Shown here: in pieces, positions 1-64,000 of the stretch
Layout: every line of letters begins with the position of its first letter
Position numbering within the stretch: position 1 is the stretch's first letter
Origin: Planctomycetota bacterium
GTDB lineage: Bacteria; Planctomycetota; UBA1135; UBA2386
Reading direction: 5' to 3'
NCBI GenBank assembly: GCA_016794035.1
Contig: JAEUHS010000016.1
Coordinates: 6,536 to 70,535 of the forward strand
Length of the DNA stretch: 64,000 bases
The notes under the pieces: generated by a model
The model's input: the letters and a program-made list of their open reading frames with translations, nothing else
The model's database searches: none
What the model was told of the DNA's origin: nothing
Program-made: the position numbers and the translations under genes

Positions 1-2271
<2,271 letters not shown>

Positions 2272-2275
<4 letters not shown>

Positions 2276-3459
2276 CGGCCGGCTCCGCGCGGGGCCAACT
2301 CGCGCAGGCGCAGCGCCTCCTCGACGAGCACGTGGGCTGCGGCGTCCGCCTCGGCGTGCGTCGTCGTACCGCAGAACGACAGCCGCACCACTTCGCGCGC
2401 GGCGCGCCGGTCGAGGCCGATCGCCGCCAGCACCGGATTGCCGGGGTGGGCATCGGCAGCCGCGTGGTCCGCGGCCGTGTGGCAGGCCGAACCGGTCGAG
2501 AACGCGACGCCGCGCGCATCGCAGCGTTCGAGCAGCGTCTGGCCGACGACGCCTGGCAGGCGCAGCGACAGGATGTGCGGCAGGTGGCGTTCGGGATGGC
2601 CGAGACGCATCGCGTCCGGCATCGCGGTCAGGACCTGCTCGAGCACGAGGTCGCACAGCTGCCGCATGTGCGCCGCGTGGGCGGACTGGTGCGTCAGCGC
2701 GGCCTCGGCCGCGACGGCCATGCCGACGGCGCCGGCCACGTTCTCGGTGCCGCCGCGCAGCCCGGACTCCTGGCCGCCGGCCAGCAGCAGCGGCTTCAGC
2801 TCGGCGGTGCTCGACAGCGCCAGGAAGCCGGCGCCGCGCGGACCGTGGAACTTGTGGCCCGACACCGCGACCGAGTCGACGCCGACGTCGTCGAGTTCGA
2901 ACGGCAGCTTGCCGTAGGTCTGCACGAGGTCGACGTGCACGTGCGCGGCGGGGGCGGTGCGGCGCACCAGTTCGACCAGGTCGCCGAGTCGGCACAGCGT
3001 GCCGAGTTCGTTGTGGCCGTACATCAGCGCCACGACGCGCACGTCCGTGCCCAGCGCATCGAACAGCGTCTCGGGCAGCAGGTCGCCGTGCTCGGTCACC
3101 GGCAGCGCCGTCACGTGGTGTCGCCAGCGCGACAACAGGCCGGCACATTGCAGCAGGGCGGGATGGTCGCCCTGCGACATCAGCACGCGCCCCGGCGCCC
3201 GGGCGGCGGCGCTGCCGACGATGCCGAGCTGGTCGGCCTCGCTGCCGCCGGAGGTGAACACGATCCGAGCGGCCCCGAGGGTGCCGCGCAGGAACTCGCG
3301 GGCGTCGTCGAGGGCCTTCTTGGCCGGCGGGCCGAACGAGTGGGCGCTGCTCGGGTTGCCGAAGCAGGCGAGCTGGGTGTCGGCCATGGCCTCGACCACC
3401 GCCGGCAGCGGCCGGGTCGTCGCCGCGTTGTCCAGGTAGATGCGCCGGTCTCCGGTCAT
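2272..3459 (-). CDS. cysteine desulfurase / class V aminotransferase (NifS/IscS-like)
   Basis: Motifs IYLDNAATT, NPSSAHSFG, SGGSEADQ, SGHKFHGPRGAGF (PLP lysine), GGTENVAG and STGSAC (active Cys). Start trimmed from TTG 3522 to ATG 3459 (MTGDRRIYLDNAATT). The stop overlaps the mutS GTG (GTGA at 2272-2275). Confidence 0.88.
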
Positions 3460-3558
3460 CGTCGGATCATCCTGAATCGGGACCGCCGTCGCCAGCGGTC
3501 CCGGGAACCCAGCGGCAGCCAACCCAAGTCTGACCCGGTCCGGACCGATAGGAGTCGC

Positions 3559-4422
3559 ATGTGGCTATGGGTCGGCATCGGCTGGGGGGCGCTGGCGTTG
3601 GGGTTGGCGTGGATCCACCACCGCCTCGGCCGCGCGCAGGGCGGCTATCCGCCCGAGGTCGCGGCGTTCCTGCTGCGGCTCGAGACCGAGCTGGCGGCCG
3701 CGCATCCGGACGTGCAGTTCCTCGGCATGCTGCCGGATCGCTTCGCCTGCCTGCTGCGGGTCGACGGACAGGAGACGCCGGTCGGCCTGCACGAAGCCTG
3801 GCGCCACTCGCAGGCGTTCCCCGACGCGTTCTCGCGCATGGTCGCTCGGCTGCTCGCCGATGTCGGCGAGAGCGGACTCGATCGGGTGGGTGACGTCGAC
3901 TTCGCCGACGCGGCGCCGCTGCTGATGCCGCAGGTGCGCAGCCGGGCGTGGGTCGACGCACAGGGAGCCTTCGGCGATGCGGCGCTGGTCCAACGGCCGC
4001 TCAACCACGATCTGGTCACGGTCTACGTGATCGACGATCCGCACTGCATGGTGTTCGTCTGCCGGGAGCACCTGCGTCGCTGGCGCAAGAGCGAGGCCGA
4101 CCTGCACAACCTCGCCGTGGCGAACCTGGGCCGGCTCGGCGGCGATGTGATCGACGGACAGGCGGCGAGCCGGGAACCGATGGTGCTGCAGTCGGGCGAC
4201 GGCTTCGACGCGGCGCGCGTGCTGCTGCTCGAACAGGCCGAGGGGCTGCTCGTCGCGATTCCCGATCGCGACACCCTGTGGGTCGGTCCGGCCCAGGGGC
4301 AGAACCTCGAGCAGTTGATGGCGACGACCGAGGCGATCGCCCGGCAGTCCTCGCACCCGGTGTCGGCGAGCCTCTACCGGGTCACGGACGGTCAGCTCGC
4401 ACCGCTGTCAGAGTCGGTGTGA
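3559..4422 (+). CDS. hypothetical protein with N-terminal membrane anchor (possibly UPF0354/DUF1444-like; family is a guess)
   Basis: This is the real 3' part of ORF 2332..4422. ATG 3559 is preceded by GGAG at 3551-3554. A TM helix (MWLWVGIGWGALALGLAWIHH) is followed by a soluble domain of balanced composition. Confidence 0.6.
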   Translation: MWLWVGIGWGALALGLAWIHHRLGRAQGGYPPEVAAFLLRLETELAAAHPDVQFLGMLPDRFACLLRVDGQETPVGLHEAWRHSQAFPDAFSRMVARLLADVGESGLDRVGDVDFADAAPLLMPQVRSRAWVDAQGAFGDAALVQRPLNHDLVTVYVIDDPHCMVFVCREHLRRWRKSEADLHNLAVANLGRLGGDVIDGQAASREPMVLQSGDGFDAARVLLLEQAEGLLVAIPDRDTLWVGPAQGQNLEQLMATTEAIARQSSHPVSASLYRVTDGQLAPLSESV

Positions 4423-5137
4423 GCACGACCGCACCGGCGCGCGGCACTTCGAAGCGCTGGCGCCTGGTCGCATCGATCGGGTCGACCAGTTCGTAGGCGC
4501 CGGCGCCCAGCAGCACCGTGGTCGGTGCGCCTGGCAGGATCTCGATCCCGGTCGCGGCATGGAACATCGGCAGCCACTGGGCATCGTCGCAACGCGACAG
4601 CCGCAGCGGCCCCGCCCGGCCGGCGGCGTCCGGCAGCACGATCTGCACGCTGTCGACGACGACGGGCAGGTCCACCAGTGTCGGGGTTCCCGCGGCCGCA
4701 GGTCCGATCTCGACCGAGGTGCGGGCGAGATAGCTGTGGCGCGCCCACTCGGGCGCCGCCGCCAGCGCCACCTGCAGATCGCCGCGCACCCTCGTCGTCG
4801 ACTGCAGCGTCAGGCTGCCGTCGGCTCCCGGCTCGCCGCCGTCGAGCGGCAGCCAGGTGAACTCGGCGCCCGTGCGGGCATCGTAGATCGCGACGCCGGC
4901 CCCGCGCAGCGCCGCCGGGACCGCTGGGATGCGGATCGCGACCGTCGCGACGGAGGTGGCCCGCGAACCGGCGGCGGGCAGCGCGTTGCGCGCGAACTCC
5001 GGCGCGGCCGGCAGGCGCTGCGGCGGCGGCGGCTGCACGATCGGCGCGATCGGGCCGAGCGACCCGTCCGGACCGGCATCGCGCCGCAACGCCAGCAGAC
5101 CGGCCCAGCCAGCGACGCCGACGCACGCGGCGAGCAC
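4382..5137 (-). CDS. hypothetical membrane-anchored beta-rich protein
   Basis: Protein-like composition with GTG at 5137. The hydrophobic helix continues upstream to CTG 5173, with GGAG at 5178-5181. It is in the same frame as the upstream 979-aa gene, separated by a single TAA. Confidence 0.55.
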   Translation of the reverse strand: MLAACVGVAGWAGLLALRRDAGPDGSLGPIAPIVQPPPPQRLPAAPEFARNALPAAGSRATSVATVAIRIPAVPAALRGAGVAIYDARTGAEFTWLPLDGGEPGADGSLTLQSTTRVRGDLQVALAAAPEWARHSYLARTSVEIGPAAAGTPTLVDLPVVVDSVQIVLPDAAGRAGPLRLSRCDDAQWLPMFHAATGIEILPGAPTTVLLGAGAYELVDPIDATRRQRFEVPRAGAVVLTPTLTAVRADRP

Positions 5138-5200
5138 CAGGGCGATCAGCAGGGAGGCGAGGAAGCGGATCAGATGACTCCAGGCGACGGGCGGCGTATC

Positions 5201-8140
5201 TTAGCGCGGTTGCGCCTGCCTTGGCGCAGGAACGTTCGCGGGCGTCGCGCCGGTTGCGTCCTTGCGTACCGGTCCCGCCAGGACCGTGATCGGCGTGGTC
5301 CCGCCGGCGCCGACGACGATCGGCTGGCTGGTGCGCTCGCGGCCGCGCACGTTGACCACCAGCAGGTAGCTGCCCGGCTGGATCGCGTCGAAACGGAACT
5401 CGCCGTTCTGCAGCCGTGCGTCGAACGATGGGTGCTCGCGCTGCCAGGCGGCAAGGTCCTCGGGCAGGGCGTCGAGGCCGGGCAGCAGCGATACACGGCC
5501 GACCAGTTCCTTGACGTCGCCACCGTCGTCGCGGCCGACACTGCCGGCGATGCCGACGGTCTGCAGCGTCAGCTGGCGCTCGGTCGTCGCGTTGGCGATC
5601 ACCTGCACGCTCTCCTCGTGCAGCAGGCCGCCGCGACGCCCGCTCTGGATCCGGAGCCGGTAGGTGCCCGCGGGTACGTCCTCGATGCGGAAGCGGCCCG
5701 ATGCGGCGACAGTCGCCTGCTGGGTGCGGTTGCCCCACATGCCACGGCCACCGGGGCCACCGGGGCCGCCACCGCGCGGGCCGTTGGCGTCGCCGTTGCC
5801 GGTGTCGGCGGTCGCGCCGCTGTCCTCGCGCGTCAATTCGACCTGCAGGCCGGCGCCCGGCGCGCCGTTGTGCAGTACCGAGCCGGCGACCACGCCGACC
5901 TCGGCGCGTTGCACGGCGACGTCCCATCGCGTCTCCTCGCCGCTGCGCACCGCGACGTCGGCCGTCAGCGTGCCGGCGAACAGTTGCGGCCCCAGGGTGC
6001 GCATCAGTTCCTGCGGCGAGCCGATCCAGCTGCGCACCACGTAGTCGCCGGCCTCCAGGCCATCGATGCGGTAGGAGCCGTCGGCCTGGATGGTACCGGT
6101 GCGGAACGGGCCGCCGCCGCCCTGGCCGCGACCGCGGAACATGCCGGGCCCGCCGTCGCCCATGTTCGTCGGCACGGCGGCGATGCGCGCTTCGGCGTGT
6201 TCGCCTTCGGCGAGTCCGCGCACGTGGCCGACGATCGCGCCGAGCGTGCCGAGCCGCAGCATCACGCCGGAACGATCGTTCGCCAGCTCGAACGGCTCGA
6301 TGCTGGCGTCGGCGTAGCCGTCGGCATCGGCCTGCAGGCGGTAGCTGCCGCGCGGCACGTGTTTGAGCACGAACTCGCCGTCGACGTTGGTGGTCACCTC
6401 GATGTTCAGCTGTGCCCCGGCGAACTGCCGCGCGAAGGTGCGGCCGATCGCCTGGAGGTCGGGCGTGCCGCCGTCGGCGGTCGCGTTGCGGCCGGGGCGG
6501 ACCGGGGCCGGCGTGCGCAGCGAGACGTGCGCGTTGGCGATCGGGATGTCGCGCTCGTCGCGCACGATGCCGGCGACGTAGATGCCGCGATCGAGCACGA
6601 TGCGCAGCTCCGGCGCGGCGTTGCCGAGGCGGAGTTCCACCTCCTCGGAGCGGTAGCGCGCGTGCTCGGCCGACTGCACGTGTAGTTCGTAGACGCCTTC
6701 CTGCAGGCCCGGCACCTCGAAGCGGCCCGCGGGGTGTGCTTCGGCCGGGCCGAGGTCGCGCGCACCGCCGCCGCCCTGCCGGCCGCCGCCGCCACCCTGG
6801 CGACCGCCCCCGTCCTGGCGACCGCGCCGTGGGTCGTCGGCGCCGCCGCGGAACTGCTCGATCTGCGCCCGGATCGCCTCACGATCCGTGTCGCTGAGGT
6901 CGCCGCTCCGCATGCGCGCGAACAGTTCGGCGGGGTCCGTCGCTGCCATGCCCGGCACGGGCAGGCCGCGCAGGCGCACGGCGCGCACGGCGAACGCAGA
7001 CACCGGGGCACCGTCTGCGTCGAGCACGGTCCCGGTGATCCGCAGGCCGTCCAGCAGCGTCACCAACAGCGGCTGGCCAAGCCTGGGGTCGACCTGCTCG
7101 ACCTGGTACGGCAGGTAGCCGTCGGCGCGCACGTCGAGCCGCAGCGGCACGCCGGGCAGGTGCTCGAGGAAGAACCGGCCCTGCTCGTCGGTCGTCGCCC
7201 GGTGGTCGCGGCCGCCGGGACCCCGGCCGCCGTCGCGCGCGCCGCGCAGCGTCACGATCGCCTTGGCCACCGGCCGGTTGTCCATGCGGGTCACGATGCC
7301 GGTCACCTCGAAGCCCGGCCCGAGGCGGATGTCGTCGAGTTCGAGGGTCTGCTCGTTCTCGACCGCGAACACCGACGAGCGACCCTCGGTGTGCATCTTC
7401 GCCTCGGCGGCGACCGACCAGTCGCCGGCACTGACGTTCGGGCGGCGGAAGAAGCCGTTGTTGTCGGTCGTCGTGTCGGCCAGCAACTGCTCGCGGTCGC
7501 GCAGGAACCGCATGCGGTTGCCGTTCTCCGGCTGGAGCTTGACGGTTGCGCCGGGGATGCCGTTGCCCTCGAGGTCCGTGACGCGTCCGACCAGTTCGCC
7601 GCCGCGCTCGATCACCAGGTCGCCGAGGTCCACTTCCCCCTCGACGTCGCCGACGTCCTTCTCGAACAGGCCCGGTGCGTGGCCGGCGTGCAGCACCTGC
7701 AAGGAGACCCGCAGCGAGCGGAACGCCTGCCCCTGGAACGCGAAGCGGCCCTGCGGATCGGTCTGCACCGGATCGGGCACGCGCCGCTGCCGGCCGACCT
7801 GGCCACCCCGCGGGCCGCCGCGGCCGAAGTCGAGCCAGACGCTGGCATCGGCCTGGCCGGCGCCGAAGCGATCGACGACCCGGCCGCGCAGCACCACGGC
7901 GACGCGCGATTCGTCGCCGCGCACGATGTCACCGGCGGCGGCTTCCAGTTCGATGCGTTCGACGCCGGCGTCGCCGCCGGGGATCGACTCGGGGGCGGGC
8001 CGTTCCACCTCGACCTCGTCGCGTTCGGACCAACGCATCGGCGGCGTCTGCTCGTCGGCGAAGAACTGCGGCACCATGAGTCCACCGGTGGCGAGCAGGA
8101 TCAGGGCTCCGACCAGCAGAACGAGGCTATGTTTCGGCAT
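5201..8140 (-). CDS. large signal-anchored protein with ~8 tandem carboxypeptidase-regulatory-like (CarboxypepD_reg-type) beta-sandwich domains and Gly/Arg-rich loops
   Basis: N-terminal anchor LVLLVGALILLATGGLMV. Eight repeats follow the pattern G.V.D..G.P...A.V.L ... TD..G.F......G.Y.L.V..G (e.g. LVGRVTDLEGNGIPGATVKL...TTTDNNGFF, VTTNVDGEFVLKHVPRGSYRLQADADGY). Confidence 0.78.
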   Translation of the reverse strand: MPKHSLVLLVGALILLATGGLMVPQFFADEQTPPMRWSERDEVEVERPAPESIPGGDAGVERIELEAAAGDIVRGDESRVAVVLRGRVVDRFGAGQADASVWLDFGRGGPRGGQVGRQRRVPDPVQTDPQGRFAFQGQAFRSLRVSLQVLHAGHAPGLFEKDVGDVEGEVDLGDLVIERGGELVGRVTDLEGNGIPGATVKLQPENGNRMRFLRDREQLLADTTTDNNGFFRRPNVSAGDWSVAAEAKMHTEGRSSVFAVENEQTLELDDIRLGPGFEVTGIVTRMDNRPVAKAIVTLRGARDGGRGPGGRDHRATTDEQGRFFLEHLPGVPLRLDVRADGYLPYQVEQVDPRLGQPLLVTLLDGLRITGTVLDADGAPVSAFAVRAVRLRGLPVPGMAATDPAELFARMRSGDLSDTDREAIRAQIEQFRGGADDPRRGRQDGGGRQGGGGGRQGGGGARDLGPAEAHPAGRFEVPGLQEGVYELHVQSAEHARYRSEEVELRLGNAAPELRIVLDRGIYVAGIVRDERDIPIANAHVSLRTPAPVRPGRNATADGGTPDLQAIGRTFARQFAGAQLNIEVTTNVDGEFVLKHVPRGSYRLQADADGYADASIEPFELANDRSGVMLRLGTLGAIVGHVRGLAEGEHAEARIAAVPTNMGDGGPGMFRGRGQGGGGPFRTGTIQADGSYRIDGLEAGDYVVRSWIGSPQELMRTLGPQLFAGTLTADVAVRSGEETRWDVAVQRAEVGVVAGSVLHNGAPGAGLQVELTREDSGATADTGNGDANGPRGGGPGGPGGRGMWGNRTQQATVAASGRFRIEDVPAGTYRLRIQSGRRGGLLHEESVQVIANATTERQLTLQTVGIAGSVGRDDGGDVKELVGRVSLLPGLDALPEDLAAWQREHPSFDARLQNGEFRFDAIQPGSYLLVVNVRGRERTSQPIVVGAGGTTPITVLAGPVRKDATGATPANVPAPRQAQPR

Positions 8141-8291
8141 GAGCAGGCGTGGGTGGGCGTGGCGCCGCGAAGGGCGCTATTACGGCACGCCCTGGCCGTT
8201 GCCGACAGCAAGTGGCTGTAACGACTTCGCACTCGGCCGCGGCCGGGAGGCGGCGACCGTCGTGCACCGCCGCTGCGAACGACCTCTCGGC

Positions 8292-9596
8292 CTATGGGCC
8301 GAACACCAGCACCTGCGCGGAACTCGACCCGAGGATACCGCTGCTCGACAGCAGCGCCACCTGGGCCGTCGCGGGCACGGGCACCACGAAGCCGGGGTTC
8401 CAGAACGTCACCGACAGCGTGCCGTCGGCGGCGAACGGCGCCGGCTGCAGCAGCGGCGTGTTCGCGAGCACGAGGCGCCAGTGCAGCGGCTGCTCGAACC
8501 CGGCCACCGCGAAGGTACCGTTGCCCGGTGTCGCATCGAGCGCGATGGCCAGCAGGCCCAGCCCGTTGGCCGGGCCGTCGACGACCTGCAGCGTGACGTT
8601 GCCGCTCGGGATCGGCGCCGGCCCGACCGGCGTCAGCTGCGCGCGCCGCGGCGTCACGAAGCGCAGGGTGCTGGTCGCGACGAAATCGGTCTCGAACACC
8701 ACGAGCGTGCCGCCGACCGGCTGGAACGGCTCGAACACGGGCGCGCTGCCACTGGCGAGGAACTGTACCGCCGCGGCGCCCGCTGCGGCGCCGTACGAGA
8801 GCAGCGGCGCCGACCGCCACGGCGCGGGTCCGTCGACGTCGTTCAGTTCGCCGAGCGTGTTCTGGAACCAGTCGGTGAACAGCAGGTCGCCGTCGTCGTC
8901 GAGACAGATGTCGGCTGCGGCGTCGAGTCCCGCGAACACGAGGTCCGCGTCCGCGAGGCCCAGCACGGTGCCCTGTTGCCGCGCCGCGTCGACGACCGGG
9001 CGGCGGAAGCGCAGCACCGAGGTCTGCCCCGGCGGAGTCGGAAACGCCAGGCTGGCGGTCGCGTAGTAGACGTCGCCGTTGTCCGCGACCGCGACCGGTC
9101 CCGACGCGCCCGGCAGCGATGCCAGCTGCTGCACGGCGCCGGTCTGCAGGTCCAGCACCACGAGGTCGTTGTCGGGTGTGCCGAAGCCGCCGGTCTTGGC
9201 CGACACCAGCACATGCTGCGGCCCAAGCCGGGCGGCGTCGTAGTTGTAGACGATGTTCGCCAACGGCTGCGCCGGCGGCGGTCCCTGCAGCGGCACGAGC
9301 CACAGCCGGTTGGTGGTGTTCTCCGCGAACAACAGGTTGCCGGCGCCGACGTCCAGCGTGAACGAGCCGAACACGACCGTCGGCAGGTGCAGCAGGGACA
9401 GCGGTGGCTGGCCGGGTGTCGCGTGCCAGAGGTCGGTGCCGTCGAAGTAGACGAGGTCGCCGGCGGGCAGCGCCAGCGGGCTCGCCGCGGCGGCCGGCAG
9501 CGGCGTCTGTCGACTGTCGAGGCCCTCGGGAACCCGTTGGGCAGCGAGCGCGGGCCAGGTCAGGGCAGCGAGAAGCAGGTGGTTCAGCTCGTTCAT
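8292..9596 (-). CDS. secreted NHL/SMP-30-like beta-propeller protein with C-terminal beta-sandwich module (riboswitch-controlled paralog B)
   Basis: This is the real 3' part of ORF 8292..12188. ATG 9596 opens a signal peptide (MNELNHLLLAALTWPALAAQ). Propeller-strand motifs GPVAVADNGDVYYAT and DICLDDDGDLLFTDW. It lies 5 bp downstream of paralog A. Confidence 0.72.
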   Translation of the reverse strand: MNELNHLLLAALTWPALAAQRVPEGLDSRQTPLPAAAASPLALPAGDLVYFDGTDLWHATPGQPPLSLLHLPTVVFGSFTLDVGAGNLLFAENTTNRLWLVPLQGPPPAQPLANIVYNYDAARLGPQHVLVSAKTGGFGTPDNDLVVLDLQTGAVQQLASLPGASGPVAVADNGDVYYATASLAFPTPPGQTSVLRFRRPVVDAARQQGTVLGLADADLVFAGLDAAADICLDDDGDLLFTDWFQNTLGELNDVDGPAPWRSAPLLSYGAAAGAAAVQFLASGSAPVFEPFQPVGGTLVVFETDFVATSTLRFVTPRRAQLTPVGPAPIPSGNVTLQVVDGPANGLGLLAIALDATPGNGTFAVAGFEQPLHWRLVLANTPLLQPAPFAADGTLSVTFWNPGFVVPVPATAQVALLSSSGILGSSSAQVLVFGP

Positions 9597-9601
9597 GGGG
9601 A

Positions 9602-10975
9602 TCAGGGCAACAGGTCGAGGCGGATCACGGCGGCGCTGCCGACGTCGCCGGCGCCGAGGGCGTCCATCGCGACGACCTGCAGGTCGACGCGGCCCGGCGC
9701 GGAACCGGGATTCCACAGGGCGAAGTTCGCCGCACCGGCGGCGTCGAGCGCCGTGTCGGCGACCAGGAACGTGGTCGCCAGCGGCAGCGCCAGCCACAGC
9801 GGCGTGCCGTTCACGGTCGCGACGAGGGTCTCCGGGCCGCTGCCGGGCAGGCTCGCGAACGCGAACCCGAGGCCCAGCGGAGGCGCGCCGGTGACGTCGA
9901 CGGAGAACGGGCCGACGGGGACGCGGGTGCCGGTCGGCACGGTTGCGTGCGGGCGTGCCGACCGCAGTTGCCGCCACTCGTAGCGGGTGGCGAAGTCGCT
10001 GGTGCCGACGCCGAGCGCCGGGGCCGCGTCGGCGGGTTGGAAGCCGCGGAACGGCGCGCTGCCGTGCGGCTGGTAGTGCAGCGTCAGGGCGAATCGTCCC
10101 GGGCCGACGTCGAGGGTGGTGCCGACCGGCGACAGCCCGCCCGGCGCCGTGTGCACGACGACGCTGCTCGTCGGATCGGTGGCATGCAACCGCCCCTGGT
10201 CGTCGACGGCCAGATCGAACAGGCCGGTGTAGCCGGTGCCGATCGCGGTGACGTCGGCCATGGACAGGGTCGCGCCGGCGAGCGCCGCCGACACGCGGTT
10301 GGCGGGAATCTGCAGCAGGCGGATGGCGCCCGGGGGCGGCGGCACCGTCGGTCCCAGTTCGCCGACGACGAGATCGCCGTTCGCTCGTACGGCCAGCGGT
10401 GCCGACGGGCCGACGAGCGCCAGCACTTCCCGCGGGAGTCGACCCGGGCCGACCAGCCAGACTCCGCTGTGGGCGCCGGCCTGTGGCCACATGGGGTTGG
10501 CCGTCACCAGCAGGTCGGCGCCGAGCGCCGCCGCGTCGAAGGCGTTCGGTACGCCGGCGAACGTGCCGACGTGGCCGGCGACCGGATCGACCAGCAGCAC
10601 CTTGCCGCTGCGCAAGGCGCCGACCGCACACCGCCCGCCCGCGACGGGCACCAGGAAGGCGATGTCGTCGTTGCTGCCGAGGTCGAGCAACGGCCGCATC
10701 GTGGCCACCCGTTGCGCACCGGTCCGGAACAGCTGCTGCCGCACGGCCACGAGGTGCTCCTTCGCGTTCAGCACCAGGGCGCTGCGCACGAGCAGCGGTT
10801 GCGCCGTCTCGACGAACGATGTCGCGCAGCTCCAGCCGGGCGGCACGGTCGCCGCCTGCGCCGCCAGCGTCGCGCCGAAGCCGACGGCGGCCAGCGCGCG
10901 GCCGAGGCGCGCGAGCCGACGCGGTGCCACGGCGGGGGCGCCGGCACGCAGGTTCGGCGACCTGATGGCTGTCAT
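9602..10975 (-). CDS. secreted NHL/SMP-30-like beta-propeller protein with C-terminal beta-sandwich module (riboswitch-controlled paralog A)
   Basis: ORF 9602..11098 trimmed to ATG 10975, with SD GAGGTGG just upstream. Signal peptide MTAIRSPNLRAGAPAVAPRRLARLGRALAAVGFGATLAAQA. Motifs LFDLAVDDQGRLHATD and ANGDLVVGELG. The C-terminus parallels paralog B (FALWNPG vs TFWNPG). Confidence 0.72.
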   Translation of the reverse strand: MTAIRSPNLRAGAPAVAPRRLARLGRALAAVGFGATLAAQAATVPPGWSCATSFVETAQPLLVRSALVLNAKEHLVAVRQQLFRTGAQRVATMRPLLDLGSNDDIAFLVPVAGGRCAVGALRSGKVLLVDPVAGHVGTFAGVPNAFDAAALGADLLVTANPMWPQAGAHSGVWLVGPGRLPREVLALVGPSAPLAVRANGDLVVGELGPTVPPPPGAIRLLQIPANRVSAALAGATLSMADVTAIGTGYTGLFDLAVDDQGRLHATDPTSSVVVHTAPGGLSPVGTTLDVGPGRFALTLHYQPHGSAPFRGFQPADAAPALGVGTSDFATRYEWRQLRSARPHATVPTGTRVPVGPFSVDVTGAPPLGLGFAFASLPGSGPETLVATVNGTPLWLALPLATTFLVADTALDAAGAANFALWNPGSAPGRVDLQVVAMDALGAGDVGSAAVIRLDLLP

Positions 10976-11034
10976 GATCCACCTCGGCGTCTTGCGCGCC
11001 GCGAATGGGAACCGGAAGCGACGGCCATGTGGCC

Positions 11035-11185
11035 GTTCCTCGCGGATGTTCTGGCTCCCGGATCGGCCTACTGACCCGCCTTCCCAGGTCGCCGACACGG
11101 CGATCCCAGTGGCACTTGGGCGTTCGTTCCCGGTGACAGCTGCGGGACAGCGCCGGAATCACACCGGCTTCCCCGCGAGGAACCG
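11035..11185 (-). promoter_or_regulatory. cobalamin (B12) riboswitch aptamer, 5' leader of the 10975 gene
   Basis: Minus-strand read: cGGTTCCTCGCGGGGAAGCCGGTGTGATTCCGGCGCTGTCCCGCAGCTGTCACCGGGAACGAACGCCCAAGTGCCACTGGGATCGCCGTGTCGGCGACCTGGGAAGGCGGGTCAGTAGGCCGATCCGGGAGCCAGAACATCCGCGAGGAACgg. It carries the conserved core GGGAA.CCGGTG.GA.TCCGG..C.G.CCCGC..CTGT, plus GCCACTG, GGGAAGGC and a B12-box-like GAGCCAGAAC. A perfect 10-bp P1 helix (GTTCCTCGCG/CGCGAGGAAC) closes it. The aptamer ends 59 nt before the ATG. Not verified with a covariance model. Confidence 0.8.
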
Positions 11186-11186
11186 C

Positions 11187-11214
11187 AGGGTATCCGGACC
11201 GGCTCCATGCACAA
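11187..11214 (-). promoter_or_regulatory. candidate sigma-70-type promoter of the riboswitch transcript
   Basis: -35 TTGTGC (11214-11209), a 16-nt spacer, and -10 TACCCT (11192-11187). The predicted TSS falls at the 5' edge of P1. This is a pattern match only. Confidence 0.25.
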
Positions 11215-11321
11215 GGGAAAGTGCGCCGCCGGCCGGCGCGGGACTTGCCTGATGGCCGCCGCGGCACGAGAAACCACGGTTGCCGCCGACCCTCGTCCCT
11301 GCGGTCGTGTCCAACCAGCCC

Positions 11322-12092
11322 ATGTTGTCCCTCCTGGCCGAAGTGCGGCGTCGCGCCGGCGACGCCGGCCTGAACCTGCTCGGCCTGGTGGATGCGGAAC
11401 GATTCGACGCCGCCCAGACCCGGGAGCGCCGCGTGCGGTCGATCGCGCCCGACTGCGGCACGGTGCTCGTCGTCGGCAGCGGCGGCCGCGAGCTGTGGCA
11501 GCGGTTCGAACGGCGCAGCGGGGCATCGTGCCGCAGCGCGGCGAGGGTCGACCGCTACGCATCGGCAGCGGCGCGGCAGATCGAGACGCTGTTGCGTTCG
11601 TCGGCGATCCGCTGCCGCACGATCGCCGGCCCGTGTGACTCGCGGCTGCCGTTCACGCAGCTCGGCGAGGCGGCGGGCCTCGGCACGGTGTCGCCGGTGA
11701 CGGGGCTCCTCCTGCACCCGCAGTTCGGACCCTGGGTGCGGATCCGCGCGGTCGTGCTGGCCGACGGCAGGCCGTTCGGGCCGATCGCCGATGCGTCGAT
11801 CAGCGAGCGATTCCAGCCGTGCTGCGGCTGCAGCCGCCCGTGCGTCACGGCGTGTCCGGTCGGCGTGCACGACGGCCTCGGCGGCCAGGACTTCGGTCGC
11901 TGCGCGAGCCACCGGCACGCGGGCAACTGCGAAACGCACTGCAGCAGTCGCAGCGCCTGCCCCGTGGGCAGCAGCCACCGCGACGCCGACGGCGAACATG
12001 CGCACCGCCATGCGCATTCGTTGAGCGCCCTGCGTCGGCACTTCGGACTCGGCGTCTGGCGTTGGCTGCCGAATTCCTGGCGCCGGCCATGA
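11322..12092 (+). CDS. Fe-S protein resembling the catalytic core of epoxyqueuosine reductase QueG / reductive-dehalogenase superfamily (short form)
   Basis: ORF 11280..12092 trimmed to ATG 11322. Motif LGTVSPVTGLLLHPQFGPWVRIRAVVLADG is followed by Cys clusters PCCGCSRPCVTACP and CASHRHAGNCETHCSSRSACP. Confidence 0.6.
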   Translation: MLSLLAEVRRRAGDAGLNLLGLVDAERFDAAQTRERRVRSIAPDCGTVLVVGSGGRELWQRFERRSGASCRSAARVDRYASAAARQIETLLRSSAIRCRTIAGPCDSRLPFTQLGEAAGLGTVSPVTGLLLHPQFGPWVRIRAVVLADGRPFGPIADASISERFQPCCGCSRPCVTACPVGVHDGLGGQDFGRCASHRHAGNCETHCSSRSACPVGSSHRDADGEHAHRHAHSLSALRRHFGLGVWRWLPNSWRRP

Positions 12093-12096
12093 TCGC

Positions 12097-12885
12097 ATGA
12101 GGTCGCCGGCGCGCATCGTCAGCCTCGTGCCGAGTACGACCGAGAGCCTCTGTGCACTTGGTGCGGGCGCCGCGCTGGTCGGGTGCACGCGCTACTGCGA
12201 GGAACCGGCCGGCGAACTCGCGGCCGTGCGCCGTGTGGGCGGGACCAAGAACCCCCAGCGCGAGGCGATCCTGGCCCTGCACCCCGACCTCGTGCTGGCC
12301 AACGCCGAGGAGAACCGGGCCGAGGATCTCGAGTGGCTGCAGGCCCGGGTGCGCGTCGTCGTCCACACACCTCGTACCGTCGGCGAGGCCGCTGCGTGCC
12401 TGCGCGACCTCGCGGCCGAGTTGGCCGTGCCAGAGGCCGTGCAGCCGTTCCTGCTCCGCATCGAATCGCAGCTCGCCGCCGCGCAGGTCGCGTTGCTCGA
12501 AGCGCCGGCGATCGACGTCTTCTACCCCGTGTGGTGCAGGCCGTGGATCAGCATCAACGGCGACACGTTCGTCCACGACGTGCTGCGTGTGGTCGGTCTG
12601 CGCAACATCGCCGCCGACCTGCCGCGCCGCTATCCGGAAGTCGAACTGGAATGGGTGCGTTCGCGGCGTCCCGGTGCGGTGCTGTTGCCGAGCGAGCCAT
12701 GGGCGTTCACCGCGAGCGATCGCGATGTCTGCCGCGGCGAGCGCACGTTCGGTCCGGCTGCCGTCGAGTTGTGCGACGGCCGCGACTTCTGCTGGCACGG
12801 GGTGCGGCTGGCCGACGGACTCGGGCGAGCGCTGCGCCTCGCCGCGCGATTGCGTCGCGCGGCCGGCCGGCGCCATCGATCGTGA
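12097..12885 (+). CDS. BtuF/TroA-like (Peripla_BP_2) cobalamin/metal-chelate binding protein without signal peptide
   Basis: MRSPARIVSLVPSTTESLCALGAGAALVGCTRYC...VGGTKNPQREAILALHPDLVLA matches the typical BtuF-family N-lobe. No hydrophobic leader. Starts 4 bp after the previous gene. Confidence 0.7.
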   Translation: MRSPARIVSLVPSTTESLCALGAGAALVGCTRYCEEPAGELAAVRRVGGTKNPQREAILALHPDLVLANAEENRAEDLEWLQARVRVVVHTPRTVGEAAACLRDLAAELAVPEAVQPFLLRIESQLAAAQVALLEAPAIDVFYPVWCRPWISINGDTFVHDVLRVVGLRNIAADLPRRYPEVELEWVRSRRPGAVLLPSEPWAFTASDRDVCRGERTFGPAAVELCDGRDFCWHGVRLADGLGRALRLAARLRRAAGRRHRS

Positions 12886-12891
12886 CGGTGC

Positions 12892-12919
12892 GCGGGCGCG
12901 GCCGCGAGCGAGCGCCCGT
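12892..12919. terminator. GC-rich hairpin between convergent genes (possible bidirectional terminator)
   Basis: GCGGGCGC (12892-12899) pairs with GCGCCCGT (12912-12919) across a 12-nt loop. No U-tract. Confidence 0.25.
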
Positions 12920-13275
12920 CAGCGTGCGGCTTCGACCCGCCGCTTCGTCAGGTCGATCACCGGAGCGGTGTCGCTGATCGCGCGGATGCGGGCGAGCAAC
13001 GCGTGCGCCGCGGCCTCGTCGGCGACGCGTGCGCTGCGGGCCAGCAGCGAACCGTCGACCTCCTTGGCGACGACCCAGTGCGAGCCATCGGCTTCGGTCT
13101 GTGGGCTGCTGCGCTCCGGGTCGCGCAGGGCGCTGCGCACGTGCAGGACGCCGGTCTGGGCGCCGATCTTGCCGTTGCATCCGACGCTGCGCAGCAGGAC
13201 GTCGCCGTCCGGGCCCCGCAGCTGGAAGTGGAACTTGCCGGCGTCGTCGAGAACCAGTTCGAATCGTGTTGCCAT
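12919..13275 (-). CDS. YegP/DUF1508 (UPF0339) family protein, two repeats
   Basis: This is the real 3' part of ORF 12919..14430. ATG 13275 has GGAGGAG 8 nt upstream. MATRFELVLDDAGKFHFQLRGPDGDVLLRSVGCNGKIGAQTGVLHVRSA, then a second repeat HWVVAKEVDGSLLARSARVADEAAAHALLARI. Confidence 0.8.
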   Translation of the reverse strand: MATRFELVLDDAGKFHFQLRGPDGDVLLRSVGCNGKIGAQTGVLHVRSALRDPERSSPQTEADGSHWVVAKEVDGSLLARSARVADEAAAHALLARIRAISDTAPVIDLTKRRVEAAR

Positions 13276-13427
13276 TGTCTTGCTCCTCCACTGAGCCAGA
13301 CGTTCGCGCCGGACCGGATGTTCCAATGGGACACCTATTTCCCGCCGGCGGGGCGGGCACAACGCCCGATCCTGGTCGGGGCGGGCGCCGGTCGCCGGCT
13401 GCTCGAAGCGCGTCGGGCCGCGGGTGC

Positions 13428-14783
13428 TCAGTTCGAGGTCGAGGTCGATGACCGGGTGGCAGCCCGCCGTTCGCGGCGGCGGCGCCGACGCGCGTCCATC
13501 TCCCGCTGGTGCTCCTGCGTCTCGCGCGAGGAACGGCGGGTACCCCACCAGAACAGCAGCATCAGCCCGGTCAGCACGCCGGCGAGCGCGAGTCCGACCT
13601 GCCGCATCGCCGGATCGGTCGCGAGTTCGTAGCGGTCGAGGTCGGCGGCGACGAACAGCGGCACGAAGTGGCGCTTGCCGGTCTTCGCCTCGTAGGCGAA
13701 GCGGCGGTAGTAGAGGCCGCGCACCTCGAGCTGGGCCTGCATCGGCAGATCGCCGACGCGCTTGGGCACCCAGATCGGCACCAGGGCGCCGCCCCATTCC
13801 CGCACCTGCACCAGGGCCACGGTCCAGAACTTGATCCCCGCCGGGTTGGCGGGCGCCGCGACCGTGGTGCGGCGGATCAGCGTGCCGATGATGCGCAGCG
13901 GCGTGCCGCGCAGCAGTTCGCCGGCCTTGAAGGTCTCGAACAGGTCGGCGGCGTTGAGGATGCCGATGCGGCGCCACTCGGCGAAGGTGCGGTCGCCGGC
14001 GGTGTCGCGAGCGAACGCAGCGAGGTGCCAGAGCGGTTCGCCCTGATCCTCCTCGATGGTGCGCCACATCGGGTCCTGGGGCCAGAAGCTGGTGTCCTCG
14101 ACCTTCGCCATCACCGCCGGATCGAGCTGCCGCACCGGCCCCCAGTCCTCGTAGTCGCGCTGGATCGCGCGGCCGACCAGCATCGGCACCGCACGCAGGT
14201 CGAGCGGGTAGGTGGTGTCGCGCAGCTTCAGCAGGTAGCCCTCGATGCGCACCCAGGAGCCCTTCTGGATCGTGGGCTCCGGCGGCATGGAGAACGCGGC
14301 GATCGCGTGCTCGCCGTCGGTGAGCCGGATCGTCGCCTCGTAGATCGAGTAGCCGTCGATCGGGTGCCCGGGCCGCGGTCCGGAGAGGTCGACGAGTTCG
14401 CCTTCGTACCAGATCCAGCGCCCGCGCCACTTGGCCAGGTCGGCGCGCACGGTGGCCAACGGGACCGGTTCCGCCGGCATGCCGAGGGCCGCCGCGACCG
14501 TCGGACCGACGTCGATCGCGAGCCGCAGCAGGTGCCGCAGCGGTTCCGTCTCGAGCTGCAGCCGTTGGTCGCGCGAGGTGTCGGCCACCTGCGCGAGCAG
14601 GCCGCGGTCCAGGTCCGGCGCGACGACGGTGGCTTCGACCTGGGGCGCGTCGGGTGTCGGCGCGGCGGGGGTGCTCCAGGTACCGACCAGATAGGCGATT
14701 GCCGCCAGCATGACGCCGCAGACCAGCAGTCGGACCAGCGGCGGGATCGGCGGGAGCAGGCGCGGCGGGGTCGGAGCTTGCAT
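13428..14783 (-). CDS. hypothetical membrane protein (N- and C-terminal TM helices bracketing a ~370-aa domain, Arg-rich tail)
   Basis: Protein-like composition rich in W/Y/F/K/E. TM helices LVRLLVCGVMLAAIAYLVG and VGLALAGVLTGLMLLFWWG. I recognise no family. Confidence 0.7.
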   Translation of the reverse strand: MQAPTPPRLLPPIPPLVRLLVCGVMLAAIAYLVGTWSTPAAPTPDAPQVEATVVAPDLDRGLLAQVADTSRDQRLQLETEPLRHLLRLAIDVGPTVAAALGMPAEPVPLATVRADLAKWRGRWIWYEGELVDLSGPRPGHPIDGYSIYEATIRLTDGEHAIAAFSMPPEPTIQKGSWVRIEGYLLKLRDTTYPLDLRAVPMLVGRAIQRDYEDWGPVRQLDPAVMAKVEDTSFWPQDPMWRTIEEDQGEPLWHLAAFARDTAGDRTFAEWRRIGILNAADLFETFKAGELLRGTPLRIIGTLIRRTTVAAPANPAGIKFWTVALVQVREWGGALVPIWVPKRVGDLPMQAQLEVRGLYYRRFAYEAKTGKRHFVPLFVAADLDRYELATDPAMRQVGLALAGVLTGLMLLFWWGTRRSSRETQEHQREMDARRRRRRERRAATRSSTSTSN

Positions 14784-14877
14784 CGGCAGACCGAGGATAA
14801 CGGAACGGGGCCCGGTCCGGTTTGGCTCGATCTCCTTTGCCTGGCCCGGGCCGTCCGATCGGAACGGCGCCGCGCGA

Positions 14878-15258
14878 TCAGCTCTCGGGGCGATCGAACA
14901 GGCCGCCGAGGTGGAAGTTGGCGATGTCCGAACGGTCGACGATGGTCGCCGCGTTGACGCCGAGGGTGATCGCGATCACCTCGGCGATCTCGTCGCTGGT
15001 CGCCCCCTCCTTCTTCGCCTTCTTCAGATGACCCTCGAGGCAGCCCTTGCAGCCCGACGTCAGCGCCGCGGCGATGGCGATGTACTCCTTCGTCTTCAGG
15101 TCGAGTTTCGACTTGCCGTAGGTCGCCTTGTAGAAGCCCATGTAGAGCTGCTTCAGGGCGGGCGTCAGCAACGCGTAGCTCCGCATGTCGGAACTGGGCT
15201 GGCGGCCGTCGGCGAGGGTGTCGTCGGCAGCTGATTTGGACTTGGTGTCTTCGCTCAT
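14878..15258 (-). CDS. carboxymuconolactone decarboxylase (AhpD-like) family protein
   Basis: LDLKTKEYIAIAAALTSGCKGCLEGHLKKAKKEGATSDEIAEVIAI, i.e. a CxxC in a CMD-family context. Confidence 0.8.
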   Translation of the reverse strand: MSEDTKSKSAADDTLADGRQPSSDMRSYALLTPALKQLYMGFYKATYGKSKLDLKTKEYIAIAAALTSGCKGCLEGHLKKAKKEGATSDEIAEVIAITLGVNAATIVDRSDIANFHLGGLFDRPES

Positions 15259-15345
15259 GTGATGTGCAGGGGAGGGCGCGGGCTCGGCGAGCGGCCGCCG
15301 TCGGCGGCTGCGCGTATACGATCCGGCTCGCGGGTCGGATGCGGA

Positions 15346-15771
15346 TTATTGCAGGCCGAGTTGCAGGCGCACCAGGGCATCTCGATCGGCCGAGAGTTCG
15401 AGGCTCTGGAACGCCTCCTCGAACGGATACCACTGCATCTCGCCGATCATCGGTCCGGGTCGCAGGGCGCCGACCGGTTCGCTCGGCGTGCCGGCCTGCC
15501 ATGCATAGGGCCATTCGACGACACCGACCTCGCCGAACAGCTCCTTCTGCGGCTGCAGCAACTCGATCAGGTGTACGGGACGGCGCAGACCGGTTTCGGC
15601 GTGGACTTCGCGGCGGATCGCGTCTTCGAGCTTCTCGCCCGGCGTGACCGGGCCGACGACCGGGCCGAGCGGCCACTCCTGGCGCGGTTTGTGTCGCAGC
15701 AGCAGATACTCGACCCGTCGATCGAGGACCTGGAACACGAAGACACGGACGCGGTGTTCGAGACGGAACAT
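15346..15771 (-). CDS. NUDIX hydrolase
   Basis: Nudix box GPVTPGEKLEDAIRREVHAETGL (G-x5-E-x7-REVxxETG). Confidence 0.8.
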   Translation of the reverse strand: MFRLEHRVRVFVFQVLDRRVEYLLLRHKPRQEWPLGPVVGPVTPGEKLEDAIRREVHAETGLRRPVHLIELLQPQKELFGEVGVVEWPYAWQAGTPSEPVGALRPGPMIGEMQWYPFEEAFQSLELSADRDALVRLQLGLQ

Positions 15772-15905
15772 GCGTGGACAAATCCCCCGGCTACGGCGCG
15801 ATGGCGGCGTCTCGAGGACACGCCCCTCTAGTCGCCTCCATCGGCACGGCTGCGGTCGCGACCGCCGCCGAGTCGAGAATTTTCGTCGTCACGGCGCCGG
15901 CGCCG

Positions 15906-16952
15906 TCAATGCGGTCGTGGCCCCTCGCCGTCGGCGGCCTTGCCCTTGTCGTCCTTGCCATGGCTGCCGTCGTCGAGACCGCGCAGCGCGCTGCCGCGGG
16001 CCGCACCGGCCGCGAACGCCTCGCCGACCGCCGCGAACGAGAACGGCAGCGTCTGGCCCTCGAAATTGGAACCCCACGAGTGGCCGCCGCCCTCGATCAG
16101 GCGCCAGGTGTGCACGACGCCCTTCCGGTCGAGGGCCTCGTGCAGCAGCTGGTTGCCGACCGCGAAGCCGTAGCGGTCGTCGGAACCGGCATCGAAGTAG
16201 ATGCGCAGGCCGTGCAGCGACTTGGGCTCGAGGGCCGTGGCGATGCAGAGCGGGTTCGCCTTCTGCCACGGCTCCTTCTGGATCGGATCGCCGAACACTT
16301 CGTCGAGGCCGAGCCGCTTCGCGTAGCCCTTGAGCCGTTCCGGGATCTGCTCCGGGTCCTCGGCGAACACGGCGCTGCTGTGCGCGCCGACGACGCCGAA
16401 CAGGTCCGGCTGGGTGAAGGCGATGCGCAGCGCGGCCATGCCGCCCATGCTGACGCCCATGATCGCGCGCTGGTCGCGGTCCTTGCTGACGCGGTAGGTC
16501 GCCTCGAGGTGGGCGAGCAGATCCTTGGTGATCAGGTCCTCCCAGTGCTCGTCCTTGCGGTTGAAGTACATCGACGTGCGGCCGCCGTTCGGCGTCACGA
16601 ACACGCACGGCGGCAGCTTGCCGTCGGTCACGGCCTGATCGAGCACGGGCGCGCCGCCGCGCTGATGGAAGCGCAGCTCGTCCTCGTGCATGCCGTGCAG
16701 CCAGATCACCAGCGGCCACTTCGTGTCCTTGTTCGCGGCGTCGTCGTAGCCTCTCGGCAGGTAGATGCCGTACGGCACGTCGCGATGTACGGCGTCGCTG
16801 TGGAACGTCGCTTCGCGGAAGTCGAAGTTGTGCAGTTCGACCGCCTGGCTGCGTCGACCGCTGCGCCCCCGATCGCCGCGATTGCCCTCCTGTGCAGGTA
16901 GCGGCGGCAGGACGATCAGGGCGGTGAGGGCGGCGAGGAACCAGCTGCGCAT
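15906..16952 (-). CDS. secreted esterase (putative esterase / esterase-D-like alpha/beta hydrolase)
   Basis: This is the real 3' part of ORF 15906..18347. ATG 16952 opens a signal peptide (MRSWFLAALTALIVLPPLPAQ). Motifs PLVIWLHGM, a nucleophile elbow GVSMGGMAAL, and GGGHSW. Confidence 0.8.
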   Translation of the reverse strand: MRSWFLAALTALIVLPPLPAQEGNRGDRGRSGRRSQAVELHNFDFREATFHSDAVHRDVPYGIYLPRGYDDAANKDTKWPLVIWLHGMHEDELRFHQRGGAPVLDQAVTDGKLPPCVFVTPNGGRTSMYFNRKDEHWEDLITKDLLAHLEATYRVSKDRDQRAIMGVSMGGMAALRIAFTQPDLFGVVGAHSSAVFAEDPEQIPERLKGYAKRLGLDEVFGDPIQKEPWQKANPLCIATALEPKSLHGLRIYFDAGSDDRYGFAVGNQLLHEALDRKGVVHTWRLIEGGGHSWGSNFEGQTLPFSFAAVGEAFAAGAARGSALRGLDDGSHGKDDKGKAADGEGPRPH

Positions 16953-16955
16953 GCG

Positions 16956-18314
16956 ATGTCTCCGGGCGGGGGCGCCGCTAGTGTTGCAGCAAGCGCGCCG
17001 CCCGGACAGGGGGCGCATCGAATCCTCTTGGACGCCGCCGCCGAACGCCTCGCCCCGCTGCTGTCGCAGCTCGTCAACTACGAGCGCCTGCGCCCCGATC
17101 GTCGCCTGTGGGACCTGGCGACGATGCGGCAGCTGCTGGCGCGTCCCGGCGCGCCGCCGCCGCCGCGGCCGGCGGTGCAGGTGGGGGGCAGCAAGGGCAA
17201 GGGCACGACCTGCGCGTTCCTCGGTGCGATCGCGACCGCGGCGGGCCGGCGGGTCGGCGTCTACACGTCGCCGCACCTGGAGACGCTGCTCGAACGCATC
17301 GTCGTCGACGGCCGCAACATCGACGTCGACGCCCTCGCAGGGTTGCTCCGGCACGTGCTCGGCGCGCCTGGCCTGGCACGCGCGCCGACGTTCTTCGAGG
17401 CCACCACGGTGGCGGCCGCGGACTGGTTCGCGGCGCAGCGCGTCGACCTGGCCGTCTACGAGGTGGGGCTGGGCGGGCGCTTCGATGCGACGACGGCGCT
17501 GCCGGTCGACGCCAGCATCGTCACGACGATCGAACTGGAACACACCGACGTGCTCGGCGACACGGTCGAGGCGATCGCCGGCGAGAAGGCCCACGTCGTG
17601 CGCGGGGGCGGCACGGGCTTCACCGCGGCGACCGGCGGGGCGCTGGCGGTGCTGCGCCGCCATGCCGAGCAGGTGCGGGCTCGGCTGCTGGTGCTGGGCG
17701 AGGACTTCGGCATGCGGGCGGTGCAGTGGGGTGCGGCGGGGTGCCGCGGCCGACTGTGGCTGCCGGCCGGGATCGAGCGGCCGTTCTTCCTGCCGGACGC
17801 GAGCGCGTTCGAACTGCCGGCGCTGGCCCTGGCCGCGGCGGCCTGCGCCCAGCTGCTGCCCGACACGCCGCTGCCGCTCGACCCGGCGCCGCGCCCGCGG
17901 CTGTCGTGCCGGTTCGAAGTGCGCACCGACGTCGACGGCGAGGTGCTGGTGCTGGACGGCGCCCATACCGAGCAGTCGCTGCGGGCCGTCGCCACCGAAC
18001 TGGCCCGCCGCCATCCGGGTCGGCGCGCGGCCGTGCTGTTCGCCAGCGCCGTCGGCAAGCGGTGGCGCGAGGGGTTGAGTGCGCTGCTGCCGGTTGCCGA
18101 TAGCTTCGTTGTCACGGAACTCACGGGCACGCCCGGCGAGCCGGCCGTGACGCTGGCGGCCCACCTGGCGGCCAGCGGCGCCACGTGCGAGGTGGCGGCG
18201 GACATCGCGTCCGGACTGGCGGCGTTGCGCCGGCGTCCGGGCCCACGACTGGTCGCCGGCTCGTTCTACCTCGCCGGACAGGTGAGACAGCTCCTGCGCA
18301 GCGAACAGCGATGA
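16956..18314 (+). CDS. folC: bifunctional folylpolyglutamate synthase / dihydrofolate synthase
   Basis: Motifs VGGSKGKGTT (P-loop), YTSPHL, EVGLGGRFDATT, ELEHTDVLG, IAGEKA and LDGAHT. The start is uncertain: ATG 16956 lies 3 bp from the divergent esterase ATG, and TTG 17028 is an alternative. Confidence 0.85.
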   Translation: MSPGGGAASVAASAPPGQGAHRILLDAAAERLAPLLSQLVNYERLRPDRRLWDLATMRQLLARPGAPPPPRPAVQVGGSKGKGTTCAFLGAIATAAGRRVGVYTSPHLETLLERIVVDGRNIDVDALAGLLRHVLGAPGLARAPTFFEATTVAAADWFAAQRVDLAVYEVGLGGRFDATTALPVDASIVTTIELEHTDVLGDTVEAIAGEKAHVVRGGGTGFTAATGGALAVLRRHAEQVRARLLVLGEDFGMRAVQWGAAGCRGRLWLPAGIERPFFLPDASAFELPALALAAAACAQLLPDTPLPLDPAPRPRLSCRFEVRTDVDGEVLVLDGAHTEQSLRAVATELARRHPGRRAAVLFASAVGKRWREGLSALLPVADSFVVTELTGTPGEPAVTLAAHLAASGATCEVAADIASGLAALRRRPGPRLVAGSFYLAGQVRQLLRSEQR

Positions 18315-18850
18315 ACGAACGACCCGACCCCCGCGGTGCTGCGGCATCCCCCGTGTTCGTCGAGGACCTGTTCCTCACCGACGTGTTCCTGATCAAGGGC
18401 CGGCTGCCGAACAAGCAGAAGCGACTGTCGAACCTGCTCGAGGACTACGGCCGCACCTTCCTGCCGGTGCACGACGCGACGCTGGTGTCGCTGCGCAACA
18501 ACGAGGTGATCCGCACGCCGTCGGTGATGGTCAACGTCGGCGAGGTGATCCTCGCGCACGAACTGGTCGAGGTCGCCGGCGACGAGGCGATGCGCCGCCT
18601 CGCCGGCCACGGCGCCAAGACCAGCCGCATCCGCGCGTTCTACAACGGCGTCGTGCAGTTCGAGATCGCCGGCCAGATCGAGACCGGCGCCTACGAGTCA
18701 CAGTCCGTGGTCAGCCGCAAGTACTTCATCATGCAGAAGCCGAGCGTGCGCGGTCTCGACCTCGAACAGCCCGAACTGAGCCTGCTGAAGGGGCTCGATT
18801 ACGCGATCGTGCGCAAGGACCGTATGGCCTACGTCTACGACTTCGGCTAG
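18311..18850 (+). CDS. conserved-looking hypothetical protein (179 aa), translationally coupled to folC
   Basis: This is the real 3' part of ORF 18185..18850. ATG 18311 overlaps the folC TGA (ATGA). Balanced composition (DLFLTDVFLIKGRLPNKQKRLSNLLEDYGRTFLPVHDATL...). Confidence 0.65.
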   Translation: MNERPDPRGAAASPVFVEDLFLTDVFLIKGRLPNKQKRLSNLLEDYGRTFLPVHDATLVSLRNNEVIRTPSVMVNVGEVILAHELVEVAGDEAMRRLAGHGAKTSRIRAFYNGVVQFEIAGQIETGAYESQSVVSRKYFIMQKPSVRGLDLEQPELSLLKGLDYAIVRKDRMAYVYDFG

Positions 18851-19932
18851 GCGACGCCGAGTTGCTGCGCGAAGAAGCGCAGCGCCTGCGCCTCGGCCCA
18901 GCGCCGCGGCCGCCACGGCGTGCCGCCGTCGACGAACGCGACGTGGCCGCCGCCGCGCGGGAACTGCGCCAGCAGGAACGGCGATGCCGACACCGCTGCA
19001 CGTGGCAGGATCTCCGGGCGGCACAGTGGGTCGTCGACCGCGGCGATCAGCAGCGTCGGCCGGCGGATCGCCGGCAGGAACGGCCCGCAGCTCTGCGTCG
19101 CGTAGTAGTGCGCGCCGTCGCGGAAGCCGTGCAGCGGTGCGGTGACGAGGTCGTCGAAGGCGCGGAACGTGCGGCACCTGCGCACGGCCGCGAGGTCGAA
19201 GCTGCCGGGATGTTGCGCGTGCTTCGCGACCGCCTTCGGGATCAGCGTGCGCAGGAAGTGGCGCGCGATCCTGCCGCCGTAGCGCTCGTCACATTGCCGC
19301 GCGCAGACGCCGAGATCGAACGGCGGCGAGATCGCCGCCGCCGCGACCAGCGCCGGTGGTGCCAGCGCACCGACCTCGCCGAGCCACTTCAGCAGCACGT
19401 TGCCGCCCAGCGAGAAGCCGAGCGCGAAGATCGGCGCCCGCGGGAAGCGCTGCCGCAGCGTCTGCACCACCAGGGCGAGGTCGGTGGTCTCGCCGCTGTG
19501 GTAGGTGCGTCGCGCGCGGTTCATGACGCCGCCGCACGAGCGGAACTCGAGCACGCAGAACCGCCAGCCGCGCGCGTGTGCCAGCGCGGCCGTCGTGCGC
19601 ACGTACGGCGACTCCCGGCTGCCCTCGAGGCCGTGCAGCAGCAGCACCAGCGGCGCCGTGGCGTCGTCGACGTCGGCGAAGTGCACGCGCACGTCGTCGT
19701 CGTCGGGGGTCGGCCAGGTCTCGGTGCGCAGCGCTGGCATCGGGTCCGCGCACCGCATCGCCACCACCGTCTGCACGATGCCGCTCGGCGCCCACCAGGC
19801 CGACACGAACGGCGTCGGCGCCAGTTCGGCCAGCGCGGCTGCCTTCGCCTGGGGCCCGGTGGGCGCGTTCACGGGCGATGGTTGTAGCGTGCGCCGGCTT
19901 GACGCCGCGCGATTCGCCGCGAGGATCGTCAT
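18847..19932 (-). CDS. alpha/beta-fold hydrolase (YheT/ABHD1-3-like)
   Basis: This is the real 3' part of ORF 18847..20637, starting at ATG 19932. Motifs LLLHGLEGSRESPY, GFSLGGNVLLKWLGE, DDPL and GGHVAF. Confidence 0.8.
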   Translation of the reverse strand: MTILAANRAASSRRTLQPSPVNAPTGPQAKAAALAELAPTPFVSAWWAPSGIVQTVVAMRCADPMPALRTETWPTPDDDDVRVHFADVDDATAPLVLLLHGLEGSRESPYVRTTAALAHARGWRFCVLEFRSCGGVMNRARRTYHSGETTDLALVVQTLRQRFPRAPIFALGFSLGGNVLLKWLGEVGALAPPALVAAAAISPPFDLGVCARQCDERYGGRIARHFLRTLIPKAVAKHAQHPGSFDLAAVRRCRTFRAFDDLVTAPLHGFRDGAHYYATQSCGPFLPAIRRPTLLIAAVDDPLCRPEILPRAAVSASPFLLAQFPRGGGHVAFVDGGTPWRPRRWAEAQALRFFAQQLGVA

Positions 19933-19935
19933 CCC

Positions 19936-20448
19936 GTGGCCACGACCTCGTCGGATCCCTCGCTCGCCGCACCGCGAGCCGCCACCGCGCCGCGCGCGCC
20001 GCTGACGATCCCGCTCGCCGAGGGGCCGGTCGCGGCCTGGATCGATCGCGCCGCCGCGCTCGCGGTCGCCGGTGTCGTCGGCACCGCGGTGGTCGTGATG
20101 GCCTGCGTGCACCCCGACGCGCGCGGCATCGGCACGCACGAGCAGTTCGGCCTCGAGCCGTGCGGCTGGCCGGTTGCCTACGGCATCCCGTGCCCGACCT
20201 GCGGCTGCACGACCGCCGCCTGCCACCTCGTGCACGGGCACCTGTTCACGGCGTTCCAGGTGCAGCCGTTCGGCGCGCTGTCGATGCTGGTGTCGATGCT
20301 GCTCGGGCTGCACGCGCTGCTGTGCCTGTGGCGCGGTTGGTCGTTCGCCGATCTGCTGGTGCGCCTGCCGGTGTGGCGTCTGTTCGGCGCCGGCTTCCTG
20401 CTGCTGCTGCTGTCGTGGGGCTACCTGTGCCTCTACTTCCAGCCGTGA
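19936..20448 (+). CDS. DUF2752 family membrane protein
   Basis: GTG 19936. GIPCPTCGCTTAACHL (a CPxCG motif) followed by several TM helices. Confidence 0.65.
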   Translation: MATTSSDPSLAAPRAATAPRAPLTIPLAEGPVAAWIDRAAALAVAGVVGTAVVVMACVHPDARGIGTHEQFGLEPCGWPVAYGIPCPTCGCTTAACHLVHGHLFTAFQVQPFGALSMLVSMLLGLHALLCLWRGWSFADLLVRLPVWRLFGAGFLLLLLSWGYLCLYFQP

Positions 20449-20476
20449 CGCGGCGCCCGGCGCACCGGTGTCCTGG

Positions 20477-21463
20477 TCAGCGCCGGCCGGGCCGCCGCCG
20501 GCCCTTGCCGCGCTGCTCCGGCTTGCCGCCGCGCACCTCGAGCCGTTCGGCGTCGAGCGCGGCCTCCAGCATCGTGCGGTAGGAACGGTACCGCGACGGC
20601 GCCAGCCGACCCGCGTCGAGCGCGGCGCGCACCGCACACTTCTGCTCCTCGGCGTGCAGGCAGCTGCGGTAGTCGCACTGCGGCAGCAGCGCGGCGAGCT
20701 CCGGGAACAGGAACTGCAGCTCCTGCGAGCCGGTGCAGAACAGGTGGAAGTTGCGCACGCCGGGCGTGTCGAGCACGTGGCCGCCGCCGGGCAGCGGCAG
20801 CAGTTCGGTGTGCGTCGTGGTGTGGCGGCCCTGGCGGATGTGGTTGAGGTCGCCGACGCGCAGCTGCACGTCCGGCACGACCGCGTTCAGCAGTGACGAC
20901 TTGCCGGCGCCCGACAGGCCGACGACCACGGTGCGGTTCTGGTGCAGCAGTGCGCCGATCTCCTGCAGCGCCGCGGCCGTCTCGCTGCCGGCCTGCACGC
21001 TGGTGGCCAGCACGTGCACGCCGGCGTGCGCGTAGACGGCGCGCCAGGACGCCGCGGCGGCCGGATCGAGGTCCGACTTGGTCAGCACCAGCGTCGCCGG
21101 GATGCGCTCGCGGGCGGCGGCGGCGAGGATGCCGTCGACCAGCTCGGGCTGGAACGGCGGCGACGACACGCTGGCGACCGCGAGCACCTGGGTCAGGTTC
21201 GCGGCCAGCACCTGCGCGCGTTCCTCGCCCTCGGTGCTGGCGCGGCGGTGCAGCTGCGAGCTGCGCGGCAGCACCGCGTCGATCGCCTTGCCGGTGGCGT
21301 CGAGCACGACGCGGTCGCCGACCGCGAGCGGCCGCTTCTCGCCCGACACGCCGTCGAACAGCTTGCCCGCCAGCGGCAGCAGCCGGCGCTCGCCGTCGAC
21401 CTCGACGTGGCACAGCTTGGCGTCGATGCGTAGAACGAGGCCCTGCGGCGATGACGGTTGCAT
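20477..21463 (-). CDS. rsgA: ribosome small-subunit-dependent GTPase A
   Basis: This is the real 3' part of ORF 20477..21805, starting at ATG 21463. Circularly permuted GTPase motifs LTKSDL and GLSGAGKSSLLN, DTPG, and a zinc knuckle CDYRSCLHAEEQKCAV. Confidence 0.9.
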   Translation of the reverse strand: MQPSSPQGLVLRIDAKLCHVEVDGERRLLPLAGKLFDGVSGEKRPLAVGDRVVLDATGKAIDAVLPRSSQLHRRASTEGEERAQVLAANLTQVLAVASVSSPPFQPELVDGILAAAARERIPATLVLTKSDLDPAAAASWRAVYAHAGVHVLATSVQAGSETAAALQEIGALLHQNRTVVVGLSGAGKSSLLNAVVPDVQLRVGDLNHIRQGRHTTTHTELLPLPGGGHVLDTPGVRNFHLFCTGSQELQFLFPELAALLPQCDYRSCLHAEEQKCAVRAALDAGRLAPSRYRSYRTMLEAALDAERLEVRGGKPEQRGKGRRRPGRR

Positions 21464-22395
21464 CCGGAACGACTTCGGTTGGGAGACTGGCGCCGAGCCC
21501 GACCGGAGCCCTGCACCTCGGCAACGCGCGCACGTTCCTGCTGGCCTGGCTGTCGATCCGGTCGCGCGGGGGCACTCTACTGCTGCGCGTCGAGGACATC
21601 GATGGTCCACGCGTGAAGCCGGCGACGGTGGCCCAGGCGCTCGAGGACCTGCGCTGGCTCGGGCTCGACTGGGACGGCGAACCGGTGCGGCAGAGCGAAC
21701 GGCTGGCGCGCTACGAACGTGCCGCCGCGGCGCTGCTCGCCGCGGGTCGTGCCTACCCATGCGTGTGTTCGCGCAGCGAGGTCGAGGCGGCGGCGTCGGC
21801 GCCACACGCCGGCGAGGAGGGGCCGGCGTACCCGGGCACCTGCCGCGGGCGGTTCGCCGATCTCGCGGCCGCGAAGGCGGCGACCGGTCGCGATGCGGCG
21901 CTGCGCTTCCGCGTCGACGAGCAGCAGGTGCCGTTCGACGACGGTTTCTGCGGTCCGCAGCGCGGCGCGATCGAGGGCGACTTCGTGATCCAGAAGCGCG
22001 ACGGTGGTCCGGCCTACCAGCTCGCGGTCGTCGTCGACGACGCGGCGCAGGGCGTCACCGAGGTCGTGCGCGCCGGTGATCTGCTGCCGAGCACGCCGCG
22101 GCAGCTGCTGCTCTACCGCGCGCTCGGGCTGCGGCCGCCGCGCTTCCTGCACGTGCCGCTGGTGATCGGCAGCGACGGCCGTCGGTTGGCGAAGCGCCAC
22201 GGCGACACGTCGCTGCGTCACCTGCGCGGGCTCGGGGTGCCTGCCGACGTGGTCGCCGGCCAGCTCGCGTTCCTCAGTGGCCTCGGGCCCGCGGGAGGGC
22301 GCTGTCACCCCCGCGATCTGCTGGCCGGGTTCGACTGGAACCGCGTGCCGCGCGGTCCCGTGCGCGGCGACGAGACCGGCTGGCACCGCGGCTGA
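21451..22395 (+). CDS. gluQ: glutamyl-Q tRNA(Asp) synthetase
   Basis: This is the real 3' part of ORF 20893..22395, starting at ATG 21451. Motifs GRLAPSPTGALHLGNARTFL (HIGH-type), YPCVCSR...YPGTCR (zinc site), QLAVVVDD and RLAKRHG (KMSKS-like). Confidence 0.88.
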   Translation: MTVASGTTSVGRLAPSPTGALHLGNARTFLLAWLSIRSRGGTLLLRVEDIDGPRVKPATVAQALEDLRWLGLDWDGEPVRQSERLARYERAAAALLAAGRAYPCVCSRSEVEAAASAPHAGEEGPAYPGTCRGRFADLAAAKAATGRDAALRFRVDEQQVPFDDGFCGPQRGAIEGDFVIQKRDGGPAYQLAVVVDDAAQGVTEVVRAGDLLPSTPRQLLLYRALGLRPPRFLHVPLVIGSDGRRLAKRHGDTSLRHLRGLGVPADVVAGQLAFLSGLGPAGGRCHPRDLLAGFDWNRVPRGPVRGDETGWHRG

Positions 22396-22403
22396 GGCGG
22401 GCG

Positions 22404-25331
22404 TCAGCGCGGCGACGGGCGCACGCCGTACGGCGCCAGCTCGCGCGCGAGCGCGTCGGTCCAGCGTTCGAACTGGACGGCGCCGGCGGCGTCGAGGTGT
22501 GCGTCGAGCGCGCGGCACGCCGCATCCCAGCAGGCGATCGCATACGACTGCGCCGGCACCTGGGCGCCGTCGAGCGCGGCCACATCGCAGAACGACAGCA
22601 GATTCCGGCGCCACCGGTCCTGCCAGGCAGCGAGATCGAAGCTGCCGGCTGCCGCCGGTTCCAGGGCCGTCGTGCGCAGCAGGTCGGCAGCCGGTCGCAG
22701 CGTCGTCGGCAGTTCGGCGGCGCGCCCGACCAGCGCCGCCGCGAAGCCGCCGCGCGCGGCGGCGGCGGCGTTCGGGTTCCACCAGGACTGGACGAGCAAC
22801 GGCAGGCCGATCGCGAGCAGCATGGCGCCGGTCGCGACGGTCCAGCGCCGACGCCGGCGGCGGACCGCGGCAGCGCGTTCCTGCAGCACTCGCTCGCCGG
22901 CCTGCTGGCACTGCGCCGCGAGCTTGCGCCAGTGCTCCAGCAATCGCAGCAGGCGTCCGGGGGCTTCGGTCTCGTGGCCGGACGCGGCCACCGCCGCCGC
23001 GACCTCGTCGATCGTCGCGCGGATGATCCGTGCCCGGGCTGGCAGCTCCGAGGTGCCGTCGAGCTGCTGCTCGGCCATCGCGGCGTGTTCGAGCGTGATC
23101 TGCGTCTCGACGTCGCGCAGGTCCTTGGTGTAGAGCATCGCGCGGTCGGCGGCGACGTTCATCGTCAGCAGGTGCAGGCAGTCGCGCCGCTCGGTCAGCG
23201 CCTGCAGCCGATCGGCGAACGACGACGACGGGTCGTCCTGCAGCGAGCCGTAGCGCGTCGTCAGCTCGACGTTGCGGCGCACGGCGGCGTCGACCTCGAG
23301 CCGGCGGCGCCTGGCGTCCGCGAGGCGGGCCTGCAGGCGCGCGGCTTCGGCACGGTCGTGTTCGTCGAGCGGGTTGAGTTCGGCGACCGCACGTTCCATG
23401 TCGAACAGCCCGGTCGTCCAGTGGCCGCGCGCCAGCGCGCTCTCGGCGCCCTCCGCGAGCCGGTCGCGCGTCGCCCGCGCCTGGTCGAGGCGCAGCCGCA
23501 GCGATTCGATCGCGTCCTGCAGCTGACTGCGCGGCTGCTCGGGCCGGTCGACGAACGCCTCGAGGATGCGGAACGTGTCCAGCCGCGCGAGCGCGGCCTG
23601 CAGCGGGCGCACCGGCACCGGCACGGAGCGCAGCAGCGCCTCCGCCTCGTCGCGCGCCTGCCAGGCCCGATCGGTCAGGTCGAACAGCGCCTGGCTCAGC
23701 GCCTCGTACGCCGGCGTCACCGGCGGCAGGTGGGGGAACTCCTCGCTGAGGTTGACCAGCGTGATCTGCAGGCTGCGCAGGCCGACGACGCCGGTCGAGG
23801 ACTCGTGGCGCGAACGGCCCTGCACGGCGTCGACGGCGGCGGCCACGAAGCTGGTCAGCGGCGCCAGCGCCACCGCATCCCAGAGGGTCGCCACGCGCTC
23901 GACGTTCGGTTGCGCCCGGGCGACGCGTTCGAGGTAGAAGCCGAGCCGATGCAGCTGGTCGCGCTGCCGCGTCGCCGTCGGCGACACGCCGCCGTGGCGC
24001 GCCGCCATCGCCTCGATCGCCTGTTCGGTGCCAGCGAGGTCGAGCCGGCTCTCGGCGCCGAGGATGGCCTGCGTCTGCTGCGCCAGTTCCTCGCGCGCCG
24101 CGCCGAGCTGGCGTTCGAGCTGCTGCAGGTAGCCGATCGGATCGCGGTGCAGGCGCGTCGCGGCGGCGGGGGGCACGCTCGGGATCGCGCAGCCGCCGGG
24201 CAGCTGCAGGCAGTCGTGTGCGAGCCGTCGGGCGTCGTCGAGCCATTCGGCCGCGGCGGCGAACTCCTCCGACCGCCGCAGGGTGTCGATGTGGGCCGCG
24301 GCGTCGGCGAGCAGACGCCCCGCGGTCTGGCAGAGCGTGCGGCGCCACTGCAGCGTCTCGCGGTGGCGCGGGAAGCGCTGCAGCACGCGCGCGGCGGTCG
24401 CCAGTTCGCGGCGCAGGGCCGCCGGCTCGGTCGGCAGCGCGCGCGGGATCGTCAGCAGCTGCGGCAGCCGACGCAGCCGGCCCCGGCTGTGTCGCACCCA
24501 TGCCGCCAGCGCCGGGCGCATCGCCGCGAACGTCGGCGGTTGCAGGACGCCGCGCGCGGCCGCGTCGAGCACCGCCTCTTCGGCGTCGCCGTCGAGGCGC
24601 GTCGCCAGTTCGTGCAGCGCCGCCGCGGCCGCGCCCGCGGTCGGTCGCCGCTGCGGGTCCGGATCGAGCAGGCGTTCGAGCAGCGCGACCACGGCCGCGG
24701 GTTGCGGCAGGGCCGTGCTGCCGCCGCCGCTCAGCAGCCAGCGCCACGTCGCGCCGAGACCGAACACGTCGCCCGCCGCGCTCGGCGGTTCGTCGGCATG
24801 GAACTCGCTCGGCATGGCGCGCGGCGGCGAGCCGTCGGCGCCGTTGGTCGGCGAAGGAATCGGGGCCGCATGCTCGAAGTCGAGCAGCAGCGTGGTCGCC
24901 TGCGTCGCCAGCAGGTTCTTCGGCCGGACATCGCCGTGGCAGATGCCCGCCGGCGCCGTGGCGGTGCGGATCGCATGCAGCCGCGCGAGGGTCTCGGCCA
25001 CCGGCGCCAGCAGGCGGCACGCCAGCGCGGCCGGCAGCGCACCCTGCTCGCCGACCAGGCGGTCGAGGTCGGTGCCCTCGACGAACGTCGTCGTCAGGCA
25101 CGGCCGCTGCGTGGTCGGGTCGAGCGCGCAGTCGAGGTAGGCCACGACGCCGGGACCGGCGCCGCACCGTCCCATCGCCAGCTCCCGTTCGGCGTCGGCG
25201 AGCGAGCCCGACACGACCAACTTGCGGACCACGCGTTCGCCGCGGACCGGGTCCGTCGTGACGAACACGGTCCGGTGCGGCGAAGCGTGCAGCAGCCGGT
25301 CGGCGGCCGCAGAAGCGGCGGAGCGGGTCAT
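22404..25331 (-). CDS. atypical protein-kinase-like domain protein with ~650-aa helical region and a C-proximal TM helix
   Basis: This is the real 3' part of ORF 22404..27359, starting at ATG 25331. Kinase elements VVRKL (beta3 Lys), AERELAMG (alphaC Glu), CHGDVRPKNLL (catalytic loop) and LLDFEHA (DFE in place of DFG). No GxGxxG loop. TM helix WTVATGAMLLAIGLPLLVQSWW. Confidence 0.7.
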   Translation of the reverse strand: MTRSAASAAADRLLHASPHRTVFVTTDPVRGERVVRKLVVSGSLADAERELAMGRCGAGPGVVAYLDCALDPTTQRPCLTTTFVEGTDLDRLVGEQGALPAALACRLLAPVAETLARLHAIRTATAPAGICHGDVRPKNLLATQATTLLLDFEHAAPIPSPTNGADGSPPRAMPSEFHADEPPSAAGDVFGLGATWRWLLSGGGSTALPQPAAVVALLERLLDPDPQRRPTAGAAAAALHELATRLDGDAEEAVLDAAARGVLQPPTFAAMRPALAAWVRHSRGRLRRLPQLLTIPRALPTEPAALRRELATAARVLQRFPRHRETLQWRRTLCQTAGRLLADAAAHIDTLRRSEEFAAAAEWLDDARRLAHDCLQLPGGCAIPSVPPAAATRLHRDPIGYLQQLERQLGAAREELAQQTQAILGAESRLDLAGTEQAIEAMAARHGGVSPTATRQRDQLHRLGFYLERVARAQPNVERVATLWDAVALAPLTSFVAAAVDAVQGRSRHESSTGVVGLRSLQITLVNLSEEFPHLPPVTPAYEALSQALFDLTDRAWQARDEAEALLRSVPVPVRPLQAALARLDTFRILEAFVDRPEQPRSQLQDAIESLRLRLDQARATRDRLAEGAESALARGHWTTGLFDMERAVAELNPLDEHDRAEAARLQARLADARRRRLEVDAAVRRNVELTTRYGSLQDDPSSSFADRLQALTERRDCLHLLTMNVAADRAMLYTKDLRDVETQITLEHAAMAEQQLDGTSELPARARIIRATIDEVAAAVAASGHETEAPGRLLRLLEHWRKLAAQCQQAGERVLQERAAAVRRRRRRWTVATGAMLLAIGLPLLVQSWWNPNAAAAARGGFAAALVGRAAELPTTLRPAADLLRTTALEPAAAGSFDLAAWQDRWRRNLLSFCDVAALDGAQVPAQSYAIACWDAACRALDAHLDAAGAVQFERWTDALARELAPYGVRPSPR

Positions 25332-25526
25332 GGAGGCAAGGGCGCCGGCGCGCACCGCGGGTGCGGTGACGAGCCGTCGACAGCAGGGGTGGATCCGCGT
25401 CGGCAAGCCGAGGTGGTGGCGGACCACGCCAAGTGTAGCAGCGCGTCGGGCCCCGGGCAGGCCGTTCGTCGACGGGAATCCGACACCCCACTGCCCAGGC
25501 TGGCCGGCATCGGCGACAATCCGACG

Positions 25527-27377
<1,851 letters not shown>

Positions 27378-27386
27378 CCGGCGCGA

Positions 27387-28034
27387 CTACTCGTTCTTCG
27401 GCAGCGACGAGATGAAGCGGTCGGCCTCGTCGATCGACTTCTGCATCTCCGCGACGAGGCCGGCGACATCGGTCTGGATGCGCACGGCTTCGTCCTGCAG
27501 CGAGCTGATCGCCGCCGCGTTCAGGTTGTGCTTCAGGAACAGCACCTGGTCGTTGAACGCCGTCAGCACCGGCTGCATGCGCTGCTCGGCGGCCTGCATG
27601 GTGCCGATCAGGGTCGCATAGCGCCGCTCGGTGTCGCCCTTCATCTGCTCGCTCTGCGCCCGCAGCTTCGGATTCTGGATCTGGCCGATCTCCTCGCCCC
27701 ACTCGGTGAACATGTCGCGGCTGACCTTCTCGATCGAGGCGATGCGCGACGTCACGTCGGCGGCGCGCGCGACACTGGTGTCGTAGAGACCCTTGAACTG
27801 CTTGTACTTCTTCTCGAGTTCGCCGCCCTGGAAGCCGGTCAGGCCCTGGAACGCCTCGAACGTGGTCTGGATCTGCTGCTTGGCTTCCGACTGCGATTCG
27901 CGGGCCTCCTGGACGCGCTCGACCAGGAGGTCGCGCTTCTGGTAGCCGAACTTCTCCATCGTCGCGTAGTAGATGCCGCTGCACGCGGTGAGGGTCGACA
28001 GCAGGAGCACGGTGGGGATCTGGCGCATCGTCAT
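27387..28034 (-). CDS. DUF2959 family lipoprotein
   Basis: This is the real 3' part of ORF 27387..29105, starting at ATG 28034. Lipobox LSTLTAC. YYATMEKFGYQKRDLLVERVQEARESQ...FNDQVLFLKHNLNAAAI matches my memory of DUF2959. Confidence 0.8.
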   Translation of the reverse strand: MTMRQIPTVLLLSTLTACSGIYYATMEKFGYQKRDLLVERVQEARESQSEAKQQIQTTFEAFQGLTGFQGGELEKKYKQFKGLYDTSVARAADVTSRIASIEKVSRDMFTEWGEEIGQIQNPKLRAQSEQMKGDTERRYATLIGTMQAAEQRMQPVLTAFNDQVLFLKHNLNAAAISSLQDEAVRIQTDVAGLVAEMQKSIDEADRFISSLPKNE

Positions 28035-28172
28035 CGGGGAGGTGTGGTGTGGCACCGTTGTCCACGCGGCACCCCGACCGCTCAAGAGGTTGTTCGAGCG
28101 AGACGCCCGGACCAGCGGTTTGCCCCGTTCGTACGATACTCGCGGCAAGCCCGTTGCTAGGTTTGGCCGCCC

Positions 28173-29108
28173 TTGCAGTCTCGCCCCTCGGACCCTGTCG
28201 CGACGCTGACGGTCGTCGGCGACGTGCATCGCTGGTGGCGGCCCGCCGATGCCGCCTTTCTCGAGCGTACGCGCCCCGACCTGTCGCTGTTCGTCGGTGA
28301 CCTCGGCGACGAGGACGTGCCGATCGTGCGTGCGATCGCGTCGCTGCCGGTGCCGAAGGCCGTGATCCTCGGCAACCACGACGCCTGGCAGAGCTTCGGC
28401 CGCCGCGTCGCGACCGACAGGCTGCGCGAGTCGCTGGAGGTGCTCGGCGAGGACCACGTCGCCTACGCGGTGCGCGAGGTGCCGCGCGCCGGCCTGTCGC
28501 TGATCGGTGCGCGGCCGTTCTCGTGGGGCGGCCAGAGCCTGCGCAGCCCGGAGCTCTACGACGAGATCTACGGCATCCACACCGCCCGCCAGTCGGCCGC
28601 GGCGATCGTCGACGCGGCGCGCAACGCGCAGCACCGCGACCTGGTGATCCTCGCGCACAACGGCCCGCTCGGGCTCGGCGACCAGAGCCACGACATCTGG
28701 GGCAAGGACTTCGGCAAACCGGGCGGCGACTGGGGCGACCGCGACCTCGCCTTGGCGATCCAGCGCATCGAGGGCTTCGGCCTGCGCGTGCGCGCGGTCA
28801 TCGCCGGCCACATGCACCATCGCCTGGTGCACCCGCGCGGCGGCGAACGCACGCGCTTCGTGCGCCGCGGCGGCACCATGTTCCTCAACGCGGCGTTCGT
28901 GCCGCGCGTGCAGAAGGCCGAGAACGGCGACGAGCTGTCCTACTTCCTGCGCACGCGGTGGCAGGCGGGAGAGTGCGTCGCGGTCGAAGAGGTCTGGGTC
29001 GACGTGCACGGCGACGAGCGCGAGGCGAGCACGCCGACGTTCGTCGAACTGGAGGGCGGCGCCCCGGCCGTCGACGAACTGCACGAAGGCGACGAGCCGG
29101 CGCAATAG
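28173..29108 (+). CDS. calcineurin-like metallophosphoesterase
   Basis: TTG 28173. Motifs VVGDVH, VGDLGDE, LGNHDAW, LAHNGP and AGHMHH. Confidence 0.8.
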   Translation: MQSRPSDPVATLTVVGDVHRWWRPADAAFLERTRPDLSLFVGDLGDEDVPIVRAIASLPVPKAVILGNHDAWQSFGRRVATDRLRESLEVLGEDHVAYAVREVPRAGLSLIGARPFSWGGQSLRSPELYDEIYGIHTARQSAAAIVDAARNAQHRDLVILAHNGPLGLGDQSHDIWGKDFGKPGGDWGDRDLALAIQRIEGFGLRVRAVIAGHMHHRLVHPRGGERTRFVRRGGTMFLNAAFVPRVQKAENGDELSYFLRTRWQAGECVAVEEVWVDVHGDEREASTPTFVELEGGAPAVDELHEGDEPAQ

Positions 29109-29213
29109 GGGTGGGTGACGGCCGACCGGGCCGCCGGTCTGCCCGGGCCTGCGCGACCCGGCCGCGCGGGAACGTCACGTCCCGTCGCCGCGCCGCCGCG
29201 GTCGGCTGCACCC

Positions 29214-30470
29214 TCAGTGCGCGGCTGCGGCGACCTGCTCGACGGCGCGCCAGACGCGCAGCAGGTTGCCCGACCAGATCTTGCCGATCTGTTCTTTGGT
29301 GTAGCCGCGGCGCACCAGCTCGCGGGTGACGTTGCGGCTCTCGCTGGCGTCGTTCCAGCCGACGATGCCGCCGCCGCCGTCGAAGTCCGAACCGATGCCG
29401 CAGTGGTCGATGCCGGCGACCTGCACGATGTGGTCGATGTGGTCGACGAAGTCCTGCACGTTGGCCTTCGGGTACTTGGCGTCGATCGGCGCGATGCCGT
29501 CGCGGTACCTGGCCCAGCGGCGCTCGCGTTCCTCGGCCGACACGTCGTCGGTGCCGTATCGCCCGACGCCGCACTCCTGCATCAGCGCCTCCTCGGCAGC
29601 GGCGCGCTCGGGGCTGCTCTTCAGGAAGCTGCCGAGCGCGACGCACTGCACGACGCCGCCCTTCGCGGCCAGCGCGCGTAGCTGCTCGTCGTCGAGGTTG
29701 CGGGTGTGGTCGTTGACGGCGCGGGCGCCGGAGTGCGACGCGATCACCGGCGCCTTGCTCAGCGCGACCGCCTGCATCATCGTCGACTTCGCCGCGTGCG
29801 AGACGTCGACCATGATGCCGAGCCGGTTCATCGCCGCGATCGCCTGCCTGCCGAGTTCGCTGAGGCCGCCGTGCAGCGGTTCGGCCGGCGTGTGCGAGTC
29901 GCCGAGCTGCGTGTGGCCGTTGTGCGCGATGCTCATGTAGCGGGCGCCGCGGGCGTAGAACTCGTCGATCAGCGCCAGGTCTTCGCCCATCGGGTAGCCG
30001 TTCTCGATGCCGATGCAGGCGATCAGCTTGCCCTGCTGGTGCAGCCGCTCGACGTCGTCGGGGGACGTCGCGAGGCCGATCGTGTCGGGAAACAGGCGCA
30101 CCATGCGGTGGATCGCGTCGAACTTGGCGTTGGCCTCGGCCAATGCGCGCTTGTAGCCGCCGGCGTTCAGCTGCCGCTGGTCGGTGTAGACGATGAAGAA
30201 CGCGCAGTCGTAGCCGCCCTCGCGCATCTTGACGAAGTCGACCTGCGCGTCGCCGCGGATCGACGGGTCGTACAGCCGGCGGAACCTCTCGCGGGTCGCC
30301 GGGTCGTCGGGCAGCGACTCGGGCGCCAGCTTCGCGTCGATGTCCTTGTGCGTGTCGAGCGTCAGCACGCGCGCGTGGATCGCGTCGGCGCGGGCGTCGA
30401 GGGCGGCGTCGTCCTGCGCCGTCAGCGCGGCGACGACGAGGAACGGCAGGACGAGCAGGGCGTGGCGCAT
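29214..30470 (-). CDS. membrane dipeptidase (peptidase M19), secreted
   Basis: ORF 29214..30641 trimmed to ATG 30470, with signal peptide MRHALLVLPFLVVAALTAQ. Motifs LDTHKD, GIENG, MSIAHNGHTQLGDS, VDVSHA, ASHSGARA and GIGSDFDGGGG. Confidence 0.88.
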   Translation of the reverse strand: MRHALLVLPFLVVAALTAQDDAALDARADAIHARVLTLDTHKDIDAKLAPESLPDDPATRERFRRLYDPSIRGDAQVDFVKMREGGYDCAFFIVYTDQRQLNAGGYKRALAEANAKFDAIHRMVRLFPDTIGLATSPDDVERLHQQGKLIACIGIENGYPMGEDLALIDEFYARGARYMSIAHNGHTQLGDSHTPAEPLHGGLSELGRQAIAAMNRLGIMVDVSHAAKSTMMQAVALSKAPVIASHSGARAVNDHTRNLDDEQLRALAAKGGVVQCVALGSFLKSSPERAAAEEALMQECGVGRYGTDDVSAEERERRWARYRDGIAPIDAKYPKANVQDFVDHIDHIVQVAGIDHCGIGSDFDGGGGIVGWNDASESRNVTRELVRRGYTKEQIGKIWSGNLLRVWRAVEQVAAAAH

Positions 30471-30511
30471 CGCCGCACAACTAGCACGGCGCCGCCGCGC
30501 GGGCCAGTCCG

Positions 30512-31261
30512 TCAGTCGAACACTGCCGCGATCTGCTGTACGTCGACGTTCTCCTTGCCCTGGCGCAGCATCACGTAGCAGACCGAGGACAGGGTGGCGT
30601 TCATCGGCTGCAGCAGCAGCGGGATCGCGATCTCCATCCACAGCGGCAGACTCTCGGCCTCGTACTCGATGCCCGCCACCGAAGCGGTCGACGTCGTCGC
30701 GAACACGAAGGTGCAGAGCAGGACCACGCCGATGCTCACGAGGCCCATCAGCAGCGCGGCGCCGAAGATGGCCCAGCGGGACCCGCGCGTCAGGTCGGAG
30801 CTGCGTCGCATCGCATCGCCGACGCTCTTGTGCTCCATCACCGCGACCGGGATCGCGACGTAGAGCAGCACGGTGGCGATGATGCCTGGCACGACGAGCA
30901 TCAGCGTGCCGATGCCGATGATCAGGCCGGCGACCAGGCTCGTGACGAACACGCGTCCCAACGACTGCATGCCGGCGGTGACCAGCGCGCCGATGCCGGC
31001 CGACTTGCCGTGCATCTGCTGCACGACGCCGTAGGTCAGTGCGCCGGTCAGCACCATGCTGAGCACGGTCTGCAGGATCGAGCTGATCGCTTCACCGCCG
31101 GGCGTCGGGACATCCTGGCGCAGCAGGATGCGCAGCACGATCCACGGTGCCAGCACCAGCGCGCTCAGTGCCGCGAACGGCAGCAGGTTGCGCAGGTAGA
31201 TGCCGAGGGACTTGCTGACGAAGGCGCCGAACGGCAGCGAATACGTGGACGGTGTGGCCAA
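30512..31261 (-). CDS. polytopic membrane protein of unknown function
   Basis: ORF 30512..31537 trimmed to TTG 31261, with GGAAGAGG just upstream. There are 5-6 hydrophobic helices. The ORF upstream of 31261 is Arg/Ala junk. Confidence 0.6.
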   Translation of the reverse strand: MATPSTYSLPFGAFVSKSLGIYLRNLLPFAALSALVLAPWIVLRILLRQDVPTPGGEAISSILQTVLSMVLTGALTYGVVQQMHGKSAGIGALVTAGMQSLGRVFVTSLVAGLIIGIGTLMLVVPGIIATVLLYVAIPVAVMEHKSVGDAMRRSSDLTRGSRWAIFGAALLMGLVSIGVVLLCTFVFATTSTASVAGIEYEAESLPLWMEIAIPLLLQPMNATLSSVCYVMLRQGKENVDVQQIAAVFD

Positions 31262-31374
31262 GGGATACCTCTTCCGGAGTGGCTCGTTCTTGTAGCCGGC
31301 CACGGCTCGTGGGCAACCTTCGACCCCGCCCCGTTGCAACAGGTACCGTGACCCGGCTAGCGTGGCGGCCGCGC

Positions 31375-32076
31375 ATGCCATTCCTGCGGGGACTCGCGGT
31401 TGCAGCCCTCCTGCTGTCCGGGATCGCGGCGCAGGACGTGCCGAAGGACGCGGTCGCGCGCGTGCTCGAGCGCGGCAAGTGCCAGACGGTGTTGCCCGGC
31501 GAGCACGGCGCGCCCGGCGGGAGTGGCGCACCGCCACCGCGCGCCGAACCGACGCGTCGCGGCGAACGCTCCGGCGCGCCGGGTGGCTTCTGGAGTTCGG
31601 GCGGGCTGGGCCTCGGCCCCGACTTCGCCGTCACCCTGCTGTGGCTGGGGGTGCCGCTCGCGGCGGTGCTGCTGATCGCCGCGATCGCGCGCAGCTGGCG
31701 CGGCCGCCGCGAGCCGGCGACGGTCGCGGCCAGGGTGCGCGCCGCGCCCGTGCCCGATCCCGGGCCGGCACCGGAGCCGCTGCCGGACCACGAACGGCTC
31801 GCCGCGGCCGGAGAGTTCGGCGCCGCGGTGCACGCGCTGCTGCAGCGCGCGTTCGCGGCCTGGATGGCGCAGCGCGGCGGCCTGCCGCCGCACGCGACCG
31901 GCCGCGCGGCGCTGGGGCTGGTGCGCAAGCAGGCCGCGACCACCGAGCCGTTGGCGCAGCTGGTCGCCGCCGTCGAGCGGGTGCACTTCGGCGGCCGGCC
32001 GGCCGACCGTGCGCAGTACGAGACCTCGCGCCTGCACCTGCAGCAGTGGGAGGTCGCGTGTCGGCCGGCGAAGTGA
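31375..32076 (+). CDS. DUF4129-like membrane protein (first gene of the MoxR operon)
   Basis: ORF 31252..32076 trimmed to ATG 31375 (MPFLRGLAVAALLLSGIAAQ). A central TM helix. The C-terminal HATGRAAL...VERVHFGGRPADRAQYE is typical of DUF4129. Confidence 0.6.
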   Translation: MPFLRGLAVAALLLSGIAAQDVPKDAVARVLERGKCQTVLPGEHGAPGGSGAPPPRAEPTRRGERSGAPGGFWSSGGLGLGPDFAVTLLWLGVPLAAVLLIAAIARSWRGRREPATVAARVRAAPVPDPGPAPEPLPDHERLAAAGEFGAAVHALLQRAFAAWMAQRGGLPPHATGRAALGLVRKQAATTEPLAQLVAAVERVHFGGRPADRAQYETSRLHLQQWEVACRPAK

Positions 32077-33264
32077 GCCTGTTCTCGCGCCGCGCCACGC
32101 TCGCCGTCGGCGGCGCGGCGGTGCTGTCGCTGCTGGCGGCGTTCTACCTGCTGCTGTTCCCCGGCGAGGGGCAGGGCGTGCGCGGCGTCGGCCCGCACGG
32201 CTACAGCCGGTCGGCGATCGGCCACTTCGGCGTGATCCGCCTGCTGCGCGAGCTCGGCGAGCCGGTGCTGCAGCTGCGCATGGCGCGCGACCTCGGCGAG
32301 TGTGGCCTGCTGGTGCTGGCCGAACCGAACGAACTCGACCGCCGCGACGATGCGCGCGTGGTGACGTGGCTGCGGCAGGTGACGGCGCTGCTGCTGGTGC
32401 TGCCCAAGCGCGAGGGGCGCGCCGACTTCGATCGCCCGGACTGGCTCGGCGAGGTCGAACTGCTGCCGCAGCGCGACGTCGAGCAGGTGCTCGAACACCT
32501 CGGCCGCTGGCTCGACGACACGCCGCCTCAGCTGGTGCGCGTCGACGCCGCGCACCACTGGTACTCGGTATGGCACGGTCCGGAGCCGACCCTGGTGGGG
32601 CCGGTGCAACTGCTCGATGCCAACGATGCGCGCATCCGGCCGTTGTGGTCCTGTGACGAGGGCGTGTTGCTGGGCCTGATCGGCCAGATGCTGGTGCTCA
32701 GCGACCCCGACCTGATCGCCAACCACGGCCTGCCGCGCGGGGACAACGCCGCGGCGGTGGTGCAGATGCTGCGCGAGGTGCGTGGCGCGGGCGCGATCGT
32801 GTTCGACGAGACGCTGCATGGCCACGAGATCGAACCGAGCATCTGGCACGCGGCCGGTCAGTACCCGTTGGTGCTGGTGCCGGTGCACCTGCTGCTGACG
32901 ATGGCGCTGGTGCTGTGGCTCGCCTACGGCCGCTTCGGCGCCGCGCTGCCGATGCCGGCCGCGATCGCCGCCGGCAAGCAGTTCCTGATCGACAACACCG
33001 CGGCGCTGCTGCGCCGCGGCGGCCACCACGGCCCGTCGCTGCGTCGCTACGCCCGGCAACGCGTGCGCGCGATCGCCGAGGCCCTGCACGCCCCGTCCGG
33101 CCTCGCCGACGGGCCGTGCCGCGACTGGCTGCTGACGCGGGTGCACGATCCCGCGCGCCGCCGGCGACTCGCCGAGCTGCTCGACCTCGCCGCCACGTCC
33201 CTGCCCGCGCGCGACGCGCTGGCGACCGCGCGCGGCATCCGCACCCTGACCGAGGAGATCCTGC

Positions 33265-33278
<14 letters not shown>
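32058..33278 (+). CDS. DUF4350-like membrane protein
   Basis: This is the real 3' part of ORF 31362..33278. GTG 32058 has GGGAGG 5 nt upstream; the alternative GTG 32073 forms a GTGA overlap. N-terminal TM helix, LLVLAEP and DPDLIANHGL motifs, and a second TM helix. Confidence 0.6.
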
Positions 33279-34211
<933 letters not shown>

Positions 34212-34215
<4 letters not shown>

Positions 34216-35522
34216 TCCGGCCGACCGGACGCGCGTTGGGCGTGCTGGCGGCCGGCCTGCCGCTGGCGGCGCTGCCGACGCTCGCCGGCGCGCCGGGTGC
34301 CGCCGTCTACTGGCTGTCGTTCCTGATCGCGACGGGCGCCGCGCTCGCGCTCGAACTGCTGCGGCTGCCGCCGGCGCGTTCGATCGCGGTCGAGGTGGTG
34401 GCGCCGCCGGTGGTGCTGTTCGGAGCGCCGGCGTCGGTCGGGGTCACGGCGACCTCGACGCGCACCACCGACGTCGAGCTGCAGGTCGCCGCCGGCGGCG
34501 ACGTCGAGCCGCCGCCGCGCGCGTGGCTCGCGGTGCGGCCCGGCGGCGTGACCACGGCCGCGCTGCCGCTGGTGCCGCGGCGGCGCGGCACGATCACGCT
34601 GGTCGCCAGCCACGTGCGCTGGCGCGGTCCGCTCGGGCTGCTGTGGTGCGAGGTCGAACGGCCGCTCGGCGTGCGCGTGCCGGTGGTCACCGACGTCGAG
34701 TCGGTGCGCCAGCGCGCGCTGCGCATGGCCACCAACCGTGAGTTCCAGATCGGGCTCAAGGTCGAGCGCTACGTCGGCGACGGCAGCGAATTCGATTCGC
34801 TGCGCGAGTTCGTCACCGGCATGGACCGCCGCGCCGTCGACTGGAAGGCCTCGGCACGCCACCGCCAGGTGCTGTGCCGCGAGTTCCGCGCCGAGCGCGA
34901 CCACCCGGTGATGCTGTGCATCGACACCGGCCGCCTGATGGGCGAGCCGCTGGCCGGCATGCCGCGGCTCGACCATGCGATCCGGCTGGCGCTGCAGCTC
35001 GGCTACGTCTGCCTGCGCACCGGCGACCGCGTCGGCCTCTACGCGTTCGCCGACAAACCGCAGCAGGTGGTGCTGCCGCGCGCCGGCGTGCACGCGCTGC
35101 AGGCGATCCAGGGCCGCATGGCCGGACTCGACTACTCGACCGCGGAGACGAACTTCACGCTGGCGATGACCGAGCTGCTGCAGCAGCTGCGGCGTCGCAC
35201 GCTGGTGGTGCTGTTCACGGACTTCGTCGACAGCGTCACGGCCGAACTGATGCTGCGCAACGTGCGCTGGCTGCTGCGCCGGCACCTCTTGCTGTTCGTC
35301 GCGATGCAGGACCCGCTGCTCGGCGAGCTGTCGCGGCGCGAGCCGGCCAGCATCGAGGACCTGCACCGCGCGGTGACCGCCGAGGAGATCCGGCGCGAGC
35401 GTCTGCTGGTGCTCGAACGCATCCGCCGCAGCGGCGCCCAGGTGCTGGACGCGACCGTCGCCGAGCTCGGGCCGGGGTTGATCGACCGCTACCTGCAGGT
35501 CAAGCGCCGGGAGCTGCTGTGA
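34212..35522 (+). CDS. DUF58 domain protein (VWA-like partner of MoxR)
   Basis: This is the real 3' part of ORF 33909..35522. ATG 34212 overlaps the MoxR TGA (ATGA). Two N-terminal TM helices. GDGSEFDSLREFVTGMDRRAVDWKASAR is the typical DUF58 core. Confidence 0.85.
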
Positions 35523-36517
35523 GCGCCGCCGCGAACACGCCGTGGTCGGTGCAGTTCCGCCGCGAACGGCAGGCGGCGTGGATCGAGCTCGAGGACCTCG
35601 TCTCACGAGCCGAACGCAGCGGCCTGCAGAGCCTCGGCGCCGAGAAGATGGCGCGCCTGCCGGTGCTCTACCGCGCCGCGCTGTCGTCGCTGGGCGTCGC
35701 GCGCGCGTCGGTGCTCGATCAGGGACTGCTGCAGCACCTCGAGTCGCTGGTGGCGCGCGCCTACCTGGTGGTCTACTCGCCGAAGCGCCGGTTCGGCGAG
35801 GTGCTGGTGCCGTTCCTGGTGCACGGGTTCCCCGGCGCGGTGCGTTCGATCCGCTGGCACGTGCTGGCGTCGGGGCTGCTGCTGCTGCTCGGCTCGGCGA
35901 TCGCGTTCGCGATGGTACGCGCGGATCCGGAGCAGTACTACCTGTTCGTCGACTCCGGCATGGCGGCCGGTCGCGACCCGACGGCGTCGACGGAGGCGCT
36001 GCGCGCGACGCTGTTCAGCGGCCGTGACGACGACGGGCTGCTCACGTTCGCGACGTTCCTGTTCACGCACAATTCCTCGGTCGGCATCCTGACCTACGGC
36101 CTCGGCTTCGTGCTCGGCCTGCCGGTCGCGCTGCTGCTGCTCTACAACGGCATGATGCTCGGCGCGATGACCGCGCTGTTCCACGACCGCGGCCTCGCCG
36201 TCGAATGGTGGTCGTGGATCCTGCCGCACGGCGTCACCGAACTGCTGGCGATCGTGCTGTGCGGCGCCGCCGGACTCGCGGTGGGCCAGCAGGTGGTGTT
36301 CCCCGGCGTGCACGCGCGGCAGCACGGCCTGATGCTGGTCGGCCGGCGCATGGGCGCCGTCGTCGCCGGCAGCGTCGCGATGCTGCTGCTCGCCGGCCTG
36401 ATCGAAGGCGTGTTCCGGCAGATCGTGCACAGCGTGCCGGTGCGCTACACGCTGGCCGCGGTGTTCGCGCTGCTGTGGACGGCCTACCTGGCCCTGTCGG
36501 GGCGGAGCCGCGCGTGA
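35519..36517 (+). CDS. stage II sporulation protein M-like (SpoIIM/DUF95) membrane protein
   Basis: This is the real 3' part of ORF 34874..36517, with a GTGA overlap at 35519-35522. Motifs FLFTHNSSVGILTYGLGF...PHGVTELLAIVLCGAAG. Confidence 0.75.
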   Translation: MSAAANTPWSVQFRRERQAAWIELEDLVSRAERSGLQSLGAEKMARLPVLYRAALSSLGVARASVLDQGLLQHLESLVARAYLVVYSPKRRFGEVLVPFLVHGFPGAVRSIRWHVLASGLLLLLGSAIAFAMVRADPEQYYLFVDSGMAAGRDPTASTEALRATLFSGRDDDGLLTFATFLFTHNSSVGILTYGLGFVLGLPVALLLLYNGMMLGAMTALFHDRGLAVEWWSWILPHGVTELLAIVLCGAAGLAVGQQVVFPGVHARQHGLMLVGRRMGAVVAGSVAMLLLAGLIEGVFRQIVHSVPVRYTLAAVFALLWTAYLALSGRSRA

Positions 36518-37386
36518 GCACGGCCGCATGGACCGAGACCGTGACGACGCCGGAGGGCTTCGAGCTGCGCTTCGGTCGCGCCGCGGCCAGCGAGCGCCTG
36601 GTGGCGCTGGCGATCGACCTCGGCCTCGTGCTGCTCGCCGCGTTCGTGGCGGGCCTCGTGCTGTACTTCACGCTCGGCGTCGGCGCCGCGCTGCTGCTGT
36701 TGTTCCTGCTGCGGCAGGGCTACTTCGTCTGGTTCGAGACCCGCTGGAACGGCCGCACGCCCGGCAAGCGCCTGTTCCACCTGCGCGTCGTGCGCGCCGA
36801 CGGCGGGCCGCTGACCGTCGAGACGCTGCTGGCCCGCAACCTGACGCGCGAGGTCGAGCTGTTCCTGCCGCTGACCCTGCTCGCGAACCCCGACGTGTTG
36901 TTCGCGGACCACACCGGCTGGGTGCGGCTCGCGGCGTCGCTGTGGATCCTGCTGTTGCTGTTCTTCCCGCTGACGAATCCGCATCGGCTGCGCATCGGCG
37001 ACCTGCTGGCCGGCACCCGCGTGGTGGTGTCGCCGAGCGTGGCGCTGGTGCGCGACCTGGCCGATGCCCGAGCGGCGGCGGGCGTGCGCGAGCCGGAGCC
37101 GCTGTTCCGCTTCTCGCCGGAGATGCTGGCGATCTACGGCGAGCGCGAACTGACCGTGCTCGAGGAGGTGCTGCGCAAGGCGAAGCGCTCCGCCGATCCG
37201 GTGGTGGTCGAGGTGGCGCGCAGCATCTGCCGGCGCATCGGCTGGACCGACGAGGCCGCGATCGGCACCGACCACGCGAGGTTCCTGCGCGCGTTCTACG
37301 CCGCCCAGCGGCAGCACCTCGAGCAGCAGCTGCTGCTCGGCCGGCGGCGGCTGCGCAAGGGTCCGAAGGGGCGCCGCCCGGGCTGA
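36514..37386 (+). CDS. RDD family membrane protein
   Basis: This is the real 3' part of ORF 36205..37386, with a GTGA overlap at 36514-36517. Motifs ERLVALAIDLGLV, RTPGKRLFHLRVV and RIGDLLAGTRVV. Confidence 0.75.
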   Translation: MSTAAWTETVTTPEGFELRFGRAAASERLVALAIDLGLVLLAAFVAGLVLYFTLGVGAALLLLFLLRQGYFVWFETRWNGRTPGKRLFHLRVVRADGGPLTVETLLARNLTREVELFLPLTLLANPDVLFADHTGWVRLAASLWILLLLFFPLTNPHRLRIGDLLAGTRVVVSPSVALVRDLADARAAAGVREPEPLFRFSPEMLAIYGERELTVLEEVLRKAKRSADPVVVEVARSICRRIGWTDEAAIGTDHARFLRAFYAAQRQHLEQQLLLGRRRLRKGPKGRRPG

Positions 37387-37438
37387 CGCAGCCGCAGCGT
37401 TGCACCGGCCCGGCGCACCGGCATCATCGGGCGGCTCC

Positions 37439-38617
37439 ATGGTCGAGACCGCGGATCTGGTCGTCGTCGGCGGTGGCATCGTCGGCTGCTCGGTGGTGCA
37501 CCAGCTGGCGCGACTGCTGCCGAACACGACGCGCATCGTGCTGGTCGATCGTGGCCCGATCGCCGGCGCGACGTCGGGTTCGTCGATGGGGCACCTGATG
37601 GTGACGCCGGACGACGCCGCGGCCTACGCGCTGACGATCGCCAGCGTGCGGCTGTGGCGCGACCTGCAGCAGCGCCGCGGCGGCTTCCACTACCAGGCCA
37701 CTGGTGCGCTCTACCTGGCCGACACCGACGCGGACGTCGCGATGCTGCCGGTGCTGCGCGATCAGTTCGTCGCCCGCGGCGACTCCGCCGAGCTGCTCGA
37801 TGCGCGACAGCTGCGCGACCTCGAACCCGGCCTCGCGCCCGACCTGCAGGCGGCGACGTTCTATCCCGGGGACGCCGTCGTACTGCCGATGCTGGCCTGC
37901 GGCGTGATGCTGCGCGAGGCGCAGGCCGCGTGTCCCGGGCTGGTCGTGCGGCCCGACTGCGCGGTGCTCGGCTTCGACCGCGACGGCGACCGCCTCGCCG
38001 CGGTGCGCACCGCGCAGGGCACGATCGCGACCCGCACGGTCGTCAACGCGACCGGCGTCTGGGCGCCCGACCTCGCCGAACTGCTGGGCCAGCCCAGGCT
38101 GCCGATCTTCCCGCGCGCCGGCAACCTGGCGATCACCGGCCACCACGGCACGCCGGTGCGCACGCAGCTGCTGGAGGTGAGCTACTTGCGCTTCGCGCAC
38201 GGCGCGGCGGCCGTCGACCCGACGCGCACCGACGACCGCGGCGGCCACGCCGTCAACGTGCAGCCGCAGAGCAACGGCAGCTGCCTGATCGGCAGCACGC
38301 GCCAGTTCCGCGGCATGGACCGCACGCTGAACCGCGAACTGCTGCACCGCTCGCTGCTGCGCGCGCAGCGCTACGCGCCGGGCCTCGCCGCGGCGCCGAT
38401 CGTGCGCACCTGGGTCGGCCTGCGGCCCTACGCGATCGACAAGCAGCCGCTGATCGGGCCGTGGCCGCCGGTGCCGGGCCTGTGGATCGCGGCTGGACAC
38501 GAAGGCCTCGGCATCACGCTCGGACCGATCACCGGCCGCCTGCTGGCGCAGCAGATCGCCGGCGTGCCGTGCGACGTCGACCCGACTCCGTACCTGCCGG
38601 CGAGGTTCTGCGCATGA
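37439..38617 (+). CDS. FAD-dependent oxidoreductase, DAO family (HcnC / opine oxidase B / D-hydroxyproline dehydrogenase beta-like)
   Basis: ORF 37400..38617 trimmed to ATG 37439. DLVVVGGGIVGCSVVHQLA (a GxGxxG FAD fold) and AAGHEGLGITLGP. Confidence 0.82.
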   Translation: MVETADLVVVGGGIVGCSVVHQLARLLPNTTRIVLVDRGPIAGATSGSSMGHLMVTPDDAAAYALTIASVRLWRDLQQRRGGFHYQATGALYLADTDADVAMLPVLRDQFVARGDSAELLDARQLRDLEPGLAPDLQAATFYPGDAVVLPMLACGVMLREAQAACPGLVVRPDCAVLGFDRDGDRLAAVRTAQGTIATRTVVNATGVWAPDLAELLGQPRLPIFPRAGNLAITGHHGTPVRTQLLEVSYLRFAHGAAAVDPTRTDDRGGHAVNVQPQSNGSCLIGSTRQFRGMDRTLNRELLHRSLLRAQRYAPGLAAAPIVRTWVGLRPYAIDKQPLIGPWPPVPGLWIAAGHEGLGITLGPITGRLLAQQIAGVPCDVDPTPYLPARFCA

Positions 38618-38880
38618 CCGCCGACGCGCGCGGCGCGGTGACGTTCCGGTTCGGTGGCCGCGAGGTCCGCGGACGCGAGGGCGACACGATCGCGATGGCG
38701 CTGTGGGCCGCCGGCGAGCCGGTGCTGCGGCGCAGCTCCAGCCTCGGAGCGCCGCGCGGCTTGTTCTGCAACATGGGCGTCTGCTACGAGTGCCTCGTCG
38801 CCGTCGACGGCCGCACCGTGCGCGCGTGCACGACGGTCGTGCGCGAGGGCATGCAGGTCGAACCGGGAGGCCGGCCGTGA
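38614..38880 (+). CDS. small (2Fe-2S)-binding subunit (HcnA-like)
   Basis: This is the real 3' end of ORF 37654..38880, with an ATGA overlap at 38614-38617. FRFGGREVRGREGDTIAMALWAAG...GLFCNMGVCYECLVAVDGRTVRACTT. Confidence 0.8.
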   Translation: MTADARGAVTFRFGGREVRGREGDTIAMALWAAGEPVLRRSSSLGAPRGLFCNMGVCYECLVAVDGRTVRACTTVVREGMQVEPGGRP

Positions 38881-40262
38881 CCGACGCGCGGGTGCTCGAC
38901 GCCGACGTCGGCGTCGTCGGCGCGGGACCGGCGGGCATGGTGGCGTCCGCGCGACTCGCGGCGGCGGGGCTGTCGGTCGTGGTGCTCGACGAGGGCCAGC
39001 GCGCCGGCGGCCAGATCTTCCGGCAGCTGCCCGGCGGCGCCCCGCACCCGGCGCGCGGCGCCGAGCCGCCGAGCCACGCGCGCGGCGACACGCTGCTCGC
39101 CGCGTTCGCCGACCGCGACGTGACGCTGCGCCGCGGCGCGACCGTCTGGGACGCGCGACCGGGGCGGCTCTGGTTCGAACAGGACGGCGCCTCCTGGCTG
39201 CTGCGCTGCCGGCGCATCGTGCTGGCGCCGGGCGCCTACGACCGCTGCGTGCCGTTCCCGGGCTGGACGCTGCCCGGCGTCGTCACCGCCGGCGCGCTGC
39301 AGGTGATGGTGCGCGGTTTCGGCGTCGTCCCGGGCCAGCGGGCGCTGGTCGCCGGTTCGGGCCCGCTGTTGCTGCCGACCGTGACCGCGTTGACCGGTGC
39401 CGGCGTCGAGGTCGTCGCCGCGCTCGAAGCGAGTTCGCGCTGGCGCGCGCTGCGCGCGCTCGGCGGCGTGCTCGGCAACGGCGGCCGGCGGCGCGAGGCC
39501 GCCTGGTACGCGCGCCGGCTGCTCGGCGCCGGCGTGCGGCTGCGCTGGGGCTGGACCGTGTTCGCCTGCGAAGGCGACGGCCGCGTGCAGCGCGCCGTGA
39601 TCGGCAAGGTCGATCGTGACGGCCGGCCGCGGCGCGACACCGCGCGCACGATCGAGGTCGACGTCGTCGGCGCCGGCTTCGGTCTGGTGCCGTCGATCGA
39701 ACTCGGTCTGCGGCTAGGCTGCGCGGCGCGGTTCGTCGCCGCGCGCGGCGGCCATTGTCTGGTCGTCGACGGCGCGCAGCGCACCAGCGTCCCCGAGGTG
39801 CTCGCCGCCGGTGAGATCTGCGGCGTCGGCGGTGCCGAGGTGGCGATGGCGGAGGGGGACGTGGTCGCCGGCACGATCCTGCACGAACTGCGCGGCATCG
39901 CGCCACCGGCGGCGGCCGGCCGCCGCGCGGCGGCCGAACGCCGCGCCGCCGATCGGCTGCTGGCGGCGTTCGCCCCGCTGCCGGGCCTGCACGAACTGGC
40001 GACGCCGGCCACGATCGTCTGCCGCTGCGAGGACGTGACGCTGCAGCAGGCGCGCGACGCGGCGGCGCTGCACGGCACGTCGGCGCGCGCGATCAAGCTC
40101 GGCTGTCGCGCCGGCATGGGGCCGTGCCAGGCCCGCATCTGCGGCCCGTCGCTGCAGGCGCTGGCGGCGGGGCGGCCGGACCAGCCGATGGACCTGCCGG
40201 TCGTGCAGCTGCCGGTCAGACCCGTGACCACCGCGACGATCCTGGCCGCGCCGGCCGGCTGA
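38877..40262 (+). CDS. NAD(P)/FAD-dependent oxidoreductase subunit with BFD-like [2Fe-2S] motif (HcnB / opine oxidase A-like)
   Basis: This is the real 3' part of ORF 38703..40262, with a GTGA overlap at 38877-38880. VGVVGAGPAGMVASARLA, a second dinucleotide fold ALVAGSGPLLL, and CRCEDVT...CRAGMGPCQARIC. Confidence 0.8.
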   Translation: MTDARVLDADVGVVGAGPAGMVASARLAAAGLSVVVLDEGQRAGGQIFRQLPGGAPHPARGAEPPSHARGDTLLAAFADRDVTLRRGATVWDARPGRLWFEQDGASWLLRCRRIVLAPGAYDRCVPFPGWTLPGVVTAGALQVMVRGFGVVPGQRALVAGSGPLLLPTVTALTGAGVEVVAALEASSRWRALRALGGVLGNGGRRREAAWYARRLLGAGVRLRWGWTVFACEGDGRVQRAVIGKVDRDGRPRRDTARTIEVDVVGAGFGLVPSIELGLRLGCAARFVAARGGHCLVVDGAQRTSVPEVLAAGEICGVGGAEVAMAEGDVVAGTILHELRGIAPPAAAGRRAAAERRAADRLLAAFAPLPGLHELATPATIVCRCEDVTLQQARDAAALHGTSARAIKLGCRAGMGPCQARICGPSLQALAAGRPDQPMDLPVVQLPVRPVTTATILAAPAG

Positions 40263-40289
40263 GGTCCGCGGCCGTTATCATCCGCGGCG

Positions 40290-42140
40290 ATGCTGCTCGC
40301 CCTGCTCACGGCCCTGTTCCCCGTCGTCGCGCCGCAGGAGCCGCTGCGCATCGGCCTCTTGGTGCCCGACGTCGCCACCGCCGAGGACCTGCCGTTCGTG
40401 CGCGGCGCGCGCCGCGCCGAAGCCCTGTACAACAGGCAGGGCGGCGTCGACGGCGCGCCGATCGAACTGGTGTTGGCGGCGGCGGCGGCGCCGGCCGAGG
40501 TCGCGGCGGCGATCGCCGCACTGCAGGCGGCGAACGTCTGCGCGGTGGTGGCGCCGCCCGAGCCGAGCCTCGCGCCGATCGTGCAGCGGGTCGCGCAGGG
40601 CAAGCTGCCGTGCGTCGCGCTCGTGGCCTCGCCGGCCGCGATCGCCAGGGCGCTCGACGACGTCTGCAACCAGACGTTCTGCATGCAGACCATCGGCCTC
40701 GTGCGCGACGGCAGCCGCGACGCCCGCGCGCTGGCGAAGCTGCTCGGCAAGGACGGCCTCTCCGCCCCTGCCGAACTGGTCTGGGACGTCGACGTCGGCG
40801 TCAGCAGCAAGACGTTCGGCAAGCAGCTGGAGAAGCAGCGGCCGCACCTGCTGCTGGTCGACGCCGAGCCCGAGGCGGCGGCGAGGTTCCTGACCGACGT
40901 GCTCGCCGGCGATGCGATCCCGGTCGTGCTGTCGCCGCGCGCCACCGGCCCGGCGACGCGCGCGCTGCCGCGCACCCTGTTCGCGATCCTCGGCCTGTCG
41001 GCGGCCTCGGTCGCGGTGACGCCGTTCCGCGCCGACTACGAGTTCGAGTACGGCGACATGGGCTACGGCGCGGCCGAGGGCTACGAGGGCGTGCTCGCGG
41101 TCGCCCGTGCCGTCGACGCCGCCGACGCGCGCGATGCGGCGGCGGTGAAGAAGGCGCTCGCGACGGTCGTCGTCGACGGGGCGCGCGGCAGCACGGCGTT
41201 CGACAGGGCGCTGGACGGACTGGCGATGCCGTGCGCGGTGTGGCTGCTGCGGCAGGGTGCGATCGAGCACTACGCGCCGCCGGTGGTGCCGCGCAAGCCG
41301 GCGGTCGCGGCGACGGGCACGTCGGCGGCGACCGCGGCCGGGCCGCAGGTGGGCGACGGCCCGCAGCCGCAGATCGGCGTGCCGTTCGGCACGTGGCGCA
41401 CGCGCCAGTTCGTGTTCGAGGACGGCGCGCAGTGGGTGCTGTGCCAGTGGGCCGACGATCCGGGCTTCGACACCAGCGGCGAGGATCTGGCCCTGCTCGG
41501 CCTGTCGACCAGGGGCGCCGATGCGATCGCCGACCATCTGGTGCGCGAGGAGATCCTGGCGCGCGTGCTGGCGATCGTGTCGACCAAGTTCGGCCGCAAC
41601 GAGGACGGCTCCGGCGTGCCCGGCAAGAGCCTGCGCATCTCGTTCGCCGCGCACGTCGACAAGAAGGAGCGCGAGAAGAAGAAGCAGCGGCTGTGGCCGG
41701 CGCGGTTCGGCGGCGACCACACCGGCGCCGGCGGCGAGGCGTTCGGCACCTACTGCCGCGTCTACACCGCGTTCATCCGCCGCACGATCTTCCAGGCCCA
41801 CGCGCTGGTGCCGCCGCTCGAGTCGGCCGATCGCACCTACCTCGACGGCAGCTACGCGTTCGGCAGCGATCTGGCGCGCGACAAGCGCAGCGAACTGATC
41901 CGCGCGCTGATCAACGGCTACGCCGGCTCGATGGCGCTGACGCTGGCGCACGAGGTCGGTCATCTCGCCGGTCTCGACCACGTCACCGACGACCCGGTCG
42001 AGATCATGAACGTCGACGAGGGCGCGGGCATCGACTACCGCGACGCGCACTTCGGGCCCAACACCTGGGCGATCATGGAGCGCCGCTACGGGCTGACCGA
42101 GGCGCCGGGGCGCAAGGTGCCGCGCCCGATCGGTCGGTGA
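40290..42140 (+). CDS. secreted fusion protein: type-I periplasmic binding protein (LivJ-like) domain + C-terminal metzincin-type zinc metallopeptidase domain
   Basis: Signal peptide MLLALLTALFPVVAPQ. The N-terminal half is PBP1-like (LRIGLLVP...GARRAEALYNRQGGVDGAPIELV...GYGAAEGYEGV). The C-terminal half has HEVGHLAGLDH (HExxHxxGxxH) and a following Met (VEIMNV). Confidence 0.7.
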   Translation: MLLALLTALFPVVAPQEPLRIGLLVPDVATAEDLPFVRGARRAEALYNRQGGVDGAPIELVLAAAAAPAEVAAAIAALQAANVCAVVAPPEPSLAPIVQRVAQGKLPCVALVASPAAIARALDDVCNQTFCMQTIGLVRDGSRDARALAKLLGKDGLSAPAELVWDVDVGVSSKTFGKQLEKQRPHLLLVDAEPEAAARFLTDVLAGDAIPVVLSPRATGPATRALPRTLFAILGLSAASVAVTPFRADYEFEYGDMGYGAAEGYEGVLAVARAVDAADARDAAAVKKALATVVVDGARGSTAFDRALDGLAMPCAVWLLRQGAIEHYAPPVVPRKPAVAATGTSAATAAGPQVGDGPQPQIGVPFGTWRTRQFVFEDGAQWVLCQWADDPGFDTSGEDLALLGLSTRGADAIADHLVREEILARVLAIVSTKFGRNEDGSGVPGKSLRISFAAHVDKKEREKKKQRLWPARFGGDHTGAGGEAFGTYCRVYTAFIRRTIFQAHALVPPLESADRTYLDGSYAFGSDLARDKRSELIRALINGYAGSMALTLAHEVGHLAGLDHVTDDPVEIMNVDEGAGIDYRDAHFGPNTWAIMERRYGLTEAPGRKVPRPIGR

Positions 42141-42146
42141 ACCGGA

Positions 42147-42779
42147 TCAGGACACCAGCACGACCGGCAGGTGCGGCCGCAGGTCGAGGCGGCGGCCCTG
42201 CGCGTCGGCGAGGGTCAGTTCGAGCAGGTGTTCGCCGCCGTCACGGATCTGCAGCCCCGGCACCGACAGCTCGCGCAGCAGCGACATCGGCGCCAGGTCC
42301 GGCACCGTGACCGCGACCGCGGCGAGACCCCGGTCGGCCAGCGCGTGTGGCACGCCGAACGGCTGGAACGGCCGGTCGACCGCGAACAGCAGCGGTTCGC
42401 CGATCACGCCGCTGTTGCTCGCCATCGCGATCGACGTGCCGGCCGGCAGGTAGGCGGGCCGGTAGGGCCAGGCGACGAACGGGGTCGGCTCGCCCGCGGC
42501 ACCGGGTCGCAGGCAGACGCCGAACGGCGACGCGCGCGTGTGCCGCCAGCGCGCGCGCTCCTGCAGGCCGAGCGGCTTCACCATCACCTCGCGGGCGCCG
42601 GCCTCGTCGGCGAGCCACAGCAGTTCGAGGTAGGCGTCGCGGAAGCCGAAGCAGACGTTGGCCGTGCCCTGGCCGCGGTGTTCGCGCTGCACGCCGACCC
42701 GCAGGCCGGCGGCGGCCAGGTGCCGCTGCTCCGGAGCGTCCCGGTCACAGAAGACGAACACGTGGTCGACGACGGGCAT
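42147..42779 (-). CDS. glyoxalase-like/VOC superfamily domain protein
   Basis: MPVVDHVFVFCDRDAPEQRHLAAAGLRVGVQREHRGQGTANVCFGFRDAYLELLW resembles the Glyoxalase_3 type. Confidence 0.65.
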   Translation of the reverse strand: MPVVDHVFVFCDRDAPEQRHLAAAGLRVGVQREHRGQGTANVCFGFRDAYLELLWLADEAGAREVMVKPLGLQERARWRHTRASPFGVCLRPGAAGEPTPFVAWPYRPAYLPAGTSIAMASNSGVIGEPLLFAVDRPFQPFGVPHALADRGLAAVAVTVPDLAPMSLLRELSVPGLQIRDGGEHLLELTLADAQGRRLDLRPHLPVVLVS

Positions 42780-42853
42780 GAAATGGCAGCATGCGGCCGC
42801 AACGCCGGCAAAGGAAGTGTGCGCGGCCGGCCGCCGGCTACAGTGCCGGCCGC

Positions 42854-43672
42854 ATGAGCACTCAGACCGGAACCGCCAACATGGCCGTCTTCTGCGACTT
42901 CGAGAACGTCGCGCTCGGCGTCGCCGACGCCAAGTACGCCAAGTTCGACATCGAGAAGGTGCTGGACCGGCTGCTGCTGAAGGGCAGCATCGTGCTGAAG
43001 AAGGCCTACTGCGACTGGGACCGCTACAAGGCCTGGAAGGGCGCCATGCACGAGGCGGCGTTCGAGCTGATCGAGATCCCGCACCGGCGCATGTCCGGCA
43101 AGAACTCGGCCGACATCCGGCTCGTCGTCGACGCGCTCGACTTCTGCCACACCAAGGATCACGTCGACACGTTCGTGATCATCAGCGGCGACTCGGACTT
43201 CTCGCCGCTGGTCAGCAAGCTGCGTGAGAACAACAAGAAGGTGGTCGGCGTCGGCGTCAAGAACTCGAGCAGCGACCTGCTGATCGCCAATTGCGACGAG
43301 TTCATCTACTACGACGACCTCGTGCGCGAGAAGCCGGCGCGCAAGGCGCCGACGCAGCGGGCACCAGCTCGCAGTCCCGGCGAGAAGGGCACCGCCAAAC
43401 GGGCCGGCGACGACCGCACCAACGAGGCGCTCGACCTGATCCTGGAGACGATCGAGGCGCTGATGAACGAGCGCGGCACCGACGAGCGCATCTGGGGCTC
43501 GATGATCAAGCAGGCGCTCAAGCGCCGGAAGCCCGGCTTCAGCGAGGGGTACTACGGCTTCCGCTCCTTCAACGAACTGCTCGAAGAGGCGGAGGAGCGC
43601 GGCTACCTGTTGCTGGAGCCGTCGGAGAACTCGGGCGCCTACGTGGTGCGCTTGCCGTCGCCCGGCAAGTGA
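42854..43672 (+). CDS. NYN (LabA-like PIN-fold nuclease) domain protein with C-terminal OST-HTH/LOTUS domain
   Basis: ORF 42791..43672 trimmed to ATG 42854. NYN motifs MAVFCDFENV, KNSADIRLVVDALD and FVIISGDSDFSPLVSKLRENNKKVVGVG. LOTUS region WGSMIKQALKRRKPGFSEGYYGFRSFNELLEEAEERGYL. Confidence 0.82.
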   Translation: MSTQTGTANMAVFCDFENVALGVADAKYAKFDIEKVLDRLLLKGSIVLKKAYCDWDRYKAWKGAMHEAAFELIEIPHRRMSGKNSADIRLVVDALDFCHTKDHVDTFVIISGDSDFSPLVSKLRENNKKVVGVGVKNSSSDLLIANCDEFIYYDDLVREKPARKAPTQRAPARSPGEKGTAKRAGDDRTNEALDLILETIEALMNERGTDERIWGSMIKQALKRRKPGFSEGYYGFRSFNELLEEAEERGYLLLEPSENSGAYVVRLPSPGK

Positions 43673-43673
43673 G

Positions 43674-44762
43674 TCATCGGCCCGTGTCGGTGGCGGCCGG
43701 CGCCGTGCCGACCTCGACGTCGAACACGCTCTCGCCGTCACCGGCCGGCCACGCGACCAGTCGATGGCCGTCGAGCGCGAGCTGCCAGACGCCGCCCTCG
43801 GCGGCGCGCGCGAACAGCCGCCACGACGCGAGCTGACGGTTCTGGCCTTCCTCGACGATCGTCTCGGCGGCCGGCGCCGCCGGCGGCCGCGGCGGCGGCG
43901 CTGCGACCGGGCGCTGCAGCCGCTCGCGCAGGTCGATGCGCGCCGACTGCGGCACGCGCAGGGCCCGCACCGCGCGGCGGTGGGGGCCGTCGCGATGCAG
44001 CGCGCCGATGTCGAGCAGCAGCGCCTCGGCCGTGCCGATGCCGGTCAGTACGCCGGTCGCCAGGTCGAGCTCGACGCAGCCGTCTTCGCTGACGCCGATG
44101 CCGAGCCGCTGCCCGGTCGCTTCCAGCGCGGCGACCAGGCGGCCGGTGCGATGGCGTTCGAAGAAGTGCGAGTCGGTCATCACCCACGGCTCGAACAGCA
44201 TGCCGGGGCCGACGCGCGGGCCGCCGTCGCCGAGCGCGTCGCCGCTGCTGCCGCCGAGCAGCATGCGTTCGCCCATCATCGCGCAGCCGGCGCTCGAGCC
44301 GGCGATCACGCCGCCGCGTTGCAGCAGCCGCCGCATCGCCAGCCACTCCGGCGTGTCTCTGCCGCCGGGCCGGTACCGATCGGTGATGCGCTGCTGATCG
44401 CCGCCGGTGAAGAACAGGCCGGTCGCCCGGTCGATCGCGGCGACGGTCGCCTCGGTCGTGGTCTCGCGCCGCACGACTTCGCACGGCAGGCCGGGCCACC
44501 AGGTCTGCAGCGCCGCGACCTTGCCGGTCGCCATGTCGTCCTGGTCGCCGCTGGCAGCGGTGACGACGACGATGCGCGGCGGTCGGTCGCGGCCCGCCAG
44601 CGCCAGGAAGCGGTCGAACACCGGCTGCTGGTCGTCGTCGAGTCCGCCGCCGATCAACAGCAGCGCACCCTCGGCCGCGCGCGGGAAGCGCGGCCGCGCG
44701 GTCCGGCAGCTCGCGGCCAGCACGGCGGCCAGCAGCAGCACGACCAGGCGCACGCGGCTCAT
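43674..44762 (-). CDS. cyanophycinase-like serine peptidase (S51), lipoprotein, with ~80-aa C-terminal extension
   Basis: This is the real 3' part of ORF 43674..45764. ATG 44762 overlaps the upstream TGA (ATGA). Lipobox LAASC. Motifs LLLIGGGLDDD, FTGGDQQRI, IAGSSAGCAMMG (nucleophile Ser) and TDSHFFERHRTGRL. Confidence 0.85.
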   Translation of the reverse strand: MSRVRLVVLLLAAVLAASCRTARPRFPRAAEGALLLIGGGLDDDQQPVFDRFLALAGRDRPPRIVVVTAASGDQDDMATGKVAALQTWWPGLPCEVVRRETTTEATVAAIDRATGLFFTGGDQQRITDRYRPGGRDTPEWLAMRRLLQRGGVIAGSSAGCAMMGERMLLGGSSGDALGDGGPRVGPGMLFEPWVMTDSHFFERHRTGRLVAALEATGQRLGIGVSEDGCVELDLATGVLTGIGTAEALLLDIGALHRDGPHRRAVRALRVPQSARIDLRERLQRPVAAPPPRPPAAPAAETIVEEGQNRQLASWRLFARAAEGGVWQLALDGHRLVAWPAGDGESVFDVEVGTAPAATDTGR

Positions 44763-45757
44763 CGCTCGAAGATCGCGACCTCGAAGCGGCCGCGGCTGTC
44801 GGCCAGCGCGCGATACATGCCGTCGGAGTTGTAGACGGCGAACGCGTTGCCGCCGGCGTCGACCGCGACCACGCCGCCGTCGTCCCGGGCCAGCGTGTGC
44901 ATCACCACCGCGGTCGCGGCGGTGGCGAGGCTCTCCCCGGCGAACTCCATGCGCGCCGCGATCGTACGCGCGACGGTGTGGCGGAGGAACTGCTCGCCGG
45001 TGCCGGTGCCGCTGACCGCGGCGTAGCCGTTGGCGTAGGTGCCTGCGCCGACGATCGGCGAGTCGCCGACGCGGCCGAACTGCTTGCCGGTCAGACCGCC
45101 GGTGCTGGTCGCCGCCGCGAGCCGACCCTGCCGATCGAGCGCGACGCAGCCGACGGTGCCGGAGTCGGCGCCGGGGACCTTGCGTTCGCGTTCTTGCAGC
45201 ACCTCGTCGAGCATGCGCCGCCGCGCCGGGGTCGTGAACCACTCGTTGGGCACGCGTTCGACCCCCATCGCGGTCGCGAACTGCTCGGCGCCGTCGCCCA
45301 TCAGCAGCACGTGCCGCGTGCGCTGCATCACGAGGCGCGCCAACGACACCGGGTTCTTGACGGTCTTCACGCCGGCGACGGCGCCGCACGCCATCGTGCT
45401 GCCGTCCATGATCGCGGCGTCGAGTTCGTGGCCGCCGTTCTCGTTGCACGCCGCGCCCTTGCCGGCGTTGAACAGCGGGTCCGCCTCGAACTGGCGCACG
45501 ACCGCCTCGCAGACGTCGAGCGCGGCGTCGCCGCGCGCCAGGCGGTCGCGGCCGACGGTCAGCGCGCGCTCCATCGCGTCGCGATAGGCCTGCAGGTCGG
45601 CGGCCGGCGCGTCGCGCTCGAGCGTGCCAGCACCGCCGTGGATCGCGATCGCCCACGCGCCCGGCGGCGCCAGCGGCGGTGGGTGGGAGCCGCCGGTGGA
45701 CACACAGCCGCCGGCGAACGGCAGCCAGAGGACGACGAGGCAGATCGGCGCGCGCAT
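44759..45757 (-). CDS. iaaA: isoaspartyl peptidase / L-asparaginase (Ntn hydrolase), lipoprotein
   Basis: This is the real 3' end of ORF 44759..50605, starting at ATG 45757. Lipobox PFAGGC. Motifs IAIHGGAG, NAGKGA, GTVGCVALD (autoprocessing Thr), TSTGG and VSGTGTGE. Confidence 0.88.
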   Translation of the reverse strand: MRAPICLVVLWLPFAGGCVSTGGSHPPPLAPPGAWAIAIHGGAGTLERDAPAADLQAYRDAMERALTVGRDRLARGDAALDVCEAVVRQFEADPLFNAGKGAACNENGGHELDAAIMDGSTMACGAVAGVKTVKNPVSLARLVMQRTRHVLLMGDGAEQFATAMGVERVPNEWFTTPARRRMLDEVLQERERKVPGADSGTVGCVALDRQGRLAAATSTGGLTGKQFGRVGDSPIVGAGTYANGYAAVSGTGTGEQFLRHTVARTIAARMEFAGESLATAATAVVMHTLARDDGGVVAVDAGGNAFAVYNSDGMYRALADSRGRFEVAIFER

Positions 45758-45801
45758 GGCGCATGGTGTAGCGGCGCGGCGGGTGCGATGCGATCCCGAG
45801 G

Positions 45802-48800
45802 TCACGTCGGGCGCGGGTCGACCTGCAGCAGGTCGTTGACGGCCGCCAGCAGGGCGCCGATCGCGAACGGCTTCTCCAGCAGGCGCAGCGGGCCGTCGGC
45901 GCCGGTGCCGAGGTCGCCGGCCTCGCCGAAGAAGCCCGACACGAACAGCACCGGCAGCCCCGGCCGCTCCGCGGTCAACGCCGCCGCCAGTTCGCGGCCG
46001 CCCAGGCCCGGCATCACGACGTCGGTGATCAGCAGGTCGATCGTGCCGCGATGCCGGCGCGCGACGGCGAGCGCGCTCTGGCCATCGCTGGCGAGCAGCA
46101 CGGTGTGGCCGGCGCGCTGCAGCGCGCGCTGCACGAGGCCGCGCACCGGCGCCTCGTCCTCGACCAGCAGGATCGTCGCGGCCGCCGTCGGCGTCGGTGC
46201 CGCCGGCGCGACGGGCTCCGCCCCGGCGGCGCCCGTCGTCGACGGCAGCCGGATCCAGGCGGTCGTGCCCACGCCCGGTTCGCTCTCGAGCCACGCGTCG
46301 CCGCCGCTCTGCCGGGCGATGCCGTACACGGTCGACAGGCCGAGCCCGGTGCCCTTGCCCGGTCCCTTGGTGGTGAAGAACGGGTCGAACGCGTGCGAGC
46401 GCACGGTCTCGTCCATGCCGGTGCCGGTGTCCCGCACCCACAGCAGCGCGTGCGGCGCCGAGTTCTCGGTGCCGGGGACGTTGGCGACGCCGATCGTCAG
46501 CGTGCCGCCGGCCGGCATCGCGTCGCGCGCATTGACGACCAGGTTCAGCAGCACCTGTTCCATCTGGCTGCGATCGACGCGCACCGGCACCGGCCCGCCG
46601 GGCCGTTCCTGGCGCAGCTCGATGCTGGCGCCGATCAGGCGCTGCAGCAGCTCGGCCAGTTCGTCGACGATGGCGGCGAGGTCCATGACGTGGGGCGCCA
46701 GCAGCTGCTGGCGGCTGAAGGCCAGCAGCTGGCGCGTCAGCCCAGCGGCCCGCGACGCTGCATCGAGGATGCCGCGGGTGTCGGCGCGTCGCGCGTCGTC
46801 GGACGGCAGCGACTCGTCCAGCGCTTCCGCGTAGCCGACCACCGCGGTCAGCAGGTTGTTGAAGTCGTGCGCGACGCCGCCGGCGAGCTTGCCGACGGCC
46901 TCCATCTTCTGCGCCTGCCGCAGCTGCTCCTCGAGCGACTTGCGCGCGGTGATGTCGGCGACCACGCCGACGTAGGCACCGCCGCCGTCGAGGCCGCGCA
47001 CCAGCGTGCTCGACACCAGCGCCCAGAACCGCGACCCGTCCCGGCGGTGCAGCTGCATCTCGTCGGCCTCGTGCTGTCCCCGGTCGGTGCACAGCGAGGC
47101 GAGGTCGGCCAGATGTGCGGCCGGCAGGTCTGCGTCCGTCGCGACGAGGCGCAGCATCTCCTCCGGCGAGTCGTAGCCGAACAGCTCGGCGAAGCGTTGA
47201 TTGGCATAGGTCAGGCCGTGACCGTGCACGCAGCGGAACAGGCCCTCGGCGACGTGGCGCTGGATCGACACCAGCAGCGACTCCCGTTGTTCGCGTTCGA
47301 TGACGACGCCCGTGAGCACCGCGGCCCGTTCGACCAGTTCGATCTGCGCGGCGGTCGGCTGCCGGGGTTCGCGGTGGTAGATCGCGAAGGTGCCGACGGG
47401 TCGGCCGGCCGGCGAACGGATCGGCACCGACCAGCACGCGCGCAGACCATGGCTGGCGGCCGCTTCCCGCGCGATGTCCCAGGCCGGGTCGCGGGCGATG
47501 TCCGCGGTGATCACCGTGCGATTGTCGTGGGCCGCCGTGCCGCAGGTCCCGACCGCGGGACCGATCTCGATGCCCTCGATCGCCGCGCTGTAGCCCGACG
47601 GCAGCGAGGGAGCGCAGGCGAGGTGCAGCCGGCGGCCCTGCAGCAGCAGGATCGAGCCCATGCCGCGGCCCATCTGGCCCTCGATGCCCCGCACGATCTC
47701 GGTGAACACGTCCTGCACCGGCCGCGCCGTGGCGACGAGTTCGAGGATGCGGGCCTGCCAGGCCAGCAGCCGCTCGATCGCGGCGCGCTCGCTGACGTCG
47801 CGCACGATGCCCAGCACCTCGTCGTCGGCGAGACGGATGAAACGCGCCTCGCGCACCCGGTGGTGATGCGGCGGACTCAGCGGATACTCGATCGCACCGG
47901 AGCGACCATGGGTGCAGGCGTCGTCGATGGCGCGCAGCATGCGGTCGGCGACGTCGGCCGGCACCAGCGCCTCGAGCGGCTGGTCGATCAGGCGCTCGCG
48001 CGGCGTCGGCAGCGGCACGCCTTCGGGCACCAGCGCGTCGAGCACGGTGCCGTCGCGGCGCATGCGGTAGACGACGTCCGGCAGCACGTTCAACAACGCC
48101 GCGCGCAGTCCCTCGCTGCGGAACCAGCCCTGTGCGTTCGCCTGCCGCTCGGCGAACAGGCTGCCGAACACCAGCGGCACCGCCAGCAGCATCAGTTCGA
48201 AGATCTGGATCGCGGTGTGGCGCTCGCGCAGCGACGCCAGCTGGAACGGGCCGATGGCGTGGCTCGACGCGACGGTGACCGTGACGGCCGCGAGGAACGA
48301 CGCGGTCGTGGTGCCGCGCAGGCCGAAGCGCCACGCGACCGCCAGCAGCAGCGGCACCAGCCCATAGAGCATCACGATCGAGGTCGCGTTGGCGGACAGC
48401 TGCGTCAGCACGCCCCACGCCATGCCCGATATCACCGCCATCAGCAGCGCACCCTCGAGCAGCGGTCGCGGCCGCAGGCGCGGGCGCCCGCCGGCGGACC
48501 AGGTCAGCACCAGTGGCACGACCGCCAGCACCCCGAGCGCGTTCATGCGCCACCAGCCGTAGTAGCCCGACGCGCGCGGGCCGACGCCCACCACCGTGCA
48601 GAAGATCGTCGACGTCACGACGCTGGCGAGCGGCGCGACCGCCGCCGTGAGCAGCAGCGCCAGCACGTCGCGCAGCCGGGCGAACGCCGCCTGGCAGCCA
48701 CACGCGCGCAGCACCAGCACGCCGACCACCGCCTCGGCGGCGCTGCCGAGCCCGGCGGTCACCGCCGCCGCGGGCAGATAGTCGTTCCACAGCCGCTGCG

Positions 48801-48990
48801 CGACGACCGCGGCGAAGACGACGGCCGCCGCCGGCAGGCCCAACAGCCAGGTGCCCGCGACCGCGACGCCGCTCGGCAGCCAGACGATGGCGTGGGTGAC
48901 GGCCGGTCCGTCGAGGGCGTGCAGCAGTCCTGCCGCGACGAACGCGAGCAGGAACGCCACGTAGCGCAGGGTTCGTGTCGCCGCGGGCAT
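45802..48990 (-). CDS. hybrid sensor histidine kinase/response regulator (MASE1-like membrane domain, PAS, GAF, PAS, HisKA, HATPase_c, REC)
   Basis: About 8 N-terminal TM helices ([17 protein letters not shown]). H-box [11 protein letters not shown]. ATPase motifs [16 protein letters not shown] and GTGLGLS. Receiver motifs [17 protein letters not shown] and LEKPF. Confidence 0.9.
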
Positions 48991-49028
48991 CGCCGCCCGA
49001 GGGTAGCGAGCGCCGCCGGGCGACGCAT

Positions 49029-49047
49029 GGGGGGGGGCGCCCCCGGG
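49029..49047. repeat. G/C-only element GGGGGGGGGCGCCCCCGGG (G9 run plus the 12-nt palindrome GGGGGCGCCCCC)
   Basis: Read directly. It lies between the Kelch-1 stop (49048) and the HK start (48990). Confidence 0.9.
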
Positions 49048-50397
49048 TCAGAGTCCGAGCGTGGTCACGACCGCGTTCGAGACGGTGGCGCCGGCCGGGT
49101 TGACGCCCGGATCGAGACACAGCGCCTGCGCGTAGATGCGATCGCCGACGGTGCCGATGGTCGGGTTGTAGGTGAACGACGCCATGCCACCGGCGCTGGT
49201 GACGTTGACGAACGCGTCGGGGAAGGCGTAGCCGGCGCAGCCCGGCAGGCCGACGAAGTCGAGCGCGAGGCCCGGCAACGCGGACAGGCCCAGCACGAAT
49301 GCCACGGCCTGCGGCGCGGTGTTCAGGTCGGTGAGCACCAGCCGGTAGTCGCCGCCGATGCGACCGGCGTCGGGCATGCTCAGCGCCGGCACGCCGTTCG
49401 AACCGGGGCAGCCGACACCGTAGGCACGCCAGCGGGCGCCGAACTCCCAGGTCTGGTTGGAGAGCGTGTTCGGACTCTGCGTGAAGCCGCCGAACTTCAC
49501 CACCTGTCGCCGCGTCGGCAGGAATGCGAGCGAATGGTCGCGCGCCGGCTGCGTCGCCGTCGGCTGCTGCGTCCACGCGGTGCCGTCGAACTCCCACGTG
49601 TCGGCGAAGATCGTGGTCGCATCCTGACCGCCGGTCAGCACGCAGACGCCGCGCAGGTCGTCGTAGACCATCTTCGCGGCGTTGCGCGGCGACGGCCTGG
49701 CGCCGGCGATCGGCACCGGGGTCCAGTTGACGCCGTCGTAGGTCCAGGTCGCGTCGAACAGCGTGCTGCTGAACGCGCCGCCGAACAGCACCGTCTTGCC
49801 GAGCGCCGCGTGGTAGCACATCGCCGGCCGGTCCAGCGCGCCGGGGTTCGCCGCGGTCGTGATCTGCACCCAGTTGACGCCGTCGTACTCCCAGGTCTTG
49901 TTCGACGGGATGCCGACGCCGGCGCCGACGCCGCCGTAGACGACGACGCGCGCGCGGCCGATGTCGTAGCAGATGCCGTTGCGGAACAGACCGCCGGGGT
50001 TCGTGGCGGGCGTTCGCAGGCTCCAGTCGACGCCGTCGAACTCCCAGGTCTCGCTGCTGGCGCCGCCGGCGGAGCCGCCGTAGAGCACGACCACGCCGCG
50101 CAGCAGGTCGTAGGTCATCTCGACCTCGATGCGGCCGCTCGGCGACGTCGCCGGGGCGAGCTGCGTCCAGTCGACGCCGTCGTAGACCCAGGTCTCGTTG
50201 CTCGGCGCCGGGTTGCCGGTGCCGCCGAACAGCAGCGCGCCGCCGACGCCGGGCGCGAACGTCATCGCCGCGCCGCGCCGCGCCGTCGGCGAGGTCGCGG
50301 GGGACTGTTGTTCCCATTGCGTGCGCGCCAGCAGCGGGGCCGCCGGGGCGGCGACCGAGACGGAGAGCAGGAACAGGGTGGTTGCGGTTCGAGGCAT
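49048..50397 (-). CDS. secreted Kelch-repeat beta-propeller protein with unassigned Cys-containing C-terminal module (paralog 1)
   Basis: ORF 49048..50508 trimmed to ATG 50397, with signal peptide MPRTATTLFLLSVSVAAPAAPLLA. Six blades with the recurring pattern hhhFGG...(E/D)TWE(F/Y)DG..W. The C-terminal 124 aa contain GCPGSNGVPAL, GLPGCAGYAF and QALCLDPGVNPAG. Confidence 0.85.
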   Translation of the reverse strand: MPRTATTLFLLSVSVAAPAAPLLARTQWEQQSPATSPTARRGAAMTFAPGVGGALLFGGTGNPAPSNETWVYDGVDWTQLAPATSPSGRIEVEMTYDLLRGVVVLYGGSAGGASSETWEFDGVDWSLRTPATNPGGLFRNGICYDIGRARVVVYGGVGAGVGIPSNKTWEYDGVNWVQITTAANPGALDRPAMCYHAALGKTVLFGGAFSSTLFDATWTYDGVNWTPVPIAGARPSPRNAAKMVYDDLRGVCVLTGGQDATTIFADTWEFDGTAWTQQPTATQPARDHSLAFLPTRRQVVKFGGFTQSPNTLSNQTWEFGARWRAYGVGCPGSNGVPALSMPDAGRIGGDYRLVLTDLNTAPQAVAFVLGLSALPGLALDFVGLPGCAGYAFPDAFVNVTSAGGMASFTYNPTIGTVGDRIYAQALCLDPGVNPAGATVSNAVVTTLGL

Positions 50398-50636
50398 CGG
50401 CGTCGGGTCGGCTGTGGGCACGATGCCACAGGCGACATTGGCGCGCGATCGGCCGGCGGAATCCGCGGAAACGGGCCGGCCCGTCGCCGTTGCGTTTCGT
50501 GGTTGCACTCCGTCCGTGAGGACCCGGATCCCGAGGCATGGAACGTCGTTGCGACCCAGCCTCTCGCCGCTGAGCTGCGGCGCGCAGCGCCGTCAGCTCC
50601 AGCATGGGCGGGCGTAGCCGCCACCCCGCACGTTCC

Positions 50637-52028
50637 CTAGTAGCCGAGCACGATCGTCGCCGCGTTCGACACGGTCAGCCCGGCGCTGTTGACGGTCGGA
50701 TCGACGCCGATGCCCTGCAGGTAGTAGGCGTCGCCGAGCTGGCTCGGGATCTGCGGCAGATCGTAGGTCCAGGACGCGGTGCCATTGACGACCGGCAGCG
50801 TCACCAGCGCGTCGGCGCTGGTGTAGGCGCGACAGCCCGGCATGCCGAGGCTGGTCAGCAGCATCGGCAGGCTGCCGAGCGGCCATTGCGTGCGGCTGAG
50901 CCCGACCGCCATCGCGGCGAGCGTGCTGCCGGGCGGCAGGTTGACGATGTCGACGCGCAGCTGGGTGCCGAGCACGGGCAGCGCGCCGAGCACCAGCTGC
51001 GGCGTGCCGGCGGTGCCGGCGCAGCCCATGCCGAACGCCTGGAACTGGGCGCCGAACTGCTGGGTGTCGTCGCGCAGGCTGTTGTTGGCCGTCACACCGC
51101 CGAACGCGGTGATGCGGTCGTGCACGAAGTCGTGCGCCATCGCGAAGTCCGAGCGCGGCGGATACATGCCGCCGTAGAGCGGATCGAGCTGGCGCCAGGT
51201 CGTGCCGTCGAACTCCCAGCTGTCGTTCTGGATCACCTGCGTCACCGGATCGCGGCCGCCGGTCAGCATCACGACGTTGCGGCTGAGGATCGCCTCCATG
51301 CGCGCACCCACCCGGGCCGACGGCTTGGGCCCGGTGATCGCCACCAGTTGCCAGTCGAGGCCGTCGTAGGTCCAGGTCTCGTCGTGGGCGTTGCCGCTGT
51401 TGTCGGCGCCACCGAACATCACGGTCTTGCCGATCGCGGGCAGGTAGGCCATCGCCGCGTCGGTCAGGCCCGGCGGCGAGTTGATCGTGGTCACCACATG
51501 CCAGTCGCCGCCGTAGTACTCCCACGTCTCCGCGAGCGCGGACGTCGGCTGGTAGAGGTTGAAGCGTCCGCCATAGAGCACGGTGACCTGGCGGCCGAGG
51601 TCGTAGGCCATCATGTGCCGCGCGCGGCCGAGCGGTGTGCTGGTCGGCGCCTGCTGTTGCCACGCGGTCCCGTTCCAGGCCCAGGTGTCGTCGGCGGCGA
51701 ACGGCGACGGGCTGCCGCTGGCGTCGATGCCGCCGTAGAGCAGGATCTCGCCGGTGATGGAGTTGGCCGCCATCGCCGACCGCTGCCGCGGCGACGGCGA
51801 GACCGTCGGCTGCAGCTGCGTCCAGGTGCCGTTGGCGAAGCTCCACAGCTCGTTGCCGGCGTTGCCGCCGAACATCAGCATTCGGTCCTGCAGCACGTCG
51901 AAGGCCATCATCGCGCCCTGCCGGGCGGACGGGGTCGTCGGGGTCGTCACCGGGCCCCACTGCGCGGCGACGGCGGTGGTGGTCGCGAGAGCGGCCAGAG
52001 CCGCACGGAGGACGGAGTTCGAGTTCAT
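50637..52028 (-). CDS. secreted Kelch-repeat beta-propeller protein (paralog 2)
   Basis: ORF 50637..52073 trimmed to ATG 52028, with signal peptide MNSNSVLRAALAALATTTAVAAQ. Same blade pattern. The C-terminal 132 aa contain GCAGTAGTPQL, GMPGCRAYTS and GIGVDPTVNSAG. Confidence 0.85.
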   Translation of the reverse strand: MNSNSVLRAALAALATTTAVAAQWGPVTTPTTPSARQGAMMAFDVLQDRMLMFGGNAGNELWSFANGTWTQLQPTVSPSPRQRSAMAANSITGEILLYGGIDASGSPSPFAADDTWAWNGTAWQQQAPTSTPLGRARHMMAYDLGRQVTVLYGGRFNLYQPTSALAETWEYYGGDWHVVTTINSPPGLTDAAMAYLPAIGKTVMFGGADNSGNAHDETWTYDGLDWQLVAITGPKPSARVGARMEAILSRNVVMLTGGRDPVTQVIQNDSWEFDGTTWRQLDPLYGGMYPPRSDFAMAHDFVHDRITAFGGVTANNSLRDDTQQFGAQFQAFGMGCAGTAGTPQLVLGALPVLGTQLRVDIVNLPPGSTLAAMAVGLSRTQWPLGSLPMLLTSLGMPGCRAYTSADALVTLPVVNGTASWTYDLPQIPSQLGDAYYLQGIGVDPTVNSAGLTVSNAATIVLGY

Positions 52029-52058
52029 GGGTCTTCGAGTCTGCGGGGTGATACGAAA

Positions 52059-52090
52059 CGGAGAGTGAGCCACCGGGCGCTCACTCTCCG
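52059..52090 (-). terminator. perfect 12-bp hairpin followed by UUU, 47 nt after the Kelch-3 stop and 30 nt before the Kelch-2 ATG
   Basis: Minus strand reads CGGAGAGTGAGC-gcccggtg-GCTCACTCTCCG-ttt. It could be an intrinsic terminator or a processing/attenuation site. Confidence 0.4.
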
Positions 52091-52136
52091 CGTGGCCGCG
52101 CAGCGCGGCCGGGGGGTTCCGAGCGACCGACCGGCC

Positions 52137-53516
52137 TCAGAGGCCGATGGTGCCGGAGATCGCCTGCGTGATCGTGAAGTCGAACGCGTTGACGCCCGGG
52201 TCGTAGCACAGCGCCTGGCCCCAGAACTGGCTGCCGATGGTGCCGCCGACGGATGGCCAGGTCCAGCTGGCGTCGCCGAGGCTGCCGGTGATGCCGACCG
52301 AGGCGTCTGGCGTGATGTAGGCGTAGCAGCCCGGCATGCCGGGGAACGGATCGAGCAGGAAGCCGCCCGGGATCTGCGTGAAGCCGAACACCAGCACGCC
52401 CGCGTTGAACGTCGTGTTCAGGTTCGACGCGGTGACGACCCAGGGCTGGCCGAGGCGCGGCGACTGGTTGACCGACAGGTGCGGCAGGCCGTTGCTGCCG
52501 GGGCAGGCCGAGCCGAAGGTGCCGGTCTCCCATTCCCAGGTGTCGTTGTAGTAGGTGAAGGTCGCGAAACTGACGCCGCCAAACACCACCATGCGGTTGC
52601 TGGCGGGCATGAAGCCCATCATGCCATTGAGGCGCGTCCCGGTGATCGAAGTGGCGACCTGGGTCCAAGTCGTGCCATCGAACTCCCAGGTGTCGCTGAA
52701 GTAGGTCTGGCCGGTCATGTCGGTTGGGTCCGCACCACCGGTCAGCACGCAGACGCCACGGATGCTGTCATAGGCCATCATGGCCCCGGTGCGTGCTGCG
52801 GGCTTGGCACCGGCGATGGTCAGAGCGGACCAGGCGTGCGTCGCGCCATCGTAGGTCCAGGTGGTGTTGTTCCACGATCCCTGCACGTCGATGCCCCCGA
52901 ACAGCACGGTCTTGCCGATGCCGGCATGGAAGCACATCGAAGGGCGTTCGAGCGGGCCCGGGTTCGTGGCCGGCGTGATGGCGGTCTCGGTCCAGCCGGT
53001 GCCATTCCACTCGAAGGTCTTGTCCGAGTCGATCGGGAAGAAGCTGTCCGGCAGGCCGCCGTAGACGATCGTCAGGTTGTGGACCGAGTCGTGACTCATG
53101 CCGTGCAGGCCAAGGCCGCCCGGGGTCGTGCCGACGATGACCGGCTGAGTCCAGGTGGTGCCATCGAACACCCACGTCTCGTCCTTCGACGGGCCGCCGA
53201 AGAAGCTCGAACTCAGGCCACCGTACATCACGAACACGCCGCCGTTGATGTCGTACTCCATCTCGGCGCCGGCACGGCCGCCGGGGCCGCTGGCCGCGGT
53301 GGTCCAGGTCGTGCCATCGTAGGTCCACGCCTGGCTGCTGGGCGCGAAGCCACCGGTGTCGCCGCCGAACATCAGCAGGTTGCCGGTCGGGCCGGTGGCG
53401 AATGCTGCTGCGGCGGTGGTCGGAGGCGAAGCCCCCGGGGTTGCCTGCTGCCACTGGGCCGACAGGGAAGAAACGGAGATGGAGAGGGCGATGGCCCCGA
53501 GGAGCGTAGTTTTCAT
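52137..53516 (-). CDS. secreted Kelch-repeat beta-propeller protein (paralog 3)
   Basis: This is the real 3' part of ORF 52137..54446, starting at ATG 53516, with signal peptide MKTTLLGAIALSISVSSLSAQ. Same blade pattern. The C-terminal 126 aa contain ACPGSNGLPHL, GMPGCYAYIT and QALCYDPGVNAFD. Confidence 0.85.
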   Translation of the reverse strand: MKTTLLGAIALSISVSSLSAQWQQATPGASPPTTAAAAFATGPTGNLLMFGGDTGGFAPSSQAWTYDGTTWTTAASGPGGRAGAEMEYDINGGVFVMYGGLSSSFFGGPSKDETWVFDGTTWTQPVIVGTTPGGLGLHGMSHDSVHNLTIVYGGLPDSFFPIDSDKTFEWNGTGWTETAITPATNPGPLERPSMCFHAGIGKTVLFGGIDVQGSWNNTTWTYDGATHAWSALTIAGAKPAARTGAMMAYDSIRGVCVLTGGADPTDMTGQTYFSDTWEFDGTTWTQVATSITGTRLNGMMGFMPASNRMVVFGGVSFATFTYYNDTWEWETGTFGSACPGSNGLPHLSVNQSPRLGQPWVVTASNLNTTFNAGVLVFGFTQIPGGFLLDPFPGMPGCYAYITPDASVGITGSLGDASWTWPSVGGTIGSQFWGQALCYDPGVNAFDFTITQAISGTIGL

Positions 53517-53533
53517 GGCAGGAATGTCCTGCC
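53517..53533 (-). promoter_or_regulatory. hairpin abutting the Kelch-3 start codon that contains the only SD-like AGGA
   Basis: Minus strand reads GGCAGGA-cat-TCCTGCC-ATG (7-bp stem, or 6 bp with a 5-nt loop). Confidence 0.3.
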
Positions 53534-53593
53534 GGTTAGGAGCCGTGCACCGGCCGATCGGCCGGAAGAATCCGGCACGACGCCCCAGAAAAC

Positions 53594-56500
53594 TCAGTTC
53601 TTGAACCGCATCGCGCGGGACCCGATGCGCCAGACCAGGCCCAGCTGGTTGGACACGAACAGCTCGGGGCTGCCGTCGCCGTCGCTGTCGGGCACCGGCA
53701 GCAGGCAGCTGCCGAACCCCTGCACGGACGGGTGCGGCAGCAGCGACGAGGCGTCCAGTCCCTGCGCGGTCCAGAACTCGATCGCGCCCGTCGATGCCGT
53801 GCCGCCCAGCGGCGCGCCGATCGCCACCAGGGGCGGCCCCGTCGCACGCCGATAGGCGGCCACCGCGAAGCCGAACTCGATGCCGGGCTTGTGGCCGCGG
53901 ATCTCGCCCAGCCTGGCGCCGGTGCGGCCGGAGAACAGCTGCACCTGGTCGACGTTGCTCGTCGTGCCATCGCCGACCGCCGAGATCACCACGTCGCCGC
54001 GGCCGTCGCCGTCGACGTCGCCGATGCCGGCCACCGCCATGCCGAAGCCACGGTCGGGTGACGGGTCGCTCCAGGACTGCAGCACGGCGCCGGTGCCGGT
54101 GGAGTAGAGCCGCACCAGACCCGGCGCGCCGCCGACACGCCCCCCGTAGTTGCCGCCGACCAGCAGGTCGTCGCGTCCGTCGCCGTCGGCGTCGCCGGCG
54201 TTGGCGATGCAGGCGCCGAACCAGACACCGGGCACGTCGTTGCGCAGCGTGGACAGCACCCGGCGCGTGCGGCCGGAGAAGATGTCGACGCGGCCCTGCG
54301 GCGCGGTGTTGCGCACCAGCGCCGCGGTGGCGACCGCGAAGTCGGCGGCGCCATCCCCGTCGACGTCGCCGAGGCCGGCCACGGCGACGCCGAAACCCGG
54401 TTCGCCCTCGAGCTGGGCGAGGCGCTGCCGCGTGCGGCCCGACCACACCTCGGCGAGGCCGAACTCCGCGTCCCGCGTGCCGGCCGGTGCGCCGATCAGC
54501 CAGTCGCAGGCCCCGTCGCCGTCGACGTCGCCGATCCCGGCGAGGCTGTGGCCGAAGATCTGTCCGTCACCGTCGCCTTCGATCGAGTCGACGAGTTCCG
54601 CGGTGACGCCGTCGACCAGGAACACACGGCCCGGCGCCTCGTACGGGTCGCGGGTCGCGGCGCTGATCAGCACGTCGTCGATGCCGTCGCCGGTGCGGTC
54701 GTCGACGCGGCTCAACGCGTGACCGAACATCAGCGCGGGCGCCAGGTCGGCGGGCGGCATGGCGAGTCGCAGCGGGACTCCGGTCCAGGCGCCGCCGGGC
54801 AGCTGCAGCGAGACGTTCTCGACCATCAGCGTCAGCGTCGGTGCCAGGTAGGGCAGCAGCCAGGCGGCGCCCGCCGCGAGCAGGCGCAGCCGCAGGTCCT
54901 CGGCGCGGTGGAGCGGCAGGTGCGCGACCAGCAGCGGCACCGCGAGCAGCGCATTGCCGGCCGCCGTGTCGAGCAGGCGCTGTGCCCTGCCGGCGGCGCG
55001 CATCTGCAGTCGCACGTCGCGCACGAGGCGCAGCAGGAACACGAAGTTCGTCGCGATCGTGGGTGCGAAGCTGCGGATCGGCATCTCGCCGCCGAGGAAC
55101 GCCCTGCCGGTCGCGTCGGCCCCGGTGCGTGCCAGGCCCTCCCGGTAGAGTTCGCTCAGCCCGCCGATGCGCAGGATCTCGAGCAGGTCGGCGACCGTAC
55201 CGCGGGAACCTTGGCGACCCAGATCCTGGTCCAACACCGCCAGGACCTCGTGCGCGTAGCTGCCGAGGTCCCGCTGCTGCAGCGCGACACGCGCCCGATC
55301 GAGGCGGAACCGGGACACCTCGGGCCACCCGTGCACGAGGCTGTCGAGCACGCGAGCCGCGACCGCGAGGTCGCCGCGACGCTGCGCCAGCTGGGCGATC
55401 CGGTGCAGCGGGGTCGGGTCCGACGGGTCCCGCCGCGCCAGTTCGCGGTAGCGGTCGGCGAGGTCGCCGTCGACCTCGGTCGCGGCGCGCAGGTCGAGTT
55501 CCACCCGCTGCCGCAGCAGGGCGACGCTGTCGTCGTCGCCGACGCCGGCGAGCCAGCGGCGGGTCGCCTGCAGGTCGCCGATCGCCAGCGCGGCATCCGC
55601 CAGCGCGAGGCGGAGGATCGCGGCGTCCGGGAACGACCGCTGGGCGCGCTGCAGGTGCGCATAGGCGAGGTCCGGCAGCCCGTCGGCCAGCAGGCGCATG
55701 CCGAGCGTGGCGCTGATCAGCGGTTCGTCGCGTTCGAGCGGCGAGATCCGTTCCCAGGCGCGCTCGCACAACCGGAAGTCCCCGAGCAGGAAACCCAGCA
55801 GGCCGGCGGTGGCGCGGTCTTCGTCGTCCGCCAGCGCCTCTTCGCGCAGCATCGGATCCGGATCCCGGCTGCCGAGGGCGAGGCTGCGTGCCGCTTCGAC
55901 CGTGAAGTCGCCCAGGCCCGCACAGAGCCGGCGGAACTCGTCGCTGGCGAGGGCGGTGTGCAGCTTCTCCGGCGCACCGACGGACAAGCGCCGCAGCCAC
56001 AGCGACAGCTGCGCCACGTCGCGTTCGAGCCGGGCGGCACGGTTGTCCGGATCGAGCGCGACGGCCTGGTCGTACTCGCCGATGGCGGTGAGCAGCGGCG
56101 CCGTCGTCGGCCCGCCCGCCGGGGCGGCCGGGTCGGTGGTGCTGCCCTCGTCGATGCCGCGCTGGGTCAGGCGCCGGCTCTCGATCGAGAAGATCTGCTG
56201 CCGCGCCGCCTGCACGTGGGCGCGCGCCGTGTCCTTCGAGCGGCCGGACGCCTGCACCCGGTCGAGGATGGGCACCATCGCGGCGGCGACCAGCGCGGCG
56301 CCCAGGGAGCCTGCGAGCAGGTGGTTGCGGTGGCGGCGCAGGAACTTGCCGGCGCGGCGCAGGGCGCCGACCGGGCGGGCCTGGATCGGCTGCAGGTCGA
56401 GCAGGCGCTGCAGGTCGTCGGCGAGCTCGCCCGCGCTCGTGTAGCGCCGGTCGGGGTCGACCTCCATCGCGTGCTGCACGATCGTCTCGAGGTCGCGCGG

Positions 56501-57469
56501 GCAGCCCGGCGCGGCCCGCCGCAGCGGCACCAGCCGGCCCTCCTCGATGCGCCGCAGCTGGTCCGTGGTCGAGCGACCGGCGAACGGCGTCGACAGGGTC
56601 AGGCACTCGTACAGCGTGACGCCGAGGCCGTAGACGTCGCACGCCGGGCCGATCGTCGCGTCGCCGCGCAGTTGCTCCGGCGACGAGTAGACCGGTGTGC
56701 CGGCGAAGCTGCCGGTGCGCGAGATCTCGCGCGACGTCAGCCGCACGAGGCCGAAGTCGACCAGCACCGGCTGGCCGCTGCGCCGCAGCAGGATGTTGGC
56801 GGGCTTCACGTCGCGGTGGATCAGGCCGGCGGCGTGCACCGCGCCGAGCGCGCCGGCGATCTTCGACGCCAACCGGACGAAGAACTGCGTCAGGTTGCGG
56901 GCGCCGAGTTCGGCCAGGGGCAGTCCGAGCCGCTCGGCCACCTGCGCGAGCGTCGGGATCGTGCCCTTGGCGTCGCGATGCGCGCGCAGGTGGTCGAGCA
57001 ACTGCTGCAGGCTCGGTCCGTCGACGAACTCCATCTCGAACGCGAGCACCTCGCCCTCGTCGACGATGCGGTGGATCGCGACGATGTGGTCGTGTTCGAC
57101 CTTGGCCAGCGCGCGGGCCTCGGCGAGGAAACGCGGCCGGCTGCGCGGCGACAGGCCGATCGAGTGCGGCAGCACCTTCAGCGCCACCTCGCGATCGAGC
57201 GACGTCTGCCGCGCGAGGTAGACCGTGCCCATGCCGCCGCGGCCGATCTCGCGCACGATCTCGTAGCCCTGCAGCGACGGCTTCGGCGTGTGCTTGCGGC
57301 CGGCGACCCCGAACGCCAGTCCGAGCGCTTCGTCGAGGCGGTGCGCGACCGTCGGATGGCGCGCCGCGGACCCCGGCAGGTCGGGCTCTTCGCCGTCGAG
57401 CATCTGCGTCAGCAGGTCGTCGAGCAGATCGGCGAACTCCGGGTCCTCCTCGGCGGGCGCGGACGTCAC
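53594..57469 (-). CDS. Hanks-type Ser/Thr protein kinase, single TM, TPR-like helical region and FG-GAP/VCBS (integrin-alpha-like) repeats
   Basis: This is the real 3' part of ORF 53594..58042. GTG 57469 overlaps the sigma-factor TGA (GTGA). Kinase motifs GRGGMGTVYLA, VALKVL, HRDVKPANILL, DFGL and GTPVYSSPEQ. TM helix LLAGSLGAALVAAAMVPIL. Six to seven repeats of the type GDVDGDGxxDhhhG. Confidence 0.9.
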   Translation of the reverse strand: MTSAPAEEDPEFADLLDDLLTQMLDGEEPDLPGSAARHPTVAHRLDEALGLAFGVAGRKHTPKPSLQGYEIVREIGRGGMGTVYLARQTSLDREVALKVLPHSIGLSPRSRPRFLAEARALAKVEHDHIVAIHRIVDEGEVLAFEMEFVDGPSLQQLLDHLRAHRDAKGTIPTLAQVAERLGLPLAELGARNLTQFFVRLASKIAGALGAVHAAGLIHRDVKPANILLRRSGQPVLVDFGLVRLTSREISRTGSFAGTPVYSSPEQLRGDATIGPACDVYGLGVTLYECLTLSTPFAGRSTTDQLRRIEEGRLVPLRRAAPGCPRDLETIVQHAMEVDPDRRYTSAGELADDLQRLLDLQPIQARPVGALRRAGKFLRRHRNHLLAGSLGAALVAAAMVPILDRVQASGRSKDTARAHVQAARQQIFSIESRRLTQRGIDEGSTTDPAAPAGGPTTAPLLTAIGEYDQAVALDPDNRAARLERDVAQLSLWLRRLSVGAPEKLHTALASDEFRRLCAGLGDFTVEAARSLALGSRDPDPMLREEALADDEDRATAGLLGFLLGDFRLCERAWERISPLERDEPLISATLGMRLLADGLPDLAYAHLQRAQRSFPDAAILRLALADAALAIGDLQATRRWLAGVGDDDSVALLRQRVELDLRAATEVDGDLADRYRELARRDPSDPTPLHRIAQLAQRRGDLAVAARVLDSLVHGWPEVSRFRLDRARVALQQRDLGSYAHEVLAVLDQDLGRQGSRGTVADLLEILRIGGLSELYREGLARTGADATGRAFLGGEMPIRSFAPTIATNFVFLLRLVRDVRLQMRAAGRAQRLLDTAAGNALLAVPLLVAHLPLHRAEDLRLRLLAAGAAWLLPYLAPTLTLMVENVSLQLPGGAWTGVPLRLAMPPADLAPALMFGHALSRVDDRTGDGIDDVLISAATRDPYEAPGRVFLVDGVTAELVDSIEGDGDGQIFGHSLAGIGDVDGDGACDWLIGAPAGTRDAEFGLAEVWSGRTRQRLAQLEGEPGFGVAVAGLGDVDGDGAADFAVATAALVRNTAPQGRVDIFSGRTRRVLSTLRNDVPGVWFGACIANAGDADGDGRDDLLVGGNYGGRVGGAPGLVRLYSTGTGAVLQSWSDPSPDRGFGMAVAGIGDVDGDGRGDVVISAVGDGTTSNVDQVQLFSGRTGARLGEIRGHKPGIEFGFAVAAYRRATGPPLVAIGAPLGGTASTGAIEFWTAQGLDASSLLPHPSVQGFGSCLLPVPDSDGDGSPELFVSNQLGLVWRIGSRAMRFKN

Positions 57470-58092
57470 GCTGGATCTCGCGGTTCGTGGGCGTCGGCGC
57501 CGAGGCGCCGCTGCAGCTCGCGGCGGTAGTCGCGCATGCCGCGCACCAGCCGGTCCTTGAACGTCGACAGCGGCAGTCCGAGGCGTTCGGCCGAGTCCTT
57601 CAGCGGCACCTCCTCGAACACGCGCAGGCGCACGACGTCGCGCAGCGGCTCGTCGAGCGCGGCGAGCGCGTGCTCGAGCACCCGGGCGCGTTCGAGATGG
57701 GACGCGGTGCGGCTCGGCGTCGTCGACTGCGGCGGCAGGTAGCCGTCGACCGTGTCGGCGCCCCCGAGGTCCGAGAAGCGCGCCAGCGGCCGGCTGCCGC
57801 CGCGCTTGGTGCGCAGCACGCCGCGCACCGCGGCCCGCACCCGGTTGTGGGCGATGCCGAGCAGCCATGCACGGTACTTGCTCAGGCTGCTCCACTCGTG
57901 CTGCTGGCGATCGCGCCACGCCATCCACAGCGTCTCCTGCCAGATGTCCTCGACCGAGATCTCGAGCCGCACCTCGGCGCCGATCCAGCTGCCGATCACG
58001 ACGAAGATCGTCGCCGCGTCGAGGCTGTCGACGAGGCGACACCAGGTCGTCGGGTCGAGGTGGGGTGCCGGGGACTCGGGAGCGGGCCGCAT
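57466..58092 (-). CDS. ECF-type RNA polymerase sigma factor (sigma-70 regions 2 and 4)
   Basis: ORF 57466..58158 trimmed to ATG 58092. Region 2: VEDIWQETLWMAWRDRQQ. Region 4: LRDVVRLRVFEEVPLKDSAERLGLPLSTFKDRLVRGMRDYR. No anti-sigma gene follows; a kinase does. Confidence 0.85.
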   Translation of the reverse strand: MRPAPESPAPHLDPTTWCRLVDSLDAATIFVVIGSWIGAEVRLEISVEDIWQETLWMAWRDRQQHEWSSLSKYRAWLLGIAHNRVRAAVRGVLRTKRGGSRPLARFSDLGGADTVDGYLPPQSTTPSRTASHLERARVLEHALAALDEPLRDVVRLRVFEEVPLKDSAERLGLPLSTFKDRLVRGMRDYRRELQRRLGADAHEPRDPA

Positions 58093-58280
58093 GCGTGCAG
58101 CAGCAAGACTACTGCGGAACCCCGCCGCCGGGTCGTCCGGGCCGGAACCCGGCCGCACCGGTCCGGCACCGACGGCCGGGAAACGCCGGCGCGAACGGCG
58201 TCCCGGACGCCGGCCGAAACCGCGACCACCGACGCGGCGAGGTCCATCGGCGCACGGCGGATGGTATACGTGACGACTCC

Positions 58281-59057
58281 ATGATCCTGCGCGCCGTCTC
58301 CGTCGTGGTGTTCTCCGTCCTGCTGTCAGGTTGTGCGGCCGGCCCCGCGCCGGCCGGCCCCGCCGCGGCCGATGTGCCGGCGCCGGCTGCCGATGCGGCG
58401 AAGGTCGCCGACCCGGTCGCCAAGGCCGCCGAGGCCAGGCAGCAGAAGCAGGACGAGCGCAAGAAGCAGGCGAAGGAGCTGCGTGCCAAGCAGCGCGAGC
58501 TCGCGCACGCCACGGTCGAACAACAGGTCGAGGCGATCGAGCGCCGCAGCCGCATGCAGGCGGTCGACGCGGCGCTGGAGCGCTCCGCGGCCGATCTCGA
58601 GGCGGCGCGCCGCGAGCTGGAGGTGTTCCTGAAGGACGTCAAGCCGCGCGAACTGGACGATCGGCGTCTGTCGCTCGACGGCGCCACCTACCGCGCCGAG
58701 CACAGCAAGGACGAACTCGGCGAGCTGACGGCGATGTACGAGGCCGACGAGTTCGCGCGCACGACCAAGGAGCTGGTGCTCAAGCGCGGTCGTCGCGACA
58801 TGGAGATGGCCGATCGCCGGCTCGCGCTCGAGACGCGCGAGTTCGCCCACTTCGAGCAGTTCGAGCTGCCGAAGCGCGAGCGCGAGCTGCGCCAGAAGCT
58901 GGCCGACGCCGAGCTGGCGCGCAAGAAGGCCGAGGCCGAGGCCGAGAAGGCGCGGCTCGAGCTGGAGCTGGCGTCGCAGAAGAGGACCGAGCGGCAGAGC
59001 GACCTCGCCGAGGAGATCCGCGAGCTGCAGGAGGCGCTGGCCAAGGACGCGCCGTGA
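58281..59057 (+). CDS. coiled-coil lipoprotein of unknown function
   Basis: This is the real 3' part of ORF 57867..59057, starting at ATG 58281. Lipobox LLSGC. The sequence is rich in charged heptad-like segments ([22 protein letters not shown]...). Confidence 0.7.
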
Positions 59058-60184
59058 TGCGTCGCGCACTGATGGCCGCGCTGCTCGCCGCCGCGGCCGC
59101 GGCGCAGGAGGCGGCCCCGGCGCAGCCGGGCAGTCGCGAGGCGGCGCAGGCCGGCGTCGACCGGGCGATCGCGTTCCTGGTCGGCGCGCAGAACCCCGAC
59201 GGCAGCTGGGGCTCGCAGTCGTGCGAGACGACGATGGAGATGTCGTTCTCGATCGAGACCCACTATGCCTGGAGCGTCGCCGCGCACGGGCTCGCGACGA
59301 TGGCGCTGCTCGGCGCCCGGGAGACGCCCGCACGCCGGGCGGCGCTCGACCAGGCGGTGCGCTGGCTGTGCAACTGCCGCATGACGATGCGCGGCTCGAA
59401 CTGGGACAACGACGCCGTCTGGGGCTGGCTCTACGGCAGCGTGGCGATGGTCGACATCGCGCGCGATCCGCGCTTCGCGACCGACAGCTGGCGCGCGCCG
59501 GTGGCCCAGCGCGGGCGCGAGTTCGTCGGCTGGCTGGCGAAGAACCAGGAGCCGCTCGGCGGCTTCGGCTACTACGACGATCCGCCCTACACGCGGCGGC
59601 CGAAGTGGGGCACGAGCTTCTCGACCGCGTCGGTGCTGCCGGCGCTCGGGCTCGCGCAGCAGCTCGGCTGGCTCGAGGACGGCGCGACGCGCGATCGTGC
59701 CGCCGGCTACGTGCGCCGCTGCCGCCTGCCCAACGGCGCCTACGAGTACGACCTGACGCCGGTGCCGCGCATGAACGGCGGCGAGCACATCAACGACGTC
59801 AAGGGCAGCCTCGGCCGCATCCAGGCCTGCAACTGGGCGCTGCGCCGCAGCGGCGATCCGGGCATCACCGACGCGGTGATCGAGCAGGGCCTCGAGCAGT
59901 TCTTCGCCAACCACCGCTTCCTGCGCATCGCCCGCATGCGGCCGATCCCGCACGAGGCCTACTACTACAACGCCGGCTACTTCTACTTCTTCGGCCACTA
60001 CTACTGCGGCCTGGTCATCGAGCTGCTGCCGGCCGAGCGCCGCGAACGGTACCGCGAGCAGCTGCGGCCCAAGATCCTCGAGACCCAGCGGCCCGACGGC
60101 TCGTTCTGCGATTTCCTGGGGTCCAGCTACATGGTCACCGCATCGACCGCATTCGCGGCGCTGGGGCTGCAGGCGGGGCTGTAG
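59057..60184 (+). CDS. secreted prenyltransferase/squalene-cyclase-repeat (alpha/alpha toroid) protein
   Basis: This is the real 3' part of ORF 58331..60184. ATG 59057 (or GTG 59054) overlaps the upstream stop. Signal peptide [17 protein letters not shown]. Motifs [29 protein letters not shown] and [11 protein letters not shown]. Confidence 0.72.
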
Positions 60185-60209
60185 GGTGCCGGCGGTGGCA
60201 CCGGCAGCG

Positions 60210-60234
60210 GCCGGCGCCGAACGCGGGCGCCGGC
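60210..60234 (+). terminator. 9-bp GC hairpin after the toroid gene
   Basis: GCCGGCGCC-gaacgcg-GGCGCCGGC. No U-tract. Confidence 0.25.
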
Positions 60235-60243
60235 GCAGCGACA

Positions 60244-60272
60244 TTGACCGTTCCCGGCCGTGACCCTATCGT
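60244..60272 (+). promoter_or_regulatory. candidate sigma-70-type promoter for DAHP synthase-tpiA-secG
   Basis: TTGACC (60244-60249), a 17-nt spacer, and TATCGT (60267-60272), about 38 nt upstream of GTG 60310. This is a pattern match only. Confidence 0.3.
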
Positions 60273-60309
60273 CGTCCGGCTTTTCCCCCGCGCCCGGACC
60301 CCTTCCTTC

Positions 60310-61182
60310 GTGCCCAAGACCGTCACCCTCGGCAATGGCCTCGCGATCGGCGGCGACGGTTTCGTCGTCATGGCGGGCCCGTGCGCGGTCGAGTCGCGCG
60401 AGCAGCTGCTGGCTGCCGCCCACGCAGTCGCCGCCGCCGGTGCGCTGGTGCTGCGCGGCGGCGCGTTCAAGCCGCGCACGTCGCCCGACTCGTTCCAGGG
60501 GCTCGGCGGACCGGGCCTCGAGCTGCTGGCCGAGGCCGCGCGTCTGACCGGCCTGCCGGTCGTGACCGAGGTCATCGATCCGCGCGACGTGCCGCTGGTG
60601 GCGGCGCACGCGTCGATGCTGCAGGTCGGCAGCCGCAACATGCAGAACTTCCCGCTGTTGCGCGAGGTCGGGCGACAGCGCCTGCCGGTGCTGCTCAAGC
60701 GCGGTGCCGCGGCGACGCTGGCCGAGCTGCTGCACGCGGCCGAGTACGTGCGCCGCGAGGGCAACGGCGAGGTGATCCTGTGCGAGCGCGGCGTGCGCGG
60801 GTTCGACCCGACGACGCGCTACGTGCTCGACCTCGCCGCCGTGCCGGCGCTGCGCCAGCGCACCGATCTGCCGATCGTCGTCGACCCGAGCCACGGCACC
60901 GGCGACGCCGACCTGGTGCCGGCGATGGCGCGGGCCGCGCTCGCCGCCGGCGCCGACGGCCTGCTGATCGAGGTGCACGCCGCGCCCGAGCAGGCGCTGT
61001 GCGACGGCCGCCAGGCGCTGCGGCCCGCGGCGTTCGCGACGCTGATGGCCGACCTGCGCCGGCTCGCGGCGGCGCTGGGCCGGCACTGGCTCCGCGCCGA
61101 GTCGCGCGCCGGTTCGATTCCGACGCCACGCCATGGCGTGGCCGCCAATGGTTGTCTCGACGACGAGGTCATTGCCCCGTGA
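60310..61182 (+). CDS. 3-deoxy-7-phosphoheptulonate (DAHP) synthase, type I-beta (KDO8PS-like)
   Basis: This is the real 3' part of ORF 59221..61182, starting at GTG 60310. Motifs [45 protein letters not shown] and VVDPSHGTG. Confidence 0.85.
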
Positions 61183-61946
61183 CGCACCGTTCGCGCAAGC
61201 CGTACATCGCCGGCAACTGGAAGATGAACCTCGATCGTGCCAAGTCGCTCGACCTGATCAAGACGGTCAAGGGGCGGCTCGGCGACGGCAACGACCGCGA
61301 GGTCGGGTTCTTCGTGCCGGCGATCTACCTCGCCGACGTGACCGCGGTGGCGCAGGGTTCGCCGCTCGGCGTCGGCGGGCAGAACATCTGGTACGAGGCC
61401 AACGGCGCGTTCACCGGCGAACTGGCGCCGCGCATGCTGCGCGAGGTCGGCGCCGACCGCGTGCTGGTCGGTCACAGCGAGCGCCGGCACGTCTTCCACG
61501 AGCCCGACGAGTGGATGGGTCGCAAGGTGCGGGCGGCGCTCGACACCGACCTGCTGCCGATCTACTGCGTCGGCGAGACGCTCGACGAGCGCAAGGGCAA
61601 CCGCACCGACCGGGTGCTGAAGCGGCAGCTCGAGAGCGGCTTCGACAAGGTGCTGCCGATCGACGCGCACCGGGTCACGGTCGCCTACGAGCCGGTCTGG
61701 GCGATCGGCACCGGCGAGACCGCGACCAGCGAACAGGTCGCCCTGGCGCACCGCATGATCCGCAAGTGGCTCGCGCAGCGCGTCGGCGAAGAAGCGGCGA
61801 ACCTGATCCGCATCCTCTACGGCGGCAGCGTCAAGCCCGACAACGCCAAGGAGCTGATGGGCATCGACAGCGTCGACGGCCTGCTCGTCGGCGGCGCCAG
61901 CTTGCAGGCCGAGACGTTCCTTCCGATCATCGAATACGACCGCTGA
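61179..61946 (+). CDS. tpiA: triose-phosphate isomerase
   Basis: This is the real 3' part of ORF 60381..61946, with a GTGA overlap at 61179-61182. Motifs [26 protein letters not shown] and YGGSV. Confidence 0.93.
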
Positions 61947-61956
61947 GCCGACCGTC

Positions 61957-62187
61957 ATGACCATTCTGTACTACCTGGGCTGGGTGCTGTTCTTCGTCTC
62001 GTCGGTGCTGCTGACGATCCTGATCCTGCTGCAGGAGTCCAAGGGCGGCGGCCTGGCCGAGGCCTTCGGCGGCGTCGGCGCCGAGACGTTCGGCGTCAAG
62101 TCGGGTGGCATCAACCGCGTGACCTTCCTGCTCGCGGCGATCTTCATGGGCTCGGCGATGCTGGTCGCCGGCACCTGGAACGTCTGA
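61957..62187 (+). CDS. secG: preprotein translocase subunit SecG
   Basis: A 76-aa protein with two TM helices and LLQESKGGGL; the conserved tpiA-secG order is present. Confidence 0.85.
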   Translation: MTILYYLGWVLFFVSSVLLTILILLQESKGGGLAEAFGGVGAETFGVKSGGINRVTFLLAAIFMGSAMLVAGTWNV

Positions 62188-62249
62188 CCGACGGCCAGCC
62201 GATCGGCGGTGGCGACACCGCGAACGAGACCTCCCCGCAGCGCGCCGCG

Positions 62250-63128
62250 ATGGACAGTGCCACGCTCAGCATGACCGGCGCCGGATTCGCCACGGGCGAC
62301 ACCGAGGTGGGCGCGCTGCGCATCGAGGTGCGCACCGTCAACGGGCGCGGGCTCAGCGTGAAGCTGCGGCTGCCGCCGGCGTGCTCGGGCTTCGAGGCCG
62401 CAATCGAGGAGCTGGTGCGCGAACGGGTGCGGCGCGGCACGGTCGCGGTCGTCGTCGAACGACAGGGCGGCGCAGCGCCGACGCTGGAGCCGGCCACCCT
62501 GCGCGACGCCGCGGCCCGCCTGCGGCAGCTGGCGACCGACGTCGGGCTGCCGCCGCCGACCGTCGCCGACGTGCTGCAGTACGCGGGTGCGTTCGCGCGC
62601 AGCGAGGCCGTGACCTCGCGGCCGTTGCCGGCGCAGCTGCGCGACCTGCTGGCCGCGGCCCTCGTCGACCTGCACCGCGCGCGCGCCGCCGACGGCGCCG
62701 GCACGGTGCAGGCGATGGCCGAGCAGCTGGCGGCGTTCACGGCGCACCTGCGCACCGCCGCCGCACGGGCGCCGCAGCTGGTCGACGCGTGGCGCGACCG
62801 GCTGCTGCAGCGCGTGCAGGAGTTCGTGCAGGCGCACGCGCCCGGACCGGTGCCGGCGGTCGATCTCGTGCGCGAGGTGGCGCTGCAGGCCGATCGCGTC
62901 GACACGGCCGAGGAGCTGCAGCGGCTCGAGAGCCACATCGCCGAGATCGGCAACGTGTTCGCGCGCGGCGGCGAGGTCGGGCGGCGGCTCGAGTTCCTGC
63001 TGCAGGAGCTGCTGCGCGAGACCAACACGCTGGGCTCGAAGTCGCCGGACAGCGCGATGGCACACACCGTGGTGGCGATGAAGTCCTGTATCGATCGCCT
63101 GCGCGAACAGGCGGCCAACCTCGAATGA
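62250..63128 (+). CDS. yicC: YicC family stress-induced protein (endoribonuclease YicC-like)
   Basis: N-terminal SMTGAGFA (cf. SMTGFG). C-terminal GRRLEFLLQELLRETNTLGSKS. The conserved neighbour gmk is present. Confidence 0.85.
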   Translation: MDSATLSMTGAGFATGDTEVGALRIEVRTVNGRGLSVKLRLPPACSGFEAAIEELVRERVRRGTVAVVVERQGGAAPTLEPATLRDAAARLRQLATDVGLPPPTVADVLQYAGAFARSEAVTSRPLPAQLRDLLAAALVDLHRARAADGAGTVQAMAEQLAAFTAHLRTAAARAPQLVDAWRDRLLQRVQEFVQAHAPGPVPAVDLVREVALQADRVDTAEELQRLESHIAEIGNVFARGGEVGRRLEFLLQELLRETNTLGSKSPDSAMAHTVVAMKSCIDRLREQAANLE

Positions 63129-63141
63129 CGATGGGCCTCGC

Positions 63142-63717
63142 ATGACCGGCGTACGCGGCAAGCTCGTGGTGATCTCCGGGCCGTCGGGCGCCGGCAAGAC
63201 CTCGGTCTGCCGGGCGCTGAAGCAGCACCCGGAGGTCGAGTTCTCGGTGTCGGCGACGACCCGCGAACGGCGCCGCGGCGAGGTCGACGGCATCGACTAC
63301 CACTTCCTGTCGCGCGACGACTTCCAGCGCCGGCTCGGAGAGAACCAGTTCCTCGAGTGGGCCTCGTACAACGGCAACCTGTACGGCACGCCGCGCTGGC
63401 CGATGGACGCCGCGCTGGGGCGTGGCCGCGTGTTCCTGGTCGAGATCGAGGTCAAGGGCACGCGGCAGCTGCGCGAACGCGGCGTCGAAGGGCTCTACGT
63501 GTTCATCGCGCCGCCCAGCATCGCCGAGCTGCGGCGTCGGCTCGAGGTGCGCGGCAGCAACGAGGCGGCCGAGATCGACGCGCGCGTCGCGATCGCGGTC
63601 GACGAGATCGCGGCGGCGAAGGAGTCGGTCGGCGGTCGGCCGCTCTACGACGTCACCCTGGTCAACGAGGACCTGCCGGCGACGATCCGGGCCGTGGAGG
63701 CGCTGCTGTGGCCGTGA
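63142..63717 (+). CDS. gmk: guanylate kinase
   Basis: Motifs VISGPSGAGKTS, SVSATTRERRRGEVDGIDYHF and EWASYNGNLYGT. Confidence 0.93.
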   Translation: MTGVRGKLVVISGPSGAGKTSVCRALKQHPEVEFSVSATTRERRRGEVDGIDYHFLSRDDFQRRLGENQFLEWASYNGNLYGTPRWPMDAALGRGRVFLVEIEVKGTRQLRERGVEGLYVFIAPPSIAELRRRLEVRGSNEAAEIDARVAIAVDEIAAAKESVGGRPLYDVTLVNEDLPATIRAVEALLWP

Positions 63718-64000
63718 GCCCGCGGGTGCTGCTCGGCGTCGGCGGCGGCATCGCCGCCTACAAGCTCGCGTTCCTCGCCAGCCGGCTGGTGCAGCGCGGC
63801 GCTTCGGTGCGGGTCGCGATGACGCCGCGCGCCACCGAGTACGTCGGCCCGCTGACGTTCGCGGGCCTGACCGGTCGGCAGGTGATCCGGTCGTCGACGC
63901 AGATCGACGCGGACGGCGCGGTGCCGCACATCGAGGCCGCGCGCTGGGCGCAGGTCTACCTGATCGCGCCGGCGACGGCAGACCTGCTGGCGCGGCTCGC
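63714..64000 (+). CDS. coaBC: bifunctional phosphopantothenoylcysteine decarboxylase/synthetase, N-terminal flavoprotein domain (partial, runs off the window)
   Basis: My own translation: V(A)VSPRVLLGVGGGIAAYKLAFLASRLVQRGASVRVAMTPRATEYV...IAPATADLLARL. The start is GTG 63714 (GTGA overlap with the gmk stop) or GTG 63708. Confidence 0.85.
   Translation, partial: MSPRVLLGVGGGIAAYKLAFLASRLVQRGASVRVAMTPRATEYVGPLTFAGLTGRQVIRSSTQIDADGAVPHIEAARWAQVYLIAPATADLLARL

Follow-up and report, generated by a model that had tools for sequence, protein, structure and literature searches.

The gene order of an uncultured lineage of Planctomycetota contains a conserved unit of an ECF sigma factor, a receptor Ser/Thr kinase and two Kelch proteins, KelA and KelB, with a third Kelch protein of the DNA studied here, KelC, lying outside the unit. 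We give roughly even chances to the reading that this unit is a signal-to-secreted-binder cassette. ECF sigma/Ser-Thr kinase pairs are abundant in Planctomycetota and, to our knowledge, their targets are largely unknown; the conserved cassette supplies a candidate promoter and a candidate regulon for such a pair, both of which are directly testable. Coordinates are collected in Table 1, where, as in the text, the window is the whole stretch of 64,000 nucleotides that was analyzed.

Table 1. Predicted features of the window discussed in the text
Feature	Position	Strand	Description
S51 cyanophycinase-like protein	43674-44762	minus	Peptidase_S51 above Pfam cut-off; lipoprotein-type signal peptide
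Isoaspartyl peptidase	44759-45757	minus	Asparaginase_2, E = 3e-100 (Pfam); lipoprotein-type signal peptide
Hybrid histidine kinase	45802-48990	minus	MASE1-PAS-GAF-PAS-HisKA-HATPase-receiver (Pfam); neighbor, outside the conserved unit
KelC	49048-50397	minus	449 aa; mature N terminus QWEQ; C-terminal module residues 326-449 (nt 49051-49422)
Promoter-like motif before KelC	50430-50456	minus	CCGGCC-N15-TCGCCT, ends 32 nt before start codon
GC-rich imperfect palindrome	50572-50599	minus	In KelB-KelC spacer; unique in the window
KelB	50637-52028	minus	463 aa; mature N terminus QWGP; C-terminal module residues 332-463 (nt 50640-51035)
13-bp GC-rich hairpin followed by GUUUCGU	52058-52091	minus	In 108-nt KelA-KelB spacer; uncalled by consensus terminator scan
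KelA	52137-53516	minus	459 aa; signal peptide residues 1-20; six-bladed Kelch propeller 21-331 (nt 52524-53456); C-terminal module 334-459 (nt 52140-52517)
Promoter-like motif before KelA	53538-53565	minus	CCGGCC-N16-GCTCCT, ends 21 nt before start codon
Receptor Ser/Thr kinase	53594-57469	minus	1291 aa; cytoplasmic kinase domain, membrane helix 383-403, then TPR and FG-GAP repeats
ECF-type sigma factor	57466-58092	minus	208 aa; stop overlaps kinase start

The original prediction described three minus-strand genes of 449, 463 and 459 aa with spacers of 108 and 239 bp, and gene positions, lengths and spacers all agree with it; for KelC the start codon gains further backing from another sample, in which a 449-aa protein of 99% identity was called from the same start. 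The shared architecture that it proposed (a signal peptide, six Kelch blades and a C-terminal module of 124 to 132 aa) is borne out by Pfam matches and by an AlphaFold2 model of KelA. In the Kelch HMM scan that it suggested, KelA, KelB and KelC all lie above the Pfam gathering scores, with 114.7, 94.2 and 75.9 bits for the three proteins against a cut-off of 50 for PF24681, and with PF13415 likewise above its cut-off. The blades are visible at the DNA level as repeats spaced by about 150 nt. The Q-W that had been read at the mature N terminus turns out to be invariant, being present at the predicted position in 62 of 62 aligned family members, and from this conserved A|QW site together with hydropathy we infer that the Kelch proteins are exported.

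There are only three Kelch copies in the 64-kb window, with pairwise identities of 35 to 46%. Judged by these identities and by an NJ tree in which they fall apart, KelA, KelB and KelC are three old paralogue lineages and no recent duplication, as had been proposed from their divergence at the nucleotide level. The second-position (KelB) genes form one clade in the tree, whereas KelC groups with dispersed singleton paralogues and belongs to a lineage that is usually found as a dispersed singleton. The parent family is large, comes from uncultured Planctomycetota and is annotated as hypothetical only; a literature search found no description of this Kelch family or of its C-terminal module.

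The sigma gene product has only Sigma70_r2 and r4_2 as Pfam matches, which identifies it as an ECF (group 4) sigma factor, and it scores 45.0 against a cut-off of 42.9 with the sigma70-ECF model TIGR02937. Its best NCBIfam subfamily is TIGR02984 (Sig-70_plancto1), at 72 against a cut-off of 184. The kinase has a Pkinase domain (PF00069, residues 69 to 345, E = 6.5e-40) as well as FG-GAP and TPR matches in Pfam, and the membrane helix of Table 1 is the one hydrophobic segment in a hydropathy scan; the repeats are therefore predicted to lie outside the cytoplasm, which completes the layout of a Hanks-type receptor kinase. It is experimentally established that adjacent Hanks-type kinases phosphorylate ECF sigma factors directly (PMC13147305; PMC7826278). 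The closest systems include the planctomycetal kinase-associated groups ECF59-62 and the ECF43 pairs EcfP/PknT of Vibrio parahaemolyticus and EcfK/PknS of Xanthomonas citri, in which an ECF gene is likewise followed by an overlapping gene for a single-pass receptor kinase with a periplasmic repeat domain (PMC13147305; PMC7826278). As in these pairs, no anti-sigma gene is visible here and candidate targets adjoin; unlike in them, the kinase ectodomain consists of TPR and FG-GAP repeats, and the linked genes encode Kelch propellers instead of a type VI secretion system or polymyxin resistance. With ECF43 our sigma factor shares the adjacent Hanks-type kinase gene, a pairing seen in at least 17 genomes, but not the signature of the group, in which the DxxD of region sigma-2.2 is replaced by uncharged residues with a conserved Thr (consensus QTTA) (PMC13147305). 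The window and 15 orthologues have no such uncharged motif and keep the acidic residues, as (S/T/Q/A)VEDxWQE (SVEDxWQE here) or QPEDxWQE, and the mechanism of phosphorylation may therefore differ.

A functional link of the Kelch genes to the sigma/kinase pair is supported by gene order and by a promoter-like motif. The order ECF-kinase-Kel-Kel is found in at least 17 genomes of uncultured Planctomycetota (loci L001, L004-L007, L009, L011, L013-L015, L017-L020, L024, L032 and the window), whose flanks differ and include, for example, glycosyltransferases and G6PD, and across which the identity of the kinase falls to 42%. KelA and KelB are separated by -4 to 17 nt in 11 of 19 pairs, and at four loci (L002, L008, L012 and L016) the pair occurs without an adjacent sigma factor or kinase. 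All the neighbors named in the original prediction (ECF sigma, Ser/Thr kinase, hybrid histidine kinase, Asparaginase_2 and Peptidase_S51) are present as described. The isoaspartyl peptidase and the S51 protein have lipoprotein-type N termini that end in FAGGC and LAASC, and the S51 protein scores 110.6 with the cyanophycinase model TIGR02069 (cut-off, 126.6; E = 8.4e-32). The single signaling cluster that had been drawn around them, from 43674 to 58092, is thereby narrowed to a unit of the sigma factor, the kinase, KelA and KelB. Since the histidine kinase follows the Kelch genes in only five genomes (the window, L001, L006, L007 and L018) and the cyanophycin-type pair adjoins them in close relatives only, most of the cluster is local synteny.

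The motif, YYGGCC-N15/16-NCKCCT, is bipartite and stands 12 to 56 nt before the start codon of KelA-type and KelC-type genes, wherever in the genome these are. With one mismatch allowed, it precedes 35 of 47 KelA-type, KelC-type, singleton and tandem genes versus 1 of 14 second-position (KelB) genes, the chance expectation being about 0.05 per 100-nt window, and with a spacer of 15 or 16 nt it is found before 14 of 16 first-position Kelch genes. The strict motif has 105 matches in 1.29 Mb, 25 of them within the approximately 5.5 kb upstream of Kelch starts, and all 25 have a 15- or 16-nt spacer, though 13 to 17 nt were allowed. In L006 the third gene, orthologous to KelC, shares its motif, and none of 8 other module-bearing ORFs is preceded by a strict match. 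The motif is also present at L012, and with one mismatch at L002 and L016, which are among the loci without an adjacent sigma factor or kinase. The sigma gene is preceded by a TAGTCT-like -10 box and not by the motif, so there is no autoregulation that would tie the sigma factor to it. Many ECF promoters have a typical AAC/CGT pattern; the Kelch motif is without it. A sigma-54 reading was rejected because the GG-to-GC distance is not conserved and the conserved blocks are 15 to 16 nt apart. GGAAC boxes just past the KelA and KelB stop codons were rejected as ECF -35 elements, since their position is not conserved in other loci, and consensus promoter and terminator scans of 43000 to 59000 called nothing. 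We consider it plausible that the ECF sigma factor controls the Kelch genes: the ECF-controlled secreted set of the original prediction gains from the gene order in at least 17 genomes and from the family-specific motif, and is weakened by the four loci that lack an adjacent sigma/kinase pair.

In the cassette as we picture it, the TPR and FG-GAP region of the kinase would detect an extracytoplasmic cue, and the kinase would phosphorylate and so activate the sigma factor translated along with it, a mechanism demonstrated for EcfP/PknT and EcfK/PknS. Once active, the sigma factor would recognize YYGGCC-N15/16-NCKCCT as the promoter of kelA-kelB, of kelC and of the dispersed paralogues. Sec would export the Kelch products, with cleavage just ahead of the invariant QW, and the QW would close the propeller. 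The mature proteins would act as non-enzymatic binders, their specificity set by the propeller and their docking or retention brought about by the C-terminal domain, through an envelope component common to thousands of other exported proteins of the lineage.

Comparison of contigs shows that the propeller of KelA is swapped as an allelic cassette, which had been overlooked earlier. Codons 21 to 331 are replaced by another allele, 58.6% identical in protein and 60 to 77% identical in DNA, while the flanks are 100% identical, so that the replacement is limited to the propeller of otherwise identical strains. The alternative allele is present in 7 contigs, and the 3 that were read come from 3 samples. 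In KelB homologues and in the one close KelC variant the divergence is even, without a mosaic. Gene conversion from a paralogue was discarded as the source of the allele, as the closest propeller among the top 120 matches of the KelA search is only 67% identical. The allelic differences peak in two sets of loops, B-C with 45% and D-A with 55% identity versus 68% in the strands, which is weak evidence since loops usually vary more than strands. The precise replacement of one domain suggests that the ligand is under diversifying or frequency-dependent selection; between otherwise identical strains it is a sign of strong selection on the binding surface and offers a natural handle for the ligand. 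A possible parallel is TraA of Myxococcus, a polymorphic recognition protein with a swappable variable domain. Like KelA, it is a surface or exported protein with one domain highly divergent between close strains and conserved flanks, but the two are not homologous and cell-cell recognition is not evidenced here. A bolder proposal, which we hold only tentatively and think rather unlikely, is that the ECF sigma/kinase pair turns on a system for polymorphic recognition outside the cell, made up of KelA/KelB and the KelC-type paralogues, with the exchangeable propeller setting specificity for a biotic partner (kin, prey, predator or phage) and with the C-terminal domain, which more than 11,000 protein clusters share, defining a lineage-wide surface-docking or secretion system without counterpart in cultured bacteria.

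The allele swap also bears on the possibility that KelA and KelB belong to the input side, as periplasmic co-sensors that would present a ligand to the FG-GAP/TPR ectodomain of the kinase or hold the kinase inactive. Had propeller and kinase co-evolved at an interface, the exchange of the propeller for a 59% identical allele next to a 100% identical kinase would be difficult to explain. The position of KelA-KelB directly after the kinase would suit co-sensors, as would the predicted location of both the Kelch proteins and the kinase ectodomain outside the cytoplasm, the fusion of the same C-terminal module to FG-GAP propellers and a KelA/KelB spacing tight enough to suggest a stoichiometric pair. 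Yet a promoter-like motif of its own sets KelA apart from the sigma-kinase unit, this motif recurs before singleton paralogues far from any kinase, and the KelA-KelB pairs with no kinase beside them point the same way, so we judge a place on the input side to be improbable.

What had also been overlooked is that the C-terminal module represents a domain family of very large size, as yet without a description. It is an Ig-like sandwich with two invariant cysteines and a GxGCxGxxGxP start, and profile searches found no relative in Pfam, NCBIfam or PDB sequences. A word-indexed protein search with the module profile gave 16 matches only, and an exhaustive search was needed to reveal the family; it matched 11,790 protein cluster representatives at E <= 0.001. 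The module partners are exported-type domains (Kelch, FG-GAP, BNR, C-type lectin, DUF642, sulfatase, RCC1 and LamG). The family is among the larger protein-domain families without any description and marks a large share of the exported proteome of the lineage, and identifying its binding partner would show how cells of this uncultured lineage organize their surface. Where the module lies, what it is combined with and how it joins the propeller without a linker suggest that it may serve in docking.

Type IX secretion is a Bacteroidota-centered system, and its C-terminal domains are likewise Ig-like beta-sandwiches that end many unrelated exported proteins within one lineage. By analogy, the module might be a cleavable sorting signal of a dedicated secretion or attachment system, with the Kelch proteins as three of many cargoes. 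It lies at the extreme C terminus in nearly all of the best 150 of the 11,790 matching clusters, its carriers range from 130 to 790 aa with unrelated N-terminal domains, and about 9 further module-bearing ORFs occur in about 580 kb of flanks, all of which would suit a sorting signal. However, proteins that consist of a signal peptide plus the module alone occur commonly, and in these a sorting tag would hardly make sense, there being no cargo to sort. Neither the full proteins nor 26 isolated modules match the type IX sorting models TIGR04183 and TIGR04131 at E <= 10, no other sorting-domain model matches, and no candidate machinery was identified. The module is also longer than the type IX domains (about 125 aa), differs from them in its start motif and its cysteines, and is joined to the propeller without a flexible linker, beginning 2 residues after the last propeller strand in a full-length KelA model that is rigid. 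We therefore see only a small chance that it is a sorting signal, and favor docking of a binding protein.

That the Kelch proteins would bind and not catalyze is suggested by their fold. The AlphaFold2 model of KelA (pLDDT, 90.2; pTM, 0.81) has a signal helix at residues 4 to 19, six four-stranded blades at 20 to 331 (24 strands) and a beta-sandwich at 334 to 459. From the strand order, the N-terminal strand 20 to 25, which starts at Q-W, probably completes and thereby closes blade 6. Structure prediction followed by Foldseek, as the original prediction had advised, thus yields a six-bladed model, and its nearest solved folds are the non-enzymatic, peptide- or protein-binding Kelch domains of LZTR1 and KLHDC2 (E = 1e-14 to 1e-17; target-normalized TM-score, 0.76 to 0.80). 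These substrate-receptor domains are six-bladed Kelch propellers too, but at 17% identity to KelA, and they belong to cytosolic eukaryotic ubiquitin-ligase adaptors, whereas the Kelch proteins carry a signal peptide, end in an Ig-like domain and lack BTB and BACK domains.

No enzymatic signature was identifiable in the Kelch proteins, in keeping with the earlier decision to assign them no enzymatic function. Exported enzymes with Kelch propellers that act outside the cytoplasm do exist, namely sugar mutarotases like NanM and copper radical oxidases like galactose oxidase, and we think it very unlikely that the Kelch proteins are of either kind. NanM/YjhT, the periplasmic sialic-acid mutarotase, is a bacterial exported six-bladed propeller as well, but it is without a C-terminal module, and its model TIGR03547 gives KelA 14.5 against a cut-off of 256.35 and does not match KelB or KelC. 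Galactose oxidase and GlxA (AA5) share with the Kelch proteins a secreted propeller followed by an Ig-like C-terminal domain, and a fungal AA5 oxidase appears at rank 48 of the fold search. These oxidases, however, have seven blades, a DUF1929 domain and ligands for copper, whereas the propeller here is six-bladed, PF09118 has no match even at E <= 10, no His is invariant or nearly invariant among the 62 family members, and the three nearly invariant Tyr sit in beta-strands of the KelA model.

Least probable of all, with a very slim chance indeed, is that the adjacency to signaling genes is inherited synteny without functional meaning and the motif a general promoter of the lineage: the genomes do all come from one poorly sampled lineage and the histidine kinase and cyanophycin-type genes are indeed mere local neighbors, but the order of the four genes is retained in genomes with both flanks changed and a kinase of only 42 to 50% identity, the motif is about 50-fold enriched before Kelch genes, its inspected non-Kelch matches (e.g., winRC 1941, repeated in L039) lie inside ORFs, and the sigma genes carry a different -10 box.

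The spacers had been described as hairpin-rich, which applies to the one between KelA and KelB (-53.5 kcal/mol; z = -2.8 versus shuffles) but not to the 239-bp KelB-KelC spacer, whose folding is not better than that of shuffles (z = -0.68). The kinase-KelA spacer also folds better than shuffles (z = -3.4). The hairpin of the KelB-KelC spacer was considered as a dispersed repeat and rejected because it occurs only once in the window. Contigs from three samples end or start at the palindrome in this spacer, and others end within about 40 nt of it.

The ECF sigma gene, the Ser/Thr kinase gene and the first two Kelch genes occur in this order in the window and in 16 other distinct genome bins, with kinase identity falling to 42% across the loci that keep it. 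We call the Kelch genes KelA, KelB and KelC in transcription order after the kinase (see the table). The flanks of the conserved unit are unrelated, with glycosyltransferases in locus L004 and glucose-6-phosphate dehydrogenase in L005. Only in the window, L001, L006, L007 and L018 are the Kelch genes followed by the hybrid histidine kinase; across the compared loci, the isoaspartyl peptidase adjoins them only in the close relatives L001, L002 and L006 to L008, all of which except L001 also have the S51 protein there. Of the signalling cluster in the original prediction, the sigma/kinase order recurs (17 bins), while the histidine kinase and the cyanophycin-degrading pair are less conserved. 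L004 and L014 have an isoaspartyl peptidase as well, a few kilobases upstream of the sigma gene. The same syntenic slot in L002 and L008 holds Kel, IsoAsp, S51, Kel and Kel without a sigma factor, kinase or histidine kinase, and L012 and L016 carry KelA-KelB without the sigma/kinase pair upstream. Both the isoaspartyl peptidase and the cyanophycinase-like S51 protein have lipoprotein-type signal peptides, ending in FAGGC and LAASC, which suggests that beta-aspartyl peptides or cyanophycin are degraded outside the cytoplasm; the S51 protein scored slightly under the cyanophycinase cut-off.

Features of the Kelch locus and differences of the alternative KelA allele (L041-L043) from the window
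Feature	Position	Strand	Remarks
NYN/OST-HTH ribonuclease-like gene	42791-43672	+	conserved downstream boundary of the locus in the window, L001 and L002
Isoaspartyl peptidase and S51 protein	43674-45757		
Hybrid histidine kinase	45802-48990	-	
KelC	49048-50397	-	449 aa
KelC C-terminal module	49051-49422		~125 aa
Motif before KelC	50430-50456		
Palindrome	50572-50599		KelB-KelC spacer
KelB	50637-52028	-	463 aa
KelB C-terminal module	50640-51035		~125 aa
KelA	52137-53516	-	459 aa
KelA C-terminal module	52140-52517		~125 aa
Stem-loop	53517-53533		directly before the KelA start codon
Motif before KelA	53538-53565		
Ser/Thr kinase	53594-57469	-	
ECF sigma	57466-58092	-	
Allele: ~3.3 kb upstream of KelA (kinase gene and spacer)			6 mismatches
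Allele: KelA signal peptide (codons 1-20)			3 mismatches
Allele: KelA propeller (codons 21-331)	52524-53456		60-77% nucleotide, 58.6% protein identity
Allele: KelA C-terminal module			1 mismatch
Allele: spacer and KelB			identical

The three consecutive minus-strand Kelch genes were recovered with exactly the coordinates, lengths and spacers first proposed, and a Kelch HMM scan placed all three proteins above the Pfam gathering score of PF24681. Their pairwise identity is 35 to 46%, and no further Kelch copy was found in the 64-kb window, whose G+C content is 72 to 75%. For KelA, at least 593 homologues were found at E ≤ 1e-5, and among the matches listed all are ~450 to 465 aa, every one annotated as hypothetical and every one from Planctomycetota metagenome bins; for KelB, the number at E ≤ 1e-30 is at least 321. 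Double-length Kelch proteins, apparently with two propellers and the same C-terminal module, were also seen (P0209, P0261, P0271 and many KelB-search matches of 740 to 790 aa), one of them labelled Candidatus Baltobacteraceae, outside Planctomycetota. In a neighbor-joining tree of 61 family genes from 38 loci, the KelB type (second after the kinase, mature N-terminus always QWG(P)) forms a single clade, and the KelC type (the third gene of the window and its L006 orthologue) clusters with paralogues occurring elsewhere as singletons; the KelA type is the first gene, with a mature N-terminus of QWxQ. The three lineages are separate, which bears out the earlier view that the array is not a recent tandem duplication, and on this tree it unites three old lineages.

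The AlphaFold2 model of KelA (62 homologues, pLDDT 90.2, pTM 0.81) has a low-confidence N-terminal helix at residues 4 to 19 that is the signal peptide, a propeller of 24 strands in six blades, and a ten-strand beta-sandwich (residues 334 to 459) that begins two residues past the last propeller strand. From the strand order, we infer that blade 6 is completed by strand 20-25. The Gln-Trp pair noticed earlier is invariant among the aligned members and starts this strand, which would explain its conservation directly after the predicted cleavage site. Hydropathy, the conserved A|QW site and a pair of invariant cysteines within the module indicate that the three proteins are probably exported. 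No invariant or nearly invariant His was found among the 62 members, and the closest solved folds in a fold search were peptide- or protein-binding Kelch domains (17% identity). Since there is no conserved catalytic signature and the closest folds are of the binding type, we read KelA, KelB and KelC as exported binding proteins. NanM/YjhT failed as a candidate (model score of 14.5 versus 256), and the features of galactose oxidase are absent.

Alignment by eye of the regions upstream of the Kelch genes gave a motif of YYGGCC, 15 or 16 nt and NCKCCT, often with an A-rich run just 5' of NCKCCT, and with an ATTCC-like stretch before YYGGCC. A strict pattern allowing spacers of 13 to 17 nt had 105 matches on both strands of 1.29 Mb, and 25 of these lay within 90 nt upstream of Kelch starts (~5.5 kb in total), all with a spacer of 15 or 16 nt and ending 12 to 56 nt before the start codon. 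With one mismatch allowed (chance expectation, ~0.05 per 100-nt window), the motif precedes 14 of 16 first-position genes, both third-position genes, 14 of 19 singletons, 5 of 10 tandem genes without a kinase and only 1 of 14 second-position genes. The fixed spacing and the variable distance to the start codon make it look like a candidate sigma-factor promoter. KelB overlaps KelA or starts within 17 nt of it in 11 of 19 pairs, so the two look like one operon. The strict pattern was absent immediately 5' of the sigma genes and before eight other module-bearing ORFs. The boxes before the sigma genes (TAGTCT, TAGCCT or TATCCT; 58093-58130 in the window, and in L001, L004 and L005) look like a housekeeping -10 element instead of the Kelch motif, and the sigma factor is thus probably not autoregulated.

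The sigma gene scores above the cut-off of the ECF superfamily model and runs into the kinase gene, its stop overlapping the kinase start. Several ECF groups are already known to have a kinase next to them (ECF43, ECF59-62 and others; PMC7826278), and for EcfP/PknT and EcfK/PknS the kinase was shown to phosphorylate the sigma factor directly (PMC13147305). In contrast to ECF43 members, which replaced the acidic sigma-2.2 motif (QTTA is described), the sigma factors here retain it as (S/T)VEDxWQE in the window and 15 orthologues, with Ser or Thr at the place of the first Asp of DxxD, and by this motif the window sigma factor is not a typical ECF43 member. A conserved RxKRGG linker is common to these kinase-linked factors (the window and orthologues in 15 loci). 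The kinase has a single hydrophobic segment (residues 383 to 403), which should place its TPR and FG-GAP repeats on the periplasmic side. In the most likely scheme, a signal sensed by the kinase would activate the sigma factor, the sigma factor would drive transcription from the motif, and the products would be secreted Kelch binders docked via their C-terminal domain; one of the two main rivals is that the Kelch pair acts on the sensing side of the kinase. The proposal of ECF-controlled secreted binders is partly supported, in that the conserved sigma/kinase order and the family motif speak for it but the missing motif before the sigma genes and four loci without the pair do not, and the link between the sigma/kinase module and the exported propellers is a candidate one.

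The spacers had been described as hairpin-rich. This holds for KelA-KelB (108 bp; z = -2.8 versus shuffled sequence), where a 13-bp hairpin with GUUUCGU after it may be an attenuator or stabiliser, but not for KelB-KelC (239 bp; z = -0.68), which contains the KelC motif and has no more structure than shuffled sequence. The latter spacer also holds a GC-rich imperfect palindrome, unique in the window, at which contigs from three samples end or start; others end within ~40 nt. The hairpin probably affected assembly or coverage here. The 7-bp stem-loop GGCAGGA CAT TCCTGCC before KelA is nearly unchanged in L007 and might affect translation initiation.

The last 124 to 132 residues of the three proteins had no Pfam or NCBIfam match, and searching the profile of the module against Pfam, NCBIfam and PDB sequences found nothing either. 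Modelled alone, it is an Ig-like beta-sandwich (pLDDT 95.3), with only generic Ig, FN3 and nanobody matches by Foldseek in PDB and BFVD. When 1.84 billion cluster representatives were searched exhaustively with the module profile, 11,790 proteins matched at E ≤ 0.001 (4,753 at E ≤ 1e-10), and in nearly all of the best 150 of these (130 to 790 aa) the module is at the extreme C-terminus. Its partners include propellers of the Kelch (six to more than twelve blades), FG-GAP, BNR/Ycf48-like and RCC1 types, as well as C-type lectin, DUF642 and LamG domains and a sulfatase; proteins of a signal peptide plus the module only are common (many entries of 150 to 175 aa), and nine further module-bearing ORFs lie in ~580 kb of flanks. 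This very large undescribed C-terminal domain family was unexpected and is worth following up. In its terminal location and its range of partners, the module is like a sorting or docking domain. A cleaved secretion tag is the other main rival, but the stand-alone forms and the missing linker argue that the module stays in the mature protein, and we favor docking or retention with low confidence.

A second unexpected feature worth following up is a cassette-like allelic replacement of one propeller. The alternative KelA allele occurs on seven contigs, of which three from three sequencing runs (L041-L043) were read, and differs from the window's allele by 316 mismatches inside the gene. Both alleles are present in several samples, and the window's allele was found at 99.96 to 100% identity in four other samples, some of the same run series. 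None of the 120 KelA-search hits compared has a propeller of which the alternative one is a copy; the best was only 67% identical. No mosaic was found in the KelB homologues, with divergence even along the length, or in KelC, which has one close variant differing at 4 residues. Identity between the KelA alleles is 45% in B-C loops, 55% in D-A loops and 68% in strands, and these two loop sets make up one side of such a propeller. That the exchange is confined to one domain while the background is otherwise clonal points to recombination and to selection on the binding surface. Across species, the KelA propeller and the KelA module have different nearest relatives.

Follow-up and report, generated by a model that had tools for sequence, protein, structure and literature searches.

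Three Kelch proteins encoded in the window, by which we mean the whole stretch of 64,000 nucleotides that was analysed (72.9% GC), end in a C-terminal module that belongs to a real and sizeable protein family. This family is missing from Pfam-A (2025 copy) and from NCBIfam r20, in agreement with the first-pass annotation of the sequence, which had not recognised the module as a named domain. Our literature searches likewise found no description of it. As far as the evidence goes, the module joins the large and varied group of Ig-like accessory domains found at protein C-termini. Among the functional explanations, we tentatively favour that of a common surface-docking domain with a shared partner in the envelope.

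The Kelch genes and their C-terminal modules

The genes K3 (52137..53516, 459 aa), K2 (50637..52028, 463 aa) and K1 (49048..50397, 449 aa) are arranged head to tail on the reverse strand, and each of them encodes a signal peptide, a Kelch propeller and the module. The coding sequence of K1 has a GC3 of 0.93, and an exact-sequence look-up with K1 matched no record. The propellers are matched by PF24681 with E-values from 3.6e-21 to 4.9e-33, and Kelch_3 and Kelch_4 also lie above the Pfam gathering score. These Kelch matches stop at about residue 332, short of the module. Very long ORFs of 1083-1948 aa run across the real genes in a different frame or on the opposite strand (44759-50605 on the reverse strand, 46051-50640 and 50604-53855 on the forward strand); they are spurious, as is typical of DNA of 73% GC.

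All on the reverse strand, the module covers 49051..49443 in K1 (131 aa, FGARW...TTLGL), 50640..51056 in K2 (139 aa) and 52140..52532 in K3 (131 aa). Its boundaries, which exclude the stop codons, were set by the HMM and the AF2 model. Alignment and HMM confirm that the three Kelch paralogues share a C-terminal module at the places proposed in the first-pass annotation. The location was right, and the domain is about 7 aa longer on the N-terminal side than had been given, because its first beta-strand precedes the G-x-G-C motif. The motifs quoted at that stage are all present, with the correction that the alternatives directly before the first Cys are G/A and not C/A. The first motif reads FG-x-G/A-C-x-G-S/T-x-G-x-P-x-L, and further motifs are G-L/M-P-G-C-x-x-Y, D-A-x-V, G-x-A-S-W/F-T and Q-A-L-C-x-D-P-G-V-N.

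The K2 and K3 modules are 40% and 42% identical to the K1 module, respectively, with 33 invariant columns over 131-139 residues. When the six-frame translation of the window was searched with an HMM built from the three sequences, only the modules of K1-K3 were matched (E 1e-62 to 1e-66). Since propellers (38-49%) and modules (35-42%) have diverged to a similar degree, K1-K3 are whole-gene duplicates.

The K1 module has Cys residues at protein positions 330 and 387, and a subfamily-specific third one at position 427. The third Cys is lost in K2, as had been noticed earlier, and the sequence there is GIGVDPTVN. The sole two Cys of the entire K2 protein (336 and 399) both lie inside the module. 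Because these two Cys are invariant in the family, and are the only ones in K2, the sequences suggest a single intradomain disulfide, which probably joins the N-terminal G-x-G-C loop to the G-M-P-G-C loop.

An AF2 model based on an alignment of 88 sequences is all-beta with 11 strands (pLDDT 96.2, pTM 0.87), and the discrete beta-sandwich that had been proposed from the sequence is borne out by it. The model made from only the three window copies was poor (pLDDT 47.5) and was set aside. The module is neither a PEP-CTERM nor an LPXTG signal, as had also been stated: it carries neither motif, no transmembrane segment and no Arg tail. Sec-type signal peptides were found in K1-K3 and in PA and PB, two further proteins of the window that had been linked to the module; they end near AAQ (A-A-Q/W in K1-K3), and the earlier view that all five proteins are exported holds.

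We found no credible sequence match to the module in the PDB. A PDB profile search returned consensus-TPR designer proteins (E 1.6e-7), which we rejected as a repeated short-motif coincidence because no single stretch passes the threshold, the score being summed over 8 repeats of a 24-residue motif (Y-x-Q-A-L-x-L-D-P-x-N-A...N-A), and because AF2 confidently gives beta structure there. Residues ~102-124 of the module (K1: 49072-49140), with the pattern F-Y-x-Q-A-L-x-L-D-P-x-x-N-A...S-N-A, mimic a consensus TPR repeat (YYQKALELDPNNAEA...), and this motif is a trap for automated annotation.

Family size, terminal position and cargo

A word-indexed homology search that used the K1 module as its only query gave no match. 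The exhaustive profile search, which covered 1.84 billion cluster representatives, detected 4921 proteins at E<=1e-3, of which 1431 reach E<=1e-10 and 8 reach E<=1e-30. Matches with a named source are almost all annotated as 'hypothetical protein' from Planctomycetes/Planctomycetota. Furthermore, a scan of one genome per GTDB species yielded 80 loci, nearly all of them in Planctomycetota MAGs; this search used the 3-sequence alignment, so that the loci are biased towards Kelch-type members. Some of the genomes with loci are labelled as planctomycete genera by automated pipelines. All 80 loci lie on contigs of 61-74% GC, including one Bacteroidota-labelled contig of 63% GC, which is probably mis-binned. 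Tandem arrays are common, and several MAGs hold 4-10 module genes, with a maximum of at least 10, where the copies per MAG are lower bounds due to the two narrow peptide patterns used in the search.

The module is found at the very end of the proteins. At most 3 residues follow it in 137 of the 139 well-covered matches and in 109 of the 118 ORFs from the 80 loci, and in two members about 115 residues trail it. Only one matched stretch was found in 146 of the 150 best-scoring proteins. In the alignment of 299 non-identical copies both Cys are kept in every sequence, which extends to the whole family the invariance first noticed in the Kelch paralogues, and Q114 is kept in 298 of them. Other conserved positions are many Gly and Pro residues, D119, N123 and S130-N131 of an S-N-A triplet, and the module tail reads ...SNAxxxxIG followed by 1-3 residues. 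Together, Q114, D119, N123 and S130-N131 make up a polar cluster.

To describe the cargo we used Pfam scans of 99 homologues, 52 long ORFs from the loci and ten selected proteins. Beta-propellers are represented by Kelch, RCC1, FG-GAP, Rax2/DUF5122 and sortilin/BNR families, of which Kelch is the largest cargo class, in part owing to the Kelch origin of the query. Other non-catalytic cargo includes beta-helix, PKD, DUF642 and C-type lectin domains, and the enzymes found are reprolysin, trypsin-like peptidase, sulfatase and a beta-lactamase with BTRD1 repeats. None of the Pfam families frequently matched in the 99 and 52 homologues covers the module. When hydrophobicity was used as a crude criterion, an N-terminal signal sequence was scored in 63 of the 76 full-length members.

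Besides these combinations there are members that consist of a signal peptide and the module alone (P0024 and P0074). Two other short members were seen, namely P0199, which is without a clear signal peptide, and P0165, which could be an end that became detached from a G8/beta-helix gene. The metagenomic protein P0089 (367 aa) combines a prepilin-type N-methylation motif (Pfam: PF07963) and DUF2950 with the C-terminal module; therefore the module can sit on a pilin or pseudopilin scaffold.

Galactose oxidase has a C-terminal E-set domain that caps or supports its propeller, and this domain (Pfam: PF09118) resembles the module in being a beta-sandwich directly after a Kelch propeller. By this analogy the role of the module could be confined to structure or oligomerisation, as a cap or support for beta-propellers and without any part in targeting. 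Beta-propellers do make up most of its partners, the last Kelch strand (TWEF/TWEW) of K1-K3 runs almost directly into the module, and a related C-terminal domain may follow repeats or a propeller in PA and PB as well. However, unlike the galactose oxidase E-set, the module is carried by sulfatases, peptidases, beta-helices and a pilin too, and it exists on its own; the PF09118 HMM has no match in K1-K3 at E<=1. We consider such an exclusively structural role very unlikely for the family. For K1-K3 themselves, a structural role beside the propeller is possible because of the near absence of a linker.

The Kelch array lies between signalling genes, all of them on the reverse strand and annotated by Pfam. 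Upstream of the array, an ECF-type sigma factor is encoded at 57466-58158 and, from 53594 to ~57490, a Ser/Thr kinase that has TPR repeats and an FG-GAP propeller at its C-terminus. Downstream are a hybrid histidine kinase with the architecture MASE1-PAS-GAF-PAS-HisKA-HATPase-REC (45802-48990) and an Asparaginase_2 gene (44759-45790). The same order of sigma factor, Ser/Thr kinase, two to three Kelch-module genes, histidine kinase and Asparaginase_2 recurs in five of the loci (L005, L006, L008, L012 and L015). The conserved cluster with kinases and a sigma factor suggests that the Kelch-module proteins belong to a signalling regulon. Across all 80 loci the neighbourhoods contain only tandem paralogues and, for the Kelch arrays, these signalling genes. 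The two largest clusters of apparent neighbours turned out to be shadow ORFs, which this high-GC DNA produces antisense to the module genes, and were rejected as genes.

PA and PB and their possible relation to the module

PA (8292-9596) and PB (9602-10975) are encoded on the reverse strand in a PB-PA operon. A cobalamin riboswitch lies upstream of it at 11033..11221 on the same strand (Rfam: RF00174, 82.3 bits, E 9.6e-19), and the riboswitch control assigned to both proteins in the first-pass annotation agrees with this match. The operon is followed by a gene for a 979-aa membrane-anchored protein of CarboxypepD_reg repeats (5201-8140, reverse strand). Over their full length the two proteins are paralogues with 29% identity, and Pfam matches neither of them at gathering level. 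PA is 100% identical to a 'Planctomycetes bacterium' MAG protein with the locus tag JNM25_02530. The PA family has 120 matches at E<=0.001, and every one with a named source is 'hypothetical'; these named sources are mostly Planctomycetota MAGs. PA and PB could be B12-scavenging surface proteins.

The C-terminal domain of PA, which was delimited with the PA-family HMM and hhalign, covers 8298..8699 (reverse strand, ~134 aa) and has no Cys. Its paralogue in PB covers 9611..10003 (reverse strand, ~131 aa). The two C-termini match each other in BLASTP with an E-value of 5e-5, and the C-terminal HMM of the PA family matches PB at 1e-24.

Testing whether PA and PB share the module of the Kelch proteins, for which significant profile similarity had been named as the deciding criterion, gave a mixed outcome. 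Module HMMs built from 3 or 62 sequences and run with --max had no match in PA or PB, hhalign of the module profile against the single PA or PB sequence gave probabilities of 0.1-0.3%, and both Cys motifs are missing from the two proteins. When the 62-sequence module profile was aligned with the profile of 119 PA-family C-termini, in contrast, hhalign reported a probability of 63% with P=7e-5 and a score of 32.4 over 95 columns. The profile-profile probabilities ranged from 58 to 63% and the alignments were in register, with the invariant Q of the module aligned with a conserved Q of the PA family.

This score of 32.4 compares with a mean of 11.8 (sd 2.2, maximum 19.3) in 150 column shuffles and with a maximum of 23.0 in 150 shuffles of six-column blocks, and none of the 300 shuffles exceeded 23. 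The reversed alignment scored 13.8. When a frame of 150 columns was moved along the whole PA alignment, the score was 8-12 in the N-terminal part, a putative propeller, and 31 was reached only at the C-terminus.

Another divergent C-terminal domain, that of L045 (11825-12391, reverse strand), has kept both Cys. It is matched by the module HMM with E 0.002 among 6690 ORFs and by the PA C-terminal HMM with E 1.6e-4 among 7410, in the same register, and may be an evolutionary intermediate. Judged from these sequence profiles, the module and the PA/PB domains probably form one superfamily with a Cys-stapled and a Cys-less branch.

Possible functions of the module

Comparing the AF2 model with the PDB using Foldseek gave generic Ig-like folds and no close neighbour; the best TM was 0.52 and the best E 0.013, which is non-significant. 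The listed neighbours have probabilities of up to 1.0, TMq values of 0.34-0.52, rmsd values of 5.8-8 Å and identities of 8-16%. They include the N-terminal CBM39 of beta-GRP, which binds glucan, a porphyran-binding CBM and the O-antigen-binding domain of WzmWzt, as well as macroglobulin MG domains, the FnIII domain of RbmA and Ig-like domains of the HPI S-layer. Like the module, these Ig-like, E-set and CBM-type domains are all-beta sandwiches, and they are its best structural neighbours, but they lack its GxGC, GMPGC, Q-x4-DPxxN and SNA motifs, and their matches are non-significant (E >= 0.013).

The carbohydrate-binding sandwiches among these weak neighbours count against surface docking and speak for another reading, in which the module is a CBM-like or lectin-like domain that would bind a polysaccharide or glycoconjugate outside the cell and take propellers and enzymes to this substrate. 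Its fusion to sulfatases, peptidases, a lectin, DUF642 and a pilin fits such substrate targeting, and so do the stand-alone secreted copies and the conserved polar Q/D/N/S-N cluster together with aromatic residues. Known CBMs are found at either end of a protein, internally and in tandem, whereas the module is single-copy and almost always at the extreme C-terminus. Moreover, no glycoside hydrolase is among the most frequent cargo families, and the fold matches do not exceed a TM of 0.52. Substrate targeting of this kind seems to us unlikely.

The known domain most similar in its distribution is the C-terminal domain (CTD) of proteins secreted by the type IX system of Bacteroidota, T9SS (Por_Secre_tail, TIGR04183/PF18962). 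Both are beta-sandwiches at the extreme C-terminus of diverse Sec-exported cargo, both are restricted to one phylum and both have many paralogues per genome. The T9SS CTD is reported to be a C-terminal beta-sandwich export signal (PMC4804311). By this likeness the module could be a dedicated secretion or sorting signal, a folded domain that a lineage-specific outer-membrane translocon or sortase would recognise and possibly remove. The terminal position, the single copy, the diverse cargo and the many paralogues in one lineage agree with this.

The differences are several. The T9SS CTD has about 70-100 aa and 7 strands, while the module is larger, with about 131 aa, 11 strands and an invariant predicted disulfide, and its host is a member of the Planctomycetota, a phylum in which, to our knowledge, the T9SS is not known. 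The T9SS CTD models had no Pfam or NCBIfam match to the module at E<=1, where no other family of the two databases matched it either, and no solved T9SS CTD structure is among the top 50 Foldseek PDB matches listed. Members that consist of the module alone, the fusion to a pilin and the rare C-terminal extensions also speak against a dedicated secretion signal and are unlike the T9SS CTD. They suggest that the module itself binds something and is not a disposable export tag. In the 80 loci and the window no gene for PorK/L/M/N, SprA, PorU or PorV adjoins a module gene, and the neighbourhoods of the 80 loci contain no secretion or sorting genes beside the module genes. A T9SS-like secretion signal seems to us unlikely.

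The strict terminal position, the single copy, the unrelated extracytoplasmic cargo and the lineage restriction with many paralogues are the reasons why we read the module as a shared targeting or docking domain. According to this docking model, the module would be an Ig-like beta-sandwich of about 130 residues that folds by itself and has no catalytic activity, and a lineage of high-GC Planctomycetota would place it last on many Sec-exported proteins. Once exported and oxidised in the periplasm, the module would bind a single partner common to all these proteins, which could be a component of the envelope or surface or a part of an export or assembly apparatus, and functionally unrelated cargo would thereby be delivered to the cell surface or held there. 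In the window, this cargo would be the three paralogous Kelch propellers of the conserved signalling cluster, and PA and PB would carry the distantly related version of the module that lacks the Cys residues. That the 80 neighbourhoods reveal neither a partner nor a translocon nor a sorting enzyme counts against docking, and the almost missing linker in K1-K3 does so too.

A more far-reaching proposal, which we put forward by analogy and regard as improbable, is that the module and its Cys-less relatives of the PA/PB type mark a sorting or surface-display pathway that is undescribed so far and specific to this Planctomycetota lineage. Dedicated envelope machinery would then recognise the folded C-terminal beta-sandwich, which would be a functional analogue of the T9SS CTD. 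Such a pathway, if true, would define the surface proteome of the lineage, including the proteins under control of the B12 riboswitch.

Should the module prove to be just one more Ig-like domain with an accessory or binding role, only annotation would gain. Thousands of predicted proteins of uncultured high-GC Planctomycetota end in it, and a name for it, backed by the HMM, the boundaries, the confident model and the invariant residues, would improve their annotation at once and would single out a group of exported proteins specific to the lineage. A strictly terminal placement on unrelated cargo has earlier led to the discovery of dedicated sorting systems, namely the T9SS CTD and PEP-CTERM/exosortase. 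The module family is a concrete handle on how these bacteria populate their cell surface.
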